Shown piece by piece: positions 1 through 64,000 of a stretch of DNA of 64,000 bases. The DNA is taken from the NCBI GenBank assembly GCA_902540805.1, contig CACBON010000001.1:85777-149776 (forward strand). The letters run 5' to 3'. The position numbers and the translations under genes are program-made. The notes beneath the pieces were generated by a model, which was given only the letters and a program-made list of their open reading frames with translations, was not told the DNA's origin and did not search any database. Positions within the stretch are counted from its first letter, which is position 1. The number at the start of each line of letters is the position of its first letter. The DNA is from an uncultured Alphaproteobacteria bacterium. GTDB taxonomy: Bacteria; Pseudomonadota; Alphaproteobacteria; Methylaequorales; Methylaequoraceae.

Positions 1-146
1 ATCAGTTCAACTTGATTATCAACTCTCATTATTTTTGCTTCACTATTCTTAAAATCATATCGGCTTGTAATTTCTCTCATTGCTCCATTTAGTGCGTTAT
101 CTACTTCAGCTAAATCTACTTTTGATACTATGTCGAATGATGGCAT
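1..146 (-). CDS. yajQ: YajQ-family nucleotide-binding protein (UPF0234), N-terminal part; gene runs off the window start
   Basis: Reverse translation from ATG (146..144) gives [39 protein letters not shown]..., the conserved YajQ N-terminus. Absent from the ORF track because it is truncated. Confidence 0.8.
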
Positions 147-230
147 TTATTAATCCTGTTCAATATTTTGTTGTAATTAACAATGTCTATTATAAAATTA
201 AATTTTTCATAAAGTAAATAATAAATAACT

Positions 231-1610
231 ATGCTTGAAGTTAAATCTCCTTGGAACAATGAAACTGTTGGAACAGTTAAAACACATAACTCTTCAGAAA
301 TTGAGGGTATTGTTCAAGAAGTGTGCAGAATTTCTGCTCATAAGGGTGAGGATTTCCCACCGAAAGAACGAATTAATGTCTTAAAATCTTTTATTAAAAT
401 TATACAAGAAAATATCCAAAGTTTAGCAGAGCTTGCAACATCTGAGGGTGGTAAACCAATAACCGACTCAATAATTGAAATTAAAAGGGGTGCGGAGGGA
501 GTTGAATCATGCATAGAAGTTTTAAAATCAGAGAGTGGTTCCGTTATTCCAATGAATATAAACGAAGCTTCTTCAAATAGAATTGCATTTACACAAAAAG
601 AACCAATTGGCGTAGTGCTTGCGATAAGTGCATTTAACCATCCATTTAATTTAATTATTCATCAGGTAATTCCAGCAATAGCCGTGGGTTGTCCCGTAAT
701 TGTAAAACCAGCAGAGGATACACCATTATCTTGTCTTAGAATTGTTGAAATGCTCTATGAAGCTGGTGTACCAAAAAATAGATGTCACTTTGTAATGCCT
801 GAAAATTTAGATTTAGCTACTAAGTTAGTTTCAGATGAAAGAATCGATTTTTTTTCATTTATTGGTTCAAGTAAAGTTGGATGGTTCTTACGTTCAAAAT
901 TAGCACCCGGAACACGTTGTTCACTTGAGCATGGGGGAATGGCACCCACCTTTATTACTAAAAATAGCGATTTAGATTTGTGTGCAAAGAGTATAGCAAG
1001 AGGAGGTTTTTATCATGCTGGTCAAGTTTGCGTATCAGTTCAAAGAATATATTTAAGTAAGAACGTATCGGATAGTTTTATAGACAAATTCAAAGAAGAA
1101 GTTAAAAAAGTGAATTTAGGCGATCCTATGGATAAAAAAACAGTGGTGGGTCCATTAATAAGGAACTCTGAAATTAAACGAGTCGATCAGTGGGTTGGTG
1201 AATCTTTAGACAATGGATCAAAGTTAATTTTAGGAGGTAAGGTTTTATCAGAATGTACTTATGACAAAACAATAATTTTAAACCCAAAAAAGGAAGATAA
1301 AATTTCTCAATTTGAAATATTTGGTCCAGTTGTAACAATAAATGAATACGATGATTTAGGAAAAGCGATTGATGATGCAAATTCAGTAAATGTGTCATTT
1401 CAAACATCAATTTTTACAAATCAAATAAATGAACTTTTACAATTCTACGCAAAAATTAACGCATCTTCAGTTTTTCATAACGACCATACAGCATTTAGAG
1501 TGGATTGGATGCCATTCGCTGGTCTTAAAAACTCCGGACATGGAACCGGTGGTATAAAATATTCAATGCATGACATGCAAATAGATAAAATGTTAGTTTT
1601 AAGAAAATGA
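231..1610 (+). CDS. NAD(P)-dependent aldehyde dehydrogenase family protein
   Basis: 459 aa. ALDH hallmarks: catalytic Glu context LEHGGMAP, catalytic Cys context GQVCVSVQRIY, and EIFGPV near the C-terminus. Confidence 0.9.
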   Translation: MLEVKSPWNNETVGTVKTHNSSEIEGIVQEVCRISAHKGEDFPPKERINVLKSFIKIIQENIQSLAELATSEGGKPITDSIIEIKRGAEGVESCIEVLKSESGSVIPMNINEASSNRIAFTQKEPIGVVLAISAFNHPFNLIIHQVIPAIAVGCPVIVKPAEDTPLSCLRIVEMLYEAGVPKNRCHFVMPENLDLATKLVSDERIDFFSFIGSSKVGWFLRSKLAPGTRCSLEHGGMAPTFITKNSDLDLCAKSIARGGFYHAGQVCVSVQRIYLSKNVSDSFIDKFKEEVKKVNLGDPMDKKTVVGPLIRNSEIKRVDQWVGESLDNGSKLILGGKVLSECTYDKTIILNPKKEDKISQFEIFGPVVTINEYDDLGKAIDDANSVNVSFQTSIFTNQINELLQFYAKINASSVFHNDHTAFRVDWMPFAGLKNSGHGTGGIKYSMHDMQIDKMLVLRK

Positions 1611-1631
1611 GAATTGCAAAGGAGAAAAGAA

Positions 1632-3302
1632 ATGAAAGCATCAGATTTATTCGTTAAATGTCTTGAGGAGGAAGGGGTTACTCGAATATTTGGAGTTCCT
1701 GGAGAAGAAAATGCTGATTTTATGATTTCCTTAAAACAAAGTAAAAAAATAGAATTTATTTTATGTAGACACGAACAAGCAGCTGCTTTTATGGCTGACG
1801 CATACGGAAGGTTAACAGGCAAAGCAGGAGTTTGTTTGTCTACACTAGGTCCTGGCGTGACTAACCTTATGACGGGATTAGCGGATGCTAACATGGATAG
1901 ATCCCCAGTGGTAGCGATAATTGGACAAGGGTCTACAAATAGACTTCACAAAGAAAGTCACCAAATTATGGATTCAATAAGCATGGTTCATCCAATATCA
2001 AAATGGGCGCAAACACTTTTATCCCCAAAAAATATAACTGAAGTAGTAAGGAAAGCCTTTAAGGTTGCTGAAACTGAAAAGCCAGGTGTTACCGTTATTG
2101 AATTTCCAGAAGATATTGCAAAAGAAGAAATTAAAGATACACCAATCAAACCAACTTTGATAAGAAGACCAGCAGCTGATAATAGGGCAATCGAAATGGC
2201 ACTCAATCTAATTTTGGATGCAAAAAATCCAATTATCCTTGCAGGAAACGGAACCATAAGAAAAAGAGCTTCTAACAGACTTAGGGTGTTAGTAGAGAAT
2301 TTAGGAATCGGAGTAATTAATACTTTTATGGGCAAAGGATCAGTTTCTTTTAAAGATAAACATTCACTATTTACTATTGGACTTGGAAGTGGTGATTACA
2401 ACAATTTGGCAATTGATGAGTCAGATTTAGTAATTGCTATAGGTTATGATCTAGTTGAATATTCCCCATCAGCTTGGAATAGAATTGAAGGGAGAGAAAA
2501 GAAGATTATTCACATTGACTATACTCCTGCAGAAGTAGACAGAGACTATCTTCCTAACGTTGAAATTATAGCAGATTTAGCAGGTGCTCTCTATCAACTG
2601 AATTTAGCTTTAATAAATAAGGTTTCTAGAAGTCAATTACCATTGTTCAACATTGATTCAAGGAAAAAATTAAGATCAAAAATGTTAAATCATTTAGACA
2701 AAAATAATGAAGATAACTCATTCCCAATGAAACCACAAAGAGTCTTGGCAGACATAAAGAAAGTACTAAGCGAAGACGATATTATCCTTTCAGACGTTGG
2801 AGCGCATAAGATGTGGGTTGCAAGAGAATATAATTGTGTCAATCCAAATACGTGTCTTATCTCCAATGGATTTTGTACAATGGGTTTTGCTCTTCCCGGT
2901 TCAATCGGAGCAAAAATGGCATTTCCAAACAAAAAAGTCCTTTCAGTAAATGGTGATGCTGGATTCCTTATGAACGTACAAGATTTAGAAACTGCTGTAA
3001 GAAACAAAATAAATATTGTTGCTGTTGTTTGGTTAGACGGTGAATATGGTTTAATAAAATGGAAACAACAAGTTCAATTCAAAGGTGAACATTCTGATCT
3101 AAAATTTGACAATCCAAATTTTCTTGAATTAGCCAAATCTTTTGGTATGTGGGGAACACAAATAAACTCTTCAGATCAATTTATTCCAGCTCTCAATGAG
3201 GCTTTTCAACAGAATGGTCCAGCAATAATAGGTGTCCCTGTCGACTATGCAGAAAATATGAAACTAACAAAACATTTGGGTAAGGTTTCTGCAACAATCT
3301 AA
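1632..3302 (+). CDS. Thiamine-pyrophosphate enzyme, acetolactate synthase large-subunit (AlsS/IlvB-like) family
   Basis: N-terminal TPP-pyrimidine domain (GVPGEEN, HEQAAAFMADAYGRLTGK) and C-terminal TPP motif GDAGFLMNVQDLETAV. Start moved from the track start 1614 to the ATG at 1632, which follows GGAGA. Confidence 0.85.
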   Translation: MKASDLFVKCLEEEGVTRIFGVPGEENADFMISLKQSKKIEFILCRHEQAAAFMADAYGRLTGKAGVCLSTLGPGVTNLMTGLADANMDRSPVVAIIGQGSTNRLHKESHQIMDSISMVHPISKWAQTLLSPKNITEVVRKAFKVAETEKPGVTVIEFPEDIAKEEIKDTPIKPTLIRRPAADNRAIEMALNLILDAKNPIILAGNGTIRKRASNRLRVLVENLGIGVINTFMGKGSVSFKDKHSLFTIGLGSGDYNNLAIDESDLVIAIGYDLVEYSPSAWNRIEGREKKIIHIDYTPAEVDRDYLPNVEIIADLAGALYQLNLALINKVSRSQLPLFNIDSRKKLRSKMLNHLDKNNEDNSFPMKPQRVLADIKKVLSEDDIILSDVGAHKMWVAREYNCVNPNTCLISNGFCTMGFALPGSIGAKMAFPNKKVLSVNGDAGFLMNVQDLETAVRNKINIVAVVWLDGEYGLIKWKQQVQFKGEHSDLKFDNPNFLELAKSFGMWGTQINSSDQFIPALNEAFQQNGPAIIGVPVDYAENMKLTKHLGKVSATI

Positions 3303-3592
3303 TGCAAAAAATTTTTATCATTTCCTTTATTTTACTCACATCAAACTTGAGTATAGCAAAGAAGGTTTGCAAACCACCAATTATTAAATCAGAAAATGAA
3401 ATTCAGGAAAAATTAAAAATATGTAATAAGGGTGATAAATTACTTCTTTATTTTGACATAAAAGTAAGAGAAGAAGAGTTAATTGTAAAATTATGCAATC
3501 TTAAGCACACAATAATTACAAAAGATGAAGTTAAAATCATCCATAAACGTGGAAGCGGTCTGACTTTAATATGTATTTATGATCCAAACTAA
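3302..3592 (+). CDS. Small secreted hypothetical protein (signal peptide, several Cys)
   Basis: 96 aa with a hydrophobic N-terminus (MQKIFIISFILLTSNLSIA). The start overlaps the upstream stop (TAATG). No recognisable family. Confidence 0.5.
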   Translation: MQKIFIISFILLTSNLSIAKKVCKPPIIKSENEIQEKLKICNKGDKLLLYFDIKVREEELIVKLCNLKHTIITKDEVKIIHKRGSGLTLICIYDPN

Positions 3593-3597
3593 TATTA

Positions 3598-5415
3598 TTA
3601 GTTTATCTTATAATATGGTAATTCCTCTGTGTTAGTTACACCCATCGCAGCAATTCTTTCGATTACTTGTAAAGCTTTTTGAAACTTTCTTTCATTTTCG
3701 TCACTCGAATTTTTAGCAAAATTTTCACCACACAAAGCAATACCATAATTTGTTTGAACTGGTCTTATTACTCTACCTTTACTTAACCCATCTGCTAATG
3801 TGGTAAATATAAACTCTTCCTGCTGTGGGATAGTAATTTCTCTTTCAAATAAAAACTCTCGTATTTTTCTTTCAGCATCCAAAGTTAAGTTCCAGAATTC
3901 ATGTTCAGAATTAGTCATTTCACCTGATACAAAGTCGAAAGCCAAACAAAATGTTAGGAATAATTTTTCATAAATATTAGCATCTCGCCAAGCTGTAGAT
4001 TCCATATTTTGCCATATATTTTTATTCATATCCTCAAAAATTTTGGGTACTTTTTCAAAAAAGATTTTGTGAAGACTGTTATCATTTTTAGGTTTTTCAA
4101 TCTTATTATCTTTATAAAGATCTGTTGAAGCATAAGAACTACATACGGGACATGCCTCGTCTGAAAGCTGTTTTTTTTTGTATACCAGTGAACATCTTTT
4201 CCCAGTTTCACTTGGTCCTTCACAAAGTAAATAAGTGTAATCTCTGTCTTTTACAAATTGCTGTTTACTTACCCAATTAAATCTATTTTTGAATTCTAAG
4301 TATGATTTTCGATGATTCATTAGTTTCCACTTAAGTTGTTCAACAGGTCCAAAAGTTGTGAAATTTGAACTAACGTCTATAACCAAGCATTTTGTCTTAC
4401 CCTCAGCCGATCTCAAACCTCTCCCAACTGATTGTCCCCAAAATACTTTAGATAAAGTTGGTCTTAGATGAACAATAATATTACAATTTGGATTGTCCCA
4501 CCCCTCAGAAAGAACTCCTACAGAAATCAAACACTCAAGATCACCAACTTCATGTTTTTTCAGTATCTCTAATCTTTCTTTAATTGGGGTTTTAGCCGTT
4601 ATTAATTCAACGTTGAGATTTTTATCTGCCACCTGCTTTTTTGTTTCCTCAGCAACTAGAATATCTGGACAAAACCATGCAGAAATAGGTTTATCTTTCA
4701 TTTTTTTTTTTTCTCCAAGATATATATTTATTGCATACTCAATCATTGATGACTTAATAATGGCATTAGACAATTGTTCTATTGGAAAATCGCCTGTAGA
4801 AATATCCATGTTATCAAGTTCTAAATCATGGATAAAAAATGATCTATAATCAGCAGGAACAAGAACCCCTTCTTTGATTAACTCCTCAATGTCAGCACAA
4901 TCTATTATAGCATCAAATGCTAAACCTAATTGATCTTTTTGATCACCTGTTCTTCTTTCTGGAGAAGCAGTCAGACCAAGAAGTTTGGATTGTTCTGCAG
5001 ATTCTTTGTCAAATTGATCAAGTAATTCCTTGTAAGCTTGTCCGTTGGGTGAAACTCTATGTGCCTCGTCAATTATGAGTAGATCACAATGTTTAATTGC
5101 ATTAAGAAGAAAATCTCTGGATCTTAAATTAGTTGAAATTAAAACGTCATAATTCTCAAATGGAGTTCCCTCTTCAGATAGACCAAGTTTTTTAACTTTG
5201 TGATCAGCAGATAACCCTTTTTCAAGTTGTTCTAATAAAACTAATCTATGACAAAGAACAACTATTTTTTTATTTTTATAAAATCTATTTATTATCTCAC
5301 TTGCTAAAACAGTCTTACCAGCTCCAGTAGGAGCTTTTAAAATAAACTTCTTGTAATTTTTTGTAATTTCAGGAAATTCATCAATTACTTTTTGTTGCCA
5401 TCTTCTTAATTTCAT
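3598..5415 (-). CDS. Superfamily-2 DEAH helicase (ResIII/DEAD-like N-terminus) with a Cys-rich zinc-ribbon-like insert and an uncharacterised C-terminal domain
   Basis: 605 aa. Walker A APTGAGKT, motif II IIDEAHRV, motif VI-like GRGLRS. CX..C..CPVC cluster (CEGPSETGKRCS...ACPVCSS) after the helicase core. Confidence 0.8.
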   Translation of the reverse strand: MKLRRWQQKVIDEFPEITKNYKKFILKAPTGAGKTVLASEIINRFYKNKKIVVLCHRLVLLEQLEKGLSADHKVKKLGLSEEGTPFENYDVLISTNLRSRDFLLNAIKHCDLLIIDEAHRVSPNGQAYKELLDQFDKESAEQSKLLGLTASPERRTGDQKDQLGLAFDAIIDCADIEELIKEGVLVPADYRSFFIHDLELDNMDISTGDFPIEQLSNAIIKSSMIEYAINIYLGEKKKMKDKPISAWFCPDILVAEETKKQVADKNLNVELITAKTPIKERLEILKKHEVGDLECLISVGVLSEGWDNPNCNIIVHLRPTLSKVFWGQSVGRGLRSAEGKTKCLVIDVSSNFTTFGPVEQLKWKLMNHRKSYLEFKNRFNWVSKQQFVKDRDYTYLLCEGPSETGKRCSLVYKKKQLSDEACPVCSSYASTDLYKDNKIEKPKNDNSLHKIFFEKVPKIFEDMNKNIWQNMESTAWRDANIYEKLFLTFCLAFDFVSGEMTNSEHEFWNLTLDAERKIREFLFEREITIPQQEEFIFTTLADGLSKGRVIRPVQTNYGIALCGENFAKNSSDENERKFQKALQVIERIAAMGVTNTEELPYYKIN

Positions 5416-5479
5416 AAACAGTATATTATATTATATTTTTTGTTGATTATCCATCATCATTATGTTTTTAGTTACATTA

Positions 5480-5878
5480 ATGAAAATTAGTATTTTAAAA
5501 TCAAAACTTCACCGAGCAACAATTACAAACACCCACCTTGATTACGAAGGTTCATGTGCAATTGATAGTGAATTATTAGATGCCGCCGATATATCAGAAT
5601 ATGAGATGATTCATATTTATAATTTGGTAAATGGTGAGAGATTCACGACTTATGCAATCAAAGCTGAAAGTGGAAGTGGTATAATCACACTAAATGGAGC
5701 CGCCGCCTTTAAGGGCAACAAAAATGATAAAGTTATAATCTGTACATATGCAGAGATAAATAAAAAAGATATTAAAAAACACATTCCAAAACTTATTTAT
5801 TTCAAAAATGACTCTAACATCATTGATAAAATTAAATCTTCAATTCCTATCCAACGTAATAATGTGGTTTCAATATAA
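5480..5878 (+). CDS. panD: Aspartate 1-decarboxylase proenzyme
   Basis: MKISILKSKLHRATITNTHLDYEGSCAID contains the conserved Gly-Ser self-cleavage site (YEGSC). Start chosen at the second ATG; the track start is 5462. Confidence 0.9.
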   Translation: MKISILKSKLHRATITNTHLDYEGSCAIDSELLDAADISEYEMIHIYNLVNGERFTTYAIKAESGSGIITLNGAAAFKGNKNDKVIICTYAEINKKDIKKHIPKLIYFKNDSNIIDKIKSSIPIQRNNVVSI

Positions 5879-5880
5879 TT

Positions 5881-6120
5881 ATGTCTAAAAGTATGTGGAT
5901 TATCTCGGTTTTAATTTTAATTCTTATGATTAGTTCATTTTGGTTTGGAAGGAATAGAGAAGCACCACCATGGGTCAAATGTAAAGAATCTCTTTTTGCT
6001 CAAGTTGTTATGAAGCAGTGCACACCTAGTTCATTTGTCAACCCAAATAATATTGAAAATATGGAGACTAATGAGAACAATGTTGAAGACGGACTACCAT
6101 TTGAGCCTCCGCAAAATTAG
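5881..6120 (+). CDS. Small membrane-anchored hypothetical protein
   Basis: 79 aa with one N-terminal TM segment (MWIISVLILILMISSFWF). Sits 2 nt after the panD stop. Confidence 0.45.
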   Translation: MSKSMWIISVLILILMISSFWFGRNREAPPWVKCKESLFAQVVMKQCTPSSFVNPNNIENMETNENNVEDGLPFEPPQN

Positions 6121-6159
6121 GTTGAAAAAAAAATAATTTTATGTAATTTGATTTCTAAT

Positions 6160-6235
6160 GCCGCTTTAGCTCAGTTGGTAGAGCAACTGATTTGTAATCA
6201 GTGGGTCGGGAGTTCAAATCTCTCAAGCGGCACCA
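6160..6235 (+). tRNA. tRNA-Thr (anticodon UGU)
   Basis: Hand-folded cloverleaf: acceptor GCCGCTT/AAGCGGC, D-arm GCTC..GAGC, anticodon arm ACTGA-TTTGTAA-TCAGT, T-loop TTCAAAT, encoded CCA. Confidence 0.9.
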
Positions 6236-6348
6236 CTCTTTCCCCTACTCAGCTTGATATGCAACTAACAAATTTAGAGTGCCAAATTTGTTAATTAAAA
6301 TATTCATTCACACCACATGTAAATAAAAACTAAATAAGTCGTGAAAAC

Positions 6349-6912
6349 CTAGTATTTCATAACTCTACATGAACCATGTTTTATAACAAATGAGTCTTTG
6401 TATTTTTCAAACTTTCTTGGGTTTTTAGAGGCACTGGTTGGTGATACCAAAATCATTTGTTCTGGGTGAAAAACATATTGTCCCTTATTACATTCAACAC
6501 TTTTCAATTTTTTGTTTTTCCCATAAAACTCTTCACAATACTCAACACTATCAACATCCACACCTTCACGTTTTATTAAGTAACATCTATGAAGAGATGC
6601 AAAAGAATCATAAACTGCATCTTTTTTTCTGATAACTTTGGCACTACAAAGCATATTATTTACTGCTTTTAACACTTCTTGGTGTTCTACTTTTTCAAAC
6701 AAATAGGATTTTGATTTAAAATCTTTACTCACATATTTACCATTCTCCCAATCAAAACCAATACTATCTTCGATTTTACATTCAATTTTTTCACCCATTT
6801 CAATTTCAAAATCATCAAAGAAATTTTGTCCAGAAGAAAAAGTTTCAGAATATACAAAATTTTGGAAATTAACTGAAAAAAAGAATATTATTAAATATGA
6901 TAGATGTTTCAT
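6349..6912 (-). CDS. Secreted Cys-containing hypothetical protein
   Basis: Signal-peptide-like MKHLSYLIIFFFSVNFQNFVYS from an internal ATG (track start 6930). No family recognised. Confidence 0.5.
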   Translation of the reverse strand: MKHLSYLIIFFFSVNFQNFVYSETFSSGQNFFDDFEIEMGEKIECKIEDSIGFDWENGKYVSKDFKSKSYLFEKVEHQEVLKAVNNMLCSAKVIRKKDAVYDSFASLHRCYLIKREGVDVDSVEYCEEFYGKNKKLKSVECNKGQYVFHPEQMILVSPTSASKNPRKFEKYKDSFVIKHGSCRVMKY

Positions 6913-6981
6913 ATTGCCATTAAAGCACAAAAATTTATCTCATAAATTCTTTTTAATATTTTAAAAAGTATTAAAGAAACC

Positions 6982-7605
6982 TTACTTTACTATATTAAAA
7001 ATTGCATTCTCTGCAAAATTAGTTGATTTACAAGTTCTTGTGGGGATACTTCCTTTAATAGGGTTGATAACATCTATTGTTTGAAAGCCTCCTGATTCAA
7101 AACTATAAGTTTGGTTTAGCTTAGGGTCATAATACCCAAGTGCATGTTGTGTTGAGTATGTATAGGTTGTATTAATACTTATTTGGGTAGTTTCATTATC
7201 AATTTTTCGTATATTGATATTCATTTTTGCTTTAAGTACTGCCAGTAAGCCACTTTTTGCATAGTCTATATAAGAACCTTTAAATTCTTCACCAGTAAAA
7301 AAAAGAGTATATTCAAAATCACCACAATCTATAAACTTTTCTGCTTCTTTTGAACCAAATGATAACGTTAACATTCCAGAATCTTTCTCTAAGTTTTCTA
7401 TTTTGAATAAAGAATCATTTACAAAATCAATTACAGAGTTCCAAGTTTCGTCAAAATTTTTTTTAGTAATTACAGAATTTTTAAAATTAGTATCGTCGAT
7501 ATTTGGTGGAATATATTTACCAACATTTTCTGTAAGTTTTTCTTTTTCTAATGCGCATGACAAAAAAAGAATTGTCATAACTAGAGATGAAAGTAATTTT
7601 TTCAT
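6982..7605 (-). CDS. Hypothetical lipoprotein
   Basis: 207 aa. The N-terminus MKKLLSSLVMTILFLSC has a lipobox-like LSC. Confidence 0.55.
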   Translation of the reverse strand: MKKLLSSLVMTILFLSCALEKEKLTENVGKYIPPNIDDTNFKNSVITKKNFDETWNSVIDFVNDSLFKIENLEKDSGMLTLSFGSKEAEKFIDCGDFEYTLFFTGEEFKGSYIDYAKSGLLAVLKAKMNINIRKIDNETTQISINTTYTYSTQHALGYYDPKLNQTYSFESGGFQTIDVINPIKGSIPTRTCKSTNFAENAIFNIVK

Positions 7606-7690
7606 ATACAGTTATATGTCAATATAGATTATAAAACGCAAGCAGTGATAAGATATTTAACTAATGGATCATTTTTTTATTATCCTATTG

Positions 7691-7900
7691 CTACCTGTAG
7701 CCACCCTTTTTTTTTTCTTTTTTTGATTTTTTCTCATTGGACTGAATATTCTTAGAATCTTTAGTAACGGATTTCATTTTTACTGAATAAGACTTATCAG
7801 AATTACCAAATTTATCTCTAACATCATTTATAAAGTTCCCTTTTGTGTCAGAAAAAAATGTAACAAAACAAATAATTAAATAAAAGGAAAAAAGTTTCAT
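7691..7900 (-). CDS. Small secreted Lys-rich hypothetical protein
   Basis: 69 aa with a signal-like N-terminus and a KKSKKEKKKGG tail encoded by a T/A homopolymer-rich stretch. Confidence 0.35.
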   Translation of the reverse strand: MKLFSFYLIICFVTFFSDTKGNFINDVRDKFGNSDKSYSVKMKSVTKDSKNIQSNEKKSKKEKKKGGYR

Positions 7901-8063
7901 TAAGGAAAGATATTAATAAAAAAAAAAAGTTCAATAGTATAAAGTGTTTTTTAATTAAATTTATTTTATTCAAACACTTCTCTAGGGAAGTTACATAGGC
8001 CACCTTATGAAATTTAGCATAAAGTTCACATAGCTGCTAATTTTTGATTATTTGAAGTAGCTC

Positions 8064-8360
8064 TTATTTAAGTTTATTTAGACAATTTTCAAACTCAGAA
8101 GTGTTTTCTTCAAAGCCCAACTCTTCACATTTCTTTTTGACTTTGTCTACAGATAATTCATCTGCTATCTCACCACCAACTAAAGACCCTAAACCTGCAC
8201 CAATAGCTGTCATAAACAATTTGCCAGTTCCGGCTCCAAATTGAGCACCAATAACTCCACCTGCAGCGGCACCTAGAGTGTTGCCAATAGTTTTGTTATC
8301 AATACTTGAACAGGAAGCAAGAAATAGAAATAAAAATGAAATTAAAATTTTATTGTTCAT
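8064..8360 (-). CDS. Glycine-zipper outer-membrane lipoprotein (SlyB / 17-kDa antigen-like)
   Basis: Lipobox LASCSS, then Gly-zipper GAAAGGVIGAQFGAGTGKLFMTAIGAGLGSLVGG. Confidence 0.7.
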   Translation of the reverse strand: MNNKILISFLFLFLASCSSIDNKTIGNTLGAAAGGVIGAQFGAGTGKLFMTAIGAGLGSLVGGEIADELSVDKVKKKCEELGFEENTSEFENCLNKLK

Positions 8361-8422
8361 AATCTAATTTTAATAAATTAAATTATATTTTCAAATAATT
8401 TATTTAAGCATAAAATTAAATT

Positions 8423-8626
8423 ATGGTTCAAAAATTACTGATTATAATTGGGTTACTATTTATTTTTATAGGATTTTTATACCCATTTTTCAAAGATATT
8501 GGGTTTGGAAAATTGCCAGGTGATATTGTAATCAAAAAAGAAAACTCTTCTTTTTATTTTCCAATAGTTGCTTGTATTATAGTTAGTGTTGTCATTAGTT
8601 TGATATTATTTTTTTTAAAGAAATAA
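8423..8626 (+). CDS. DUF2905-like small membrane protein
   Basis: 67 aa with two TM segments flanking a GKLPGDIVIKKEN motif typical of DUF2905. Confidence 0.6.
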   Translation: MVQKLLIIIGLLFIFIGFLYPFFKDIGFGKLPGDIVIKKENSSFYFPIVACIIVSVVISLILFFLKK

Positions 8627-8708
8627 AATAAATAGTAACCCATTACTTAGTCTCGCTTAATCTTTATTGTAAATTATTTGTAAAGCAGTGAGTTTCTTTC
8701 AAGTGACT

Positions 8709-8993
8709 TCATTTTTGTAATTTTACGCCTTCACTTTTAAGAAGTCTTTTTTTTCTCTCTAATCCTTTTTTTCCTTTATATCCTCCCATTTTTCCGTCTT
8801 CTCTAATGACTCTGTGACATGGAATTATTTCTAACAATGGATTTTTAGCACATGCATTTGCAACAGCTCGATAAGCTTTGGGTTTCCCTATTTTCAACGC
8901 AAGTTCCTTATAAGTGATTGTTTTTCCTTTAGGAATTTTTGTTATCTCTAACCACACCATTTTTTGAAAATTAGTGCCCTTAATATTTTTCAT
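8709..8993 (-). CDS. MGMT-family protein (methylated-DNA-protein-cysteine methyltransferase DNA-binding domain only)
   Basis: 94 aa. GKTITYKELA...IPCHRVI retains the PCHR active-site motif. Overlaps the upstream gene by 4 nt. Confidence 0.8.
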   Translation of the reverse strand: MKNIKGTNFQKMVWLEITKIPKGKTITYKELALKIGKPKAYRAVANACAKNPLLEIIPCHRVIREDGKMGGYKGKKGLERKKRLLKSEGVKLQK

Positions 8994-9637
8994 CTATTTA
9001 GTTTTCTCCATTTTTTTGGATGAATAAATGTTCCCTTCCACATACCTAAATTGTTTTCTTGGGCGTATTCTTCATCAATAACATAGTCTTTGGAATAATC
9101 TCTGTAAGCAAGAGCCCATCCATTTCTTACAAGTTCTTTATTGAGGTTGGTTTGACCTACGAAACATTCAGCAACAATTCGTTTGTATCTATCTCTATCT
9201 TTGTGATTACATTTAACGGACTGATTGCCAATGAGAGAAGCTAAAAATTCTTTTGATTTGACCCCGCATTTGTAATTTTTTTCTTTCATGTTGCATAATT
9301 GCTTCATTTCAGGTGCATCAATACCGTGAAGTCTATATTTAATTTTATTAACATGGATAGTATCTCCATCAACAATTCTTATTTCTTGTTGAGTATTTAC
9401 ACTATTATTTTTTACGGCGGTAATATCTGAAACATAGCACAATGGCTCGTAACCACCAGGTTTTGAATATGCACTTCTTTTTCCACATTCTTTACCGTTA
9501 CTCATTATTGAATAAGGACATGGACATTTTCCAGGATAGTTTGCAATAGATTCTTTAATCATTTCTTCAGGAGATTTAGCTTCAGAAACACTTACAACTA
9601 AAAATAAAATAATAAAACCGTTTATGATTCTAATCAT
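8990..9637 (-). CDS. Secreted thermonuclease (SNase)-family nuclease with a Cys-rich N-terminal region
   Basis: VDGDTIHV...YRLHGIDAPE and RYKRIVAECF...GWALAY are SNase motifs. Signal peptide MIRIINGFIILFLVVSVSEA from the ATG at 9637 (track start 9682 would overlap recQ). Confidence 0.75.
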   Translation of the reverse strand: MIRIINGFIILFLVVSVSEAKSPEEMIKESIANYPGKCPCPYSIMSNGKECGKRSAYSKPGGYEPLCYVSDITAVKNNSVNTQQEIRIVDGDTIHVNKIKYRLHGIDAPEMKQLCNMKEKNYKCGVKSKEFLASLIGNQSVKCNHKDRDRYKRIVAECFVGQTNLNKELVRNGWALAYRDYSKDYVIDEEYAQENNLGMWKGTFIHPKKWRKLNR

Positions 9638-11444
9638 TAGAGTATTTTTCATTTGTAATAATAGATAAAAAAGCTTCGCCATATTTCTCTAACTTTTGTG
9701 GCCCTACTCCATTCAGCTTTCCCATCTCCCCAATTGTTTGAGGTTTATGAAGTAGCATTTGATGAAGAGTCGAATCTGGGAAAATTATGTAAGCAGGAAC
9801 TCGCCTTTTGCGTGCCAATTCCATACGTTTAGATTTTAATGCCGAAAATAATTCTTTTTCGTCATCAAGTGTTTCATTATCAATGGTTTCAGGTTTAATC
9901 TTTTTTGCTTTAATAGGCTGATTAAATTCGATCTTACGATAAAAATATTCGTCCTCTCCTTTAAGAACCATTTCACCCTTTGATGTAATTTGTAATGCAC
10001 CATAACGCTGAATATTAATAAGTAAGTAATTTGCTGACACCATCTGACGAATAAATGTTTTCCAAAAATCAGTCGAAGCTATTCGCCCTACTCCAAATGT
10101 TTTAATTTTGTCGTGTCCTTTTGCTTTGACTTTGTCACTTAAAAGCCCTCTCAGCACATCAACAATATGTCCCGAACCAAAGTATTGACCTGTTCGATAT
10201 ACAGCTGATAAAACCATTTGAGCATACTCTGTTCCTTCAATCATTTGAGGCGGATTAACACAATTATCACACTTACCACATGTTTCGCAGGTTTCTTTAA
10301 AATAAGATAGTAATGTTTGACGCCTACAAGTAGCCGAATCACAATACGCGATCAATGCATCTAATCGTTTATGCTCTTTAATTTTAAAGCTATCATGGGC
10401 ATCGCTCATATCAATAAAACGTTTGCGTTGGAATAAATCCTGTAAACCAAAAATTAGTAAAGTATCAGCCTCTATCCCATCTCGCCCAGCTCTTCCAATT
10501 TCCTGATAGAAAGATTCCATACTACTAGGCAAACTTATATGAGCTATATACCTAACATCAGCTTTATCAATTCCCATCCCAAACGCTATTGTTGCACAAA
10601 CTACAACATTGTCTTCTGTCATAAATTTATCTTGAGTATCAATTTTTACCTGAGTATCTAATCCAGCATGAAACGGATATGCGTTGAATCCCTCTGATCT
10701 CAAAAATACAGAGCATTGTTCAGTGAGTTTTTGAGACAAACAATAAACAATTCCTGATTGATTTTTTCTATTTTCTAAGAATTCAAGAAGTTGAGCTTTC
10801 CAGTTGTTGGTTTTTTGTTGCACAGCTAAAGAGAGGTTAGGACGATTAAAACCATGAAGAAATATTTTACCTTTGCCATTAGTTAATTTGTTATTAATGT
10901 CGCTACGTGTTTCTTCATCAGCTGTTGCAGTAAATGCTGAAATAACTGCTTCAGGAAAATGATTTTGAAGTTCTTTTAAGAGTTCATACTCTCGTCTAAA
11001 ATCACTCCCCCATTTAGAAATACAATGAGCTTCATCAACAACAAACATACTAATGTTCAATGGCTTTAATGCACATATCATTTCATTACGCATTAAAGAT
11101 TCAGGCGAGATGTATAAAATTTTAATGGTTTTATTTTTAAAATCCTCCCATACTTGTTCTCTCTCGGACTCAGCCATTCCAGAGTGAACTCGTTCAGCCT
11201 TAACACCCAAATCCTTCAAGCCAATAACTTGGTCATCCATAAGAGCTAAAAGTGGAGACACCACAATAGTCTGATTTTCAAAGAGCAAGGCTGGGAGTTG
11301 AAAGCATAAAGATTTTCCTGCCCCTGTAGGCATAACTGCTAATAGTTTTTTCTTCTGCATTAAATGATTAATAATTTCCTCTTGCCCTGGTCTAAAAGAG
11401 GAAAAACCAAATACATCTCCAAGAGTTTTAGTTAGTTCGTTCAT
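9630..11444 (-). CDS. recQ: ATP-dependent DNA helicase RecQ
   Basis: 604 aa. MPTGAGKSLCFQLPAL, DEAHCISKWG, the RecQ zinc-binding Cys cluster (CRRQ..C..CGKCDNC), and a C-terminal HRDC-like region. Confidence 0.95.
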   Translation of the reverse strand: MNELTKTLGDVFGFSSFRPGQEEIINHLMQKKKLLAVMPTGAGKSLCFQLPALLFENQTIVVSPLLALMDDQVIGLKDLGVKAERVHSGMAESEREQVWEDFKNKTIKILYISPESLMRNEMICALKPLNISMFVVDEAHCISKWGSDFRREYELLKELQNHFPEAVISAFTATADEETRSDINNKLTNGKGKIFLHGFNRPNLSLAVQQKTNNWKAQLLEFLENRKNQSGIVYCLSQKLTEQCSVFLRSEGFNAYPFHAGLDTQVKIDTQDKFMTEDNVVVCATIAFGMGIDKADVRYIAHISLPSSMESFYQEIGRAGRDGIEADTLLIFGLQDLFQRKRFIDMSDAHDSFKIKEHKRLDALIAYCDSATCRRQTLLSYFKETCETCGKCDNCVNPPQMIEGTEYAQMVLSAVYRTGQYFGSGHIVDVLRGLLSDKVKAKGHDKIKTFGVGRIASTDFWKTFIRQMVSANYLLINIQRYGALQITSKGEMVLKGEDEYFYRKIEFNQPIKAKKIKPETIDNETLDDEKELFSALKSKRMELARKRRVPAYIIFPDSTLHQMLLHKPQTIGEMGKLNGVGPQKLEKYGEAFLSIITNEKYSND

Positions 11445-11700
11445 AAATCTTTTTTATAATTTTTAGTTTATCTTTATGACATAATTGTTTAATACGATAC
11501 TCCTCTTTGGATGCATCACTTTTATTTTCATACGCTGAGCTTTTATAGACTAGTTTAAGTGGACGAAGTCTCGCGCAATACTTAGAAGCTTTTTTATTAT
11601 CGTTTTGGTGTTCATCCAGTCGTCGTTCGACATCGGTTGTAATACCTGTGTACAAACTTTTATTTCGGCATTGGATTATGTAGACCCACCAATTCTTCAT
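11428..11700 (-). CDS. GIY-YIG nuclease-family protein
   Basis: 90 aa. WVYIIQCRNKSLYTGITTDVERRLDEH matches the GIY-YIG (UPF0213) pattern. Its 3' end overlaps the recQ start by 17 nt. Confidence 0.8.
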   Translation of the reverse strand: MKNWWVYIIQCRNKSLYTGITTDVERRLDEHQNDNKKASKYCARLRPLKLVYKSSAYENKSDASKEEYRIKQLCHKDKLKIIKKIYERTN

Positions 11701-11803
11701 ATTAATATTATATATGATTTTCCTAAGGCTGCCCTCAAAAATTAAATAGCATAATTTAATAAAATCCTTTTTAAGTACTTGTTAGATTTATTTTTATGCA
11801 AAA

Positions 11804-12064
11804 TTAGCTATAATCAAGCCAATTAATTGTTGCTCTAATGCCAATCACAAAATACATCACTTCCATTAAAGTTCTTGGAATGTCTTTATCTTTTATTCCC
11901 ATAATAATCCATATAAGGCATGAGAAACTACATATAATCCAACCAATAGATTGAGACGATACTTTTGCATTTCCAAGGACATACGCTCCGATTACTGCTA
12001 AAAAAAAACCAAACCATCTCCAATAATCAACTTTTTTAAAGAGTGTATTTAATTTTTCATTCAT
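11804..12064 (-). CDS. Small membrane protein, hypothetical
   Basis: 86 aa with 2-3 predicted TM segments. No family recognised. Confidence 0.4.
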   Translation of the reverse strand: MNEKLNTLFKKVDYWRWFGFFLAVIGAYVLGNAKVSSQSIGWIICSFSCLIWIIMGIKDKDIPRTLMEVMYFVIGIRATINWLDYS

Positions 12065-12347
12065 TTTATAAAACTTTCAGTTATTCATTATTATTAAAAA
12101 TTTAAATTCGTATTGAAGTTAATAGAGAAATTATTAAGTGAATACAACGTAAATTTTAATATTTCTAACCTTAGTTCTGTTTTTTTTCTAATGGTTATTC
12201 TAATAATAACTTTTTTGATTCAGTTCGATCAAAATACGATAAGGAGAACAATTATAATCAATTTAAGTTAAACCTGGTGATTTGGAAAAAAGAATAAACA
12301 AGTAACTAAAAATAAGAAAAATTTAATAATTAAAAAATAATAATTAC

Positions 12348-13544
12348 TTAATTATAATTTGGTTTCGCGAGAATCCTTGTAGCTTTGTCAATTCCATCCA
12401 ATGTTAAAGGTACCATCCGATTCTTAAAAATATCTTTTATTATCATTGTAGATTCTGAATACTCCCAATATTTTTCGATAACTGGATTTATCCATATATA
12501 TGATGGCCATTGAGTAATAGCCCTTTCCAGCCAAATTCTTCCGGGTTCATCGTTAAAATGTTCATTGCCTCCCCCCGGAATTACAATTTCGTATGGACTC
12601 ATAGTTGCATCTCCAACAAAGATACATTTAAATTCTTTTCCATAAGTTCTTATAACATCATATGTTGATAACCTTTCATTCCATCTTCTGTTATTACTTT
12701 TCCAAATACCCTCGTATAAGCAGTTATGAAAATAAAAATAATGAAGATTTTTAAATACATTACTAGCTGCTGAAAAAAGTTGTTCAACTTGCTCGATATG
12801 ACTGTCCATGGAACCACCAACATCTAAAAACAATAAAACTTTGATCGAATTTTCTCTTTCTTTTTTAGTTTTGATGTTCAAAATTCCATTTTTTGCTGTA
12901 TCTGATATTGTTTCATCAATATCCAACTCGTGGTTTATTCCAGTTCTAGCCCATTGTCTTAATTTTTTTAAAGCTACTTTAAAACTTCTATTATTAAATT
13001 CCTTGGTATTATCAAAATCCTTAAAAATCCTTTTATCCCAAACTTTTATTGCCTTTCCATGACGTCTTTTATCCTGGCCAATTCTTATGCCCTCAGGATT
13101 ATATCCATATGCTCCGAATGGAGAGGTTCCAGAAGTTCCAATCCATTTATTTCCACCTTGATGTCTTTTTTTTTGATCTTTTAATCTTTGTTTAAAAGTT
13201 TTTAAAAGCTTTTCAATACCACCTTGGGATTTGATTTTGTTAATTTCGTCTTCTGTAAAATATCTGTTAAACATTTGTTTAATCCAATCATCGGGGATAT
13301 CCATAGATGACAGCACATCTTCTAACTCAATTCTTTCAATGGACTTGAAAAATTCGCCAAAAACTAAGTCAAACTTATCAAAAAGTTTCTCATCTTTTAT
13401 TAAACACGTTCTAGCCAAATAATAAAATGCATTAACATCGTATGAAATTACTTGATTATCTAAAGCATTGAGAAGATTTAAAAATTCATCCAGCGATACA
13501 GGTATTTTGGCATTTTTTAATTTAAAGAAAAAATCTAAAAACAT
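12348..13544 (-). CDS. VWA domain-containing CoxE-like protein
   Basis: 398 aa. VWA MIDAS-like LFLDVGGSMD. Sits immediately downstream of a MoxR/CoxD-like AAA ATPase, the canonical pairing. Confidence 0.75.
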   Translation of the reverse strand: MFLDFFFKLKNAKIPVSLDEFLNLLNALDNQVISYDVNAFYYLARTCLIKDEKLFDKFDLVFGEFFKSIERIELEDVLSSMDIPDDWIKQMFNRYFTEDEINKIKSQGGIEKLLKTFKQRLKDQKKRHQGGNKWIGTSGTSPFGAYGYNPEGIRIGQDKRRHGKAIKVWDKRIFKDFDNTKEFNNRSFKVALKKLRQWARTGINHELDIDETISDTAKNGILNIKTKKERENSIKVLLFLDVGGSMDSHIEQVEQLFSAASNVFKNLHYFYFHNCLYEGIWKSNNRRWNERLSTYDVIRTYGKEFKCIFVGDATMSPYEIVIPGGGNEHFNDEPGRIWLERAITQWPSYIWINPVIEKYWEYSESTMIIKDIFKNRMVPLTLDGIDKATRILAKPNYN

Positions 13545-13548
13545 AAAC

Positions 13549-14385
13549 TTAATCTTCTCTTCTTGACATAAACGCTAATTGTTCAAAAAGTTGAATATCT
13601 TGTTCATTTTTTAACAATGCTCCATGAAGCTTTGGTAGTATGTTCTTTCCATCTGATTTCAAATCTTTTGAGTCCAAATCCTCTACTAATAAAAGTTTTA
13701 TCCAATCAAGAGCTTCTGATGTAGATGGTTTTTTTTTTAATCCTGGAACTTCTCTTATCTGAAAAAATTTTTTTAGAGCAATTTCTAATAATGATTTTTT
13801 TATGTCTGGAAAATGAACTTCAACTATTTTTCTTAGTGTATCAATTTCAGGAAATTGAATGTAATGAAAGAAACATCTTCTTAAAAACGCCTCAGGAAGC
13901 TCTTTTTCATTATTGGAGGTTATTATTATTATTGGTCTATGATTAGCTTTAATAACTTTTCCTGTTTCGTATATGTAAAACTCCATTTTATCTAGTTCTT
14001 GAAGTAAATCATTGGGGAACTCAATATCAGCTTTATCGATTTCATCAATTAAAAGAACTGATTTTTTCTTTGTTTCAAAAGATTCCCATATTTTACCTTT
14101 TTTAATATACTTAGATATTTCTTTTATTTCTTCTCCAAGCTGACTATCTCTTAGTCTACTTACAGCGTCGTACTCATATAACCCTTGTTGTGCCTTTGTT
14201 GTCGACTTTATGCTCCATTCAATTATTTCTAGTTTTAAACTACTAGCAATCTGTCTTGCTAACTCTGTCTTGCCAGTACCTGGTTCTCCTTTAACCAATA
14301 ATGGTTTCTCCAGAGCAATTGACGCATTTACAGCAACAGTTAAGTCATTTGTCGAAATATAATTTTTGTTTCCAGAGAATTCCAT
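13549..14385 (-). CDS. MoxR/CoxD-like AAA+ ATPase
   Basis: 278 aa. Walker A GEPGTGKT, Walker B LLIDEIDKA, ITSNNEKELPEAFLRRC. Confidence 0.85.
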   Translation of the reverse strand: MEFSGNKNYISTNDLTVAVNASIALEKPLLVKGEPGTGKTELARQIASSLKLEIIEWSIKSTTKAQQGLYEYDAVSRLRDSQLGEEIKEISKYIKKGKIWESFETKKKSVLLIDEIDKADIEFPNDLLQELDKMEFYIYETGKVIKANHRPIIIITSNNEKELPEAFLRRCFFHYIQFPEIDTLRKIVEVHFPDIKKSLLEIALKKFFQIREVPGLKKKPSTSEALDWIKLLLVEDLDSKDLKSDGKNILPKLHGALLKNEQDIQLFEQLAFMSRRED

Positions 14386-14597
14386 TAAATTTATACCTTT
14401 TTTTTAATTTTTTAGATTTTTACTTATTTACAAAAAGAATTTTACAAAAAATAACGTTTTTAGATTATTAATGAGTAAAAGTAAAAAAAAAATCAATTTG
14501 CAAAATTAAACTTTACATTAAAATACAACTTAAAAAAAATAATAATAGAAAAAAAAATTTAATATATTATCTTTAAAGAATAACAAAAGGATAAACT

Positions 14598-14840
14598 ATG
14601 AAAAAAATTATTTTATGCCTAGCTGCTGCTTTCGTCATTTCAACAAGTGCTGAAGCTTGTCCTTATCAAAAAATGGCTGAAGTTGATTCAAAGTTATTTT
14701 CCAACAAAAGTTCAATCAATACAGAGACTTTTGCACAGATCTCTAATCTCAGATCTCAAGGAGCTGAAAAATTAGAAATCGGTGAGCTTGACAATGCTGA
14801 AGAAATTTTTGATAGAGCTCTGGCACTACTAAATAACTAA
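14598..14840 (+). CDS. Small secreted hypothetical protein
   Basis: 80 aa. SD AAAGGA upstream, signal peptide MKKIILCLAAAFVISTSAEA, followed by a hairpin. Confidence 0.55.
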   Translation: MKKIILCLAAAFVISTSAEACPYQKMAEVDSKLFSNKSSINTETFAQISNLRSQGAEKLEIGELDNAEEIFDRALALLNN

Positions 14841-14848
14841 TATTTTGT

Positions 14849-14880
14849 AATAAGGAGAATGAAGTTTCATTCTCCTTATT
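14849..14880 (+). terminator. Hairpin downstream of 14598..14840 (possible terminator)
   Basis: Inverted repeat AATAAGGAGAATGAA / TTCATTCTCCTTATT. No clean T-run, so weak as an intrinsic terminator. Confidence 0.35.
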
Positions 14881-15030
14881 ATCTCATTCATTCCTTAAAC
14901 CAAAAACTAACAAAAGCAATTTTTCAAGAATTCCCAACATTAACTCATTATGAACAAGCTTATCAGAGTTAATTAAGGTTCAACTAATATATTAAATTCA
15001 ATTATCAATATTAACATAAAGGAGAATACA

Positions 15031-15108
15031 ATGGCTTGGACAAAACCAACTATTTCTGAAATCTCAGTAGGACTTGAAATCAATTCTTACGCTTGCGCTG
15101 AAAAGTAA
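15031..15108 (+). CDS. pqqA: Coenzyme PQQ precursor peptide PqqA-like (25 aa)
   Basis: Not in the ORF track (too short). SD AAGGAGA lies 7 nt upstream. The peptide MAWTKPTISEISVGLEINSYACAEK matches the PqqA pattern (W-x-x-P...E-I/V-x-x-Y) and resembles Gluconobacter PqqA as I recall it. A strong terminator follows. Confidence 0.75.
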   Translation: MAWTKPTISEISVGLEINSYACAEK

Positions 15109-15136
15109 ATAAGTAGAGATTTTCATGTATTTAATG

Positions 15137-15169
15137 AGCCTGACTTAATTTAGTCAGGCTTTTTTTTTA
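15137..15169. terminator. Rho-independent (bidirectional) terminator
   Basis: 9-bp stem AGCCTGACT / AGTCAGGCT with a 6-nt loop, followed by a T9 run. Lies between convergent pqqA and 15167..15637. Confidence 0.75.
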
Positions 15170-15637
15170 TATTTTATTTGACTTTAAACCATCATCAAAT
15201 TTCAATTGGAAAAGATTCTTTAACTCTATCATTTCTGGCATAAACTCCCCATCTAGAATTTTGCACTTCAAAACTCTAATTTTATCATTTATTTCATGAT
15301 TTAGTTCAAGATCTTTTCTTCCTAGAGTAAATTCTTCAAAAGAAATATCACCATACCAAATAAACTTTATTTTAAATTTTACAGAATTCTCGGAAATTTT
15401 ATAAGGGGTAAGTTTTGAAATAATTTTAAGAGATTTATTTTTACTTTTGAAACTTACTACTCTAATTGAATTGTCTGATTCAAAATATAATCCACGAAAT
15501 GACTTATAATTATTATTGACAAAATCGTCTTCAGGAAAACACGATAGGCCTTTACCAACTGGTCTACTTTGAGGTTCAAAATGCACTAAAAAGTTTAAGA
15601 AAAACGTGATAAAAATTATTTTTATGATATTTGGCAT
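15167..15637 (-). CDS. Secreted hypothetical protein, paralog of 18748..19107
   Basis: 156 aa with a hydrophobic N-terminus. Shares GKG[IL]xC, FE[NS]D, ENS, RKDL, DG and a C-terminal NKI with the 119-aa ORF at 18748..19107. Confidence 0.55.
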   Translation of the reverse strand: MPNIIKIIFITFFLNFLVHFEPQSRPVGKGLSCFPEDDFVNNNYKSFRGLYFESDNSIRVVSFKSKNKSLKIISKLTPYKISENSVKFKIKFIWYGDISFEEFTLGRKDLELNHEINDKIRVLKCKILDGEFMPEMIELKNLFQLKFDDGLKSNKI

Positions 15638-15663
15638 AAGATATATATAATAAGCAATTGTTT

Positions 15664-16236
15664 TTATTGAGTTTTTTCTTCGATTTCAGTAATCAAATCG
15701 TTTGAGTTACACCATGTTTTATTTACTTCAGTCGAAACTTGATGAAAATTTACTATTTCATCGAAAGTTATATTACTTCTATCATTTTTTATCCACGAAT
15801 CAATTTGATTTTCTTTTAAAAATAATGGTTGCCTACTATGAATTTCTGAAAGATATTGAAAACTATCCATTGTGACAACAACACAACCTAAATTATTGCA
15901 AAGCCCAGCAAAATATAAAAATTTGTTAGGAACATAATGATAATATGGAATCTTTAATTTTCCACGTCTTCTCCATTCATAATAACCATCACTAACAAAA
16001 ACACATCTCTTTAAGCTGGCAAAAGATTTCTTTATTCCTATTGTTTCTAATCTTGCGTTAATTATTAGAGAATTTTTCCATTCTGGCTTTATGCCCCACT
16101 TCAATTTAACAACATTTTTGGCTTGATCAATTACAAACACGTTTTGATTAGGAGATATATTATAATTTTGACTTAAATTGATATTAAATTTTTTCTTAAA
16201 TTTCTCTTTTGAATAAAGTACATATCTACCACACAT
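15664..16236 (-). CDS. SOS response-associated peptidase (SRAP / YedK family, abasic-site processing)
   Basis: 190 aa starting MCGRY (catalytic Cys2), with WGIKPEW and INARLET motifs. Confidence 0.85.
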   Translation of the reverse strand: MCGRYVLYSKEKFKKKFNINLSQNYNISPNQNVFVIDQAKNVVKLKWGIKPEWKNSLIINARLETIGIKKSFASLKRCVFVSDGYYEWRRRGKLKIPYYHYVPNKFLYFAGLCNNLGCVVVTMDSFQYLSEIHSRQPLFLKENQIDSWIKNDRSNITFDEIVNFHQVSTEVNKTWCNSNDLITEIEEKTQ

Positions 16237-16242
16237 ATTTTT

Positions 16243-16422
16243 CTATCTTTTTTTTGATTTCCAGGTTCCCCCATATTGATAAAACAAGTTATTTAATTTG
16301 GATTGGTCTAAACAAGTTTTGCATAAAAAAATCCAATTACCTTTTTCGTCATATTTGCATCTAAATAACTCAGAAAACAGTTTATCACATTTAAAACATG
16401 ATCTTTCTTCTCTTATTCTCAT
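16243..16422 (-). CDS. Small Cys-rich (zinc-ribbon-like) hypothetical protein
   Basis: MRIREERSCFKCDK...FLCKTCL has two CxxC pairs. Start moved to the ATG at 16422, because the track start 16452 would overlap the upstream small ORF. Confidence 0.45.
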   Translation of the reverse strand: MRIREERSCFKCDKLFSELFRCKYDEKGNWIFLCKTCLDQSKLNNLFYQYGGTWKSKKR

Positions 16423-16423
16423 G

Positions 16424-16558
16424 CTATGACAACTCTTTAAAACAGTCATCACAAACGAAATGACTTAAATTAAAATAATTTAATCTTGAAGGATCGTTGG
16501 GCAAAGGAGCGTCACAATTTTTACAAACCTTTAACTCTATATCATCTTTATCGGTCAT
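16424..16558 (-). CDS. Small Cys-rich (zinc-ribbon-like) hypothetical protein, 44 aa
   Basis: Not in the track. MTDKDDIELKVCKNCDAPLPNDPSRLNYFNLSHFVCDDCFKELS has two CxxC pairs. Its ATG overlaps the TGA of the upstream gene (ATGA at 16555-16558). Confidence 0.4.
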   Translation of the reverse strand: MTDKDDIELKVCKNCDAPLPNDPSRLNYFNLSHFVCDDCFKELS

Positions 16559-16902
16559 GATTTAAATTTACACTTAATAATAACTTCATTCAGGTAATTA
16601 CCATACTTATTATTAAAATTTGTTATGGTTTTTATTTTTAAAGTTTTTTTATAACAATTTTTTCTTATAAAAGTTAAAATTTCAGGTTTATATCTCTGGG
16701 GTACATATTCATGAAATTCTTTGTTAAATTGAAACTTTAAATCTTTTTTTTTTGAATTGAATTTTAAATGACCAAATAATAATTTTTCATCGCTACAATT
16801 AATAATTTTTTTATTTTTCTCTAAAATATTGTCAACCACACAGAAATCTGCTGAAAACAAATTTAAACCAAAAAAATAGATAAAAATTGATAACTTTTGC
16901 AT
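16555..16902 (-). CDS. Secreted Cys-containing hypothetical protein
   Basis: 115 aa with a signal-like N-terminus MQKLSIFIYFFGLNLFSA. Confidence 0.45.
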   Translation of the reverse strand: MQKLSIFIYFFGLNLFSADFCVVDNILEKNKKIINCSDEKLLFGHLKFNSKKKDLKFQFNKEFHEYVPQRYKPEILTFIRKNCYKKTLKIKTITNFNNKYGNYLNEVIIKCKFKS

Positions 16903-17175
16903 TTAAAATTTAGAATTCTACATTATTTGTTAAATACCACCTTGTAATAGTAAATGTAATGTTGAAGCAAAAGCAAGGTGGTTCCACATTAAATATAAAG
17001 ATTGCTTTTTTAAATATTAAAACTATCTAATTAAAAGAACATGGTTATAATAAGAAAATAAACGATTTTGACTCATAATTAATTTTTAATATTATAAGAA
17101 ATGATTTAGGCTCAATTGATTTATTTAGTTCTTAGATAGTTTAATGTCTAAGTTAGCTTATTTGTAAGGAGAAAA

Positions 17176-17376
17176 ATGATAAAAGGTAAAGTTAAATGGT
17201 TTAATTTTAAAAAAGGGTATGGATTTATACAACCTGAAGATGGGTCTAAGGACGTTTTCGTTCACAAAACCGCTTTAAAAAGTTCAGGCATTGACAATTT
17301 GGAAGAAGGCCAGGATATAACATTCGAGATTGCTGAGGAAAACGGTAAAAATTCAGCCGTTAATCTTAAAGTTTGA
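17176..17376 (+). CDS. cspA: Cold-shock protein (CspA family)
   Basis: 66 aa. [16 protein letters not shown] (RNP1) and DVFVH (RNP2). SD AAGGAGA. About 270 nt of non-coding sequence lies upstream. Confidence 0.95.
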
Positions 17377-17649
17377 TTCAAAGTATAACCTATTAAACAT
17401 TATTTTTCTTCTAATTCGTGAAGATCATATTCCAAATGATCCAGCTTGGAATTGATTACTTCAAACCTATCATTTATCGATATAAAATTTCTATTCATTT
17501 TTATGAATAAAGACATAATCATAACAATGACTATAATTAAAAAAAGTAAACCGAGATTAATTTTTGACACCTTGAAATCTTCGCCTTTAATTATAAAATA
17601 AAACTCATTTTAACTACAAGTTACCTTATTCTACCACAATTCTACTATA

Positions 17650-18270
17650 CTAATTTGAAAGAAGTTCAATGTTATTGGTAAAAAGACTTGGGTTTTTCTC
17701 TCTATAAGCGAAATCTTTTTTTACATATTCATTCTGATTAACAAAAATATCTATCAGTTTTTTTTTAGCAAAATTTGAAGATTCGATTTTTTCACAACTG
17801 TAAAAATCAGTTATCCAATGTTTTACCCCTATTTTTAACGTTTTATTATCAAAATATACTTTATAGTTTGAATTTGTTTTAGATTTTAGATTTATATCAG
17901 AACTACTTAAATCATCTAGATAGTCTGAATTTAGCAACTCATATTCATCATTTTTATTTTTTTTCCATAATTGATACTTTCTTACACCTCTTTCTAGCGA
18001 TATTTCTCCAATATTTGGCCACAATGTTCCTACAATATTTCTGTTGCTAAAAACTAATATATTTTTGAATGCACTGCTATTTAAAACCATACCATAGGGA
18101 AATTGTTCAAATCCAGTGCTCCAAGATTTATTTACATAATCGCATTTATGAATTTCATTTTTATAAAAACCTTTTAAAAGTTTATTAAATACCTCTCTAG
18201 TACTAAATTCAGAGGCTTTTAAACTTCCTGATAATAACAGTAACAAAATTGAAAACCTTACGAAAAACAT
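17650..18270 (-). CDS. Secreted hypothetical protein
   Basis: 206 aa with signal peptide MFFVRFSILLLLLSGSLKA. Confidence 0.5.
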   Translation of the reverse strand: MFFVRFSILLLLLSGSLKASEFSTREVFNKLLKGFYKNEIHKCDYVNKSWSTGFEQFPYGMVLNSSAFKNILVFSNRNIVGTLWPNIGEISLERGVRKYQLWKKNKNDEYELLNSDYLDDLSSSDINLKSKTNSNYKVYFDNKTLKIGVKHWITDFYSCEKIESSNFAKKKLIDIFVNQNEYVKKDFAYREKNPSLFTNNIELLSN

Positions 18271-18330
18271 ATTAGTTTTTTAATTAAAAAAAAAAAAAAC
18301 ACAAGGTAAATCTTTCAAGCATATTAAATA

Positions 18331-18747
18331 TTAATTCTTTTTATCTTCGAAATCTTCAAGATGAGTTTTTAGGGCATGGCTACTTAGATTGATTTCAATA
18401 AGAAAAATAACCAACGCAGTTGCAAAAATTATTAATGCTAAAGCAAAAAAATAAGGGGTTACTATGCTTCCAATCATTCCTAATAGAATTGTCAGAAGAT
18501 TAATAATAAAAGCTAATCCTGAAAATAATTGCATATATTTGACATATTTAAGTCTTAAACTCAGAATTTTAATTTGAACTAAGTATTTAGGCGCTGATCT
18601 ACTTTGTTGCTTTCGTTTGTCTACAAAATCCCTATGCATTTGCCTTATGAGCTTGCTAATAGCAATCCATCTATTACCAAATGTAAGCATCATCAATGGA
18701 ATAGCAGGAAAAAGAAATGCAGCATATGTTAAATTGAAATTTTTCAT
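18331..18747 (-). CDS. Membrane protein, possibly DUF2721 family
   Basis: 138 aa with 3 TM segments and a basic loop between TM1 and TM2. The family call is tentative. Confidence 0.45.
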   Translation of the reverse strand: MKNFNLTYAAFLFPAIPLMMLTFGNRWIAISKLIRQMHRDFVDKRKQQSRSAPKYLVQIKILSLRLKYVKYMQLFSGLAFIINLLTILLGMIGSIVTPYFFALALIIFATALVIFLIEINLSSHALKTHLEDFEDKKN

Positions 18748-19107
18748 TTAAATTTTGTTATCTTCAATAAGTTTTTCTATATTAAAACCATCCTTAAAGG
18801 AACTGAAATTGTCAAAAGCCTCGCATTCACCCCTAAAAGAAGAGAATTTTTGATATTTTAAATCTTTTCTGTTAATTTTAATTTCATTTATGAAAATAGA
18901 ATTTTCATTTGTATAATATTTTCCCACATCTTTCTTAACAAACTCTAAACCTTTATCCCCTCCAGCTATTTTATATTCAAAAGCTCTGTCATTTTCAAAA
19001 AAATATCCAACAGTATCTCCATATACCTTACAAACTATTCCCTTACCGTCAATTTCACCTGAGTAAGCTGACATAGATACAAATAAAAATAAGAAAAATA
19101 AAATCAT
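18748..19107 (-). CDS. Secreted hypothetical protein, paralog of 15167..15637
   Basis: 119 aa with a signal peptide. Motifs shared with 15167..15637 are listed there. Its stop abuts the start of the next gene. Confidence 0.55.
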   Translation of the reverse strand: MILFFLFLFVSMSAYSGEIDGKGIVCKVYGDTVGYFFENDRAFEYKIAGGDKGLEFVKKDVGKYYTNENSIFINEIKINRKDLKYQKFSSFRGECEAFDNFSSFKDGFNIEKLIEDNKI

Positions 19108-19359
19108 GATTTATAGAATATAGTTCTCCTATGGATATTCAACATCTCTATAAACTCTTTTAAAATAAATTACTTCAATATAAATATTACAGATTGAAAT
19201 ATATCTGAAATAAATAAGATAATTATTTATAAGTTATTGTAATTTGTTTAAAAATTAGTTATATAAAAATACCATCCACATGGTCTAAAAGTGGCGCATA
19301 GTACATGCGTCAAAAGTACATGCTTGATAACTTTAATTAACCTTAATGGAGTGAAGAGT

Positions 19360-19479
19360 ATGTTATTAACTAATAATCTTATAAAGTTTAACAACTTCTT
19401 TGTTAAAATCCCTGAGCAAACTAATAGAGTTTGGGATACGTCTGAAAATAGATGGGGATTCAAACATCTAAAGAAGTAG
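19360..19479 (+). CDS. Possible 39-aa small protein (alternatively part of a small RNA)
   Basis: GGAG lies 8 nt upstream of the ATG. Peptide MLLTNNLIKFNNFFVKIPEQTNRVWDTSENRWGFKHLKK. Followed by a 17-bp-stem terminator. Confidence 0.3.
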   Translation: MLLTNNLIKFNNFFVKIPEQTNRVWDTSENRWGFKHLKK

Positions 19480-19490
19480 AAAACTCAATT

Positions 19491-19535
19491 TATACACGTA
19501 GGAATTTTTTTAAATTCCTACGTGTATAATTTTTC
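19491..19535 (+). terminator. Rho-independent terminator
   Basis: Perfect 17-bp stem TATACACGTAGGAATTT / AAATTCCTACGTGTATA with loop TTTT, followed by AATTTTT. Confidence 0.75.
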
Positions 19536-19573
19536 GTTTAAATTAAATGTAAAATTATTATAATCAAAACATT

Positions 19574-20170
19574 GTGAAACAGATTCTTCTTATATTCGTA
19601 TTTTCTTTTGTTTTGGGTTGCGCTAAAAATTTTGATAAATCAAAAATCCTTCAAGTTTCTCCTCCTGCTACAGCAAAAATTGAAGGGAAACATGCAATTT
19701 TTATTTCCCAGAAAAATTTTAATCAAATAAATCAAATAAAATCTGAAAACTGTGAATCATGGGCACTAAAATTAAACTTTGATGAACCTATCAAAAAATC
19801 AATTGAGAGTTTAGTCAATAAAATGTTTAAAGATTTTGAAATAGTAGATCAAAAATTAGAAAAAGAAAAAATAGAGGAAAATGGTTTTGTTTCTCAAGTT
19901 TCTTTCTACGATTTCAAAGGTAACTCTCAATTTGAAACAGTTAGAAATACTGGTATATACAAAATTTCTTTAGATGCCAAAATTGAAGTATCAAATTCTT
20001 CCAAAAGTATTACAAATGACATTTCTTCAAATATGAATTGGGAGAAGAATATTTTTATTAACTGTAATTTACAGGAAGGTGCAGTTAAGTCTGGACAAAA
20101 AGCTTTAAAAAATCTAATTGAAAGAGTCTACGAAACAACCTACGAATCAATATTTAAAATAAAGAGATAA
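19574..20170 (+). CDS. Hypothetical lipoprotein
   Basis: 198 aa with a GTG start. The N-terminus MKQILLIFVFSFVLGCAK has the lipobox LGC. Confidence 0.55.
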   Translation: MKQILLIFVFSFVLGCAKNFDKSKILQVSPPATAKIEGKHAIFISQKNFNQINQIKSENCESWALKLNFDEPIKKSIESLVNKMFKDFEIVDQKLEKEKIEENGFVSQVSFYDFKGNSQFETVRNTGIYKISLDAKIEVSNSSKSITNDISSNMNWEKNIFINCNLQEGAVKSGQKALKNLIERVYETTYESIFKIKR

Positions 20171-20176
20171 TTTCAT

Positions 20177-21193
20177 ATGAAAAAAAAAAGAAAATTTTTG
20201 CTTTTTTCTTTTTACACCATTTTTATTTTCTTTTTTAAAATAAAGTTTTCTAATAATTTATTTGCAAATTTTTATAAAAAGAATCAAACCGTTGTTTTAA
20301 CTCATAAGATCGTTTTAAGACATCTAATTTCAAAAAACCATCCGGAGAAATCAGAGAGAATTCTAGAATTAATAAATTTACTCAAAAAAAAAAATCTAGG
20401 TATTCTAATCCGTGAAATCAATCTTAAAACAAATGGAAAAAATTGGATAAAAACCATTCATTCGAATTTTCACATTAATTCTTTAAAAATCAAATATTCA
20501 GTTGGTGAAGAATCTTCACTAACCGCAGTAAAAGGTTGTATCCATGGTATTGACAAAATAATGAAAAATGAATGCAAAAATGTTTTTTGTGCCGTGCGTC
20601 CTCCTGGACATCACGCATTAAACACAGGAAAGCATGAAGGATTTTGTTATTATAATCATATTGCTATATCAGCTAAATATATCCAAAAAAAATATAAATT
20701 AAAAAAAATTCTAATTATTGATTGGGACTATCACCATGGAAATTCCACTGAATTATTCTTTTATAATGATCCTTCGGTTCTTTTCTTTTCAACTCATGAC
20801 GAAAATGCCTATCCACGAACCGGTTCACCTGATAGAACCGGAGCTGGAAAGGGCAAAGGGTATAACGTAAACATTCACCTTCCGTGCGGTACGAATGATA
20901 ATGAAATAATTGATATATATAAAAAAAAACTAGTAAAAAAAGCAAATCTTTTTGGACCTGAATTTATTTTAATTTCAGCTGGATTTGATAGTAGAAAAGA
21001 TGATCCTCTAGGTTGTTTTAAAGTTTCAGACAAGGGATTTAAAAAACTTACAACAATAGCACTGGAAATAGCTGAGAAACACTGTAGTGGTAGACTTCTG
21101 TCTATTTTAGAGGGTGGATATAATATTGAAGGAAATGCAAAGGCAGCTGTAAAACATATAGAGACTTTAAATAATTTTAACAAAATCATTTAA
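20177..21193 (+). CDS. Histone deacetylase-family enzyme (acetoin utilisation / acetylpolyamine amidohydrolase-like) with a hydrophobic N-terminal extension
   Basis: RPPGHHA, IIDWDYHHGN, ISAGFDS and EGGY motifs of Zn-dependent deacetylases. The first ~30 aa are a basic plus hydrophobic segment. Confidence 0.85.
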   Translation: MKKKRKFLLFSFYTIFIFFFKIKFSNNLFANFYKKNQTVVLTHKIVLRHLISKNHPEKSERILELINLLKKKNLGILIREINLKTNGKNWIKTIHSNFHINSLKIKYSVGEESSLTAVKGCIHGIDKIMKNECKNVFCAVRPPGHHALNTGKHEGFCYYNHIAISAKYIQKKYKLKKILIIDWDYHHGNSTELFFYNDPSVLFFSTHDENAYPRTGSPDRTGAGKGKGYNVNIHLPCGTNDNEIIDIYKKKLVKKANLFGPEFILISAGFDSRKDDPLGCFKVSDKGFKKLTTIALEIAEKHCSGRLLSILEGGYNIEGNAKAAVKHIETLNNFNKII

Positions 21194-21242
21194 AAAAATT
21201 TCCAATACTGATATTAATCTTTTTTAACTTTAAATAATAACA

Positions 21243-21833
21243 ATGGGAAAAAAATTAGACTTAATTCAATATAAACGAGCATTGGACTTTTCGTACAACT
21301 ATTACAGGCAGAAATATAGGAAAGGAATAAAGTTTCCATATTTTAATTACCTTTCATCGGTAAGTAATTTGATAATAGAAAATAATGGAAATACTGATGA
21401 AGCAATTGCAGCTTTAATTCACGATTATTTTGAACTGGAAGATATAACTAAAAAGTCAAATATTATAAAAAAGAAATTCGGAGTAAAAGTTTTTAATATA
21501 GTTAAACAATGCTCTGATTCCCAAGATCTTAATAGCAAAAACGATCAATGGATTGAAAAAAAAAAAGAATACCTAGACACAATTCAAAAAAAATCTCAAT
21601 CTTCCCTTTTTGTGATTATGTGTGATAAACTTCACAGTGTTAGTTGTATGATAAATGATCATAATAAAATTGGAAAAAAATTATGGAGTAATCATTTTCA
21701 ATCAACTAATGATATTTTGTGGTACTACAAAACACTTTGTAATAAATTAAAAAAATTCCTAAAAAATCATAAAACACTCAAAGACAGATTCCAAAGAAAC
21801 GTTAATGAATTAGAATATAAGATAAAAAATTAA
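21243..21833 (+). CDS. HD-domain-like protein (SpoT/Mesh1-type hydrolase fold, possibly degenerate)
   Basis: AIAALIHDYFELEDI resembles the HD motif region (LLHDvvED). The upstream His positions appear replaced by Tyr. Tentative. Confidence 0.35.
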   Translation: MGKKLDLIQYKRALDFSYNYYRQKYRKGIKFPYFNYLSSVSNLIIENNGNTDEAIAALIHDYFELEDITKKSNIIKKKFGVKVFNIVKQCSDSQDLNSKNDQWIEKKKEYLDTIQKKSQSSLFVIMCDKLHSVSCMINDHNKIGKKLWSNHFQSTNDILWYYKTLCNKLKKFLKNHKTLKDRFQRNVNELEYKIKN

Positions 21834-21858
21834 AAAAATATATTAATATTCCCTTAAG

Positions 21859-22176
21859 ATGATTTTTTTCCTTCTGAGACTCTCACTTTTCGTTATCGGA
21901 ATTACTTTTCTTATGGTTTTTATCGTTTCTTTTGTTATCTTAATTAAAACAATTTATTTATCAGATACACAATTAATTGCTCACTTATTTAATAATTATG
22001 AAAAATGTGGCAAAAGTTTCGTTATAGCTAACAAGGAATTATGCGAGAGAATTGCTACCTCTTATTGGATGATATTCATTTTAATTGCTTCACTTGTAAT
22101 TTCCTTTATAACATTGTTCCCATTTTTTATAATGAGAAAAAAAAATGACAAAAACTCCTCTGAATCAAAAAAATAA
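21859..22176 (+). CDS. Small membrane protein, hypothetical
   Basis: 105 aa with two TM segments. Confidence 0.4.
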   Translation: MIFFLLRLSLFVIGITFLMVFIVSFVILIKTIYLSDTQLIAHLFNNYEKCGKSFVIANKELCERIATSYWMIFILIASLVISFITLFPFFIMRKKNDKNSSESKK

Positions 22177-23059
22177 GTTTTTCAAATTACATAAAGAACA
22201 AGCTTTAAAAGATATACAAATTTCAATTGAAAAATGGAGTGATTTTAAAGAAAAAAATTTTTTATACCAGATTTTTTCCCAAAATAAGAAGCCCAAGCAT
22301 TGGGAAGTCTCAAATTTAATGTTAGATCTTTTCGATGTCCATCTTATATGGTCAAAAAATGTAATAAGATCTCAAACAAATATAAAAAAAAGCGAGGTTT
22401 TAAGTGTATTATTAGCAATGAAGGATTTTTACTCAAAAATTTCAATTGTGAAACCTGACCTAACACACCCAGATATAATCGATTGCTTCAATTTGACTGC
22501 TAAAGAAAATAACTTAAAACAAAAAACAATAAAATTTAAAGATAAGATTGAAATAAATTTTTATGATCCCTTTAATAATATTCTGGGAAAAGAAATGAAA
22601 AATATTGAACAGAAATATTATCGTGAAAAAAAAATTGCCTTAAAAAACATTCAAAATGCTTTTGATTTCTTAGATCAAATTGATAACAAAATGACCAAGT
22701 TTGATCTAAACGAATTGGAAAAGCCTGAAATTTTAATTTGCAATAAAGCTAACTCACTTTATGAACTTAAATTCTTATGGTGTGGTCAGCAATTAGAATC
22801 TTATAAAAATTTAAAAAAAAAAGACATAATAGAAAAGTTAAATGAATTAAAAAATACAATAAATTATTTTAATATTTTACGTCCAAACCTCTCTGATATT
22901 TTAATTGGTAGGATGTACAAATGTTTGGTGGATGATAATAAGAGTTTTCTTCATTTTCAAAGATTAAAAATCAAAATTGATTTGATCAAAATAAATTTTA
23001 AAAAATTAATAACATTTTTAAAATGTAAACTTAAAAAAAAGAAATATTTCAATCTATAG
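22145..23059 (+). CDS. Hypothetical protein (Lys/Asn-rich)
   Basis: A 304-aa ORF that fills the gap up to tRNA-Arg. No recognisable motifs. Confidence 0.45.
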   Translation: MTKTPLNQKNKFFKLHKEQALKDIQISIEKWSDFKEKNFLYQIFSQNKKPKHWEVSNLMLDLFDVHLIWSKNVIRSQTNIKKSEVLSVLLAMKDFYSKISIVKPDLTHPDIIDCFNLTAKENNLKQKTIKFKDKIEINFYDPFNNILGKEMKNIEQKYYREKKIALKNIQNAFDFLDQIDNKMTKFDLNELEKPEILICNKANSLYELKFLWCGQQLESYKNLKKKDIIEKLNELKNTINYFNILRPNLSDILIGRMYKCLVDDNKSFLHFQRLKIKIDLIKINFKKLITFLKCKLKKKKYFNL

Positions 23060-23085
23060 TTTCTTTATGTATAAATAGATTTATT

Positions 23086-23162
23086 GGCCCCGTAGCTCAG
23101 CTGGATAGAGCAACTGCCTTCTAAGCAGTAGGTCGTACGTTCGAATCGTACCGGGGTCGCCA
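23086..23162 (+). tRNA. tRNA-Arg (anticodon UCU)
   Basis: Cloverleaf: GGCCCCG/CGGGGTC acceptor, anticodon arm ACTGC-CTTCTAA-GCAGT, T-arm GTACG-TTCGAAT-CGTAC, encoded CCA. Confidence 0.9.
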
Positions 23163-23174
23163 GAGTGTTTAAAT

Positions 23175-23513
23175 ATGATTAAAATTTTAATTTTTATAAT
23201 TTTTTTTGTTAACAAGTCTGCAATATCAAAAGACTTCAAATTAGTGTGTTCAGAAATAAATTCTTCCCTAGATATTGGATTAAGCAGTGACTTTGCTAAA
23301 ATTGTAAATTTTAAAGATCGAACCATAGTAAATTATTCGGGTGGATTTTTTGATGATGTAGTTTTATTTGGAAGAAATGAAATTGTCTTTAATAATAAGG
23401 TATTTAATACAAGGAGCACCTTTAACATTGCCACAAACAAATGGATAACATACAAAGAGCAATATATAAAGAGTTATAACTGTAACAAAGATGAAGTTAA
23501 AAGGCGCTTTTAA
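23175..23513 (+). CDS. Small secreted two-Cys hypothetical protein
   Basis: 112 aa with a signal-like N-terminus. Followed by the hairpin AAAGGCG...CGCCTTT. Confidence 0.45.
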   Translation: MIKILIFIIFFVNKSAISKDFKLVCSEINSSLDIGLSSDFAKIVNFKDRTIVNYSGGFFDDVVLFGRNEIVFNNKVFNTRSTFNIATNKWITYKEQYIKSYNCNKDEVKRRF

Positions 23514-23768
23514 AAAAAACGCCTTTTATAATTAACATGGGGAGGAAGTATGTTTATAATATCAAATTTTAATAATTATAGAAATTTATTTTCATAATAC
23601 AGTTTATTCATTTTGTGAATATATATCTTTTAGCATTGATACTTGCAATCATTGATACCTACCTATCTTACATATATTTCTTTAGGTTAAAAAAAAAAAA
23701 GTTTTCGATAATTTTTCTATGCTTCCTTGTCTCATTTTACTTGATACTGTTATTGCTGAGATATCTTT

Positions 23769-24377
23769 TTAATTTATAGACGGTAAAACAATCTTTTTTT
23801 CTATCAACGATTCAAACTCTTTATTAAGTAAACTTAACTCTTCAGGTTTTAAAGAAATTGCAATTTGTTCAATAAAATATTCACTTTCTTGTATCCCATG
23901 CATCTTTGATTTTAAAAATAATTTATAAGCTTTCTTTAAATCTTTAACGGTACCTGTTCCAGTAAAATGCATATTAGCTAGATTATACATTGCTCTTGGA
24001 TGACCAAAGTCTGATGCCATTTGGTATAATTCATATGCTTTGAAAACATCTTTATTTACGTTTTCTCCGTTATAATACATCCAACCCAAATTGAATAAAG
24101 CATACTTATTTGATAATTGTGAAGCAGACTCGTAATAATAAAGTGCTCTTGTTTTATCGGTTTGTATTCCGAAACCGTTGTCATAAATTAAAGCAATATT
24201 AAACATTGCATCACTTCTTTTTTCATGATTCTCGTCTTCAGCTACCTTTTTAAAGTGAATTATTGCTTGTTCTATCATTTTTTTATTATAAAGCTCTAGA
24301 GCTTTAAAATAGTCGTTAGCTGTAGCAGAAAATCCAATTCCAATAATAAAAATTGCAATAAAATATTTTTTAAACAT
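23769..24377 (-). CDS. Sel1-repeat (TPR-like) secreted protein
   Basis: 202 aa with a signal peptide, then repeated Sel1 units (A..YYE.A...G...A.FNLG.MY..G.GV..D...A...Y). Confidence 0.8.
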   Translation of the reverse strand: MFKKYFIAIFIIGIGFSATANDYFKALELYNKKMIEQAIIHFKKVAEDENHEKRSDAMFNIALIYDNGFGIQTDKTRALYYYESASQLSNKYALFNLGWMYYNGENVNKDVFKAYELYQMASDFGHPRAMYNLANMHFTGTGTVKDLKKAYKLFLKSKMHGIQESEYFIEQIAISLKPEELSLLNKEFESLIEKKIVLPSIN

Positions 24378-24423
24378 AATTTTCTCCTATAAATATCAAT
24401 AACAAAGCTTTCCAAAAACTGAA

Positions 24424-24500
<77 letters not shown>

Positions 24501-24626
24501 TTTATCTGCTTATAATATATGAATTTGTTAATTAAAAGTGAAAAATATAAATTTTTCTTTTAAATGTTGTTGTTATTTTTAGATTACATTAATATTAATT
24601 AAATTAGAGGAAATGGAAATTAAGAG

Positions 24627-25952
24627 GTGAAATTCAAATTACATCTGGCTATCTTAGCATTATTATCCTATCCCCTTATTTCAACCTCTGAAGAACTTTC
24701 CGATGTTCTGAAAGATGCATATAGTTTTTATCCTGACATTAAAAAAAGTAAAACAGAACTAAAAATTTCAGAAAAAGATTTAAAAATTTCAAAAACTGAT
24801 TTTCTACCATCCCTTGATTTTTCAGCTTCACAAGGAAGGAAAATTTCGAAAAGCAATCCTGATACATCTCGAATTAATGATAGCGCAATCAACCCAACTA
24901 CTTTCGACATAGATTTATCTCAACCACTAGGTTACACAAAAGCAATAAATTTCAAGCAAGCTAAAAATAATTTGAACATTGCAAAATTAAGCTTTTACGC
25001 TACAGTTCAAGATGTTTTATTTAAAGCTAGTAGAGCTTATTATACTGTCTTAAAAGATCATTTTCTTTTAGATGTTTCAAAGAGGAATGAAGAAACTCTT
25101 GAAAAAAAACTCGAAGCTACAGAAAAAAGGTTCGAATTTAAAGACGTAACTAAAACCGACGTGTTTCAGGCCAAAGCAAGGTTAGCAGGTGCCACGTCAA
25201 AAAGAATAGAAGCTGAAAATAATTTAGAAATTTCAATTTCTGACTTTAAAACAATTGTTGGTAGAGCTCCAAATATTAGATGGCTTGATTCTAATAATGC
25301 CCAAATTGTCGACGCTAATCCAAAAGATTGGTCAAAATTTGGAGAAATTCCAAAACTTCCAAAATCTTTGGATGATTCAATAAAAACGGGTTTAGAAAAG
25401 AACCCAGATTACAGAAAATTAAAATTACAACTTATGAACTCAAAATTGGATGTAAGAAAAAATAATTTAAATTTTGCACCCGAATTATCTTTGTCTGGAT
25501 CAGTAGGAAAATCACTCGATTCCTCTAGAACAATTGAAAGAACAGATTCATACTCAGTAACTGCTAATGTTACAGTTCCATTATTTAACAAAGGGCATAA
25601 TTTATTGAATTTAGAAAAATCCAAAGATTCTGCTCTTACAGTGATTAGATCAATTGAGACAAAAAAACTTGATTTGCAATTTCAAATTAATTCGGCATGG
25701 AAGAAAATAGAAAGTTCAAAATCAAGTATTGAATCTCTTGAAGTTTCTGTTGAATCAAATTTAATGGCAGTTGAGGGTGTAACTAAAGAAGCAAGTGTTG
25801 GTACCAGAACAACGTTAGAAATTCTAGATGCACAAAAAGATCTAACAGATTCTGAATCAAATTTAGTAAACGCTCAATATCAACTTATTATTTCATCCTT
25901 CGAATTATTGAAATTATGCGGAATTCTAAATTTCGAAACAATTGAAAAATAA
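24627..25952 (+). CDS. tolC: TolC-family outer-membrane efflux/secretion protein (T1SS locus A)
   Basis: 441 aa with a GTG start and signal peptide. Two-repeat TolC architecture with typical LP(S/E)L(D/S).S and coiled-coil segments. Confidence 0.85.
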   Translation: MKFKLHLAILALLSYPLISTSEELSDVLKDAYSFYPDIKKSKTELKISEKDLKISKTDFLPSLDFSASQGRKISKSNPDTSRINDSAINPTTFDIDLSQPLGYTKAINFKQAKNNLNIAKLSFYATVQDVLFKASRAYYTVLKDHFLLDVSKRNEETLEKKLEATEKRFEFKDVTKTDVFQAKARLAGATSKRIEAENNLEISISDFKTIVGRAPNIRWLDSNNAQIVDANPKDWSKFGEIPKLPKSLDDSIKTGLEKNPDYRKLKLQLMNSKLDVRKNNLNFAPELSLSGSVGKSLDSSRTIERTDSYSVTANVTVPLFNKGHNLLNLEKSKDSALTVIRSIETKKLDLQFQINSAWKKIESSKSSIESLEVSVESNLMAVEGVTKEASVGTRTTLEILDAQKDLTDSESNLVNAQYQLIISSFELLKLCGILNFETIEK

Positions 25953-26065
25953 AATTAATTAAAGCTTGCTTAAAATTTAAAAATAAAATAATGTTAAAAT
26001 AGACTGTATCGACTTTTTAAAGTATTAACACAATTTAATTTTTCAACTTAATAAAGGAATTTATT

Positions 26066-27157
26066 ATGGCAGACTTTACTACACTGCCTCCTGACCTTAT
26101 GGATCTCGGCGATGCTGCAGGTACTGCTGCATTCGATGCGATGCAGGGCGGAGGTAGTTTTGACGAATGTATGACTGCAGCAATGGACGTTATGACGGAA
26201 GGTGGAATGCCACCTGAAATCATGGCAAACATGGCTGATACCGCTCAAGGTGCATACAACGATTTTATGGCTGAAAACCCTGGTGCAAGTGCAACAGAGG
26301 CCTTTGACGCTGTAACTGAGGTTATGGATACTCATTTAGACGGATGTCCTGACGGACCATGCACAGATTTTGGAGGTGACATGCCTCCAGTTCCGGACAT
26401 GGGACCAGGTGCTGATGCTCCCCCACCTCCGCCTCCGGGTGATTTACCAGGCGCTCCAGGTGATATGGCAGGCGGTCCCGCTATCGATCCAGCCACTGGA
26501 ATGGCGCCACAACCTCCTGAAGGCCCAGGTGAAGGTGGACCTCCTCCAGGGGATATGGCAGGACCAGACGGACCTCCTCCAGGCGACATGGCAGCAGGTG
26601 GACCAGAATTCGGACCAGCAACCCCTCCTCCTGATATGGGACCAGAGACAATGGGACCTGATGGACCTCCTCCAGGCATGGATATGGATGGAGACGGAAT
26701 GCCCCCTCCACCTCCAGGTGATATGGCAGGCGGTCCCGCTATCGATCCAGCCACTGGAATGGCGCCACAACCTCCTGAAGGCCCAGGTGAAGGTGGTTAC
26801 GATGACGGACCAGCACCAATGGACTATCCTCCAGACGGACCTCCTCCAGGTGAACCAGGAGGACCGGATCCATTATTTGGTGAAGGTGGACCAGCTGGTG
26901 GACCGCCACCACTTGACATGCCTCCAGGAGATCCAATGGGTGAACCAGGACCAATGGATGGCGGACCTGGTGCTCCAGGTGATATGCCTCCTGATGGAAT
27001 GGGCGATATGCATACTCATATGGACGATGCTGGAGCACATCATACACCAACAGACGGGCCTCCAATAGATCCTGCTGCTGGAATGGATCCAGGTGATATG
27101 CCTGCAGATATGCCTCCACCTCCTGACGATCCAAATGATGGTGGTGAGGTAGTCTAA
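26066..27157 (+). CDS. Acidic Pro/Gly/Met/Asp-rich low-complexity protein (candidate T1SS-A cargo); no signal peptide and no RTX repeats
   Basis: 363 aa with SD AAAGGA upstream. Ala/Met/Asp helical-looking N-terminal ~100 aa, then PPPGDMAG-type repeats, and a C-terminal Met/His cluster GDMHTHMDDAGAHH. Own terminator downstream. This frame is chosen over 6 overlapping ORFs because of the SD, the ATG and its consistent repeat sense. Confidence 0.7.
   Translation: MADFTTLPPDLMDLGDAAGTAAFDAMQGGGSFDECMTAAMDVMTEGGMPPEIMANMADTAQGAYNDFMAENPGASATEAFDAVTEVMDTHLDGCPDGPCTDFGGDMPPVPDMGPGADAPPPPPPGDLPGAPGDMAGGPAIDPATGMAPQPPEGPGEGGPPPGDMAGPDGPPPGDMAAGGPEFGPATPPPDMGPETMGPDGPPPGMDMDGDGMPPPPPGDMAGGPAIDPATGMAPQPPEGPGEGGYDDGPAPMDYPPDGPPPGEPGGPDPLFGEGGPAGGPPPLDMPPGDPMGEPGPMDGGPGAPGDMPPDGMGDMHTHMDDAGAHHTPTDGPPIDPAAGMDPGDMPADMPPPPDDPNDGGEVV
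26454..26538 (+). repeat. 85-bp exact direct repeat, copy 1 (copy 2 at 26712..26796)
   Basis: CTCCAGGTGATATGGCAGGCGGTCCCGCTATCGATCCAGCCACTGGAATGGCGCCACAACCTCCTGAAGGCCCAGGTGAAGGTGG occurs twice, 258 bp (86 codons) apart and in frame. It encodes PGDMAGGPAIDPATGMAPQPPEGPGEGG. Confidence 0.9.
26712..26796 (+). repeat. 85-bp exact direct repeat, copy 2
   Basis: Identical to 26454..26538 by direct reading. Confidence 0.9.
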
Positions 27158-27181
27158 AGCTATACTTCTTTAAGTAAAAAA

Positions 27182-27214
27182 CCCTCTCACAGTTTCTGAG
27201 AGGGTTTTTTTTTT
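27182..27214 (+). terminator. Rho-independent terminator between the cargo gene and the ABC gene
   Basis: 8-bp GC-rich stem CCCTCTCA / TGAGAGGG with a 7-nt loop, followed by T10. Confidence 0.8.
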
Positions 27215-27246
27215 GATTAAATCAAAAATTAATATATTATGTTCAC

Positions 27247-29418
27247 ATGGAAGCCATGCGTGGATCTCAAAAATCAATTATTCTAGTTGCAAGACAACTT
27301 GGGGTTCATATTGGTCCAAACGATATTCCAGAAAGATTTCAAATTGAAGATAGAGAGCTAAGAATTTCTGAAATGTGTGACTTAGCTCATTCATTTGATT
27401 TAAAAGCAAAAGCAACCAAAATTAGCGAAAAGGAATTAGTAAAGCTCTTATCTAAAAAACAACAAATCTTAAGACTTAAAAATGGCAGATACATAATAGC
27501 GTTAAGAGTTATTCAAGGTGAAAAAGATGACGATAAGTCAGTTTTATGCCTTGATACTGGTGTAACAAGTCCTAAACCTCAACAAATTAATTTAAAAGAA
27601 TTAAAAAAAGGGTGGGATGGAGAAGTTATTCTATTAAAAGCTAAACTTAAAAAATTTGAAGAGGATAGCGAATTAAAAATTGGATGGTTAATTGGCGAAT
27701 CATTTAGAAATAAATCTGTTATGATTCAGGTTATAATAGTAGCTTTGATTTTGAACATTTTTGCAGTTATACCTGCTGTTTTCATGATGTTGGTGTTGGA
27801 TAAAGTTGTGAACTATGAAGCTTATTCAACTTTATATGTCATAACTTCAGGTGTTATTGTTGCGTATGTATTTAATGGAATACTTGGGTATTTAAAATCA
27901 TATCTTCTTGATTTTTTCTCACAAAAAGTTGAAGCAAAACTTTCAGTTAAAGTTTTTGAAAAATTAATTGCTTTACCAATGCAAAGGTTTCACAAAGAAT
28001 CCGCCACTTTTTTGAGATTCACAGGACAAATATCTCAGATAAAAAGCCTTTTGACTCAAAAAGTTTTCTCAACAGCACTAGACTCAATCAGTTTACTTGT
28101 TTTTGTTCCCATTCTATTTTTTTATAGTCCTTTACTATTTATTGTTGTGTTTTCATTCAGTATATTAGGAGCTTTAGCATCAATGTTTTACTCAAAAAAA
28201 CAAAGAGATTCTCTTGCTGGTTTAAGTAAGGCTGAATCAAAGAGACAAGAATTTATTTCTGTTGCTGTAAACGGAATCGAGAATGTGAAGGGACTTGCTC
28301 TTGAACCTAATTTGAAAGATCAGTGGAGAGATTTGGAAGCAAATTATATTATTGCAAATGAAGAAATGCAAAAAAAGTCAGCAGTTTTAAACAACATTTC
28401 ATCAACCATAAATCAACTTATGACTGCAATGGTTATTTTTGTCGGAGTGCATCTTGTATTTTCTGGATCTCTTTCAGCCGGAATTTTAGTAGGTTTTAAT
28501 ATGCTTGCTGGCAGAGTTTCAAAGCCAATAATTGATCTAGTTACGCTAAAAACAGAAATAACAAAATTAGTTCAATCCCTTCAGATCATATCAGGAATAG
28601 TGGATGCTAACACCGAAACAACTGTTAGAGGCCAAAAACCTCAACTCATGGGACAAGTTAGTTTTAAAAATGTTGAGTTTGGGTACGACGATAACACAAA
28701 AGTATTAAATGATATTGACATTGAAATTAACCCAAGACAGATAATTGGTATAACTGGTAAAAGTGGTTGTGGGAAAAGTACCATTGCAAAACTAATTCAA
28801 GGTTTATATAGACCGCAAGCTGGCATCGTAGCCCTTGATAATATAGATCTACGTCTATTGGACCTGAGTCACGTAAGATCACAGGTTTCATTAGTTGGAA
28901 CAGATAGTTATTTTTTTCCTGGAACAATAAGAGAAACAATAGCAAGTGCAATGCCAAATTCTTCAATGGACAGAATAACTTGGGCTGCAAAAAAAGTTTT
29001 CGCACATGAAGAAATTGAGTCTTATCCTGATGGATATGAAACATTCTTAGAAGAAAATGCTACAAATCTTGCAACTGGCTTAAGACAAAAACTAGCAATT
29101 GCCAGAGCACTTATTAGAAACCCTCGTATCATGATACTTGATGACGCTTTCACAGGTTTTGACGTTGACAGTGAAATAAAATTATACGATGCACTATCAG
29201 ATATTGCTCTTGGCAGAACGATAATTATCGTATCAAACAGGGTTTGGCACCTTCGACTTTGTAATAAAATCTTTGTACTTGAAAAGGGGAAAATATCTCA
29301 ACAGGGTTCTTTTGAAGAATTAAGACAAATTTCAGGTTATTTTGGTCAAACGTATAATAAGCAAATGTCTATTTTGGGAGTTGATAACAAAATTAAATCT
29401 ATAAAGAGGGCCGGGTAA
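27247..29418 (+). CDS. HlyB-type T1SS ABC protein with an N-terminal C39-like (non-catalytic) domain and degenerate ATPase motifs
   Basis: 723 aa: a ~160-aa N-terminal cytoplasmic domain ending KGWDGEVILLK, six-TM region, and an NBD with Walker A GKSGCGKST. Signature is LATGL (not LSGGQ), Walker B is ILDDA (Asp for the catalytic Glu), H-loop position is SNR, and the Q-loop is VGTD. Confidence 0.85.
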   Translation: MEAMRGSQKSIILVARQLGVHIGPNDIPERFQIEDRELRISEMCDLAHSFDLKAKATKISEKELVKLLSKKQQILRLKNGRYIIALRVIQGEKDDDKSVLCLDTGVTSPKPQQINLKELKKGWDGEVILLKAKLKKFEEDSELKIGWLIGESFRNKSVMIQVIIVALILNIFAVIPAVFMMLVLDKVVNYEAYSTLYVITSGVIVAYVFNGILGYLKSYLLDFFSQKVEAKLSVKVFEKLIALPMQRFHKESATFLRFTGQISQIKSLLTQKVFSTALDSISLLVFVPILFFYSPLLFIVVFSFSILGALASMFYSKKQRDSLAGLSKAESKRQEFISVAVNGIENVKGLALEPNLKDQWRDLEANYIIANEEMQKKSAVLNNISSTINQLMTAMVIFVGVHLVFSGSLSAGILVGFNMLAGRVSKPIIDLVTLKTEITKLVQSLQIISGIVDANTETTVRGQKPQLMGQVSFKNVEFGYDDNTKVLNDIDIEINPRQIIGITGKSGCGKSTIAKLIQGLYRPQAGIVALDNIDLRLLDLSHVRSQVSLVGTDSYFFPGTIRETIASAMPNSSMDRITWAAKKVFAHEEIESYPDGYETFLEENATNLATGLRQKLAIARALIRNPRIMILDDAFTGFDVDSEIKLYDALSDIALGRTIIIVSNRVWHLRLCNKIFVLEKGKISQQGSFEELRQISGYFGQTYNKQMSILGVDNKIKSIKRAG

Positions 29419-29424
29419 CTAAAT

Positions 29425-31149
29425 ATGGCTGAAAAAAAAAATATACAACCGGCTGTTAGAAATTTAGCTGCTGGTGATGTGCTTTTTAGAGAAGGTGAAG
29501 TTGGTGACTATGCCTATCAAATAGTAAAAGGAAAAATAGAGGTATGTAAATTCAACGGTGACGAATACGTCACTTTATCAATACTTGAAAAAGGCGCGTT
29601 GTTTGGAGAAATGGCATTAATTGACAAACAACCAAGAAGTGCAATGGCTAGAGCAACTGTTGAGACAACGGTAAAAGAAATTGATCAAAATGCTTTATTA
29701 GGCTATCTCAAAAACTCTCCTCAAACAGCTTTTAATATGATGCAGCAACTTGCAAGCTACGCTAGAAATGCAAACGAAAAATTGTCTGTGGATGCTTTTG
29801 AATCTGGAAATGAAAATGAAAATAACAAAGATCAAGAAGAAGTTTTAACTGAGGAGGAAAAAGAAAATAGATCAAAGAAAAAAATGATGAGTGAATTGTT
29901 GGATGAGTTTGATGACGATATTGATAGAATTAAAACAAAACAGGTACCTCGTTCAGTAAAAATGTCAGTTTATTCATTTGGTTTCCTAATTTTATTTTTA
30001 ATTACTTGGGGCACTATTTCCGAAATTGATACTACAATTTCTGCTTCTGGTAAAATTACCACCGTTGTTCCAAATGTAGAGGTGCAATCAAACTATAATT
30101 CTGTTGTCAAAGAAATACTTGTAAAAAAAGGCGAGAGTGTCAATCAAGGAGACCCACTCGTAACTTTCGATGCTACACTTCAAAGAGCGGATAAAATGAA
30201 ACTTGATTATCAGCTTTCAGTTGTAAATTCAAAAATTGACAGACTAAAAAAGCAATCATTGTTAAGGAATAATGTTTCGGTTGCAAACCCAAATGACGAA
30301 AGACAAAGCAGAATCTTCAAAGATAAAAAAGACCAATATTTAGCAAAGATTGCTTCATTAGATCAACAAATAGGTTCTACAGAAGACGATTTAAAGTTTA
30401 TCAAGGAACAACTTGATATACAAAAGCAGCTAGAAGATTCAAAGTTGGAGTTATTTGAACTTGATCTTGTAGCAGAGTCACAAGTTTTAGCTGAAAAAAA
30501 CAAAAGGTTATCTTTAGAAAAAGAATTCACAAAAACTAGCAATAAACTAAGCGAATTAAAATCTAATAGAAAAGAATATAATAGCCAATTTTTTGGAGGA
30601 ATAAACGATGAGCTTGTTGCATTAGAGGATCAAAGAATGTCGCTACAAGAAGATGTAAAAAAACTTGAAAGACAACAAACTGATGTAGTGGTGAGAGCGC
30701 CGTCTGACGGTATGATTCTAGACCTTCATTCTTTATATCCTGGAGCAGTAATAACACAAGGTAAAAGTGTTGTTACATTGGTACCAACAGGTGTGGAATT
30801 ATTAACTGTTTTTGATGTTGATCCCTCTGATATTAGCAAACTAATTCCGGATACGTCTGTTAAAATTCAACTTAATGCCCTTCCAGCACAAAAACACGGT
30901 GAGTTAAAAGGAAAGCTTATTTATGTTTCTGCTGACACAATTGATAAAGACGTCGATGGAAAACCAGGAAATTTTTATAGGGCTAGGGCTCAAATAACAG
31001 AAAATGAGTTAAAAGATATTCCTCCAGGATTTAATTTAATGCCAGGAATGAAAGTTTCAGGAAAGTTTAGAGTTGGGCAAAGAAGATTAATTACGTATTT
31101 TATTTATCCACTTATAAGAACTCTTGGTAATAGTTTTGCAGAACCATGA
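29425..31149 (+). CDS. HlyD-family T1SS membrane-fusion protein with an N-terminal cyclic-nucleotide-binding domain
   Basis: 574 aa. CNB domain with phosphate-binding cassette FGEMALIDKQPRSAMARA, an acidic linker, one TM (VYSFGFLILFLITWGTI), then HlyD lipoyl/coiled-coil/beta-barrel regions (GKITTVVPN...GDPLVTFD ... VRAPSDGMI). Confidence 0.85.
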   Translation: MAEKKNIQPAVRNLAAGDVLFREGEVGDYAYQIVKGKIEVCKFNGDEYVTLSILEKGALFGEMALIDKQPRSAMARATVETTVKEIDQNALLGYLKNSPQTAFNMMQQLASYARNANEKLSVDAFESGNENENNKDQEEVLTEEEKENRSKKKMMSELLDEFDDDIDRIKTKQVPRSVKMSVYSFGFLILFLITWGTISEIDTTISASGKITTVVPNVEVQSNYNSVVKEILVKKGESVNQGDPLVTFDATLQRADKMKLDYQLSVVNSKIDRLKKQSLLRNNVSVANPNDERQSRIFKDKKDQYLAKIASLDQQIGSTEDDLKFIKEQLDIQKQLEDSKLELFELDLVAESQVLAEKNKRLSLEKEFTKTSNKLSELKSNRKEYNSQFFGGINDELVALEDQRMSLQEDVKKLERQQTDVVVRAPSDGMILDLHSLYPGAVITQGKSVVTLVPTGVELLTVFDVDPSDISKLIPDTSVKIQLNALPAQKHGELKGKLIYVSADTIDKDVDGKPGNFYRARAQITENELKDIPPGFNLMPGMKVSGKFRVGQRRLITYFIYPLIRTLGNSFAEP

Positions 31150-33521
31150 TCAAATTAAAGCTAAGTTTTAGACTAATTGTTACTATTGCTTCATTAGTAA
31201 TGGCTATTCTTTTTGGTTTGATTCGTATAGCTGATCCTGAAATAGTAGAAGTTCTAAGACTAAAGTATTTTGATGTTCTTCAAAAAAAATTCCCAAGGTC
31301 TACGGATGGTCAAACTTATTCCGTAATAGTAGATATTGATGAAAAATCTCTCAGAGAAATTGGTCAATGGCCGTGGCCAAGAACTGTACTTGCTGATCTT
31401 TTTAAAAAATCTAAGGAATCAGGTATGCTTGTTTTAGGCCTAGATGTTCTATTTGCAGAAAAAGACAGAACTTCACCTGATTTAATTTCTCAAGATTTAG
31501 AAAAAAGAAACCCAACTATCGCCAAGTTATTAAGTGAACTTCCTTCTAATGAGTTTTTAGCCACAGAAGCTATGAATGACTTTCCTGTAGTAATCGGTCA
31601 CTCTGGTTTAGATGTTGAAGGTGATGCAAACAGAAATGATATAAACGATTCGTCTGTAAAAGTTTTTGTTGGTAAAGGTAAAAATCCGAAGGAATGGTTG
31701 ATATCTTATCCTGGATTGCTAGCTAATGTGACAGAGTTTGAAAAAGCTGCTTCTGGCTCCGGAACAGTGTCAGTTGCACAGGAACCTGATGGAATTATTA
31801 GAAGAGTACCCTTAATATCAAATGTTGCAGGTGAAATCAGACCAACTCTTGGGCTCGATATGATACGGGTTGCGTTTCAAGGAAATAGTATTGCCACAAG
31901 GACAGGTTTGACGGGAATTCAAGAAATAATAATTCAAACCAAGGCCATTGGAAATGCTGCCATTCCGACTGATGAGAATGGTAGAGTGTGGATTTATTAC
32001 GGTGATTCAGATGCTGGTAAAGTTAAAGAAGATACATCAAGATATTATGTAAGTGCAGTTGATATAATTAAAGGAAGAGTTGGGAAAGATAGATTACAAG
32101 GAAAACTTGGAATACTTGGCACATCGGCCACTGGATTAAAGGATATTAGACCCACGCCAGTCGATGAAAGAATGCCAGGTGTTGAAATTCATGCAAACCT
32201 TATTGATACCGTCATTTCAGCAATTCTTTATTATACATCTACAAAAAATTCTGAAAAAGTTTTTAAAGACGCATTAAAAAAAGGCTTAAGTGAAGAAGAA
32301 GCAATAATTGAAAAAAATAAAGTTAAAATTTCAGGATCTCCTTTTTTGAAATCCGGTGCAAATATGAAATTTTATGAATCACTATTTACAATTTTTCTAG
32401 CATTATTTATCACAATATCTGCATTAAAGTTTGGTCCAATTGTTAATATTTCATTACTTGTAACTATCATAAGTTCTGCTTTTTATATAAGTGTAAGGTT
32501 ATTTCTTGACCATAAAACTTTATTTGACCCAACCTTTGCAGGTGTAACAACTTTTGTAATTTATTTTGGTAACACCTTTGCAAACTACTTGCGAGATGCC
32601 AATGAGAAGAAACAGATAAGAGGTGCATTTTCACAATATCTATCCCCTGCTTTAGTAGAGCAATTAGCTGAAGATCCTGATAAATTAGTTTTGGGTGGAG
32701 AAACAAAAAAAATGACATTTCTTTTTTGTGATGTAAGAGGATTTACAACTATTTCAGAAGCTTTTAAGTCTGATCCTCAAGGCTTAACAAAACTTATTAA
32801 TAGGTTTTTAACTCCTCTTACTAATGAAATCATAAATAAAAACGGAACAATCGATAAATATATGGGAGATTGTATCATGGCTTTTTGGAATGCACCTATT
32901 GACGTCGAAAATCATGAGCAAGTTTCATGTGAAGCAGCATTAAGTATGCATAAAGCACTTAAAGAACTTAACGATATCAGAGAGCAAGAAGCAAAGTCAG
33001 ATAATAAAGATTTTTTAGAGTTAAAAATTGGAATTGGACTAAATACAGGAGGTTGTGTTGTTGGAAATATGGGGTCAGATCAAAGGTTTGATTATTCTGT
33101 GTTAGGAGACGCTGTCAATTTAGCTTCACGTCTTGAAGGTCAATCAAAAGGTTATGGCGTTAAAACAGTTATTGGACAAGAAACAAACGATGCTATTAAA
33201 GATACTTTTGCTACACTCCAACTTGATATGTTAGCAGTTAAAGGTAAAAAAGAAGCTGTTTCAATTTTTTGTTTACTTGGTGACCCCAGTTTTAAAAAAA
33301 GCCAGGATTTCAAAACCCTTGAAATAAAGCACAAAAACATATTAAATAACTATTTCAATCAAAATTGGGGAGAAGCTATGGAGGAAATGACTCAGGCAAA
33401 AACACTTTGTAAAAACTTGATGAAAGATTATTATGAAATGATGACAGATAGAATTAATGAATATAAAAAGTCTCCTCCGCCAAAAGATTGGGATGGTGTT
33501 TTTGTTGCAACCTCAAAATAA
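31146..33521 (+). CDS. CHASE2-sensor class III adenylate/guanylate cyclase (adenylate-type specificity residues)
   Basis: 791 aa. N-terminal TM, CHASE2 hallmark DIDEKSLREIGQWPWPR, three TMs, then a cyclase domain FLFCDVRGFTTISE...DKYMGDCIMAFWNAP...RFDYSVLGDAVNLASRLEG. ATGA overlap with the upstream gene. Confidence 0.9.
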   Translation: MIKLKLSFRLIVTIASLVMAILFGLIRIADPEIVEVLRLKYFDVLQKKFPRSTDGQTYSVIVDIDEKSLREIGQWPWPRTVLADLFKKSKESGMLVLGLDVLFAEKDRTSPDLISQDLEKRNPTIAKLLSELPSNEFLATEAMNDFPVVIGHSGLDVEGDANRNDINDSSVKVFVGKGKNPKEWLISYPGLLANVTEFEKAASGSGTVSVAQEPDGIIRRVPLISNVAGEIRPTLGLDMIRVAFQGNSIATRTGLTGIQEIIIQTKAIGNAAIPTDENGRVWIYYGDSDAGKVKEDTSRYYVSAVDIIKGRVGKDRLQGKLGILGTSATGLKDIRPTPVDERMPGVEIHANLIDTVISAILYYTSTKNSEKVFKDALKKGLSEEEAIIEKNKVKISGSPFLKSGANMKFYESLFTIFLALFITISALKFGPIVNISLLVTIISSAFYISVRLFLDHKTLFDPTFAGVTTFVIYFGNTFANYLRDANEKKQIRGAFSQYLSPALVEQLAEDPDKLVLGGETKKMTFLFCDVRGFTTISEAFKSDPQGLTKLINRFLTPLTNEIINKNGTIDKYMGDCIMAFWNAPIDVENHEQVSCEAALSMHKALKELNDIREQEAKSDNKDFLELKIGIGLNTGGCVVGNMGSDQRFDYSVLGDAVNLASRLEGQSKGYGVKTVIGQETNDAIKDTFATLQLDMLAVKGKKEAVSIFCLLGDPSFKKSQDFKTLEIKHKNILNNYFNQNWGEAMEEMTQAKTLCKNLMKDYYEMMTDRINEYKKSPPPKDWDGVFVATSK

Positions 33522-33534
33522 AAACTAGGTTAAA

Positions 33535-33975
33535 ATGAGTTTAAAAAAGATTAGAGTTCTTCCAGATCAATATATCGTTCGAGAGGGTGAAGTTGGGGAA
33601 ACTGCTTTCTTAGTTATCTCAGGTGGATTAATCGCAGAAATTAAAGGAAAAAAAATAGGTAAAATTGAAACAGGTGAAATCTTTGGAGAACTTTCCTTAA
33701 TTCTTGGCGAAAACAGAACTGCAAGCGTAAAAGCAGTTGTCCCAAGTGAAGTTGTTGAAATAAAAAGAAAGGCATTAGAGGCTATTTTGTTATCGTCAAA
33801 TATAGATTTGCATAAAATTATTAACGAAATGTCAAAGGAATTAGGAAAGTCTGACGACCAAAAACTTCCTATTACCAAAGCTGATCTTTTAAAACTTACC
33901 AAAGACTCTCCTAACGTAATAAGAGCTCTAGCATTACAGATTCATTATAGATTATCTCAAAGGATATTCTCTTGA
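33535..33975 (+). CDS. Stand-alone cyclic-nucleotide-binding domain protein (no HTH)
   Basis: 146 aa with PBC FGELSLILGENRTASVKA. Too short for a CRP-type DNA-binding domain. Confidence 0.8.
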   Translation: MSLKKIRVLPDQYIVREGEVGETAFLVISGGLIAEIKGKKIGKIETGEIFGELSLILGENRTASVKAVVPSEVVEIKRKALEAILLSSNIDLHKIINEMSKELGKSDDQKLPITKADLLKLTKDSPNVIRALALQIHYRLSQRIFS

Positions 33976-34439
33976 AAGAAGTTAGTCACGGAAAAACAAC
34001 AAAAGTTTTAATGCTAGAAGGAGAAACACTTTTTAATCAAGGTGATAAGGGTAATAAAGCTTACATGATAGTTCAAGGAGCTCTTGATGTAGTAGTTGAT
34101 GGAAAAAAAGTCGGTTCTATGAGAGATGGAGAGGTTTTTGGTGAAATGGCTTTAATTTTAAAACAAAACAGAAGCGCAACAATTACATCAAGTCAATCCA
34201 CAGAGTTGATATCCATTAGTAAAGAAAATCTTGATGAGCTTATTAATTCTGGTTCAAAAGCTGCTCAGAGGATAATTAGAGATTTATGTGAAGAACTCGC
34301 CAAAAGGACTGAATTTCAAAAAGTACTTTATTCACATAAGGAAATAGATGAGATAATAGCGTCAGAGAATCAAATAATACAAAAAATCACAAAACAAATT
34401 CTTTATAGATTAGAGCGGTCAACAAGTCATGTTGAATAA
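33972..34439 (+). CDS. Stand-alone cyclic-nucleotide-binding domain protein (no HTH)
   Basis: 155 aa with PBC FGEMALILKQNRSATITS. TTG start overlapping the upstream TGA (TTGA). Confidence 0.75.
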   Translation: MKEVSHGKTTKVLMLEGETLFNQGDKGNKAYMIVQGALDVVVDGKKVGSMRDGEVFGEMALILKQNRSATITSSQSTELISISKENLDELINSGSKAAQRIIRDLCEELAKRTEFQKVLYSHKEIDEIIASENQIIQKITKQILYRLERSTSHVE

Positions 34440-34476
34440 AGATTTTATTAATTTCTACAATATGTTATTATAAGAT

Positions 34477-36174
34477 ATGAAATATTCAGATTATATTCAT
34501 GAATCAGAGATTAATCATAAATCTTTAAGTTATAATCTTCTCACTCCGAAGGCAACCAAAGGAAAACCCCTAAAGCCTCAAAAAATTAAAGTATCTCCTG
34601 CCAAGGCATTGACTCTGTTAGCCCCATACACAATTTCCAGAGTTATGGAGCAAATCAAAGCAGTTGTTCCACTTGCAGCATATTTATTTCTATTTCAACT
34701 TTTAATTCTAAGACAACCAATCTCTTCAGCGACCACAATTTGTCTAGGATTGATTGCAGTAATAATAGGCCTAGCAATTTTTATGGAGGGTCTTAAAACC
34801 GGTTTAATGCCATTTGGCAATGTAATTGGAGATACATTACCAAAAAAAGCACCTATGGTTCTTGTTTTAATTATTATTGGAATACTAGGAGTTGGGGTAA
34901 CTTATGCGGAACCAGCTATCGGAGCACTCAAAGCTTTTGGTTCGTCAATAAATCCACAGGACGCACCATATCTCTATGAGATACTCAACAATAGAAGTGA
35001 AACCTTAGTTGTAATGGTCGGTGCTGGCGTTGGACTAGCTGCTATCATTGGAACAATAAGGTTTGTAAAAGGTTGGTCTCTTAAACCTATGATTTATGCG
35101 GCTCTTGCACCAACAATAATTCTTACTGCATATGTATGGAGTAACCCTGATTTAAGAACTATTCTTGGATTAGCTTGGGATTGCGGAGCTGTTACTACTG
35201 GACCAGTTACTGTACCTCTTGTGCTATCACTAGGTATTGGAATTGCAGCATCAGCTGGCAAAGGAGATTCATCTCTTTCTGGTTTTGGCGTTGTTACAAT
35301 GGCTTCATTATTTCCAATTATCGCTGTTCTGATTCTTGCCATACACGTTTCTCAAACAATCTCAGTTGAGGAAATAATTGCTTCGACTGATATGGCTTCA
35401 GATATGGCCATAGGAGAGGTTTCTAAGTGGTCACAAACCCCGTTTGTTGAGATTATTGGAGGAGTCAGAGCAATACTTCCACTTGTAATATTTTTAATGA
35501 TTGTGCTTTTTGTAATCCTTAAATCTAAACTTCCTAATAATATGATAACAACTTATGGGCTAACTTTGTCCATTGTTGGAATGTGTGTCTTCAATATAGG
35601 TCTTACATATGGTTTAGGAGCAATAGGTGGCCAAGCTGGAACTAATCTTCCTGCTGCCTTTATGGAAGTTCCTGTAAGTGAAGTATCACCAATTTATAAC
35701 GAATTATTAGGTTTAACTATAGTAATCCTTTTCGCTTGGCTTTTAGGATTTGGCGCAACTCTTGCTGAGCCTGCACTTAATGCTCTTGGTTTAACAGTTC
35801 AAGAGCTCACAAATGGTGCCTTCAAAAAGTCAATGTTAATGTATAGTGTTGCCGGGGGCGTTGCATTTGGGATAGCCTTAGGTGTAGGAAAAATTGTCTT
35901 TGCTTTTGACTTAGCAACAGTTTTAATACCACTTTATCTTCTTGCAATTGTTTTAACTTACTTTTCAACTGAAGAATTTGTTAATGTCGCCTGGGATAGC
36001 GCTGGAGTCACAACCGGTCCTGTAACTGTACCACTTGTTTTGGCAATGGGTCTTGGTTTAGGAAATGCTGTATCCGCCACTGAGGGTTTTGGCATTCTAT
36101 CTATGGCAAGTATTTGTCCAATTCTTGCTGTACTCTTAATGGGACTATATATACAATTTAAACAAAAAAAATAA
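34477..36174 (+). CDS. Polytopic membrane protein with two DUF1538 domains
   Basis: 565 aa, about 12+ TMs. Duplicated signature AWDCGAVTTGPVTVPLVLSLGIG / AWDSAGVTTGPVTVPLVLAMGLG. Confidence 0.8.
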   Translation: MKYSDYIHESEINHKSLSYNLLTPKATKGKPLKPQKIKVSPAKALTLLAPYTISRVMEQIKAVVPLAAYLFLFQLLILRQPISSATTICLGLIAVIIGLAIFMEGLKTGLMPFGNVIGDTLPKKAPMVLVLIIIGILGVGVTYAEPAIGALKAFGSSINPQDAPYLYEILNNRSETLVVMVGAGVGLAAIIGTIRFVKGWSLKPMIYAALAPTIILTAYVWSNPDLRTILGLAWDCGAVTTGPVTVPLVLSLGIGIAASAGKGDSSLSGFGVVTMASLFPIIAVLILAIHVSQTISVEEIIASTDMASDMAIGEVSKWSQTPFVEIIGGVRAILPLVIFLMIVLFVILKSKLPNNMITTYGLTLSIVGMCVFNIGLTYGLGAIGGQAGTNLPAAFMEVPVSEVSPIYNELLGLTIVILFAWLLGFGATLAEPALNALGLTVQELTNGAFKKSMLMYSVAGGVAFGIALGVGKIVFAFDLATVLIPLYLLAIVLTYFSTEEFVNVAWDSAGVTTGPVTVPLVLAMGLGLGNAVSATEGFGILSMASICPILAVLLMGLYIQFKQKK

Positions 36175-36189
36175 TTAAAGGAAACAATT

Positions 36190-36546
36190 ATGGCCAGAGA
36201 TATCACTTATTTAACAGACGTTTTTTTAATCACTTGTGTTGTTGAAAGTGGTCTTGCCGACAAAATCATTGATGCAGCCACAAATGTTGGAGCACAAGGT
36301 GCAACAATTAACTATGCCAGGGGTACTGGCATTAGAAATAGAATGGGACTTCTTGGTGTAACTATAGACGAGCAAAAGGAAATAATAAGAATTATTGTTT
36401 CTAAAGAACAATCGAATAGAGTTTTTGAATCAATGTACTTAGCTGGAAATCTCGATACACCTGGGAAAGGAATAATGTGGATGGTTAAACTTGACAGAGT
36501 TGCGACTCATATACCTAAAGATGTCATTAAACGAGCCGGAGGGTAA
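36190..36546 (+). CDS. PII-like signal-transduction protein
   Basis: 118 aa. PII-like beta-alpha-beta pattern with a T-loop-like ARGTGIRNRMGLLG. Canonical neighbour of DUF1538 genes. Confidence 0.7.
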   Translation: MARDITYLTDVFLITCVVESGLADKIIDAATNVGAQGATINYARGTGIRNRMGLLGVTIDEQKEIIRIIVSKEQSNRVFESMYLAGNLDTPGKGIMWMVKLDRVATHIPKDVIKRAGG

Positions 36547-36548
36547 GT

Positions 36549-36848
36549 ATGTCAAAATTCGTTGAAATTGGTGGCTTAATAAAAAAAGGTTTAGGACAAA
36601 AAGTTGTTAAAAAGTTTTCTGAAAACTCAGACGTTATTTCAGTGGGTTATGCTAATGGAAGAGCCACAGACATGTTTGACATACAGCAATTTGGTGACGC
36701 TAGTGAAGCAGATATTCTTACTCTCATCGTCAAAGAAAGAAAAGGAAATGTTATCTTTGATGAGCTTTACAAGCATTTAAAACTCAATTCTCAAAAAAAC
36801 GGCGTGATTTTCAAATCTGAAACAATTGCAAAATCTTCTGTAAAATAA
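36549..36848 (+). CDS. Second, divergent PII-like protein
   Basis: 99 aa, 2 nt after the previous gene, with an ANGRATDMF loop. The family call is tentative. Confidence 0.5.
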   Translation: MSKFVEIGGLIKKGLGQKVVKKFSENSDVISVGYANGRATDMFDIQQFGDASEADILTLIVKERKGNVIFDELYKHLKLNSQKNGVIFKSETIAKSSVK

Positions 36849-36849
36849 T

Positions 36850-38121
36850 TTATCTTTCGGATAATGCAAAGCTAGCACCAGTTATAAAAGGAGTTAGGAA
36901 ATAATCCATAAAACTTCTTTTACCAGTTATAATTCCAACCATAACTGGAACACCAGACAAAAGTCTATATTCCTCGTTTTTTCGTGCAAAAGAGTTTTCA
37001 GAAGTTTCCACCTTAACTAAATAAAAACCCTCTTCATCTTTATTAGAAATTCTGTCAGCACCTACAAAAACAACCTTCCCTTTTATTGATCTAAACCTAG
37101 AGCCTTCAGGAGTATTTAGTCTAATTTTTGCTTCAAGGTTTTTTTTTACGTAACCAATTTCTGATAAAGGTAATTTTGCCTCAATGATTAGTTTTTCGTT
37201 TTCAGGTACAATTTCAACAACAGTTACGCCAGGAGCGACTATAGCTCCTTTAGAATTTACTGACACAAGTTTTATTGTTCCAGACACAGGGCTTTTTAAA
37301 ACAGTTCTATTTAAACTATCTGAATATTTCTGAATTCTTTTATTAAGTTCTTCTTTTTCTTTTCGGTACTGTGACAACTCGATATTTAAATCTTCTATGT
37401 AATTGTTTTGCACTTTTTCTAAGTCATTCTTGCTCAAATCAATAATAGATTGTTGTTCGTCGATACTCCCTTCAACCTCCTGCCTTTCTCTTAAAATTTC
37501 TAAATGCTTTAACCTATTTGTTGCTTCAACTTCTAACAATTTTTGACTAATATCTTCTTGTTCTTTAACGATTTTTAATCTTTTTTTTAAATTTTTGAGA
37601 TTTTTATTAGCTTTATCAATACTTGCTTTCTTGGACTTTATTTCAGAGTTGATTGCTTTTCTTCTACTTTGAAAAAGTTCATTTTCAGATTTTACTAATT
37701 CCTTGTCAAATAAATTATTTATATTTTCAGGAATTTCTATTGAATTATCAGAATTTATTTCAGAATTAACTCTAAGTATTGACAGATCAATTGATTTAAG
37801 TCTTGAATTAATTTCCTCAAATTCAGAGCTTGCTTTTTCTTTTGATAAAACTACTAAAGGCTGATTTATTTCAACTTTTTCACCTTCACTAATTAGTATT
37901 TCTTCAACTATTCCACCCTCTAAATGTTGCACATACTTCATTCTTCCTTGGGGTATTATTTTTCCATCAGCTAAGCTTAATACCTCAATAATTTTTAAAT
38001 TCACTAGTAGCAAAAAAATAAGTGAAAAAAGAATTAATGATACTTTTAGTCTTTTACTAATAACGTTTTTTGGTTTTTCATCGTTTTTAAATAAATTCCA
38101 TTTTACCCATTTCTCTGTCAT
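36850..38121 (-). CDS. HlyD-family T1SS membrane-fusion protein (locus B)
   Basis: 423 aa. N-terminal TM, GKIIPQGRMKYVQHLEGGIVEEILISEGEKVEINQPLV, a long coiled coil, and a C-terminal barrel (SPVSGTI...). Confidence 0.9.
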   Translation of the reverse strand: MTEKWVKWNLFKNDEKPKNVISKRLKVSLILFSLIFLLLVNLKIIEVLSLADGKIIPQGRMKYVQHLEGGIVEEILISEGEKVEINQPLVVLSKEKASSEFEEINSRLKSIDLSILRVNSEINSDNSIEIPENINNLFDKELVKSENELFQSRRKAINSEIKSKKASIDKANKNLKNLKKRLKIVKEQEDISQKLLEVEATNRLKHLEILRERQEVEGSIDEQQSIIDLSKNDLEKVQNNYIEDLNIELSQYRKEKEELNKRIQKYSDSLNRTVLKSPVSGTIKLVSVNSKGAIVAPGVTVVEIVPENEKLIIEAKLPLSEIGYVKKNLEAKIRLNTPEGSRFRSIKGKVVFVGADRISNKDEEGFYLVKVETSENSFARKNEEYRLLSGVPVMVGIITGKRSFMDYFLTPFITGASFALSER

Positions 38122-38125
38122 TTTT

Positions 38126-39715
38126 TCACCCTAAATTAGTTTGTTTATCACTTAATTTAATAATTTCAGAATCTTCTGAAAAACAAATTACGGTTTTTCC
38201 AGCTCTTTTTAATGAGGCTATCAATTTGAGTATCATATTTTTACCTAATTTATCTAGATATAATAACGGATCATCAAAAATATAAACTTGATAAGTTTTT
38301 GAAATCGACCGTGCAATATGTATTTTTTTTAAAATCCCTTTTGAATAATTTTTATTTATAGAATCAGTTATAGTTAAATCTGATTTTTTTAACTCTTTAT
38401 CTAATCCAACATTTTGAAGCAGTCTACTTACCTCTTGTTCATTCAGATCAGGGTTGGATATTAAAATATTATTTAAAATTGATGAATTTAACACTTCAAC
38501 ATCTTCTGGTATATAAGCTACTTGATTCTTATACCATTGCAATGATAGTTTCTCCAAATTAGTTTCATCTAATAAAATATCACCAGATTCTGGATTAATT
38601 AGTCCCATAAGTAATTTTGCAATTGTGGTCTTTCCCGAGCCATTCGATCCGCTAATAACTGAAATTTCTGATGAATTAAAATTAGCAGAGAAATTTTTAA
38701 TTATATACTTATTATCATTATCAAAAGAGTAGTTTACATTTTTAAGTTTATAATTCCCTATAATTTTACTTAGTTGCATACCCTCAACTCTATTTTTAGA
38801 GTTTTTGAAAAAATCTTGGCAATCATTAAGATACATATTTGTTCTCTCAATAATAGAATATGAATTTTGTGCTGATGAAATTGAACCCAATGCTCGAGTA
38901 GCAAATATATTAAATCCTATGAGGCTTCCAATAGTAAGATTTCCGTTTACGACAAAGATACTCCCAAATCCAATAGTAATGATTGATGATAATAAAACAA
39001 AAAAACTCGTTGTGGAGATTTGTTGAGCATCAAAATTTGCGGTTGAAGAGTCAATTTTTAATTTTTTATTTAAGTAATTTTCTAGATAATATCCAGAATA
39101 TTTAAATGCTAAAGTAGATTTTAAAAGCTCTTGATTAGTTCCAATCTCTTTAATTATTAATTTATCATTCTTAGATAAATTTAATTTTTCCAGGTTTAGA
39201 TTTTTATTTTTTATTAATCTTTGTTGCAATAACAAGAAAATAATAACAAGAATTAAAAAAATTGTTGCCAATAATAGGTCCAGAAAAAAAAGAATAATAA
39301 TAATCAAAGTTGCAAAAATTGAGTCGAGAAGATTTGACTGAACTTTGGGTGATAAGAATTGAAAAAAATTATTATTGAAATCAATTATTTCAACAAAATT
39401 TCTTTTTGAGGTTTTATTTTCTCTCTCAAAAAATGTTTTGATTAGGTCTAATTTAAAAAATTTTATTGGATTTATGAGAAGTTCACATAAGATTTTACTC
39501 CTTATATTCCTAAATATATACTCGAATACTGCAACTAAAAGAGCACCTGATAATAGAAAAAACAATGTTCCCTGAAGGCCGAATGCAATATATCTATTAA
39601 AAATGTGAATAATAAAGATTGGGCTTAATAAACCCATTATAGTGATAAAAAAAGTCAATAAAAGAATAGTATTTAGGGATTTACTTTCTTTTAATATGTG
39701 AAACCAAAACTTCAT
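38126..39715 (-). CDS. T1SS-type ABC protein (TMD+NBD, no N-terminal peptidase domain) with degenerate ATPase motifs
   Basis: 529 aa. Walker A GSNGSGKTT is intact. Signature is YSKGI, Walker B is IFDDP, the Q-loop is IPED, and the H-loop position is FSED. Confidence 0.8.
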   Translation of the reverse strand: MKFWFHILKESKSLNTILLLTFFITIMGLLSPIFIIHIFNRYIAFGLQGTLFFLLSGALLVAVFEYIFRNIRSKILCELLINPIKFFKLDLIKTFFERENKTSKRNFVEIIDFNNNFFQFLSPKVQSNLLDSIFATLIIIILFFLDLLLATIFLILVIIFLLLQQRLIKNKNLNLEKLNLSKNDKLIIKEIGTNQELLKSTLAFKYSGYYLENYLNKKLKIDSSTANFDAQQISTTSFFVLLSSIITIGFGSIFVVNGNLTIGSLIGFNIFATRALGSISSAQNSYSIIERTNMYLNDCQDFFKNSKNRVEGMQLSKIIGNYKLKNVNYSFDNDNKYIIKNFSANFNSSEISVISGSNGSGKTTIAKLLMGLINPESGDILLDETNLEKLSLQWYKNQVAYIPEDVEVLNSSILNNILISNPDLNEQEVSRLLQNVGLDKELKKSDLTITDSINKNYSKGILKKIHIARSISKTYQVYIFDDPLLYLDKLGKNMILKLIASLKRAGKTVICFSEDSEIIKLSDKQTNLG

Positions 39716-39767
39716 AATGTTATTTTATAATATCACTCTCTTACCTTCAAAATAACCATATAACAAC

Positions 39768-42434
39768 TTAAACTCCAGAAATTGTTTGGAATACAAATTC
39801 GTTACCAGTTAAATTATCATTATCATAATTACTTAGTTTAGCTAATGGTTCAAGTTCGCTATCAGCTATCATCCCATGATGATTATTGGTGTCTGTCCAA
39901 AACCAAATATAAGTACTTGTTCCATCACCTACGCTTATATACATTGATTCATTTTCAAAATCATTAGTTCCACTACCACTTACACTTATTGAAAAACCAG
40001 TGAAATGATTAGCAAGAGCAGAAGAACTCTCAGCAACGGCTGTTGTTAAATCATTAGTAAAATTGAATACATAGGGTAACTCATTGGAGTTACTAGTAAT
40101 ATCATAGTTACTACCAAACTGAGACGAGTCTGTGTGTATTAAACTTCGATTATAAGCTGACGAGGGAGCTTGAGAACCTACAATCAAATCATTACCGCTA
40201 GCTCTAAAGTCAATTATTTCATCTTTTGAAGTTCCGTCTATGTGACCTGGTTCATAATAAAATTTGTCATCACCATCATTTCCATAAAGGGTATCACTAC
40301 CCAGGCCCCCAACAATTATATCATCTTGGTCCCCACCGTTAAGTTCATCATCGCCCAAACCTCCAATCAATTTGTCATTTCCATCACCTCCAAAAATAAA
40401 ATCATTACCATCATCACCTCTTAAAACATCATCACCTTGATTACCAACTAGTTTGTCAATCCCATCACCTCCATTAATTGTGTCATTATTTATCCCTCCT
40501 TCAAGTGTATCCGCTCCATCTAATCCATTTATTACAATACTTGCGGTTTCAGAGGATTTATCAATAGTGTCGTTTGAATTTGTACCATCAAAAGTATTTG
40601 TTGTTTGAGAACTTGAGATTTCTGTTGATTGATCAAAATCTTGTTTCCTGTAATCATCATAAAGTGATGGATCGTCAAAAAAATAACTTTCAAAAGACTC
40701 TGTATCAGAAAAACTATAAGGATTTTCATCCAGAACTCCAAAAATTTCGTCTCCAAAACCAGAAGCACCTTGAAGAAAGTTTTCAAATCTCCCGCTTAAC
40801 TGACTTCCAAATACATCCATTGTTGCAGATCCAAAGGCTGGTCCCATTCCAAAAACAGGTATCATTACAGAATATTGACTAGCATTGATTGGTTCAGGTC
40901 CAAGTTGTGAACCTAATATTGGCCCCCCAACTCCAGGAGAAAATGTTTGTGCAAGTGGAGGGCCTCCTAATGGCCCACTATCTAGTGCTGATTCTCGAGC
41001 CGCAGATTCATCAAAACCACCTGCCACCGCCGCTTCAGCCATTGCTTGTTCAGGAGATGCTCCAGCTGAAAGTGCCGTATCAAAGGCTTCTCGAGCAGCT
41101 TGTTCATCACCTCCAGGTTGAGCTTCTTCAGGAGGGAGAGCTACCTCTTCTTCCGCTACAACCTCCTCTTCTGCAAGTGCTTGGTTCTCTTGGCCACCCT
41201 CCTCGAACAAATCTTCTTCAGCTCTTGCTATTTCCTCCTCTGTTGATTCCTCCTCCTCCTCAGCTAATTGCTCTTCTCCTTCTAAAGAACCTTCTTCTTC
41301 CAATACTTCTTCCGAAGTTTCTTCCACCTCTTCATCAGATTCTTCTTCTGAAGCTTCTTCTTGAGATTCCTCTTGCTGTTGATCTTGTTGTGGTGAAACC
41401 TCTTGCGGTGTAGGTGCTACAGTTGGTGTAGGTGGCAAAACGTTTAAAGCTGTTCCATAATTAGCTTGAATCTGTGCAGCGCTTAAAATAATTGGTGGAG
41501 GTGGTGGCGCATTAAAACTTACTACACTTGTGGTTGCACCAATTTGTTCTAGTATTTGTGTACCGCCAGCATTACTAATAGATATTTGTCCTACTCCCCC
41601 ATCGGCATCCTGAAGTAAAGTAAATGAGTTTTCGTTTCCTTCTACCGCAGCTTTACCGGCAACTGTAGTTCCTCTAATTCCGATGGTTGCAACAGGCGTT
41701 TTTATGGTCATGGCATCTTCTCCAGTTTTTGCTATCTCTCCACTTATAAAACTGAATGCACCCTCAACCATGTCTATAGTCATATTCCCATCCCCAGTTT
41801 CAGGATTATAAACCAACTCATCTAAAAGCATCTTTCCACCTTCAGATAAAGATAACGTGGTTTTATCCAAAAATGTAAGGCCAATCGCACCAGAATTTGA
41901 AACTGTAATTGTATCTCCTTGAAATACAGGGTCACCATTTGACAAGTTAAATTCGTTGCCGTCAACTCGTTTTGCTTTGGCTACACCCGTTAAACTCGAC
42001 ACTTCTCCTATCGATAATTCACCATCAAGAGACGCTTGAACATACTGACCTTTTGCAAATAAACCAGCCAACCTATCTACTAAACCTCCATGAAAGTTTA
42101 AACCATTTTCTGTTTGGATAGATGGGAGTCGATGATTTGTAAAATAATCAAAAAAAATGAATTCTTCGCCATCAACTGATGTTGCTATTAAATCCGTTTG
42201 CGTTTTTGATAAGTTAGCTTTCGGAAACCAAGAGGGAGCTTCTTTAATTGTTGGGATTTTTAAATGATTATTGCTTTTATCTAATTCAACATTTGTATCT
42301 ATGAATTCTTGAAGATCTTTTTTAAGATCATTGATAAAAAGCTTGTCTTTTAGACCTTCAATAGATGATCGTATTGAGTCTACTTTGTCTTTTTTAATGA
42401 CATTTATTTGATTTTCATTATACACATTCCACAA
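39768..42434 (-). CDS. FecR-domain / acidic spacer / RTX-repeat large secreted protein (T1SS-B cargo 1)
   Basis: 888 aa. N-terminal FecR-like beta region (GDPVFQGDTI...LSLSEGGKM), PPPPP hinge, Glu-rich spacer, about nine GGxGxD nonapeptides (GGINNDTINGGDGIDKLVGNQGDDVLRGDDGNDFIFGG...), and a C-terminal domain shared with the neighbouring gene. Confidence 0.85.
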   Translation of the reverse strand: MWNVYNENQINVIKKDKVDSIRSSIEGLKDKLFINDLKKDLQEFIDTNVELDKSNNHLKIPTIKEAPSWFPKANLSKTQTDLIATSVDGEEFIFFDYFTNHRLPSIQTENGLNFHGGLVDRLAGLFAKGQYVQASLDGELSIGEVSSLTGVAKAKRVDGNEFNLSNGDPVFQGDTITVSNSGAIGLTFLDKTTLSLSEGGKMLLDELVYNPETGDGNMTIDMVEGAFSFISGEIAKTGEDAMTIKTPVATIGIRGTTVAGKAAVEGNENSFTLLQDADGGVGQISISNAGGTQILEQIGATTSVVSFNAPPPPPIILSAAQIQANYGTALNVLPPTPTVAPTPQEVSPQQDQQQEESQEEASEEESDEEVEETSEEVLEEEGSLEGEEQLAEEEEESTEEEIARAEEDLFEEGGQENQALAEEEVVAEEEVALPPEEAQPGGDEQAAREAFDTALSAGASPEQAMAEAAVAGGFDESAARESALDSGPLGGPPLAQTFSPGVGGPILGSQLGPEPINASQYSVMIPVFGMGPAFGSATMDVFGSQLSGRFENFLQGASGFGDEIFGVLDENPYSFSDTESFESYFFDDPSLYDDYRKQDFDQSTEISSSQTTNTFDGTNSNDTIDKSSETASIVINGLDGADTLEGGINNDTINGGDGIDKLVGNQGDDVLRGDDGNDFIFGGDGNDKLIGGLGDDELNGGDQDDIIVGGLGSDTLYGNDGDDKFYYEPGHIDGTSKDEIIDFRASGNDLIVGSQAPSSAYNRSLIHTDSSQFGSNYDITSNSNELPYVFNFTNDLTTAVAESSSALANHFTGFSISVSGSGTNDFENESMYISVGDGTSTYIWFWTDTNNHHGMIADSELEPLAKLSNYDNDNLTGNEFVFQTISGV
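40260..40530 (-). repeat. RTX (hemolysin-type Ca-binding) nonapeptide repeat block
   Basis: Encodes GLDGADTLEGGINNDTINGGDGIDKLVGNQGDDVLRGDDGNDFIFGGDGNDKLIGGLGDDELNGGDQDDIIVGGLGSDTLYGNDGDDKF. Confidence 0.85.
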
Positions 42435-42505
42435 ACCACTGTTAATGCTATGTTTACGACATAAAAGGAAATTTATTTAGTTGAAAGCTCTATTATTCAG
42501 GAACT

Positions 42506-45500
42506 TTATATTGGACCAAAAGTGAAATTTGTTGCTCCAATGTTATCATTGTCAACACCAGTTAAGGTTGCTAAACCAAAAAGTTCTCCATTGTCAATAA
42601 CACCATTTCCACCGTCTGACCATCCATAGACATGACCATTAGTACTTGTATCTCCTGTTACAAGAATAAAATCAGTTGGACTTGAAATTGCAGTTGAACC
42701 ATCCGTTGTAACTTTGAAACTTGTGAGCTGATTTTTTACCCCTGTTGTTGTATTTGCTGATGAAAATTGTGATGTAAAATTGAAAACTGATGGAAGAACA
42801 TTTGAATTTGATCCCATATTATAAGTTGTACCGTGGAGTTGTACCATATTCACAACCGAAGCATCTCTTGCGTACGCACTTGTTTGAACTGAGGTAGAGA
42901 ACTGTAAAATATCACCTCCAGCTCCAACTGTGAAGTCCGTTATTGTGTCATTTCCTTCGGTCAAATCACCAAAATAAAAAGTATCTTGCCCAGCATTACC
43001 AGTTAAAGAATCACCGCCAAGTGCTCCCCAGAAAACGTCATTACCTGATCCACCTTTAAAAATATCTGCCCCACTGTAACCCTCAAAGCGCCATGCGGAA
43101 GATTCCGCAGATTTATCAACGTTATCAACATTACTTGATCCTATAAATGTAGTCCCACTACTTCCACCTCCACTTCCAGATTCAGCAGCTTCTTCCTCTT
43201 CAACATTCTCAAAAACACTTGGATCTTCATAATAAAAACCTTCAACAGGTTCTCCACCAAAGGGATCAGGACCATATGGATCAAAGCCTGCGGGACCAAA
43301 ACCTCCAGGAACAAAGCCTGAAGGACCAAAACCTCCAGGACCAAAGCCTCCAGGACCAAAGCCTGCAGGACCAAATCCTCCAGGACCAAAACCTCCAGGA
43401 CCAAAACCATCAGGACCAAATCCACCAGTGCCTCCTGGACCAAAGCCATCAGGACCAAATCCACCAGGGCCTCCTGGACCAAAGTCTCCTGGTCCACCCG
43501 GACCAAAATCACCGGGACCACCAGGACCAAAGTCTCCGGGACCTCCACCTGGATCAAAACCTAAAGGTCCACCAGGACCTCCATGAAAACCACCTCCATC
43601 ATTACCTGAAAAACCCGAGCCAATTACGGGAGCAGTTGTAACCGGTGCAATTGGAGCAAAACCTACTTGAGCTGGGATATAAGCACCTGGCTGTTGAACA
43701 GTACCAGGTGGTTGAAAAGAACCTGGTGGAAGAAAAGTTCCAAAGGAGCCTTGATCACCGCCCGAGCCAGGATCAAAATTTCCAGGTCCTACATCTGGAC
43801 TAAAGTCTCCTGGACCACCTGGACCAAAGTCTCCTGGACCACCAGGACCAAAATCTCCTGGGGCATCAAATCCACCCGGACCACCAGGACCAAAGTCTCC
43901 TGGACCACCGGGACCAAAGTCTCCTGGACCACCAAATCCAACTGGACCACCCGGGCCAAAGTCCCCTGGACCACCAGGACCAAAGTCTCCTGGACCACCT
44001 AGACCAAAGTCTCCTGGACCACCAGGACCAAAATCTCCTGGACCACCAGGACCAAAATCTCCAGGACCGCCAGGACCAAAATCTCCAGGACCTCCAAAAC
44101 CAAAATCATCAGGGCCACCGGGACCAAAATCTCCAGGACCACCGGGACCAAAATCTCCAGGACCTCCCGGACCAAAGTCTCCTGGGCCTCCAGGACCAAG
44201 AGGACCCCCTGCGAATTCATCACCTCCAACTGTTGCTGACAAAGGATCTCCTCCGAAACCACCTGGTGGTGGTGGAATTCCAGCAGCTGCTGCTGCCTCT
44301 GCCATTGCTTCTTCAGGAGATAAACCGGCTGCCAATGCAGTTTCAAAAGCCTCTCTTGCTGCTGCGTCTTGTTCAGGTGTAGGACCATCAGGACCGAAAT
44401 CTCCAGGTGGTAAAGGTTCTCCATCAGGTCCAATCGGTGGACCATCAGCAAGTGGTTCTCCATCAGGTCCTATTGGTGGGCCTCCAGGACCAAAATCTCC
44501 AGGGGGTAAGGGTTCTCCATCAGGTCCAATCGGTGGACCGCCTTCTCCCGGTGGTAAGGGTTCTCCGTCCGGTCCAATCGGTGGGCCGTCTCCTTCGGGA
44601 GGTCCTTCTTCTGCTAGTGGTTCTCCATCAGGTCCAATTGGCGGGCCCTCTTCTCCTTCTGGAGGACCTTCTGCTTCTAGTGGATCCTCTCCTTCTTCAC
44701 CCTCTGGAAGACCTTCTCCTTCCTCTCCCTCTGGAGGACCTTCTCCCTCCTCTTGCAGTTCCTCGTCAATAGCCTCCTCTTCTACTGCCTCTTCTTCCCC
44801 TTGAGACTCCTCTTCTTGAACTTGCTCCTGCTGTTGTTCTTGAGGCGGTGGAGGTGGTTGTGGTGTTGGAGCAACCACAGGAGTTGGTGGTAAAACATTT
44901 AAAGCTGTACCATAATTTGCTTGAATTTGTGCTGCACTTAAAATAATTGGTGGTGGAGGTGGGGCTGTAAAACTCGTTATACTCGTGGTCGCACCGACTT
45001 GTGCTAGAACTTGAGTTCCCCCAGCATTACTCACAGATATTTGTCCTACTCCTCCATCAGCATCTTGAAGAAGTGTAAAGGAGTTTTCATTGCCTTCAAC
45101 TGCAGCTTTACCTGCAACCGTAGTTCCTCTTATCCCAATAGTTGCGACAGGTGTCGAAACTTTCATGGCATCAGGTCCAGTTTTAGCAATTTCGCCACTC
45201 ACAAAGCTAAAAGCTCCTTCAACCATATCAACGGCCATACTTCCAGTTCCAGTTGCAGGGTCATAAACAAGTTCATCTAAAACCATTTTTCCACCCTCTG
45301 ATAATGAGAGAGTTGTTTTATCAAGAAATACTAATCCAATCGCTCCTGACCCAGTAGTTTCTACAGTATCACCCTGAAAAACTGGATCTCCGGTTGCAAG
45401 ATTTACAGTTGTTCCGTCCAAACGAGTTGCTTTAGCCTCTCCTGTAACACTGGAAACTTCTCCAATCGAAAGTGCGTTTGCATTATTGGCTTGCACGTAT

Positions 45501-45781
45501 TGTCCAGGTGTTAATGATCCAGATAAAGTATCAATTAAAGTGCCTTTGAGTAATAAACCGTTTTCAGTTTTGAGTGAAGGAAGTTCAAAGTTCGTAAAAA
45601 AATCTACTAATAATATTTCATCGCCAGCAGGTGAAGTTATTAGAAGGTCTGTTTGCGTTTTCGCAAAATTGGCCTTCGGTAACCAGCCTGGTAATCCATT
45701 AATGTCAATAGTGCTGCCAGCGTAGATCTTAGTTAAAGAACCACTGTCGTTCAGATTTATTTGTTGACTATTTCCTATCAT
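42506..45781 (-). CDS. FecR-domain / Pro-Gly elastomer-like repeat / RTX large secreted protein (T1SS-B cargo 2), tandem paralog of 39768..42434
   Basis: 1091 aa. The N-terminal ~310 aa are near-identical in long runs to the 888-aa protein. Spacer made of GPPIGPDGEPL, GPGGPGDF and GFGPG repeats. Short RTX block GGSGNDVFWGALGGDSLTGNAGQDTFYF. Shared C-terminal domain (SNSNxLPxVFNFT ... DNDN). Confidence 0.85.
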   Translation of the reverse strand: MIGNSQQINLNDSGSLTKIYAGSTIDINGLPGWLPKANFAKTQTDLLITSPAGDEILLVDFFTNFELPSLKTENGLLLKGTLIDTLSGSLTPGQYVQANNANALSIGEVSSVTGEAKATRLDGTTVNLATGDPVFQGDTVETTGSGAIGLVFLDKTTLSLSEGGKMVLDELVYDPATGTGSMAVDMVEGAFSFVSGEIAKTGPDAMKVSTPVATIGIRGTTVAGKAAVEGNENSFTLLQDADGGVGQISVSNAGGTQVLAQVGATTSITSFTAPPPPPIILSAAQIQANYGTALNVLPPTPVVAPTPQPPPPPQEQQQEQVQEEESQGEEEAVEEEAIDEELQEEGEGPPEGEEGEGLPEGEEGEDPLEAEGPPEGEEGPPIGPDGEPLAEEGPPEGDGPPIGPDGEPLPPGEGGPPIGPDGEPLPPGDFGPGGPPIGPDGEPLADGPPIGPDGEPLPPGDFGPDGPTPEQDAAAREAFETALAAGLSPEEAMAEAAAAAGIPPPPGGFGGDPLSATVGGDEFAGGPLGPGGPGDFGPGGPGDFGPGGPGDFGPGGPDDFGFGGPGDFGPGGPGDFGPGGPGDFGPGGPGDFGLGGPGDFGPGGPGDFGPGGPVGFGGPGDFGPGGPGDFGPGGPGGFDAPGDFGPGGPGDFGPGGPGDFSPDVGPGNFDPGSGGDQGSFGTFLPPGSFQPPGTVQQPGAYIPAQVGFAPIAPVTTAPVIGSGFSGNDGGGFHGGPGGPLGFDPGGGPGDFGPGGPGDFGPGGPGDFGPGGPGGFGPDGFGPGGTGGFGPDGFGPGGFGPGGFGPAGFGPGGFGPGGFGPSGFVPGGFGPAGFDPYGPDPFGGEPVEGFYYEDPSVFENVEEEEAAESGSGGGSSGTTFIGSSNVDNVDKSAESSAWRFEGYSGADIFKGGSGNDVFWGALGGDSLTGNAGQDTFYFGDLTEGNDTITDFTVGAGGDILQFSTSVQTSAYARDASVVNMVQLHGTTYNMGSNSNVLPSVFNFTSQFSSANTTTGVKNQLTSFKVTTDGSTAISSPTDFILVTGDTSTNGHVYGWSDGGNGVIDNGELFGLATLTGVDNDNIGATNFTFGPI
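43280..43560 (-). repeat. Coding tandem repeats, 15-bp period (GFGPG units) merging into 24-bp GPGGPGDF units
   Basis: Reiterated CCAGGACCAAA(R)CC units on the + strand. Protein: GFGPGGFGPGGFGPAGFGPGGFGPGGFGPSGF... Confidence 0.8.
43795..44205 (-). repeat. Coding tandem repeats, 24-bp period (GPGGPGDF octapeptide, about 15+ units)
   Basis: Reiterated CCAAAGTCTCCTGGACCACCAGGA-type units. Protein: GPGGPGDFGPGGPGDFGPGGPGDF... Confidence 0.85.
44395..44650 (-). repeat. Coding repeats encoding GPPIGPDGEPL (five copies with variable linkers)
   Basis: GGTTCTCCATCAGGTCCAATCGGTGG recurs. Protein: GPPIGPDGEPLAEE / ...LPPGE / ...LPPGDFGPG / ...LADG / ...LPPGDF. Confidence 0.8.
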
Positions 45782-45836
45782 ATCCAGTTTAACTATAGGC
45801 TAAATACTACTATTTTAAAAGTTAAAAAGGCCTAAT

Positions 45837-47153
45837 TTATTCAACAAATTCAATTGATTCAATTGAAAGTCCTCCCATTAAACTCAAGAGAGTGTAACTA
45901 TTTATGAGAACCTCAATCTTAGCTGCAATCGCATCTGCTTGAGCATTAATTAGAGCAGTTTCACCCCCTAAAACATCAAGTAGAGTACGGTTTCCTGCCT
46001 GTCTTTCTTGTCTTGCAAGCTCTAAAAATTCACCAGAGATTCTTGCCTGATTTGTAAGAAATTGAGCATTTTGTTGAGCTGTTTTTAATCCGTCCCATGT
46101 AGTTCTTAACATTTGTTTAATCATATCTTCTTGATCTCTTATTCTTGTAGATGTTGCTAGATAAGATTCAATCGCAGCATCTTTACCAGCGTATTCCGAT
46201 AAACTTAGATTTAATGGATATGCAAAATCTAACTTTGCAGAGGTTTCTCTTTTGAATCCTACTACACCACCAAAATCTTGTTTTTCTGAATGACTCACTA
46301 TCCCTTTTACAGTTGGAAAAAGAGAAGATTTAGCTGTGTTTATTGCCTCTTTACCAATATCCTCTGTAATTCTTGCTGCAATCAGTGAGGGATTATTTTT
46401 CATTGTTATTTCCTCTGCCTCTTCCAGCGATTTAGGTAATTTGTCAAAAACAGATTTAAGGAGTACCAAAGAATTTAAATTATCTGGAAATGAATTATAA
46501 ACATATTCAAATTCATGTTTGGAAGTGGCTAATACACCTTCAAACTGAATTAAACGTGCCTGAGCACCAGCTAATTGAGTTTTTGCTTGGAGAACATCCG
46601 AAGTCAGTCCACCTCCTGCAGTTACTGCTGCATCTTCGAGTTCAGTTTGTTTTTTTATGTTTGCAACAGATTGTCTTGCGAACCGAACACTTTCCCTTGA
46701 TTGAATAATTCTCAAATATGCTGAAATTGCTCTTAATAAAATGTCATTTTTAATTTGTGTTTCAGTTGCCCGTGTTTGTTTTAATGATAATCTTGAAGTT
46801 TCTACTGTTGATTTAGTCAAACCAAAATCTGTAATTGTTTGAGTAATTTTTGCTGTTGCGTCCCTTGCCATCAATTGCGTGTTGTTTCCCGGTCCATATT
46901 TTATAATATTTTCATGTCCGTAGTTAGCTGTAACGTCTAACGAAGGAAAATAACCGCCCCTGGATTGTTTTAGTCTTAACTTAGCAGCCTCTATATCACT
47001 CTTAGTTGCTAATATTGTCTTATGATTGTTCAAAACTGACTTAAGTGCGGCTTTTAGATTATAGGGTATAACCTCAGCATTTTGGTCTTGCGCGACTAAC
47101 AATGATCCTGAACCGATCGCCAAAATAAAACATGCTATTAAAAATTTTCCCAT
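45837..47153 (-). CDS. tolC: TolC-family outer-membrane protein (T1SS locus B)
   Basis: About 438 aa from the ATG at 47153 (MGKFLIACFILAIGSGSLLVA signal peptide); the track start 47171 is a TTG. TolC two-repeat architecture, paralogous to 24627..25952. Confidence 0.85.
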   Translation of the reverse strand: MGKFLIACFILAIGSGSLLVAQDQNAEVIPYNLKAALKSVLNNHKTILATKSDIEAAKLRLKQSRGGYFPSLDVTANYGHENIIKYGPGNNTQLMARDATAKITQTITDFGLTKSTVETSRLSLKQTRATETQIKNDILLRAISAYLRIIQSRESVRFARQSVANIKKQTELEDAAVTAGGGLTSDVLQAKTQLAGAQARLIQFEGVLATSKHEFEYVYNSFPDNLNSLVLLKSVFDKLPKSLEEAEEITMKNNPSLIAARITEDIGKEAINTAKSSLFPTVKGIVSHSEKQDFGGVVGFKRETSAKLDFAYPLNLSLSEYAGKDAAIESYLATSTRIRDQEDMIKQMLRTTWDGLKTAQQNAQFLTNQARISGEFLELARQERQAGNRTLLDVLGGETALINAQADAIAAKIEVLINSYTLLSLMGGLSIESIEFVE

Positions 47154-47222
47154 ACTACAATTTATCCACAACTTATTGACTGTGAATAACTTAAAACGAC
47201 AATTTCTTACATTAGTTTATTT

Positions 47223-47945
47223 TTAACATGATTTTTTTGAATAATCTAGATATAAACTTTTTCCCTCTAAAAGTTTTAGGAAATTTGAAAAAAGTAGTTC
47301 TGAGTTATCATTATACCTTATTTCCTGTTTCAGCCTTCCAGCGAGTTGCAATCCAACTTGAGGACCAAACATTAAAGATGATAAGATATCAGCGTCTAAA
47401 ATTATTTTTTCAAGATCATCTTTTACATTTTCAGGTTTTACTGGGAAAAAGGTACTCTCAAATATTCTCTTGATCCTCTTCAATTCTTTAAAATTAAAGA
47501 CTTTCTTGAATAAAATTTTTTCTAATCCGTCATAACTTTTTAATTCTTGATAGTAGGGCTTGCTCATGAGTATCCTCCTACCCTGATGATTCATATCATG
47601 AGTGAGGGCTATTATGACTAATAAAAGCCTATCTTTATATTTTAAATTTATCTGTTTTCCTAATATGCATGAAATTACCAAAACTGACTTAAAGTGATGG
47701 GAATCATGGTATGTATTGAAACAGGTATTTCTTAAACATAATTTTGATAATTTTCTAATAATAGATTTATAGTCTTTTAACTTAAAAACTTTTAGCTCTT
47801 TTAAACATATAATTGCTATCGAGTATAAATCTGGTTGTTTATGATTTGACAAAACATATTTTTTTAAAATACATTTTGTTCTAGGCCAATTCTTAACTAT
47901 GTAATTTAAACTTGGTAAACCTTTATCTAACGGAAGATTCCTCAT
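47223..47945 (-). CDS. HD-superfamily phosphohydrolase with class-I cyclic-nucleotide-phosphodiesterase-like motifs
   Basis: About 240 aa from the ATG at 47945, which forms an ATGA overlap with the cyclase stop. NTYHDSHHFKSV then, ~35 aa later, ALTHDMNHQG (compare PDE YHNxxHAxDV ... HDxxHxG), and a later DADILSS. Confidence 0.5.
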   Translation of the reverse strand: MRNLPLDKGLPSLNYIVKNWPRTKCILKKYVLSNHKQPDLYSIAIICLKELKVFKLKDYKSIIRKLSKLCLRNTCFNTYHDSHHFKSVLVISCILGKQINLKYKDRLLLVIIALTHDMNHQGRRILMSKPYYQELKSYDGLEKILFKKVFNFKELKRIKRIFESTFFPVKPENVKDDLEKIILDADILSSLMFGPQVGLQLAGRLKQEIRYNDNSELLFSNFLKLLEGKSLYLDYSKKSC

Positions 47946-50248
47946 TTGCTTTTCATTACCCAAACACCATTCCAATCGGTTGGTTTTTCCTCAATTAACA
48001 AATTGCACCTCTCAATGTATGTTTTTGATAAGTTATCTTGAGGATTTGATTTTAGACATTCTTTAAAAGATGAGATAGCTTGTTCAAAACCTCCACTTTT
48101 ATAATGTTTTCTACCTTCATTAAAATGATTAACAACATCCATTAAATTTGGAAAAGTTTTATCATTGTGATAATCTAAAACTTCGTGAACACCAATCGGT
48201 TCGTTTTTTCCTTTAACAACTACATCATCTATATATCTTATGCGATAAGTACCTTTAAGTTTTTTAAATGTATAGTCACTAATTAATATTCTTGCACTGT
48301 ATTGTTTGCATGCACTCTCTAAACGTGCAGCTAAGTTCACACCGTCACCAATCATCGTATAATCCATTCTTTTTTGTGATCCGATATTTCCTGCCACAAT
48401 TTTGTCGGTATTTAATCCTAATCCCATATCAACAGCTGGTTTTCCATCTTTTTCTCTGTGCTCGTTCCACTCCCATAATCTTTTGATCATATTGATACCA
48501 GCTTTAACGCCCCTATCTTCATCATCTTCATGTGATATTGGAAGACCGAATGCAGCCATTATTGCATCCCCAATAAATTTATCTAACATCCCGCCCTGTT
48601 CAGATATACATTCAACCATTATTTCAAAATACTCATTCAATAATTTGACAGTACCTTGAGCACCTAAAGACTCTGTAATTGTTGTAAAGCTTCTCAGATC
48701 AGAAAACAATAAAGTTGCAGTTGTTTCTAGCCCTCCCATTATTTCAGATCCATCCTCTAATAATTGATCTGCTATTCCAGGATCCATATATCTAGACATT
48801 GTTGATTTCATTCTTTTTTCTGAAGAAATATCTTCAAACATTAATAGTGTACCCAGAAAATTATCTGATTGGTCTGTTCTACCGTCACTATCCTCATTTA
48901 TAAGTGGAAGTATTGTCAAGTTTACTGATATTTTTTCTTCTTTTTCTGTTTCATAATCGAAAACCTCTATTTCTGCGTCAACAATAATTTCAGGTTCTTT
49001 TGATTCACCAACACACTTGATTTTCTCGTATATCCATTTTTTATTTCCTGAAAAAAAATCTTTAGATTGTTTTTTTATTATTTCTAAATCTTTAGTTCGC
49101 AATATTTTTAAGCCAGATTTGTTACAAGTAACAATTTCTTCTTCACTGTTAATTGTAATAACTCCGTTAGACATACTAGAAAGCATACTTTCGTTATACT
49201 TTCTAGATTTAGATACATCTTCGAAAAGTTTGGCATTTTCAAGCGCAATTGCAACTTGTTGAGTAAATGCCTTTAATCTAGATTCATCTTCATCTGTAAA
49301 TTTTCCACCAATCTTATTTAAAACTTGTGTACAACCGATAACCTTTCCTTCTTTATTTACAACAGGTACACATAAAATCGAACGAGTAAAATATCCTGTT
49401 TGTTTATCGAATGAAGGGTTGAATCGTAAATCAGCGTAAGCGTAAGGAATATTCATTGATTTGCCAGAGGAAAAGACAGACCCTGCTATTCCTGCTGTGT
49501 TTGGAAGTCTTATCTCTCCAATGCCTTCACCCATAGCTACCCGTGAAAATAATTCATTTGTTTTTTCGTCATTTAAAAACAAAGTAGCTCTGTCAGCATT
49601 AAGCATTCGTGTTGCCTCTTCCATTACTCTTTGCAGTAAGGCTCCTAGATCAATTTCAGCTGTCACATCAGAAACTATACTTATAAACTCCATTTCTTTG
49701 GCTCTTTTTTTTTCAAAATATTCTGTATTTTGTGCATTTTGTATTGATACAGCAGCTTGGGTGGCAATTGCCTCTGTAAAGACAAGATTATCTTTTGAAA
49801 ATCTACCTTTTTTTTTATTTAAAACTTGAATAACCCCTATTGTTTGTCCGTCGACGGTTTTAACTGGACAGCAAATCATATTTTTTGTCTTATAACCAGT
49901 TTCCTGATCAACTTCTTTATTAAAACGAGAATCGGCATAAACGTCATGAATCACCTCTCCAGATTGGTTTTGAAAAATTGCGCCAGCTATTCCAACATTG
50001 TTTAAAATTCTAATTTCGCGAGTCAAATCACCTTGGGCAACTCTTGAATAAAGTTCATTAGTTTCGTTATCATTTAAAAATAATGTTCCTCTATCTGCAT
50101 CTAACTCATTAGTAACGAATTCTATAAGTGTCCATAAAATCTCCTCCAAAGATTTAAGTCCAGCAATTTTTCGTGAAATCTGAAGTAAAAGTTCAGTTCT
50201 TCTTAGTTTCTCCAAGGTTTGGACTATGTTTTCATTAGCATTTTTCAT
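47942..50248 (-). CDS. CyaB1-like adenylate cyclase: GAF-GAF-PAS-class III cyclase with a C-terminal TPR-like tail
   Basis: 768 aa. Two PDE/CyaB-type GAFs (ADSRFNKEVDQETGYKTKNMICCPV; ADLRFNPSFDKQTGYFTRSILCVPV), a PAS-like region (NGVITINSEEEIVTCNKSG), and a cyclase domain LFSDLRSFTTITE...DKFIGDAIMAAFGLP...RMDYTMIGDGVNLAARLES. Confidence 0.9.
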   Translation of the reverse strand: MKNANENIVQTLEKLRRTELLLQISRKIAGLKSLEEILWTLIEFVTNELDADRGTLFLNDNETNELYSRVAQGDLTREIRILNNVGIAGAIFQNQSGEVIHDVYADSRFNKEVDQETGYKTKNMICCPVKTVDGQTIGVIQVLNKKKGRFSKDNLVFTEAIATQAAVSIQNAQNTEYFEKKRAKEMEFISIVSDVTAEIDLGALLQRVMEEATRMLNADRATLFLNDEKTNELFSRVAMGEGIGEIRLPNTAGIAGSVFSSGKSMNIPYAYADLRFNPSFDKQTGYFTRSILCVPVVNKEGKVIGCTQVLNKIGGKFTDEDESRLKAFTQQVAIALENAKLFEDVSKSRKYNESMLSSMSNGVITINSEEEIVTCNKSGLKILRTKDLEIIKKQSKDFFSGNKKWIYEKIKCVGESKEPEIIVDAEIEVFDYETEKEEKISVNLTILPLINEDSDGRTDQSDNFLGTLLMFEDISSEKRMKSTMSRYMDPGIADQLLEDGSEIMGGLETTATLLFSDLRSFTTITESLGAQGTVKLLNEYFEIMVECISEQGGMLDKFIGDAIMAAFGLPISHEDDEDRGVKAGINMIKRLWEWNEHREKDGKPAVDMGLGLNTDKIVAGNIGSQKRMDYTMIGDGVNLAARLESACKQYSARILISDYTFKKLKGTYRIRYIDDVVVKGKNEPIGVHEVLDYHNDKTFPNLMDVVNHFNEGRKHYKSGGFEQAISSFKECLKSNPQDNLSKTYIERCNLLIEEKPTDWNGVWVMKSK

Positions 50249-50262
50249 ATTTTAACTTATTG

Positions 50263-50880
50263 TTATTTTTGGATTTTTTTTTCATAATTTTTTATTACTT
50301 TTTCTAATTCGTCTCTAAGTGACTGCGTTGAATTTTTAAGCTGTTTAATTTCATCACTGGAGTTTAAAACCGCTTTTTGAATTGCTTGTTTTTTTGAAAA
50401 CTTTGATTCAACTAATTCGTCTCTTAAAGCAGATGTTGCATCTTTTAATTCGTTAATTTCGAGTGAAGATTTTTTTATCGCATTTTGTATAGCTTCTTGT
50501 TTTTCGAACCTTAAATTTTCAAGCTCTTCTCTTAATGCGGAGCAAGACAACTTTAGTTGTTTTATTTCATTAGCTGAAGCCTGAATTTGAATTTGAATTG
50601 CTTTTCTTTTTTCAAATCTTAGCTTTTCCATTTGATTTCTAAGTTCTTTTACAGAAGATTTTAACTGGTTTATTTCATCATTTTTTAATGAAATAGCTTT
50701 TTGTACTGCAGTATTTTTTTCAAAAATAGATTGATCTAATTTTTCTCTAAGTGAATTAATTGTAGAAAACAAATCTTCTGTTTCTTGATTATTCTCAGAC
50801 TTAATTTTTTGAATAAGTTCATTTAACTCAAAGCTAAAGCTAGGATTTTCTAATTTATATTTTTCAATAAATTTTCCCAA
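50263..50880 (-). CDS. Coiled-coil protein made of four tandem 36-aa repeats
   Basis: 205 aa. Repeat unit A[IV]Q.A......EI[KN][QE]LK.S...LR[DEN][EQ][LM]E..[RK]F[ES]K... Sits 14 nt upstream of the cyclase gene. Confidence 0.6.
   Translation of the reverse strand: MGKFIEKYKLENPSFSFELNELIQKIKSENNQETEDLFSTINSLREKLDQSIFEKNTAVQKAISLKNDEINQLKSSVKELRNQMEKLRFEKRKAIQIQIQASANEIKQLKLSCSALREELENLRFEKQEAIQNAIKKSSLEINELKDATSALRDELVESKFSKKQAIQKAVLNSSDEIKQLKNSTQSLRDELEKVIKNYEKKIQK
50278..50709 (-). repeat. Four tandem 108-bp (36-codon) coding repeats
   Basis: Protein residues ~58-201: AVQKAISLKNDEINQLKSSVKELRNQMEKLRFEKRK / AIQIQIQASANEIKQLKLSCSALREELENLRFEKQE / AIQNAIKKSSLEINELKDATSALRDELVESKFSKKQ / AIQKAVLNSSDEIKQLKNSTQSLRDELEKV... 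Confidence 0.75.
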
Positions 50881-50900
50881 AACAATTTCCCCATTTTATT

Positions 50901-51383
50901 CTATTTTTCTTTTAAATTTAAACAATGAAAATATCTAATATTTTTAATTTCACCCGATTTTTTTGTTATCCAAGAAACAATTTGACCTTTCTTAATTTTT
51001 AATTTTTTTGCACAACCTTTCGGTATTTCTAATACAGCAGAAATTTTAATTTCAGATGAAATTATTTTTTTTTTCATTGGAACACCCTTTTTTATAGAGC
51101 TTATAATGTTTCTATCGTCAATAAATATTATATCTAATGGTATGAAAGTATTGTGCATCCAGAACTTGACTATTTGCGGTGCATCGTAAATAAAAAGCAT
51201 CCCATTATGAGTGTCTAACTGTTTTATATTCATAAGACCTTTTTGCTTTGTATTATCGTCAACAGCTATTTTTACTAACAAATTAGAAAAATTTTTTGAA
51301 TGAATGAGTGCGAACTCGTTTGATCGCAACTCTGTAAATCCAAAAATAACAAAAAAGAGAATTTTATAACTTAAAATTCTCAC
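50901..51383 (-). CDS. DUF192-family secreted protein
   Basis: 160 aa with a signal peptide. MLFIYD...FWMHNTFIPLDIIFID matches the DUF192 core. Confidence 0.75.
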   Translation of the reverse strand: MRILSYKILFFVIFGFTELRSNEFALIHSKNFSNLLVKIAVDDNTKQKGLMNIKQLDTHNGMLFIYDAPQIVKFWMHNTFIPLDIIFIDDRNIISSIKKGVPMKKKIISSEIKISAVLEIPKGCAKKLKIKKGQIVSWITKKSGEIKNIRYFHCLNLKEK

Positions 51384-51618
51384 CTTTTTTTATTCTTTCT
51401 AGAGTCATCTGTGCGCCCAAACTCAAATTTTGTTCCTTATCATTTTCATTATTAAATTTTTCGTTATTTATTGTTAATGATAAGTCATATTTCTCAGACA
51501 AGTTTCTAAATATTTTTACATTATAAGCACTCAAAGCTTTTGAATCAGATTTTTCTTTATCAGAAATTTTTTTCTCTTTTTTTAATCTTTGAATAGATTT
51601 TGAAAGTCTATTTTTCAT
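51364..51618 (-). CDS. Small Lys-rich hypothetical protein
   Basis: 84 aa. Overlaps the DUF192 start by 20 nt. Confidence 0.35.
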   Translation of the reverse strand: MKNRLSKSIQRLKKEKKISDKEKSDSKALSAYNVKIFRNLSEKYDLSLTINNEKFNNENDKEQNLSLGAQMTLERIKKGENFKL

Positions 51619-51797
51619 TTTATAATGTTTACTAAATATAATACTATATTATTATCAAATTATGAAAAATACAGAAGAAAAATTGATAGCAATAAAAAAT
51701 GAAATGGAAAATGTTAGAGAACTTTATATAAAAGGATTTATTAATAAAGAAGTTTATCAAAAAGAAACAAGATTTTTATTCGAAATGGCAACTGAGT

Positions 51798-52025
51798 ATG
51801 GTGCATGACGACGAAGTAAGTAATTTGAAAGAGTCTATTAAAAATTTAAACAATTTATCATCAATTGAAAAAAAAAATTTAATTGAATCAATTGAAATGT
51901 TGTGGCTAAACGCCAGCGTAAAAAAAAAAAAAAAGGATATTAATATCAAAACTCAAGATAATGAAAATATTGTGAGAATCAGACAACTATTGGCGGCTGC
52001 TTGGTCAGAAGATTTAAAAGAATAA
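51798..52025 (+). CDS. Doubtful small ORF (contains an A15 homopolymer)
   Basis: 75 aa. A possible 48-aa ORF (51662..51808) overlaps its start. Low complexity. Confidence 0.2.
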   Translation: MVHDDEVSNLKESIKNLNNLSSIEKKNLIESIEMLWLNASVKKKKKDINIKTQDNENIVRIRQLLAAAWSEDLKE

Positions 52026-52048
52026 ATTCTCTGATTACCGCACAGAAT

Positions 52049-52369
52049 TTATTTATCTCTTTTAATTATATGAAAACCAAACTCAGTTTCAATTGGTTCA
52101 CAAATCTCACCAACTTTCAGAGAAAAGGCACTTTCTTCAAAAGGCTTAACCATCATTCCTTTACCAAACTCTCCTAAACTTCCTCCATATGCAGATGATG
52201 AGCATTCAGAGTGCTTACTAGCAAGATCTTTGAAAGAGGATTTGTTATTAGTCAGGTCATTGTGTATTTCATTGATAAGTTTCATAGCTTCATCTTTAGA
52301 TAAACTTGATCTAGAATCTTTGGAGTCTTTATGCATTATCAAAATGTGTGAGGCTGAAATTTTATCCAT
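52049..52369 (-). CDS. ppiC: Parvulin-type peptidyl-prolyl cis-trans isomerase (PpiC family)
   Basis: 106 aa. ASHILI...GGSLGEFGKGMMVKPFE...TEFGFHIIK. Confidence 0.9.
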   Translation of the reverse strand: MDKISASHILIMHKDSKDSRSSLSKDEAMKLINEIHNDLTNNKSSFKDLASKHSECSSSAYGGSLGEFGKGMMVKPFEESAFSLKVGEICEPIETEFGFHIIKRDK

Positions 52370-53543
52370 CTTTTTTAAAAACGAGTCTTATATGATTTAT
52401 AAAATAAACTATTGATAAAAATATGTAAATAACAGAATAATTTATTGAATAATTGACTGAAAAAAAAATAAATGGTGAAGCAAATATAGCTGCAGTAAGA
52501 AAAGAAAGGTTTAAGCTTGAAATGCATGAATTTTCTGTTGTTCTATTTATTTGTTGTTGAAGGATAAAGCAACAAATTGTGAAACTTGACACCAAAGATA
52601 AAAAAAATTTTAGAAAATCGATGCTATAACTTGATGAATGATTTACAAATGAACAAATTGAAGAAATTATTAGAACTGATATATTGAAAAATATTACAGA
52701 TTTTCTTCTACCTACAATATTGGCGAGCGGTGTTATAAAAAACAAAATTAGGTTAGTTAAAAATAAATATAAAAATCCATAACTCAAAAAATATAAGTTG
52801 TCAGGATTACTGAATTTAGGTAGCCAATTAGAAAAAGAAAAAAGTAAAAAACATAAAATAGGTATAAATAAAATAAAACTATTTATATAGTTAGTAACAA
52901 AAGAATTATTTTTTATATTATTGGAATCTAGCATTATATTTACATTTTTTTTTAAATGGAATTTGGAAAATACAAATATAACTAAAAGTAGAGTTATAAC
53001 TATTAGATAAAGTATTTTCCAACCACCATTATTTATAAAATCATTTGAAAAAATTTCATTTATTAAATTATAAAATAGTGAACCGCAGGCAATACCAAGA
53101 AAAATCGATATCCAATATTTTAATTGTAAAATATTTGTAACAAATTTTTGTTCGTTTATTAAAACATTTCTATAACTTAATGAAATTATAATACCCACGA
53201 AAACCCGAAAAATTACGAAAATTCCAATTGACAAAAAAATTGGAAATTCCTTTTGAATTATAACAGGTATAAAGTAAAGAAAGCATAAAATTAAGAATAG
53301 ATTTATTTTATTGATTTTTAATTTTTCTAATAACTTAGAAATTTTTAAGTCAAATATTCTGAAAATTAAAGATAATGAAGTAACAAAACATAAGATAACA
53401 ACACTTATTCTTGTATCTAATGACTCTAAAAGAAAAGAAGATAAAAAAATAACTAGAGAAAAGTTTATTGCAATATCCAAACCGTCTATTAAAGGAAGAA
53501 AATCATTCAAATTGAAATTAATCTGTTTCTTTGAAGTATTCAT
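52362..53543 (-). CDS. Polytopic membrane protein, hypothetical (transporter-like)
   Basis: 393 aa with about 10-12 TM segments. Overlaps mfd (4 nt) and ppiC (8 nt), so it is probably co-transcribed. Confidence 0.5.
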   Translation of the reverse strand: MNTSKKQINFNLNDFLPLIDGLDIAINFSLVIFLSSFLLESLDTRISVVILCFVTSLSLIFRIFDLKISKLLEKLKINKINLFLILCFLYFIPVIIQKEFPIFLSIGIFVIFRVFVGIIISLSYRNVLINEQKFVTNILQLKYWISIFLGIACGSLFYNLINEIFSNDFINNGGWKILYLIVITLLLVIFVFSKFHLKKNVNIMLDSNNIKNNSFVTNYINSFILFIPILCFLLFSFSNWLPKFSNPDNLYFLSYGFLYLFLTNLILFFITPLANIVGRRKSVIFFNISVLIISSICSFVNHSSSYSIDFLKFFLSLVSSFTICCFILQQQINRTTENSCISSLNLSFLTAAIFASPFIFFSVNYSINYSVIYIFLSIVYFINHIRLVFKKDG

Positions 53544-56500
53544 ATTTGTTTAGAGAGTATTTGTAAAAAATTTTTTAAACTCATGACTTTCTCTTCATCT
53601 TTAATTTTAACATTCTTAAAAAATAACTTTGAACTTGGCATCAATTTTAAAATTTTAGCGTTTTTTTCAACTAATTTTATAAGTTTTTCAACATTCATCA
53701 TATTATCATCTTTGAATTCCAGTACAAAACCTTTATTGGTTTTCTCAATTTTTTTTATATTCATCTTTTTGGCTTTTATTTTAATCTCAATTATATGAAA
53801 TAAATTTTTGAGAGAGTTAGGAATGTTTCCGAACCTATCAGTCAAGTTAGATAACATTTCTTTTAATTCGTCAATATTAACTATATTCGATATTTTTCGA
53901 TAAAACCTTAATCTCATATCCAAATCTTTAATGTAATTTTTTGGAATACTAATTTCGAATCCAAGTTTAATTACTGGTGACCAATCTCTATCAGGTGTTT
54001 TAATATTTTTAAGTTCGTCAATAGTTTCTTTTAGCATTTTATAATATAATTCAATACCAACCTCTTTAATATGACCCGACTGTTCTGATCCAACAATATT
54101 CCCTCCCCCTCTAAGATCAAGGTCACTAGAAGCAATAGACAAACCTGCACCAAGATTTTGAATTTTAGAAATAATTTTAAGTTTTTGAATCGAATTTTCG
54201 CTTATATTTTTAAAATCATCAAGAAGCAAATATGCATATGCTTGTCTACTTGATCTGCCTACTCTTCCTCTTAACTGATATAACTGAGAAAGACCAAATA
54301 ATTGTGGCTTTTCAATTATTATTGTATTCACATTAGAAATATCTAATCCAGATTCGATCATAGCTGTTGAGACCAATATTTTTGACTTTTTTAAAAAGAA
54401 TCTATTATAAGATTCTTCAATATTTTTATTGGACAATCTACCATGAATTACTTCTATTTTTTCATTAGGAATGAGATTATTTAAATTTTTTTGGATATTA
54501 TTTAAATCAGAAATTCTCGGTGCAACATAAAAAATCTGTCCATCACGATTAATTTCTTTTTGAATAATTTTTTTTAATTGTTTTTTTTCCTTCAACATAA
54601 GATAGGTTTTTATATTCAATCTACTAAGTGGTGGAGTTTTAATTAAAGAAATATTTTTTAATTGAAATATGGACGATTGTAATGTTCTTGGAATTGGTGT
54701 TGCAGTTAAAGTAAGGATATGACAATTTGGCTTAAATTTTTTTAGTATTTCTTTTTGTTCAACACCAAAACTCTGCTCCTCATCAATGATTATTAAACCT
54801 AACTTTTTAAACACAAGTTCACTTGATAATATTGCATGAGTTCCAATTAGAATATCAATATTTCCGTTTTCAATTTCTTCTTTAAGATTTTTTTTTTCAG
54901 TATCTGATTCTATTCTTGAAATTTTTTGTATTACATAATCAAAATTTTTAAATCTTTCTTTAAAATTTTTTATATGTTGATTCACTAAAAGTAATTTAGG
55001 GCATATCAATGCAACTTGGAATCCAGCTGAAACAGAAATAAATGAAGCTCTCATTGCTATTTCTGTTTTGCCAAAACCTACATCTCCGCAGATTAAACGG
55101 TCCATTGGCATACCTGAGGCCAAATCATTTTCAATTTGTTGTATTGATTTTAACTGATCTGATGTTTCAGTAAATTCAAATTCTGATGAGAATTTCTCAT
55201 ACTCAAAAGATTTAGGAATGAGAACATCACCTTTTTCTAATTTTCTCTTTGCTGCAGTTTTTAATAAATTCTCTGCAATGTCTTTTATACGATTCTTTAC
55301 TCTAGCTCTTCTTTGCTGCCAACTCTGTATACCTAACTTATCTAAGCTCACCTTAATTTCACTTTGACCATATTTTGAAATCTGATCTAGGTTTTCTACT
55401 GGAATTAACAATTTATCATTACCATGATATAGCAACTCCAAAAACTCTTGAACAATGTTATTAAACGTTCTTGTTATAAGTCCATTATATTTTCCAATAC
55501 CGTGGTCATTATGGACTATATAATCTCCGATTTTAAGATTTGAATAATCATCTATCAAATTTTCTTCTTTTATTGATTTAGAAATATATTTTTTCGAAGT
55601 TTTTCCATAAATTTCTTCATCGGCAATAAAATATAGTGAGTGAGTATTATTAAGATTTAAAACAAAACTATTATTTATTCTGAATTTATAGACTAAGAAG
55701 TTAAAGTTTATTCTAGTTAAATCGAAAAAATCTTGTTTAAAATTGTCTATATAGTTAATATTTTGTGAATTTAAAAAATTTAGAATTTTTTTTTTATTTA
55801 CATTTGAGGAATAGCAAAAAATTATAATTTCTCTTTTTTTTATTAAAGTTATTAACTTTTTTTGATTTAGTATTTTATTTTTATTAAAATTATATCTTGA
55901 TGAAAAATAATTTATTCCATCTTCTTTTGAATTTAACGGATTAAATGAAAGAGTATGTAATCTATTTTCAATTTTAGAATTTAATTCTTTTGAATTATAA
56001 AAATAATTACAATTTATTTTTTTTAAATCTTTATATTCATGAATATTGTCAAATGAATCGCATGTTACTTGTTTGAAATCCTTTTCAAAATTTGCGTCCA
56101 AAAAGATTTTATAACCATCTAAATATTCTAAAAAAGAATTAAAATTATTATTTAAGATTGGAAAAAACTGTTCTGAACCTGGTAAGACTATTTTTTGAGA
56201 AAGTGATTTATAATAATCGTCTTTATCCTTTAGTTTCAGTTGCCTAAATAAGCTTCTAAAACATTCTATATTCTCTGAATTGAACTGAAACTCAGAGGAT
56301 AAGCATAAATAATAATCATTAACAACACTTGTTGAAAGCTGGTCTTGTGTAGAAAACAAATTAAGTTTGTCTATTTTTTGAAAGTCAAATAAAATTCTAA
56401 GGGGTTGTTTATGAATTGGAGAGAAAATATCCATAATTTCTCCTCTAATTGCAAATTCGCCTTTATTATGCACAAAATCCACCCTTTCATACCCACCTTC

Positions 56501-56920
56501 AACTAAAAAATTAAGAATTTTGTCGTAGGTTAAAGAGCTTCTATTACTTATTACTAATTGAAATTTTTTTACTATTTCAATGTTAATTGTATTAGTTGCT
56601 ATGGCTTTAATAGAGCTTATAATTATATTATCTGATAAATCTGAGAAAACTAAATTATGAAGGCAATTTATTCGATCAGACTTATTTTTATTAGTAGGTG
56701 AAAGATTTGAAAAAAAAAAACAATCAAAACTTGGAAATTCAATTACATTCAATTTAGGGTTGATTTTAAGTAATTTATTTTTGATGTCATCGAAGTCGTA
56801 ATCAATACTGGAAAAATAGGCAATTTTTTTATATTTAGTGCACTGAGCAGCTAAAAAGAACTCTAATGAAGATTTATCTAATGCAAATTTATTTGATATT
56901 TCATTCACTTGATTTATCAT
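53540..56920 (-). CDS. mfd: Transcription-repair coupling factor
   Basis: 1126 aa. Central RNAP-interaction region (DYIVHNDHGIGKY), SF2 motifs GDVGFGKTE, IIDEEQSFG, LTATPIPRT, QLRGRVGRS, and a C-terminal TRCF domain. Confidence 0.95.
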   Translation of the reverse strand: MINQVNEISNKFALDKSSLEFFLAAQCTKYKKIAYFSSIDYDFDDIKNKLLKINPKLNVIEFPSFDCFFFSNLSPTNKNKSDRINCLHNLVFSDLSDNIIISSIKAIATNTINIEIVKKFQLVISNRSSLTYDKILNFLVEGGYERVDFVHNKGEFAIRGEIMDIFSPIHKQPLRILFDFQKIDKLNLFSTQDQLSTSVVNDYYLCLSSEFQFNSENIECFRSLFRQLKLKDKDDYYKSLSQKIVLPGSEQFFPILNNNFNSFLEYLDGYKIFLDANFEKDFKQVTCDSFDNIHEYKDLKKINCNYFYNSKELNSKIENRLHTLSFNPLNSKEDGINYFSSRYNFNKNKILNQKKLITLIKKREIIIFCYSSNVNKKKILNFLNSQNINYIDNFKQDFFDLTRINFNFLVYKFRINNSFVLNLNNTHSLYFIADEEIYGKTSKKYISKSIKEENLIDDYSNLKIGDYIVHNDHGIGKYNGLITRTFNNIVQEFLELLYHGNDKLLIPVENLDQISKYGQSEIKVSLDKLGIQSWQQRRARVKNRIKDIAENLLKTAAKRKLEKGDVLIPKSFEYEKFSSEFEFTETSDQLKSIQQIENDLASGMPMDRLICGDVGFGKTEIAMRASFISVSAGFQVALICPKLLLVNQHIKNFKERFKNFDYVIQKISRIESDTEKKNLKEEIENGNIDILIGTHAILSSELVFKKLGLIIIDEEQSFGVEQKEILKKFKPNCHILTLTATPIPRTLQSSIFQLKNISLIKTPPLSRLNIKTYLMLKEKKQLKKIIQKEINRDGQIFYVAPRISDLNNIQKNLNNLIPNEKIEVIHGRLSNKNIEESYNRFFLKKSKILVSTAMIESGLDISNVNTIIIEKPQLFGLSQLYQLRGRVGRSSRQAYAYLLLDDFKNISENSIQKLKIISKIQNLGAGLSIASSDLDLRGGGNIVGSEQSGHIKEVGIELYYKMLKETIDELKNIKTPDRDWSPVIKLGFEISIPKNYIKDLDMRLRFYRKISNIVNIDELKEMLSNLTDRFGNIPNSLKNLFHIIEIKIKAKKMNIKKIEKTNKGFVLEFKDDNMMNVEKLIKLVEKNAKILKLMPSSKLFFKNVKIKDEEKVMSLKNFLQILSKQI

Positions 56921-57185
56921 TACAAGTTTTAAAAATTTTTTTCATTACAGGATTGTCATAATTAGCAGGTATCTTTTCTTTTTTTAAAATAATATCCAAA
57001 AGAAGATTATCTGGTAGATTTAAAATTTCTTCAAGTTCTTTGAATTCTTGGTCATTTAATTTATATTTATATGTGTTGACGAATTTTTCAAATATAATAT
57101 CTAATTCTTTAATTCCTCTGTACTTAGCTCTATGTAGAATTTTTTTTTTAGAAGATGTATTCATAATAAAAACTTTTTGGAGCAT
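56901..57185 (-). CDS. sdhE: Succinate dehydrogenase assembly factor 2 / SdhE (DUF339) family protein
   Basis: 94 aa. LHRAKYRGIKELDIIFEKF...EFKELEEIL matches the SdhE pattern (RGxxExD). The start could be the internal ATG at 57164. Confidence 0.7.
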   Translation of the reverse strand: MLQKVFIMNTSSKKKILHRAKYRGIKELDIIFEKFVNTYKYKLNDQEFKELEEILNLPDNLLLDIILKKEKIPANYDNPVMKKIFKTCNDKSSE

Positions 57186-57190
57186 TTTAA

Positions 57191-59257
57191 ATGAACAATT
57201 TGAAAAATAAAAATATTTTTAATAATTTCAATTTTTTACGAACAAATTTAACAATAAAAAACATCATCAGCCATTTCGGAAAAAGAATTATTGATCTTTT
57301 TACTCATATGCCACTCAGTATTAATGAGAATATTTTAGTTGAGGAAATCAAACCGATTCATTTCGAAAAAATTATCTCATGTGACTTGTTAGTGAATAAA
57401 TATGAAAAAAAGTACAGTAAAAACGCTCCATTTAAGATTCTATGCGAAAATAAAAAAAAACAAAAAATTGAACTTCTTTTTTTTAATATGAATGAATTTC
57501 AAGTCAAAAATTATATTAAACTAGAAAATATATACAGAATCTCGGGTAAATTAGTTTATGTAAAGAATAAGCTTCAAATTATCCATCCATCAGGAGTTTT
57601 AAATGAGAAAGATTTCTTTTATTTCGACAAATTTGAACCCCAATATGATTTATCAAGAAAAAAGATTAACAAAAAAATTTTCAGAAAGTTTGTTAAAAAT
57701 TATATAGATATCATTGAATCTTATAATTTTCCAGAAGAATGGATCCTAAAAAAGTTTAGAAAAAAAAATTGGAACTCTTTTAAAGATTCTCTTTTACACC
57801 TTCACAACCCCAATGCTATTGGTGAAATAAAATTACTAGAAAAAAATCGTCAAAGACTTGCATATGATGAGCTTCTCGCAAGTTATATAATTTTTTATGA
57901 ACTAAAAAAAAAAATTAATTTAAAAAATAATATTCCACCAATTTTAAATTATGAATTGTCAAATGAAATTCAAAGCAAACTTTCATTCAAACTTACAAAA
58001 GATCAATTAACAACTTTGCAGGACATAAAATATGACTTATCATTAAAGAAACAAATGTATAGACTAATACAGGGTGATGTTGGTTCTGGGAAGACAATAG
58101 TTGCACTGTTAATTGTTGCCGATGTAATTAAAAGCGGATTTCAAGTAGTCTTAATGGCTCCAACAGAAATATTAGCCAATCAGCATTTTGATTATTTCAA
58201 TAAACTACTTTCTCCGTTAAATATTAAAACTGAAATACTCACTGGTAAAACCAAAAATAAAAAAGATATTTACGCTCGTTTAGCAAAGAAAAATATCGAT
58301 ATTTTAATTGGAACTCACAGCGTTTACAATTCCTCTATCGAGTTCTATAAATTGGGTCTTATAGTCATAGACGAACAACACAAGTTTGGTGTAAGACAAA
58401 GAATTAATCTTTTAGAAAAATCAGCTGGATGTCATACTTTAATAATGTCTGCAACACCAATTCCAAGAAGTCTTTCTTTTGTAATGTATGGCGAAATATC
58501 TATTTCGAATATTAAGTCTAAACCCCAAGGAAGAAAAGAAGTAATTACGTCTTTAATAAATAAAAATCAGATTGAAACACTAATAGAAGGTATTGAGAGA
58601 AAACTTATTAAGAATGAACAAATATTTTGGATTTTACCCACTATAGGAACATTAGATTCTGAAGAGCAAACTTTAATCACAAGATATGAATACCTAAGGA
58701 AACGATTTAAAAAGAAAGTTGGTTTTATTCACGGTAAAGTGAAAAAAGAAGATGCTGACAGAGTAATGCAGGACTTTAAAGATCAAAAAATTATGATTCT
58801 TGTATCTACAACCGTTATTGAGGTTGGAATTAATATTCCTAATGCAACATTAATGATAATCGAAAATGTTGAAAGATTTGGACTTGCACAACTTCATCAA
58901 CTTAGAGGAAGAGTAACTAGAGGTAATCTTCAATCAAATTGCGTTTTAATTTATAATCAAAATTTATCAGAGTTATCAAAACAACGACTTTTGATTCTAA
59001 AAAAAAGCAGTGATGGCTTTGAAATCGCTGAAAAGGATCTCTATTTGAGGGGAGCTGGTGATTTTTTTGGAACAAACCAAACTGGGCTGCCATCATGGAA
59101 ATTTTTCAGACCTCATGAAGATCACACACTTCTTAATTCTGTTAAAGAAAATTCAGAATATTTAATAAAAAATTATGTGGAGAACATAGATAAAATTGAG
59201 TTTCTACAGAAAATTTTTTACCAAGAGAAAAATTTTAAGAATTTTTATTCCGTTTAG
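57191..59257 (+). CDS. recG: ATP-dependent DNA helicase RecG
   Basis: 688 aa. GGAG SD, wedge/OB N-terminus, FKLTKDQ, GDVGSGKT, VIDEQHKFG, MSATPIPRS, QLRGRVTRG. Confidence 0.95.
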   Translation: MNNLKNKNIFNNFNFLRTNLTIKNIISHFGKRIIDLFTHMPLSINENILVEEIKPIHFEKIISCDLLVNKYEKKYSKNAPFKILCENKKKQKIELLFFNMNEFQVKNYIKLENIYRISGKLVYVKNKLQIIHPSGVLNEKDFFYFDKFEPQYDLSRKKINKKIFRKFVKNYIDIIESYNFPEEWILKKFRKKNWNSFKDSLLHLHNPNAIGEIKLLEKNRQRLAYDELLASYIIFYELKKKINLKNNIPPILNYELSNEIQSKLSFKLTKDQLTTLQDIKYDLSLKKQMYRLIQGDVGSGKTIVALLIVADVIKSGFQVVLMAPTEILANQHFDYFNKLLSPLNIKTEILTGKTKNKKDIYARLAKKNIDILIGTHSVYNSSIEFYKLGLIVIDEQHKFGVRQRINLLEKSAGCHTLIMSATPIPRSLSFVMYGEISISNIKSKPQGRKEVITSLINKNQIETLIEGIERKLIKNEQIFWILPTIGTLDSEEQTLITRYEYLRKRFKKKVGFIHGKVKKEDADRVMQDFKDQKIMILVSTTVIEVGINIPNATLMIIENVERFGLAQLHQLRGRVTRGNLQSNCVLIYNQNLSELSKQRLLILKKSSDGFEIAEKDLYLRGAGDFFGTNQTGLPSWKFFRPHEDHTLLNSVKENSEYLIKNYVENIDKIEFLQKIFYQEKNFKNFYSV

Positions 59258-59858
59258 ATTCTAATTTAATTATACCTGCTGATACAATTGTTTTAATTGC
59301 GTCATCAACACTAACATTTAATTTTTTTAATTCGGTATTAGGAACCATTAAAAGAAAACCAGATGTTGGGTTGGGTGTTGTTGGGATAAAAACATTGGTA
59401 AGTTTTTTTTTCAATCTGTTTTTAACCTCACCCTCAACATCGCCTGTTGTAAAACCTATAACCCACACTCCTTTTCTGGGATATTCAACCAGAACTGCTT
59501 CTCTGAAGGCGTCAGAATTTGTTTTGAGAATCGTTTCCAAAATTTGTTTTATTGTTTTATAAAAAACTTTTATCAATGGAATTCTTTGTATTATCAAATC
59601 AGTTTTCTTAAGAAGCCATGAACCGAAGAAATTGGCTGTCAATGAACCAATTACAACCATAAATAAAATGAGTACTATGAGACCTAACCCTGGAACATCT
59701 CTTGGTAGATAAAAATTAGGATTTAAATAATATGGTATGACAGGTGTGATAAGCCTGTCAAATAAGTTAATAAGTGAGATCACAATCCAAAAAGTAATGA
59801 CAACTGGTGCAGTTACTAGGATTCCAGTAAAAAAATAGTTTTTTAATCTAGCCCACAT
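59235..59858 (-). CDS. DUF502-family membrane protein
   Basis: 207 aa with two N-terminal TMs and a conserved PxxGxG...YPRKG.W..GF core. Its 3' end overlaps the recG 3' end by 23 nt (convergent). Confidence 0.7.
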   Translation of the reverse strand: MWARLKNYFFTGILVTAPVVITFWIVISLINLFDRLITPVIPYYLNPNFYLPRDVPGLGLIVLILFMVVIGSLTANFFGSWLLKKTDLIIQRIPLIKVFYKTIKQILETILKTNSDAFREAVLVEYPRKGVWVIGFTTGDVEGEVKNRLKKKLTNVFIPTTPNPTSGFLLMVPNTELKKLNVSVDDAIKTIVSAGIIKLESKRNKNS

Positions 59859-59875
59859 TTAGCGCTCAAGTCTTT

Positions 59876-59951
59876 TGGTACGCCCGATGAGGCTCGAACT
59901 CATGACAACTCCCTTAAAAGGGGAGTGCTCTACCAACTGAGCTACGGGCGC
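59876..59951 (-). tRNA. tRNA-Lys (anticodon UUU)
   Basis: The reverse complement folds with anticodon arm CTCCC-CTTTTAA-GGGAG, T-arm ATGAG-TTCGAGC-CTCAT, acceptor GCGCCCG/CGGGCGT (G1-U72 wobble), and encoded CCA. Confidence 0.85.
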
Positions 59952-60004
59952 ATTGTTAGTTAGGATATAGTAAAATTAGATGATTTTCACAACAAAAATT
60001 TATT

Positions 60005-60532
60005 TTATTTTAATCTCATTGTAATAATTTTGGTCGGGTTTCTGAGAACTTGTCCGTTTTGGCCTTTTCCCTCTGGAATTCTGTCAATTAAGTTCATCCC
60101 TTCAATAACTTTACCCCAGACTGTGTATTTGCCGTCCAAAAATGGATGAATGTCATAACAAATAAAAAATTGACTGTCAGCTGAATCTGGGTCGTTTGCT
60201 CTTGCCATTGATACAATTCCTCTTTCATGTTTAATATCATTAAATTCAGCTTTTATGTTTTTACCGCTGCCGCCAGTTCCATCGCCTTTTGGATCCCCAC
60301 CTTGAGCCATAAAACCTGATATAACTCTATGAAAAGTCAAACCGTCGTAAAATCCAGATTCCGACAATTCTATTATCCTTTTAACTGTATTGGGTGCTTT
60401 TTCTGGGAAAGTTTTAATTTTTACTATTCCCTTCTCTAAAACCATGTGGAGTACGGGACTCTCTGTTGCAACAGAATTAGTAAATATAAAAAAAATACAA
60501 GTTTTTACAAAATATCTTAAAAATTTAAACAT
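60005..60532 (-). CDS. Cyclophilin-type peptidyl-prolyl cis-trans isomerase, periplasmic
   Basis: 175 aa with a signal peptide. FHRVISGFMAQGGDP...GTGG...SMAR...DSQFFI cyclophilin motifs. Confidence 0.9.
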   Translation of the reverse strand: MFKFLRYFVKTCIFFIFTNSVATESPVLHMVLEKGIVKIKTFPEKAPNTVKRIIELSESGFYDGLTFHRVISGFMAQGGDPKGDGTGGSGKNIKAEFNDIKHERGIVSMARANDPDSADSQFFICYDIHPFLDGKYTVWGKVIEGMNLIDRIPEGKGQNGQVLRNPTKIITMRLK

Positions 60533-61038
60533 TATTTTTCCTTTCTTTTTATTTCAAACATTTTGAGAACGTTCTCTGGAACGAAATTCTTAATCTCACC
60601 ATCGTAAAATGCAATTTCTTTCACAAATCTTGCAGAGGTTAATTGAAGATTTTCAGATGCCATCAAAAAAATAGTTTCTATTTCAGGACCTAACTTAGAG
60701 TTCATACCAGCCATCTGAAACTCGTATTCAAAATCTGCTACAGCTCTTAAGCCTCTGATGATAACTTTTGCTTTACATTTTTTTGCATGTTCGACTAACA
60801 AATTATCAAAACCTACAACGTCTATATCACAACTTTTTATATCAATAATGTTTAACGACTCTTTAATCATATTAATTCTTTCGTCTATTTGAAAAAAAGG
60901 CTTTTTATGTTTATTTTCTGCAACACTTATAATCAATTTATTAACTATGTGAGATGCTCGGTGAATGATATCCAGGTGTCCGAAAGTCACAGGGTCAAAT
61001 GTTCCAGGATAAATTCCTGTAATTAGATTGTCAGTCAT
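60532..61038 (-). CDS. coaD: Phosphopantetheine adenylyltransferase
   Basis: 168 aa. [18 protein letters not shown] (T/HxGH nucleotidyltransferase motif), [12 protein letters not shown]. Confidence 0.95.
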
Positions 61039-63667
61039 TTTCCTCTAATTTAGCAACGGAAACAACTTTTTCTTCATCGGATACATTAAAGAGTGTTACA
61101 CCCTGAGTTTGCCTTCCTCCAATTCTAACGTCATTTACAGGACATCTAATTAACTTCCCCTTGTCTGTAACTAGAACTAGCTGATCACTGTTATTAATTG
61201 GAAAAGACGCTACCACCTGACTTCCATTTCTATTGCTTAGCTGCATATTTGCAATTCCAAGTCCGCCTCTTTTTGTTTTTCTGTATTCAAACGCAGAACT
61301 TCTTTTACCGAAACCCTTATCTGTAACACTTAAAATAAATTCCTCATTTTCTTGCAAATTTTTAAACTTTTCATCATTTAAATTATTATTTTCTATCTTT
61401 TCATTTTTTCTCATTAAATTGCTTATTCTCAGATATTCGTCTCTTTCAGTAACATCAAAGTCAATACCATTAAGAATTGCTAATGAAATAACTGTATCAC
61501 CTTTTGAAAGTTTTATGCCTCTTACCCCTATAGACGATCTACCTGAGAAAATTCTGAGATCACTGCATGAAAATCGAATACATTTTCCTAGTTTAGTTGA
61601 TAAAAAGATATTTGAATCCTCTGAGCATGTTAATACATTTACCAACTTGTCGTCATCATTTAATTTCATGGCAATTTTTCCATTTGAATTGATATTGTGA
61701 AAATCAGTAAGTTTATTTCTCCTAATGTTTCCTGAAGATGTAGCAAAAATTATATTATTTTCCGATACATCATATGGCATTGTTGCTGTTATTTTTTCTC
61801 CACTTCTTAAAGGAAGTAAATTTACCAGAGCTTTTCCTTTAGAGGTCGGGCTTCCAATCGGTAATTTGTATGTTTTCAGTTTATACACAATTCCTCTTGA
61901 TGAAAAAAATAGTAGTGGAGCAAGTGTATTCACTGCAAAAACCTCACTAACAAAATCTTCTTGTTTAGTTGTCATTCCTGCTCTACCTTTTCCACCTCGT
62001 TTTTGTGCTCTGTAAGAATTTAGTGGAACTCTTTTTATATATCCTGTATGCGTCAATGTAACTACAACGTCCTCGGACTTAATAAGTGATTCGTCATCAA
62101 TGATTTCTTCATTCTCAGATATCTCAGTTTGTCGTGAAGATCCTATTTTTTCTTTTATTTGATGTAACTCTTCAATGATTACTTCGTTAAGTTTATCTGT
62201 CGAAGATAAAATTTTTAAATAATAATTTATTAAATTTACACATTCCTTCAAATCATTAATTAATTTGGACCTCTCCAACCCTGTCAGTCTACTCAACTTT
62301 ATCTCTAAAATTGCTTTAGCTTGGGTATCAGTGATCTTAAAATTACCAGTTTTAATTAAACTTTCATTATCTGCATTAATAAAGTCTTTAATAAAATTGT
62401 CAGATGGGATTTTCCAACTTTGAGAGGTCAATTTGTTTTTTGCATCACTTGAGTCTTTTGAGGATTTAATAAGTTCAATTATTAAATCAATATTTTCCAG
62501 AGCTACAGAAAGTCCTAGTAGTATGTGTGCCTTTTCTCTTGTTTTCTTTAAATGATATTTGGTTCTTTTATAAACGACATCTTTTCTAAAATTTGTGAAA
62601 AGTTCTAAATATCTTCTTAAATTTAATAATTCTGGAACCCCATTGTTTAATGCCAACATATTTATTCCAAATGAAGTCTGCAATGACGTAAATTTGTATA
62701 ATTGGTTCATCACTACGTCAGCTTGAACATCTCTTTTTAAATCAATTACAACTCTCACCCCTTCTCTATTGGATTCATCTCTCAGTTCAGAAATTCCATC
62801 TATAATTTTTTCTTTTGCTACTTTTGCAATGTTTTCAATCAATTGAGACTTCTTTATAGAATAAGGAATCTCTGAAATAATTATAGATTCTCTCCCTTTT
62901 TTCGAATTTTCTACAGATGTTTTAGCTCTTATTATTATTGAACCTTTACCTCTTGAGTAAGCATCTTTAATACCAGTTTTCCCAACAATTATTCCTCCAG
63001 TAGGGAAATCTGGTCCTTTTACCAAGTCAAGTAAATCGTCATCTGAGACGTTAGGTTCTAAAATAATTTTACAACAAGCATCAATAATTTCATTTGGACA
63101 ATGTGGAGGAATTTTAGTTGCCATACCTACTGCAATTCCCTCTGAACCATTTATTAATAAGTTGGGAAACTCAGCAGGGAGCAGTTCTGGTTCAAAAGCT
63201 GTTCCATCATAATTTTCTTTAAAATTAACGGTTTCGTTGTCAATGTCATTCACAAGAAATGAAGCTATTGGAGATAGTTTAGCTTCTGTATATCTCATAG
63301 CAGCTGCGGAATCGCCATCCATTGAACCAAAGTTTCCTTGGCCATCAATTAGCGGAACCCTCATACTGAAATCCTGGGCTAATCGAACCATTGCATCATA
63401 TATAGCAGAATCACCATGAGGATGGTATTTACCCATTACATCACCAACGATTCTTGCAGATTTCCTAGAGGGTTTTCCTGCAGTATATCCAGCCTCATTC
63501 ATTGCATAAATAATTCTTCTGTGAACTGGTTTTAATCCATCACATACATCTGGCAAAGCTCTAGAAACTATGACACTCATGGCATAGTCTAAGAAAGAGT
63601 TCTCCATTTCTCTTTCTATAAAAATACTTCCTTTTTCTATATTTTCTGGCTTACTGTCGTCAATCAT
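61031..63667 (-). CDS. gyrA: DNA gyrase subunit A
   Basis: 878 aa. [43 protein letters not shown] active-site Tyr region, and C-terminal beta-pinwheel repeats. Confidence 0.97.
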
Positions 63668-63679
63668 AAACTTTTTTTT

Positions 63680-64000
63680 TTAAAAAGGTACTTCATCCTC
63701 AATATCAAAATCTTGTGTAGATTCATTTAATTTTTTTTCGACAGAAGAGTTTTCAATGTTAGGAGAATTCAATTTTTGAAAATCGTCAGATTTATTATCT
63801 AGCATTGTTAATTGACAATTATAACCTTGGAGTATTATTTCAGTTGTTGTCTTCTCAATACCGGCTTGGTCATTGAATTTTCTAGATCTAATTTGACCTT
63901 CCAAGTATACTAATGAACCCTTTTTCAGAAATTTCTCGACTATCTCAGATAGCCCAGGTGAAAAAATTACAATTTTATGCCAATCGGTTTTCTCTTTTTT
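63680..64000 (-). CDS. ssb: Single-stranded DNA-binding protein (C-terminal part; gene runs off the window end)
   Basis: The frame stays open to the window edge (...KKGSLVYLEGQIRSRKFNDQAGIEKTTTEII...). Acidic C-terminal tip DFDIEDEVPF is typical of SSB. The track 'M' at 63904 is not the real start. Confidence 0.85.
   Translation of the reverse strand, partial: KKEKTDWHKIVIFSPGLSEIVEKFLKKGSLVYLEGQIRSRKFNDQAGIEKTTTEIILQGYNCQLTMLDNKSDDFQKLNSPNIENSSVEKKLNESTQDFDIEDEVPF

Follow-up and report, generated by a model that had tools for sequence, protein, structure and literature searches.

The 64,000-nucleotide stretch of alphaproteobacterial DNA analysed here (the window) contains, on the + strand at positions 29425..31149, one uninterrupted open reading frame for a 574-residue protein in which a cyclic nucleotide-binding (CNB) domain is fused to the N-terminus of a HlyD-type adaptor of a type I secretion system (T1SS). 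Considering this gene together with its neighbours, we favour, with moderate confidence, a model of a cAMP-responsive T1SS in which a cAMP-sensing adaptor would set the export of an acidic protein encoded upstream.

Domain organization and topology of the fusion adaptor

The initial annotation had described a CNB domain at residues ~10-120 that carries the expected Glu and Arg, followed by an acidic linker, a single transmembrane (TM) helix and a periplasmic part of ordinary HlyD type, and the domain searches and structure predictions bear out this description. Pfam cNMP_binding matches residues 12-97 of the adaptor (E=1.2e-19, 70.5 bits against a cutoff of 27.5), and Pfam, PDB matches and AlphaFold together delimit a domain at residues 11-120 (29455..29784, +) that is composed of a β-sandwich and the B and C helices. 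The phosphate-binding cassette (residues 60-77, nt 29602-29655, +) reads FGEMALIDKQPRSAMARA and includes Glu62 and Arg71, in alignment with the functional sites of PKG, PKA and Crp. CNB structures in the PDB match the domain with a best E-value of 2e-23, and its closest PDB sequence matches are sites of cGMP-dependent kinases; in this comparison, the cassette residues did not separate a preference for cAMP from one for cGMP. In the AlphaFold model, strands occupy residues 11-86 and helices residues 88-120 at a pLDDT of 60-80, with values below 50 in the cassette loop. As a canonical PF00027 domain with an intact cassette, this part of the adaptor is predicted to bind a cyclic nucleotide.

Residues 121-142 (29785..29850, +) form an acidic linker that is disordered (pLDDT ~30) and, judged from codon changes, fast-evolving; the pI is 4.5 over residues 118-178. 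The linker leads into the charged cytoplasmic helix of HlyD (residues 143-171) and the TM helix (residues 176-198), which together span 29851..30018 (+) and were assigned by AlphaFold, alignment and hydropathy. Hydropathy analysis found one hydrophobic segment in the whole protein, at about residues 177-198, and the K/R-rich residues just before it place the N-terminus, including the CNB domain, in the cytoplasm. Within residues 143-171 the HlyD cytoplasmic segment is kept, including the conserved motif EFxxDIDxxxxRxxP / ELLDEFDxDIDRI. Since this canonical segment is retained, the CNB domain is an addition on a floppy linker rather than a replacement.

The periplasmic part (30019..31146, +) comprises a lipoyl domain, an α-helical hairpin (residues 251-416) and a β-barrel, as judged by TIGR01843, 8DCK and Foldseek. 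NCBIfam TIGR01843 (type_I_hlyD) matches residues 176-573 with 218.9 bits, above its curated cutoff of 208.65, and Pfam HlyD_3 matches residues 422-535 (E=4e-15), whereas the NCBIfam models for DevB, RND and EmrA adaptors score far under their own cutoffs. Structure modelling had been proposed as a check of the fusion, and the AlphaFold model of the full-length protein indeed gives a CNB domain, a disordered linker, a helix, a TM segment and an adaptor fold; when this model was used in Foldseek, EmrA, MacA and HlyD were matched with E-values down to 7e-17. On sequence grounds, the protein is a member of the HlyD-type T1SS adaptors: it passes the curated cutoff, has a single TM helix with the N-terminus inside and is encoded alongside ABC exporter and TolC genes.

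Comparison with E. coli HlyD (8DCK, 7SGR, 5C21) shows how much of the architecture is shared. Both adaptors have an N-terminal TM helix preceded by a short charged cytoplasmic segment, a lipoyl domain, a long α-hairpin and a β-barrel; both genes directly follow that of a HlyB-type ABC protein bearing a C39-like domain (CLD), and both have a TolC partner. Residues 169-571 of the window adaptor align to HlyD residues 49-475 (8DCK chain C, E=1e-26). In contrast to HlyD, the window adaptor has ~140 extra N-terminal residues (the CNB domain and the disordered acidic linker), its per cent identity to HlyD does not exceed the twenties (22-23% in the Foldseek alignment with the crystal fragment of HlyD), and its candidate cargo is not an RTX protein.

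Spread, conservation and selection of the fusion family

The fusion had initially been regarded as much less common than CNB fusions to ABC exporters. Few of the HlyD-type clusters have it, yet the family is old and widespread in marine Alphaproteobacteria: clustering at 50% identity gives at least 42 groups with the CNB-HlyD architecture, and clustering at 90% gives hundreds. Both domains occur together in over 600 database proteins with a length of 570-590 aa, and carriers include SAR116, Rhodospirillaceae, Magnetococcales, Magnetovibrio, Nisaea and the window's own clade. The host lineage belongs to the marine Alphaproteobacteria present in many ocean metagenomes. In databases, the fusion adaptor is labelled as plain "HlyD", and a literature search combining CNB or cNMP with HlyD, T1SS or membrane fusion protein returned only one relevant paper, on HetC, and no description of the fusion. 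We regard a putative cyclic nucleotide receptor on a T1SS adaptor as a variant of a known secretion type that is represented by a widespread family rather than by a singular event.

All 43 family representatives contain both domains, each with HlyD_3. Over these 43 sequences, which share 25-39% identity, conservation reaches 90% or more at Glu62, Arg71, Ala73 and Ala75 and in the entire cassette FGEMALID..PRSA.ARA. Codon comparison with relatives at 74-83% identity counted 42 synonymous and 9 non-synonymous changes in the CNB segment, as opposed to 11 synonymous and 24 non-synonymous changes across the linker region (residues 121-175); no other part of the adaptor gene has so low a ratio of non-synonymous to synonymous changes as the CNB segment. 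This pattern indicates that the CNB segment is translated in this frame and is under purifying selection. The linker differs in length among family members, always in frame.

Related loci were found by a search with a 10-sequence subset of the 43-sequence alignment. In five of them (L025, L026 and L028-L030), the two parts are unfused, with a separate CNB gene behind a plain HlyD gene. In a neighbour-joining tree of the HlyD parts, CNB-bearing adaptors form a small number of clades that are separate from the majority of plain HlyDs; the tree carries no support values, draws on a score-biased sample and has fragments among its 'no-CNB' tips, and it does not distinguish a single origin of the fusion from several.

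The surrounding gene string: exporter, candidate cargo and cyclase

The first gene of the + strand string encodes a TolC-family outer-membrane channel of 441 aa (24627..25952, +; Pfam OEP, E=3e-56). Its score against TIGR01844 (type_I_sec_TolC) is 224 bits, slightly below the cutoff of 225.15, and the gene is syntenic in five relatives (L001-L003, L006 and L007).

The next gene (26066..27157, +) adjoins the ABC exporter gene on its upstream side and encodes a 363-aa protein of striking composition, with 0 Lys and 0 Arg, 24% Pro, 20% Gly, 14% Asp and 10% Met, a net charge of about -67 and a pI of ~4. Its acidic C-terminus (...DDPNDGGEVV) ends in hydrophobic residues, and the GC content of the gene is 49-59% compared with ~30% for the genome. 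No Pfam family matches the protein at E<0.01, and all 47 homologues found are annotated as hypothetical, every intact one being Lys/Arg-free. Of 16 informative fusion loci, 14 have a gene for a Lys/Arg-free protein immediately before the ABC gene (the exceptions are L008 and L012), compared with 4 of 3100 background segments. RTX nonapeptide repeats (PF00353) gave no Pfam match in the protein, and the homologues scanned contain at most one GxGxD motif; the candidate is thus not an RTX protein, even though its acidity and hydrophobic C-terminal end are alike. A simple tandem array as the source of the composition was considered and rejected, as the gene contains only one short, imperfect 21-nt repeat. 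Taken together, the upstream protein is probably the cargo of the T1SS. From its Met- and Asp-rich composition one might speculate that it serves as an extracellular binder of metal (e.g. Cu) or as a polyanionic matrix protein. Since the protein offers no tryptic cleavage sites, trypsin-based (meta)proteomics would be expected to miss proteins of this kind.

Between the candidate cargo gene and the ABC gene lies a hairpin resembling an intrinsic terminator (27176..27210, +), with a 14-bp stem and a T-run. The hly operon has an attenuator between hlyA and hlyB, and by analogy the hairpin is likely to be an attenuator as well.

The ABC exporter (723 aa; 27247..29418, +) is matched by Pfam Peptidase_C39, ABC_membrane and ABC_tran. 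Its N-terminal CLD (Peptidase_C39, E=1e-5) is degenerate: in a weak alignment with HlyB (8DCK/3ZUA, E=0.05), Y9 of HlyB, at the position of the catalytic Cys, aligns with Gly6, and H83, at that of the His, aligns with Tyr. TIGR01846 (type_I_sec_HlyB) is the best NCBIfam match of the exporter, which does not pass the curated cutoff of this model (488 bits vs 725.55); by its sequence, we class the exporter as a divergent HlyB-type member. The ABC gene is directly upstream of the fusion gene in every locus. In the window, the two genes are separated by 6 nt, and the adaptor stop codon overlaps the start codon of the following cyclase gene (ATGA), indicating co-translation.

This cyclase gene (31146..33521, +) encodes a 791-aa protein that combines a CHASE2 sensor (Pfam, E=2e-46) with a class III cyclase domain (Guanylate_cyc, E=1e-19). 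Among PDB structures, P. aeruginosa CyaB (3R5G) matches best (E=1e-33), with FCDVRGFT, GTIDKYMGD and DYSVLGDAVNLASRLE aligned, and the metal-binding Asp pair, the adenine-specifying Lys (in GTIDKYMGD) and the Asn/Arg transition-state residues are all kept. At the second specificity position the window protein has Ser where CyaB has Thr; in the guanylate cyclase Cya2 (2W01), the Lys position is occupied by Glu. The catalytic residues are as in CyaB and membrane-anchored class IIIb adenylate cyclases; unlike CyaB, the window protein has a CHASE2 sensor, the Ser for Thr exchange and coupling to a T1SS adaptor gene. It is predicted to be an adenylate cyclase, and because the adaptor cassette is silent on cAMP versus cGMP, the assignment of the ligand rests on these cyclase residues.

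Two stand-alone CNB proteins are encoded downstream. The first (146 aa; 33535..33975, +; Pfam E=1e-14) has the phosphate-binding cassette FGELSLILGENRTASVKA and is 28% identical to the adaptor CNB domain, and the second (155 aa; 33972..34439, +; Pfam E=2e-17) has the cassette FGEMALILKQNRSATITS and is 32% identical to it. The second is limited to the closest relatives (L001, L007 and L010 only). Adjacency of a cyclase is not a universal feature of the fusion and was rejected as such: a class III cyclase gene is adjacent or less than 10 kb away in 9 of 20 fusion loci, namely 6 of 6 loci in the window clade, two in SAR116 (L022 and L009) and one in UBA4588 (L020), and none lies within 10 kb in the other 11. 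The cyclase link is thus lineage-specific, and other lineages would need cyclases encoded elsewhere.

Closely spaced after the CNB genes follow genes for a DUF1538 membrane protein, a P-II-like protein and a 99-aa protein (34477..36848, +; Pfam). No terminator-like site was found on the + strand from 27247 to 36848, and the trio, which is also found less than 10 kb from the cassette in L014 and L020, may be part of the same transcript as the secretion genes; its link to secretion is uncertain. An Rfam search of the window returned tRNAs only, with no riboswitch or leader upstream of the operon, and a promoter scan yielded fewer sites than shuffled sequence. The genome type, of ~1.5 Mb, spends ~27 kb on two T1SSs, two cyclases and three CNB domains, implying that regulated export matters to these cells.

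A proposed mechanism and its alternatives

T1SSs are usually regarded as constitutively able to export, controlled through transcription or through the cargo, and the step by which the cytoplasmic tail of the adaptor translates substrate binding into TolC recruitment has yet to be explained. With a ligand-binding domain on this tail, the adaptor itself would, if our reading is true, come under post-translational control by a second messenger. The initial annotation had assigned substrate sensing and TolC recruitment to the cytoplasmic part of the adaptor. This agrees with published work, in which cytoplasmic domains of T1SS adaptors are essential for substrate recognition and assembly (PMC8277102) and the charged N-terminal R34EKDE38 motif of HlyD touches HlyB and is needed for TolC recruitment (bioRxiv 10.1101/2025.05.27.656419). 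The proposal that a second-messenger receptor has been placed on exactly this part is consistent with the literature and partly supported, and it is strengthened by the overlapping gene for a CHASE2 adenylate-type cyclase and by the two additional CNB genes.

In the model we favour, the adaptor would be the membrane-fusion part of a HlyB/HlyD/TolC-type T1SS, with a CNB receptor tethered to the canonical cytoplasmic segment. The system would be dedicated to the Lys/Arg-free, acidic, Pro/Gly/Met-rich disordered protein encoded just upstream, whose gene the attenuator-like hairpin would divide from the transporter genes. The translationally coupled CHASE2 cyclase would turn an extracytoplasmic cue into cAMP, the presumed ligand of the adaptor CNB domain. 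If the HlyD stoichiometry of six adaptors holds, up to six CNB domains could lie under the inner-membrane complex, and cAMP bound to them would alter the contact of the adaptor cytoplasmic segment with the ABC protein (CLD or NBD) and with the cargo. This altered contact would decide TolC recruitment and export; we infer that ligand binding modulates secretion, and the direction of the effect is likewise a matter of inference. The disordered, fast-evolving linker counts against a rigid allosteric lever. Further points that we counted against the model are the ABC score below the curated HlyB-family cutoff, the E-value of 0.05 for the CLD alignment and the pLDDT below 50 in the cassette. A wider claim, which we put forward only tentatively, is that the loci represent an undescribed T1SS class in marine Alphaproteobacteria (SAR116 and the AT-rich lineage of the window), in which a cAMP-receptor adaptor and a CHASE2-sensed cue license channel assembly without transcription and a new family of Lys/Arg-free cargo is exported. 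If true, the fusion family would offer a switchable system in which assembly can be dissected, and might serve biotechnology as an inducible secretion module.

Nucleotide control of a T1SS through an inner-membrane receptor has a counterpart in LapD/LapG, by which c-di-GMP controls the LapA T1SS adhesin via a separate inner-membrane receptor. As proposed for the window system, the receptor is encoded alongside the exporter; unlike there, the messenger is c-di-GMP instead of a cNMP, and the receptor, rather than being part of the adaptor, is a separate protein that acts on a periplasmic protease and cargo retention at TolC.

The most credible competing explanation, albeit an unlikely one, is that the CNB domain binds cAMP without gating secretion, acting as a membrane-anchored buffer or scaffold (for instance by keeping signalling local to the cyclase and the small CNB proteins) or tuning only the ATPase rate of the ABC protein or the stability of the complex. 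The flexible, fast-evolving linker would fit a tethered interaction module, the canonical HlyD cytoplasmic segment is intact, and two more CNB-only proteins without an obvious output domain are encoded in the operon. However, the fusion is kept with the same ABC protein and cargo in lineages that lack an adjacent cyclase and small CNB genes, which ties the CNB domain to the secretion machine and not to the cyclase module.

We consider it quite improbable that the CNB domain senses another molecule, such as ppGpp, 2-oxoglutarate or another nucleotide, by which secretion would be tied to nutritional or stringent status. CNB and Crp folds have diverse effectors. HetC of Nostoc PCC 7120, the ABC partner in a related exporter, has a CNB domain that is required in vivo and whose ligand in vitro is ppGpp (Kd of 59 µM) (PMC10986499), so that the CNB fold is no guarantee of a cyclic nucleotide ligand. 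HetC and the cyanobacterial CNB-bearing peptidase-containing ABC exporters (PCATs) resemble the window system in having a CNB domain inside a component of an ABC/HlyD-type exporter, and TIGR03896 ('bacteriocin-type transport-associated protein') weakly matches the window CNB domain (E=3e-7). These exporters differ in that their CNB domain belongs to the ABC or peptidase component, whose peptidase is catalytically active, and has ppGpp as its reported ligand; the window instead combines an adaptor-borne CNB domain with a degenerate C39-like domain on the ABC protein and a neighbouring adenylate-type cyclase gene. The 11 fusion loci without a nearby cyclase would also fit another ligand; against this stand the conservation of Glu, Arg and the entire cassette, which match bona fide cyclic nucleotide sites, and the translational coupling of the adenylate-type cyclase gene to the adaptor gene in the window clade.

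It is very doubtful that the ABC, adaptor and TolC proteins form an efflux pump of the MacAB or DevBCA type for small molecules or lipids, to which the Lys/Arg-free ORF would be unrelated. The subthreshold ABC score would allow for such a pump, as would a candidate cargo that has neither RTX repeats nor a known family and is missing from two loci. Contrary to this idea, the adaptor passes the T1SS-specific TIGR01843 model with the DevB, RND and EmrA models far below theirs, the ABC protein has a HlyB-type CLD, and the Lys/Arg-free ORF, with its T1SS-like acidic C-terminus, is linked to the fusion at a frequency far above the ~0.1% of the background.

Finally, we give almost no credence to an annotation or assembly artefact in which a CNB protein and an ordinary HlyD were read as one: unfused pairs do exist in other Rhodospirillales and the frame has Met codons before the TM helix (Met154 and Met155), but no SD-like sequence precedes Met154 and no in-frame stop is present, just as initially annotated, and the two-gene reading is effectively refuted by the selection on CNB codons, by linkers that vary in length and keep the frame, and by an ORF that is continuous in more than 600 independent sequences (SAGs, MAGs and long-read) at 25-99% identity.

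A cyclic-nucleotide-binding domain in a type I secretion adaptor

The initial annotation had proposed that a cyclic-nucleotide-binding (CNB) domain is fused to an HlyD-type adaptor in one gene, and we found that 29425-31149 (+) is indeed a single ORF of 574 codons, where Pfam assigns aa 12-97 to a CNB domain (E=1.2e-19) and detects HlyD domains within the C-terminal half. TIGR01843, the NCBIfam adaptor model specific for type I secretion systems (T1SS), was passed over aa 176-573 (218.9 bits vs 208.65). The phosphate-binding cassette, FGEMALIDKQPRSAMARA, contains both the Glu and the Arg named in that annotation and can be aligned with functional PKG, PKA and Crp sites; every sequence test assigns this N-terminal domain to the CNB family. 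The only hydrophobic segment (aa ~177-198) follows a K/R-rich stretch, which places the CNB domain in the cytoplasm. Modelling with AlphaFold, suggested in the same annotation, used 23 homologues as input (mean pLDDT 75) and returned a CNB-type beta-sandwich (aa 11-86) with B and C helices (aa 88-120), a disordered acidic linker (aa 121-142, pLDDT ~30), a cytoplasmic helix (aa 143-171), a TM helix (aa 176-198) and then the lipoyl domain, long helical hairpin and beta-barrel of an adaptor, in agreement with the acidic linker and single TM segment read from the DNA. Foldseek matched the model to EmrA, MacA and HlyD; among solved structures, the closest in sequence is that of E. coli HlyD within the HlyB/D complex (8DCK chain C, E=1e-26). 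Since adaptor residue 169 aligns with HlyD residue 49 of this chain, the short canonical cytoplasmic segment is retained, and the CNB domain plus linker are an N-terminal addition of ~140 residues. The fusion adaptor belongs to the HlyD family of T1SS adaptors and is expected to work like its members.

A word-index search matched the adaptor to 650 proteins, the top 120 of which are 572-579 aa long, at least 83% identical and all equipped with PF00027 and adaptor domains. An exhaustive search of 50%-identity representatives yielded ~40 clusters alignable end to end at 26-39% identity; both domains were present in 43/43 aligned representatives, with conservation of 90% or more at Glu62 and Arg71. 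In a local check, 42 of 130 full-length top-scoring HlyD representatives carried an N-terminal CNB domain. When codon changes were counted against one relative of 83% identity, the CNB segment had 42 synonymous and 9 non-synonymous changes, the HlyD part 163 and 59, and the window aa 121-175, which contains the linker, 11 and 24. The CNB sensor is thus the most constrained part of the adaptor and the linker the least, and the fusion is real and under selection. The gene is identical to a copy in AG-349-G20, a single-cell genome of marine origin that bears the label 'uncultured Alphaproteobacteria'. Relatives at 74-76% identity carry the label Rickettsiales, and relatives sit on contigs of ~1.49 Mb. 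Full-length fusions were also recovered from SAR116, Magnetococcales, Rhodospirillaceae, Magnetovibrio, Nisaea, UBA4588 and one unclassified MAG. Public sources name these proteins only as 'HlyD family (type I) secretion protein', and targeted full-text searching of the literature turned up no account of a T1SS adaptor with a CNB domain. What sets the system apart from known ones is the position of the sensor: in the closest precedent, cyanobacterial exporters (HetC; TIGR03896) carry the CNB domain on the ABC/peptidase component, whereas here it is on the adaptor, and LapD controls T1SS output as a separate c-di-GMP receptor, whereas here the sensor is built into the adaptor.

Exporter partner and candidate cargo

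On the + strand, a TolC gene is followed by a 363-aa ORF, a hairpin, the ABC exporter, the fusion adaptor and a CHASE2 cyclase, and then by two small CNB proteins, DUF1538, a P-II-like protein and a 99-aa protein. Spacers measure 0-40 nt once the ABC gene is reached. Gene order is the same in relatives, and the ABC gene lies directly upstream of the fusion gene in every locus. tRNA-Arg(TCT) (23086-23162, +) and tRNA-Pro(TGG) (24424-24500, -), with a Sel1-repeat gene between them, sit just left of the TolC gene; the synteny of this island is kept in relatives at 74-83% identity and hence gives no sign of recent mobility. The ABC protein, which scores below the curated HlyB cutoff, has an N-terminal C39-like domain (CLD). 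In a weak alignment to the HlyB CLD its catalytic Cys and His are replaced by Gly and Tyr, respectively, suggesting a degenerate substrate-docking domain rather than a peptidase.

Unexpectedly, the 363-aa ORF (26066-27157, +) accompanies the ABC-adaptor pair far more consistently than the cyclase does: of the 16 fusion loci with enough upstream sequence, 14 encode a similar protein at this position and on this strand, against a background of 4/3100 stop-free segments from unrelated loci totalling 774 kb. The protein contains no Lys or Arg, and hence no tryptic cleavage sites, is rich in Pro (24%), Gly (20%), Asp (14%) and Met (10%), has a net charge of about -67 and matched no Pfam family. None of the 47 homologues in the databases carries a name beyond 'hypothetical', and every intact one is likewise free of Lys and Arg; they share the N-terminal motif ...MPPEMEAF.EA.GD.AM...ADPSAAF, and their acidic C-terminus finishes with hydrophobic residues (...DDPxDDVV or ...GGEVV). 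Family genes lie at L009 1793-2845 and L022 1-1275 (SAR116), L014 6679-7668 (Magnetovibrio), L015 4891-6615 (Rhodospirillaceae), L017 6155-7060 and, in tandem, L020 5470-6726 and 6993-7553 (UBA4588). The family has a pI of about 4.1 and Met contents reaching 20-23% in some members, and the gene in the window reaches 49-59% GC vs ~30% for its genome; the Met/Asp-rich composition suggests, speculatively, binding of metals such as Cu. Judged by Pfam and a motif scan of the homologues, it is not an RTX protein.

A strong terminator-like hairpin (27176-27210, +; 14-bp stem and T-run) separates this gene from the ABC gene and resembles the attenuator between hlyA and hlyB. Given this layout and the consistent linkage, the 363-aa protein is most simply taken as the cargo of the exporter. 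The system comes with an uncharacterised candidate cargo family. In L015, the gene for a 245-aa CNB-domain protein (6745-7482, -), which resembles a Crp/Fnr-type regulator in size and domain, separates the cargo-candidate and ABC genes and runs on the opposite strand.

Cyclase and proposed gating

The start of the CHASE2 cyclase gene overlaps the adaptor stop (ATGA). Its catalytic domain aligns with P. aeruginosa CyaB (E=1e-33). It has Ser at the position of a CyaB Thr and the Lys that specifies adenine, a position occupied by Glu in the guanylate cyclase Cya2, and it is predicted to be a IIIb-type adenylate cyclase. Class III cyclases lie within 10 kb of the fusion in 9 of 20 loci (all 6 of the window clade, where they are adjacent, 2 of SAR116 and 1 of UBA4588), leaving about half of the fusion loci with no cyclase nearby.

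Neither substrate recognition nor assembly can do without the cytoplasmic domains of T1SS adaptors (PMC8277102), and in HlyD the charged N-terminal motif R34EKDE38 makes contact with HlyB and is required to recruit TolC (bioRxiv 10.1101/2025.05.27.656419). The alignment would put the equivalent of this motif around aa 150-165 of the adaptor, a few tens of residues past the linker, which led us to propose gating by cAMP. The coupled cyclase would make cAMP, which would bind the tethered CNB domains; the bound domains would then interact differently with the cytoplasmic helix of the adaptor itself or with the CLD/NBD (nucleotide-binding domain) of the ABC protein, and this would gate cargo engagement and TolC recruitment, by activation or inhibition. 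As the linker is floppy and fast-evolving, we favour docking and undocking over a rigid lever. The cassette does not tell cAMP and cGMP apart, and a caveat is that the ligand may not be a cyclic nucleotide, as for HetC, whose CNB domain binds ppGpp (PMC10986499). If the adaptor CNB domain binds a cyclic nucleotide and thereby affects secretion, as proposed, the system would offer a natural means of dissecting the assembly step of T1SS.

Stand-alone CNB genes and a second secretion system

Two tandem CNB-only proteins (33535-34439, +; 146 and 155 aa) retain intact cassettes and lack an output domain; the second gene, with a TTG start overlapping the stop of the first, is restricted to the closest relatives (L001, L007, L010). 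Downstream lies the trio of DUF1538 membrane protein, P-II-like protein and ~99-aa protein (34477-36848, +), also found less than 10 kb from the CNB-HlyD cassette in Magnetovibrio (L014 3888-6298) and UBA4588 (L020 1922-4298). Some P-II-like proteins bind adenine nucleotides, cAMP included, and the same signalling module might also act on the trio, or its recurrence may be mere conserved synteny.

Loci L025, L026 and L028-L030, from other Rhodospirillales and Methylocystaceae, encode a plain HlyD and then a stand-alone CNB protein. In this arrangement (L026 4885-12123), two ABC genes, one of which encodes 1012 aa and has a long N-terminal extension rich in Pro, accompany a plain 460-aa HlyD and, ~400 nt downstream, a 163-aa CNB protein with intact cassette. 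This is a weak hint that the two partners also work together unfused, since the design of the search enriches for such loci.

Convergent with the first system, a second T1SS block (36850-50248, -) comprises a plain HlyD (36850-38121), an ABC exporter without CLD (38126-39715), two proteins with FecR domain and RTX repeats (39768-42434 and 42506-45781), a second TolC (45837-47171), a 250-aa protein and a GAF-GAF-PAS class III cyclase (47942-50248). Two T1SSs, two cyclases and three CNB domains are thus packed into ~27 kb of this genome.

Follow-up and report, generated by a model that had tools for sequence, protein, structure and literature searches.

The 64-kb window, that is, the whole stretch of DNA analyzed here, derives from a small-genome marine alphaproteobacterium in which two adjoining genes encode RTX calcium-binding proteins, p888 and p1091. 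As a preliminary description of this DNA had reported, both are real paralogous open reading frames on the minus strand, p888 (888 aa, TTG start) at 39768-42434 and p1091 (1091 aa, ATG start) at 42506-45781. They are part of a cluster lying entirely on the minus strand in the order cyclase, HD-like gene, TolC, p1091, p888, ABC, and HlyD. The gene heading the cluster (47942-50248) encodes a GAF-GAF-PAS adenylate/guanylate cyclase (Pfam GAF, 3.8e-38; Guanylate_cyc, 7.9e-23), and its synteny is kept in the related loci L001 to L006 and L086. It overlaps by 34 nt the gene for a conserved 250-aa protein (47223-47975) with H..HD..D motifs, the sequence of which is possibly that of an HD-superfamily phosphohydrolase. 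The Pfam HD match (E = 0.011; 16.5 bits) is under the cutoff of 22, and a PDB sequence search with this protein gives no match; orthologues are 55 to 94% identical and hold the same position in L001 to L006.

The remaining genes make up a complete T1SS, in line with the adjacent T1SS assumed earlier, with TolC, ABC, and HlyD genes bordering the p1091/p888 pair on the same strand at gaps of 4 to 71 nt. The TolC-family outer-membrane channel (45837-47171; Pfam OEP, 7e-53; TIGR01844, 190.6 bits, under its cutoff of 225) is encoded 55 nt upstream of p1091. On the other side of the pair are the T1SS ABC permease/ATPase (38126-39715; 529 aa; ABC_tran, 6.2e-23) and, 4 nt past it, a HlyD-family T1SS membrane-fusion protein (36850-38121; TIGR01843, 289.7 bits, over its cutoff of 208.65), whose relatives are annotated as AprE-type.

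Neither protein has a cysteine, a signal peptide, or a transmembrane segment, and both are highly acidic (net charge of -129 for p1091 and -122 for p888). The exact p1091 sequence is present in a public collection, together with a 1082-aa allele (P0302). The true start of p888 is uncertain by about 10 codons, its L001 orthologue being called at 878 aa, and a Lys/Asn-rich extension of 62 aa (42249-42434, minus strand), kept in orthologue P0039, precedes its N-terminal module. The N-modules themselves (p1091 residues 1 to 301, 44879-45781; p888 residues 63 to 337, 41424-42248; both minus strand) can be aligned gap-free along 271 aa, of which 74% are identical (p888 63-333 with p1091 27-297; E = 3e-128). 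Both long identical runs quoted earlier are found, at p888 246/p1091 210 and p888 309/p1091 273, and the DNA homology noted at the same time extends from 41436 to 42248 and from 44891 to 45703. The paralogues are near saturated at synonymous sites, while the latter half of their modules retains 80 to 90% amino acid identity. As the module DNA is 70.7% identical and its longest identical run is 18 nt, the duplication is old and under purifying selection.

The spacers that follow the N-modules had been described as entirely different, or swapped, which our alignment contradicts: they are colinear, with the same order of a Pro-rich stretch, a Glu-rich acidic block, a helix motif, a Gly/Pro/Phe-rich block, and an aromatic-acidic motif. 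In p888 the spacer (40686-41423, minus strand) consists of an acidic Glu-rich block (residues 338 to 445), the helix motif (446 to 475), and a Gly/Ser/Pro/Phe block (476 to 583). The p1091 counterparts, also on the minus strand, are a Pro-rich and acidic linker (44372-44878; residues 302 to 470; about 28% Pro, 23% Glu, and 20% Gly) with five PIGPDGEPL units, an Ala-rich helix motif, DAAAREAFETALAAGLSPEEAMAEAAAAAG (44282-44371; residues 471 to 500), and a Gly/Pro/Phe-rich repeat block (43247-44281; residues 501 to 845; 42% Gly, 21% Pro, 13% Phe, and 9% Asp). The net charge of the acidic block is -48 in p888 and about -51 in p1091. Common to both spacers is an approximately 30-aa motif, AAREAF(D/E)TAL.(A/S)G.SPE(E/Q)AMAEAA, which is 73% identical within the pair (BLASTP E = 3e-4). 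The p1091 helix motif is 100% identical in P0302, L001, and L003 and 96% identical in L004, while the N-module falls to 78 to 96% among these, and distant relatives have weaker versions of it. The conserved aromatic-acidic motif before the RTX block reads ESYFFDDPSLYDDY in p888 and EGFYYEDPSVFENV in p1091.

What separates the two spacers is an expansion of p1091 by tandem repeats. Its Gly/Pro/Phe-rich block is 345 aa long versus about 90 to 108 aa in p888, depending on delimitation, and contains 14 GPGGPG[DG]F and 8 GFGPxG units; TRF detects a 24-nt period repeated 17.3 times and a 15-nt period repeated 10.1 times. Among alleles, this block has 31 to 48 gap positions, and further indels cluster in the linker at residues 302 to 470. 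Spacer length therefore does vary between strains, through indels confined to low-complexity blocks, which bears out the suggestion of a tunable length.

The C-terminal part of p888 (39771-40685, minus strand) carries the aromatic-acidic motif, an RTX block of eight G..G.D units, and a post-RTX secretion domain (residues 721 to 888). That of p1091 (42509-43246, minus strand) has the aromatic-acidic motif, a Ser/Gly linker, a short RTX beta-roll (residues ~881 to 940), and the secretion domain (941 to 1091). Both match Pfam HemolysinCabind, at 62.4 bits (p888) and 25.5 bits (p1091) with a cutoff of 23. The post-RTX domains, rightly recognized beforehand as shared, are 27 to 35% identical and both contain the SNSN.LP.FNFT and DNDN motifs; a profile search with this domain found just 54 proteins. 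The AF2 model of the p1091 C terminus (pLDDT 87.9) is matched by Foldseek to serralysins, a family I.3 lipase, and AlgE R-modules. As modeled, the region is an ordinary RTX beta-roll with a serralysin/lipase-like secretion domain, resembling in its roll and sandwich fold the substrates of AprDEF/PrtDEF systems. Unlike those substrates, p1091 and p888 lack a catalytic domain but possess long disordered spacers and an N-module of retention-like type.

In the predicted structure of the p1091 N-module (AF2, pLDDT 88.4, pTM 0.83), a small beta domain A (residues ~15 to 90) precedes an all-beta FecR-like domain B (107 to 270), a poly-Pro stretch, and a helix (283 to 295). The FecR-like character proposed earlier holds in both sequence and predicted fold: Pfam FecR scores 27.6 bits in p888 and 30.3 bits in p1091 (cutoff, 24) and matches 61/61 relatives, while Foldseek aligns the model with PupR (6OVK; E = 1.9e-5) and BDI_1681 (4M0N; E = 1.6e-4). 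The best sequence match among solved structures is another protein, the cell-surface anchoring domain RIN of MpIBP (5IX9), which the A1 profile hits at E = 2.2e-9 and which Foldseek superposes on the model at 31% identity, with a target-normalized TM of 0.78 and an rmsd of 0.9 A. Homology to this LapA/MpIBP retention, or "plug," module covers the initial ~75 residues of domain B. RIN is a periplasmic plug larger than TolC lets through (PMC5550230), and LapA is held in LapE by its own retention module (PMC10990149; 10.1101/198937). The NCBIfam "retention module" NF033682 likewise matches all 61 relatives (best E = 1.2e-11), aligning at profile positions 4 to 68, as compared with 3 to 68 for RIN itself; p1091 (residues 107 to 171) and p888 (143 to 207) reach 23 to 26 bits, short of its curated cutoff of 50, with an alignment limited to the model's first half.

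The retention-like module is not at the extreme N terminus, having about 100 to 140 residues before it. Prefix-like N-terminal models of the biofilm adhesins BapA and SiiE, which are also T1SS RTX proteins, match 15/61 (NCBIfam NF033677) and 9/61 (Pfam PF22783) relatives, and domain A may be equivalent to the prefix-like domain of BapA, a placement we infer from matches without coordinates. The window proteins differ from BapA and SiiE in missing the E = 0.01 threshold for both models and in having no Ig-like repeat arrays.

An N-module of this kind on a T1SS substrate had been thought unusual, a view that the wider family does not sustain. At E <= 1e-30, its profile matches 3,240 representatives of 50%-identity clusters, and the module heads thousands of alphaproteobacterial proteins; RTX motifs occur in 92 of the 117 long representatives. 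For 147 of the top 150 representatives, no more than about 60 residues precede the module. In many relatives it is followed by an acidic low-complexity segment, 28 of 65 scorable representatives having at least 50% E+D+P+G+Q and others being Ala/Glu-rich. At 19 of 80 related loci, spanning relatives only 25 to 50% identical, the gene immediately upstream of the module gene is a TolC gene; L081, L084, and L086 also show this arrangement.

We lean toward the view that p1091 and p888 are surface-tethered, cargo-less disordered RTX proteins, anchored by a plug and exported by the surrounding T1SS, with TolC encoded upstream and the short ABC and HlyD downstream. Each would comprise a folded N-module of ~300 aa, a long and very acidic disordered spacer, and a Ca2+-dependent RTX roll with its secretion domain. 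The C terminus would leave first, the RTX roll folding outside in the calcium of seawater. The N-module would fold without calcium, exceed the ~20-A TolC pore, and remain in the periplasm as a plug. With the plug inside and the Pro/Glu-rich linker (p1091 residues 302 to 470) running through the channel, the Gly/Pro/Phe-rich repeats and RTX cap would extend from the surface as a flexible tether or brush of two lengths, possibly adhesive or elastic in role. The linker before the conserved helix, at 110 to 170 aa, is well over the ~45 residues that we estimate to span TolC, which counts against the plug, as do the 100 to 140 residues ahead of the retention-like module, the NF033682 scores under the cutoff, and the departures from Lap systems in protease, receptor, di-alanine, and ABC type described below. 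No Ig extenders or ligand-binding domains were found in p1091 or p888; as separate ligand-binding cargo is thus not detected, we propose that the functional surface is formed by the RTX/C-terminal domain together with the disordered region.

The closest comparison is with LapA and MpIBP, two-step T1SS substrates that share with p1091 and p888 the C-terminal RTX repeats, a homologous calcium-independent N-terminal beta module followed by a helix and flexible linker, and a dedicated TolC-family gene in the operon. The module of LapA has about 125 aa, whereas the one here, with an extra N-terminal domain and a complete FecR-like domain, has about 300 aa; the passenger consists of disordered acidic Gly/Pro/Phe repeats instead of Ig-like extenders and ligand-binding domains; and the proteins are small (0.9 to 1.1 kaa) and form a tandem pair. 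As only long floppy repeats lie between the plug-related module and the secretion domain, they represent a variation on the known plug-anchored adhesin theme and not a new kind of system.

A full release of both proteins as T1SS exoproteins is a rather unlikely alternative, though the strongest one. The FecR-like module would then work extracellularly, perhaps in binding, as in the Leptospira FecR-domain surface proteins LipL45 and Lsa33; the acidic disordered spacer would serve as a soluble polymer that binds Ca2+ or forms matrix, with no retention in TolC. The short ABC, resembling by sequence the AprD/PrtD type, and the AprE-type membrane-fusion proteins fit this reading, known substrates of such systems being fully released. 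So do the low retention-module score, the lack of a release protease and receptor among the genes of the window and the other annotated contexts, and the 58/61 relatives that also match the LipL45 and Lsa33 models across the FecR-like domain. This similarity is weak, p1091 and p888 scoring 18 to 25 bits, far under the cutoffs of 350 to 420, and LipL45 and Lsa33 are Sec-exported lipoproteins whereas the window proteins are signal-less. Moreover, a free binding domain gives no reason for the near-invariant N-terminal place of the module or for its tight linkage to a dedicated TolC gene, and 5IX9 is a periplasmic plug, not an extracellular adhesin.

More doubtful is a canonical Lap-type system, in which a LapG-like BTLCP protease and a receptor for c-di-GMP (or another nucleotide) encoded elsewhere in the genome would set the proteins free by cutting beside the module. 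Besides the retention-module homology, p1091 and p888 have a di-alanine helix (ILSAAQIQ) after the module, topologically like the module-helix-linker of LapA, and T1SS clusters are flanked by nucleotide cyclases and cNMP-binding proteins. However, these signaling genes are of the cAMP/cGMP type, not the c-di-GMP type, and no BTLCP protease or LapD-type receptor is found in the window or in the four other annotated contexts (L081, L084, L085, and L086). Close relatives have STAQ, TTAQ, or TPAQ in place of the di-alanine, and other relatives have FSPQ, PVAQ, or SPQQ; an AAG within the spacer helix varies likewise. The ABC has no C39, CLD, or LapB-type N-terminal domain: its best NCBIfam match, LssB, aligns at profile positions 140 to 670 only, PrtD aligns at 5 to 522, and the 52 nt between ABC and p888 leave no room for an extension. 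The LapA-like plug proposed at the outset gains real support from the homology of the module, but the system around it is probably not a canonical Lap system.

It is scarcely credible that the N-module is a true FecR-type domain signaling through a TonB-dependent receptor as a periplasmic or anti-sigma-like sensor, since, for all its Pfam FecR score and its fold match to PupR and Bacteroides anti-sigma periplasmic domains (6OVK and 4M0N), that match takes in only about 153 of 301 residues (TM of 0.36 query normalized and 0.50 target normalized), there is no transmembrane helix or N-terminal anti-sigma domain, the same polypeptide carries an RTX secretion domain and is encoded beside T1SS genes, and the window genes scanned include neither an ECF sigma factor nor a TonB-dependent receptor. 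The role of the N-module is likely structural, as a plug, rather than signaling.

The GC content of p888 and p1091 is raised, at 38 to 47%. A foreign origin was considered and rejected, as GC3 (about 0.19 to 0.20) is like that of neighboring genes, and the elevation is attributed to the amino acid composition of the two proteins.

The tandem RTX proteins p1091 (1091 aa; window 42506-45781, minus strand) and p888 (888 aa; 39768-42434, minus strand) share an N-terminal module (N-module) of ~300 aa, of which an AlphaFold model was built from an alignment of 61 relatives, with a pLDDT of 88.4 and a pTM of 0.83. In p1091 numbering, the model has a small domain A (~15-90) and, beyond a linker of low confidence, an all-beta domain B (107-270), after which come a poly-Pro stretch and a helix (283-295). 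The Pfam FecR model (PF04773) is matched by 61/61 relatives and by p888 and p1091 at 27.6 and 30.3 bits, respectively, against a cutoff of 24. In Foldseek searches of the PDB, the N-module model matches the anti-sigma regulator PupR in its periplasmic domain (6OVK, E 1.9e-5), as well as an anti-sigma factor from Bacteroides (4M0N/4M0H), and these matches of the predicted structure bear out the FecR-like fold proposed in the preliminary description.

The same model superimposes on RIN, the domain that anchors MpIBP, an ice-binding RTX adhesin of Marinomonas primoryensis, at the cell surface (PDB 5IX9), with a target-normalised TM score of 0.78, an rmsd of 0.9 A, and 31% identity. The two are also related in sequence, as the family profile of the N-module aligns to 5IX9 with an E value of 2.2e-9 (profile 106-182 on chain 12-88). 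The NCBIfam model NF033682, "retention module-containing protein," is matched by the window proteins (E values, 5e-5 to 9e-5) and by each of the 61 relatives (lowest E value, 1.2e-11), always at model positions 4-68 of 145, a region that RIN matches as well; over the whole 145-position model the curated cutoff of 50 bits is not reached, the window proteins scoring 22.7-26.2 bits. The BapA prefix-like N-terminal model NF033677 is matched by 15 of the 61 relatives and its Pfam equivalent by 9, and in p888 and p1091 neither model reaches E 0.01; we tentatively take this match to correspond to domain A. A direct match of RIN to Pfam FecR does not occur. As the N-module family matches both, the link passes through it, and the family therefore bridges the "FecR" and "retention module" labels by sequence. 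In the literature searched, no paper contains both "FecR" and retention-module terms, and none draws that link. The analogy with retention modules that had been suggested for these proteins is thus one of real homology.

The N-modules of the two paralogues align without gaps at 74% identity (p888 residues 63-333 against p1091 residues 27-297; BLASTP, E 3e-128), and over the C-terminal ~330 residues the identity is 27% (E 1e-24). The identical peptide runs quoted earlier from the N-modules are present in both proteins, the N-module DNA is homologous as described (70.7% identical), and both proteins score above the gathering thresholds of the Pfam FecR and RTX-repeat models. Recent gene conversion as the source of the identical peptide runs is ruled out, since the same codon is used at only 100 of 200 conserved N-module residues and no stretch of identical DNA exceeds 18 nt; third-position identity is 0.27-0.63. 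The low codon sharing and short identical DNA runs therefore indicate an old duplication under purifying selection. Consistent with such an age, each paralogue has orthologues of its own (P0039 of the p888 type, P0001 and P0302 of the p1091 type), and tandem pairs occur in five related loci (L001, L002, L003, L006, and L008) and also in distant Rhodospirillaceae (L009, L013, and L074).

Every sequence hallmark of a type I secretion system (T1SS) substrate is present in the two proteins, inside a T1SS operon. RTX repeats are recognized by the Pfam HemolysinCabind model (62.4 bits for p888 and 25.5 bits for p1091; cutoff, 23), the net charges are -122 and -129, there are no Cys residues, and a Sec signal peptide is absent, with a maximum 19-residue Kyte-Doolittle hydropathy of 1.19 and 1.28. 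We regard both proteins as very probable T1SS substrates. The AlphaFold model of the C-terminal region (pLDDT 87.9) has a beta-roll running into a beta-sandwich and matches serralysin C-terminal domains, a family I.3 lipase, AlgE R-modules, and CyaA block V in Foldseek searches; as modeled, the region is an ordinary RTX and T1SS secretion domain. The idea that the post-RTX domain is a ligand-binding cargo is unsupported, its predicted fold being the usual one of the RTX C-terminal domains of serralysins, lipases, and AlgE, and no separate ligand-binding or catalytic cargo was detected in either protein with Pfam or NCBIfam. A trimmed profile of the post-RTX region, used in place of an earlier search that was dominated by generic RTX proteins, found only 54 proteins in a collection of 5.8 billion sequences, all of them marine metagenome sequences.

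Between the N-module and the RTX block lies a spacer of low-complexity composition, in which no domains were found with Pfam or NCBIfam. The view that the two spacers are entirely different, or swapped, is the one part of the original observation that did not hold, as the order of elements is common to both: a Pro-rich stretch, an acidic block (net charge, -48 and -51), an Ala-rich helix motif, a Gly/Pro/Phe-rich block, and an aromatic-acidic motif (ESYFFDDPSLYDDY / EGFYYEDPSVFENV in the two proteins), followed by the RTX block. The p1091 spacer is the expanded version, with five PIGPDGEPL units in its acidic block and a Gly/Pro/Phe block of 345 aa (G 42%, P 21%, F 13%, D 9%) built of the units GPGGPG[DG]F and GFGPxG. 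The p1091 repeat units are visible in the DNA as 24-nt and 15-nt tandem repeats. GPGGx-like and FG-like repeat chemistry resembles that of elastomeric proteins and FG-nucleoporins, by analogy only. Among alleles, indels fall only in the two low-complexity blocks, with 22-48 gap positions versus 0-2 in the module, helix, and C-terminal domain.

The helix motif of the spacer, AAREAF(D/E)TAL.(A/S)G.SPE(E/Q)AMAEAA, spans 30 aa (44282-44371 in p1091 and 41010-41099 in p888, minus strand) and is the most conserved element of the proteins, above any folded domain. It is 100% identical in alleles whose N-modules are 91-96% identical, and 96% identical where the N-module is at 78%. Weaker versions are found ~100-170 residues past the module in distant relatives of 1,400-2,000 aa.

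The genes form a co-directional cluster on the minus strand, which begins with a GAF-GAF-PAS nucleotide cyclase (47942-50248) and continues with hyp250, a conserved 250-aa protein (47223-47975), a TolC-family channel (45837-47171; OEP, 7e-53), p1091, p888, a 529-aa ABC permease/ATPase (38126-39715; ABC_tran, 6.2e-23), and a HlyD-family adaptor (36850-38121; TIGR01843, 289.7 versus a cutoff of 208.65). From cyclase to HlyD, the successive intergenic gaps are -34, 51, 55, 71, 52, and 4 nt, and the T1SS synteny is kept in the related loci L001-L009, L013, L015, and L016. The gene for hyp250 is syntenic in L001-L006, with a similar-sized gene at the same position in L086, and its product carries the motifs YHDSHHFKSV, THDMNHQG, and DADIL. 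A weak match to Pfam HD (E 0.011) lies below the cutoff, and a PDB sequence search gave no match; its assignment as a class I cyclic-nucleotide phosphodiesterase, which is at motif level only, was set aside. Judging from its sequence, hyp250 may be a nucleotide phosphohydrolase that partners the GAF-PAS cyclase.

The window is chromosomal DNA, rich in AT (~25-35% GC), and carries gyrA, mfd, recG, and recQ as well as four tRNA genes. The two ORFs have a raised GC content of 38% and 47%, but their GC3 (0.20 and 0.19) is at the level of their neighbors; the excess GC therefore comes from the Gly/Pro/Ala/Glu-rich composition, and horizontal transfer as its source is ruled out. The best sigma-70-like match of the region (TTAACA-17-TATAAT, 11/12; 42417-42445, minus strand) overlaps the TTG start of p888 and may be a chance occurrence in AT-rich DNA. 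Because of this overlap, and because the L001 orthologue is called at 878 aa, the true start of p888 is uncertain by ~10 codons. Convergent with the HlyD gene lie genes for a DUF1538 membrane protein and then a P-II-like protein (34477-36546, plus strand), a pair that also flanks the operon in L086.

Relatives of the N-module are numerous. Scanning one genome per species gave at least 569 stretches that encode them, and an exhaustive profile search returned 3,240 representatives of 50%-identity clusters at E<=1e-30 and 25,638 at E<=1e-3, the latter figure taking in general FecR proteins. The module starts within ~60 residues of the N terminus in 147 of the best 150 representatives, RTX motifs are present in 92 of the 117 representatives of at least 600 aa, and the 100 residues past the module are often of acidic low complexity (at least 50% E+D+P+G+Q in 28 of 65 scorable representatives) and in others Ala/Glu-rich. 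Proteins headed by the module in 80 retrieved loci range from ~830 aa to >3,600 aa, the longest being open at the locus end; a TolC-family gene is directly upstream in 19 of these loci, and ABC and HlyD genes are near in ~20. Among the carriers are species of Magnetospirillum, Terasakiella, and Novispirillum, with the cultured strains Magnetospirillum moscoviense BB-1, M. sulfuroxidans J10, Terasakiella sp. A23, and Novispirillum itersonii ATCC 12639. T1SS substrates with a FecR-like module, which the preliminary description called unusual, are thus common in Alphaproteobacteria.

Homologues of 300-500 aa do not represent a separate architecture, as they end in frame-shifted junk within repeats or are split by IS1595. 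Frame-shifted ends inside repeats are seen in P0001, P0003, P0008, P0015, P0017, and locus L002 (e.g., ...GRKEKVLQKEKRARQLVLMENH). Repeat-induced assembly or polishing errors fragment the genes of this family in metagenome-assembled genomes (MAGs), so the family is under-annotated, its members being systematically mis-annotated as short "FecR domain-containing" fragments where repeats break assemblies and gene calls. In a Magnetovibrio MAG (L081, 10001-21233), a giant gene is split by an IS1595 transposase and a RhuM-like gene. Its front part encodes the 410-aa "FecR domain" protein P0079, with an OEP gene immediately upstream, and the split is followed by an ORF of 8,212 aa. The module stands in another setting in a Magnetococcales MAG (L083, 1-2856), where a CHAT-domain protein is encoded directly upstream of the module gene P0107, whose product has a tail of KKEGE repeats.

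RIN is periplasmic and measures 24 x 28 x 26 A, which exceeds the ~20-A TolC pore, so that it plugs the channel (Guo et al. 2017, PMC5550230). In the Lap system, residues M1-S125 hold the adhesin LapA in the channel LapE until the protease LapG cuts at 108AA109 (O'Toole laboratory; PMC10990149, 10.1101/198937), and LapB-type transporters are marked by an N-terminal domain of ~125 aa (10.1101/198937). The N-terminal beta-sandwich of p888 and p1091 is homologous to the retention module of LapA and MpIBP, and the two proteins probably act like these adhesins at the anchoring step.

In other respects, the proteins differ from Lap systems, and they are not in the BTLCP-linked subfamily. No BTLCP/LapG (PF06035) or LapD was found among the 42 window ORFs scanned against Pfam, nor was LapG or LapD found within +/-10 kb in L081, L084, L085, and L086. 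A TAAG-type di-alanine, the site of LapG cleavage just past the module, is not conserved, as the window proteins have SAAQ, close relatives have STAQ, TTAQ, or TPAQ, and the post-module site elsewhere in the family reads FSPQ, PVAQ, or SPQQ; the AAG of the spacer helix also varies (AAG, SAG, ADG, ASG, and GNG). On conservation, both the "TALAAG" of the spacer helix and the post-module "SAAQ" are ruled out as a conserved LapG site. Unlike LapB, the 529-aa ABC protein, whose gene is only 52 nt from p888, lacks the ~125-aa N-terminal domain, the LssB profile being matched only from position 140, and the membrane fusion proteins of relatives are AprE-type. Whereas LapA-like adhesins have Ig-like extender repeats and ligand-binding domains, p888 and p1091 have neither. 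With FecR anti-sigma regulators they have PF04773 and the fold in common, but they lack a transmembrane segment and a cytoplasmic anti-sigma domain, and no ECF sigma factor or TonB-dependent transducer partner was found among the window genes scanned. In sum, this is a family of retention-module RTX proteins whose passenger is disordered and whose ABC transporter is short, with no Lap regulators among the neighboring genes scanned.

On balance, we favor the view that p888 and p1091 are retained by the N-module, which shares homology with a TolC plug already documented and is constrained to the N terminus. Export would proceed C terminus first, and once outside the cell the RTX roll would fold under the drive of Ca2+. 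The N-module, of ~30 kDa, would fold independently of calcium and lodge in the neighboring TolC at its periplasmic end, the Pro/Glu-rich linker would thread the TolC channel, and the Gly/Pro/Phe repeats with the RTX cap would be displayed outside as a flexible tether of two lengths. The main rival is full release, in which the FecR-like domain would have an extracellular role. An ABC protein that is short and of AprD type, and the fact that no release machinery was found among the genes scanned, would fit release, the homology to a plug and its N-terminal position argue for retention, and we consider release somewhat unlikely.

Retention by the N-module may be part of a larger scheme, a LapG-independent two-step T1SS branch in which an enlarged FecR-like plug anchors cargo-less disordered proteins in a dedicated TolC; taken jointly, in all its parts, this scheme is unlikely. 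Under it, streamlined open-ocean alphaproteobacteria would carry an acidic elastomer-like or FG-like brush of two lengths, and the cAMP/cGMP machinery encoded on its flanks, and not c-di-GMP, might control how it is displayed. The family would link adhesin retention modules to a FecR-type periplasmic origin, and the invariant 30-aa spacer helix would be a docking or stopper element.

LapG/LapD-linked systems have been studied in Gammaproteobacteria and Desulfovibrio. If the N-module is a plug, TolC retention of T1SS substrates would extend far more widely than these, as judged from the 3,240 representatives at E<=1e-30, most of those sampled being alphaproteobacterial, and retention would be possible in the absence of the release machinery known so far and with a short ABC protein of AprD type. 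Small-genome planktonic bacteria would then be spending ~6 kb on two disordered, highly acidic surface tethers whose length differs from strain to strain, which would matter for the charge of the surface, for the binding of calcium or metals, for attachment to particles, and for encounters with phages or grazers. The N-module family also ties the retention-module fold to the FecR fold.

A second T1SS-like cluster lies on the plus strand (24627-34439). It starts with an OEP gene (24627-25952) and a gene for a 363-aa protein without a Pfam match (26066-27157). These are followed by genes for an ABC protein that bears a Peptidase_C39 domain (27247-29418), for a HlyD-family adaptor whose N-terminal domain is of the cNMP-binding kind (29425-31149), for an adenylate/guanylate cyclase of the CHASE2 type (31146-33521), and for a cNMP-binding protein of small size (33972-34439). 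With these cyclase and cNMP-binding genes, both secretion clusters are therefore flanked by cyclic-nucleotide genes. The 363-aa ORF is acidic and of Pro/Gly/Asp/Met-rich low complexity, with repeats such as PPPGDMAGGPAIDPATGMAPQPPEGPGEGG, and may be the substrate of the second cluster; homology of its N terminus to the spacer helix motif is ruled out (BLASTP, E > 0.5). The stretch from 12000 to 24000 has the lowest GC content of the window (25-28%) and may be a variable region. It has several ORFs without a Pfam match, as well as an AAA ATPase, a SRAP peptidase, a histone-deacetylase-family protein, and a Sel1-repeat protein, with tRNA-Arg and tRNA-Pro at its right edge.
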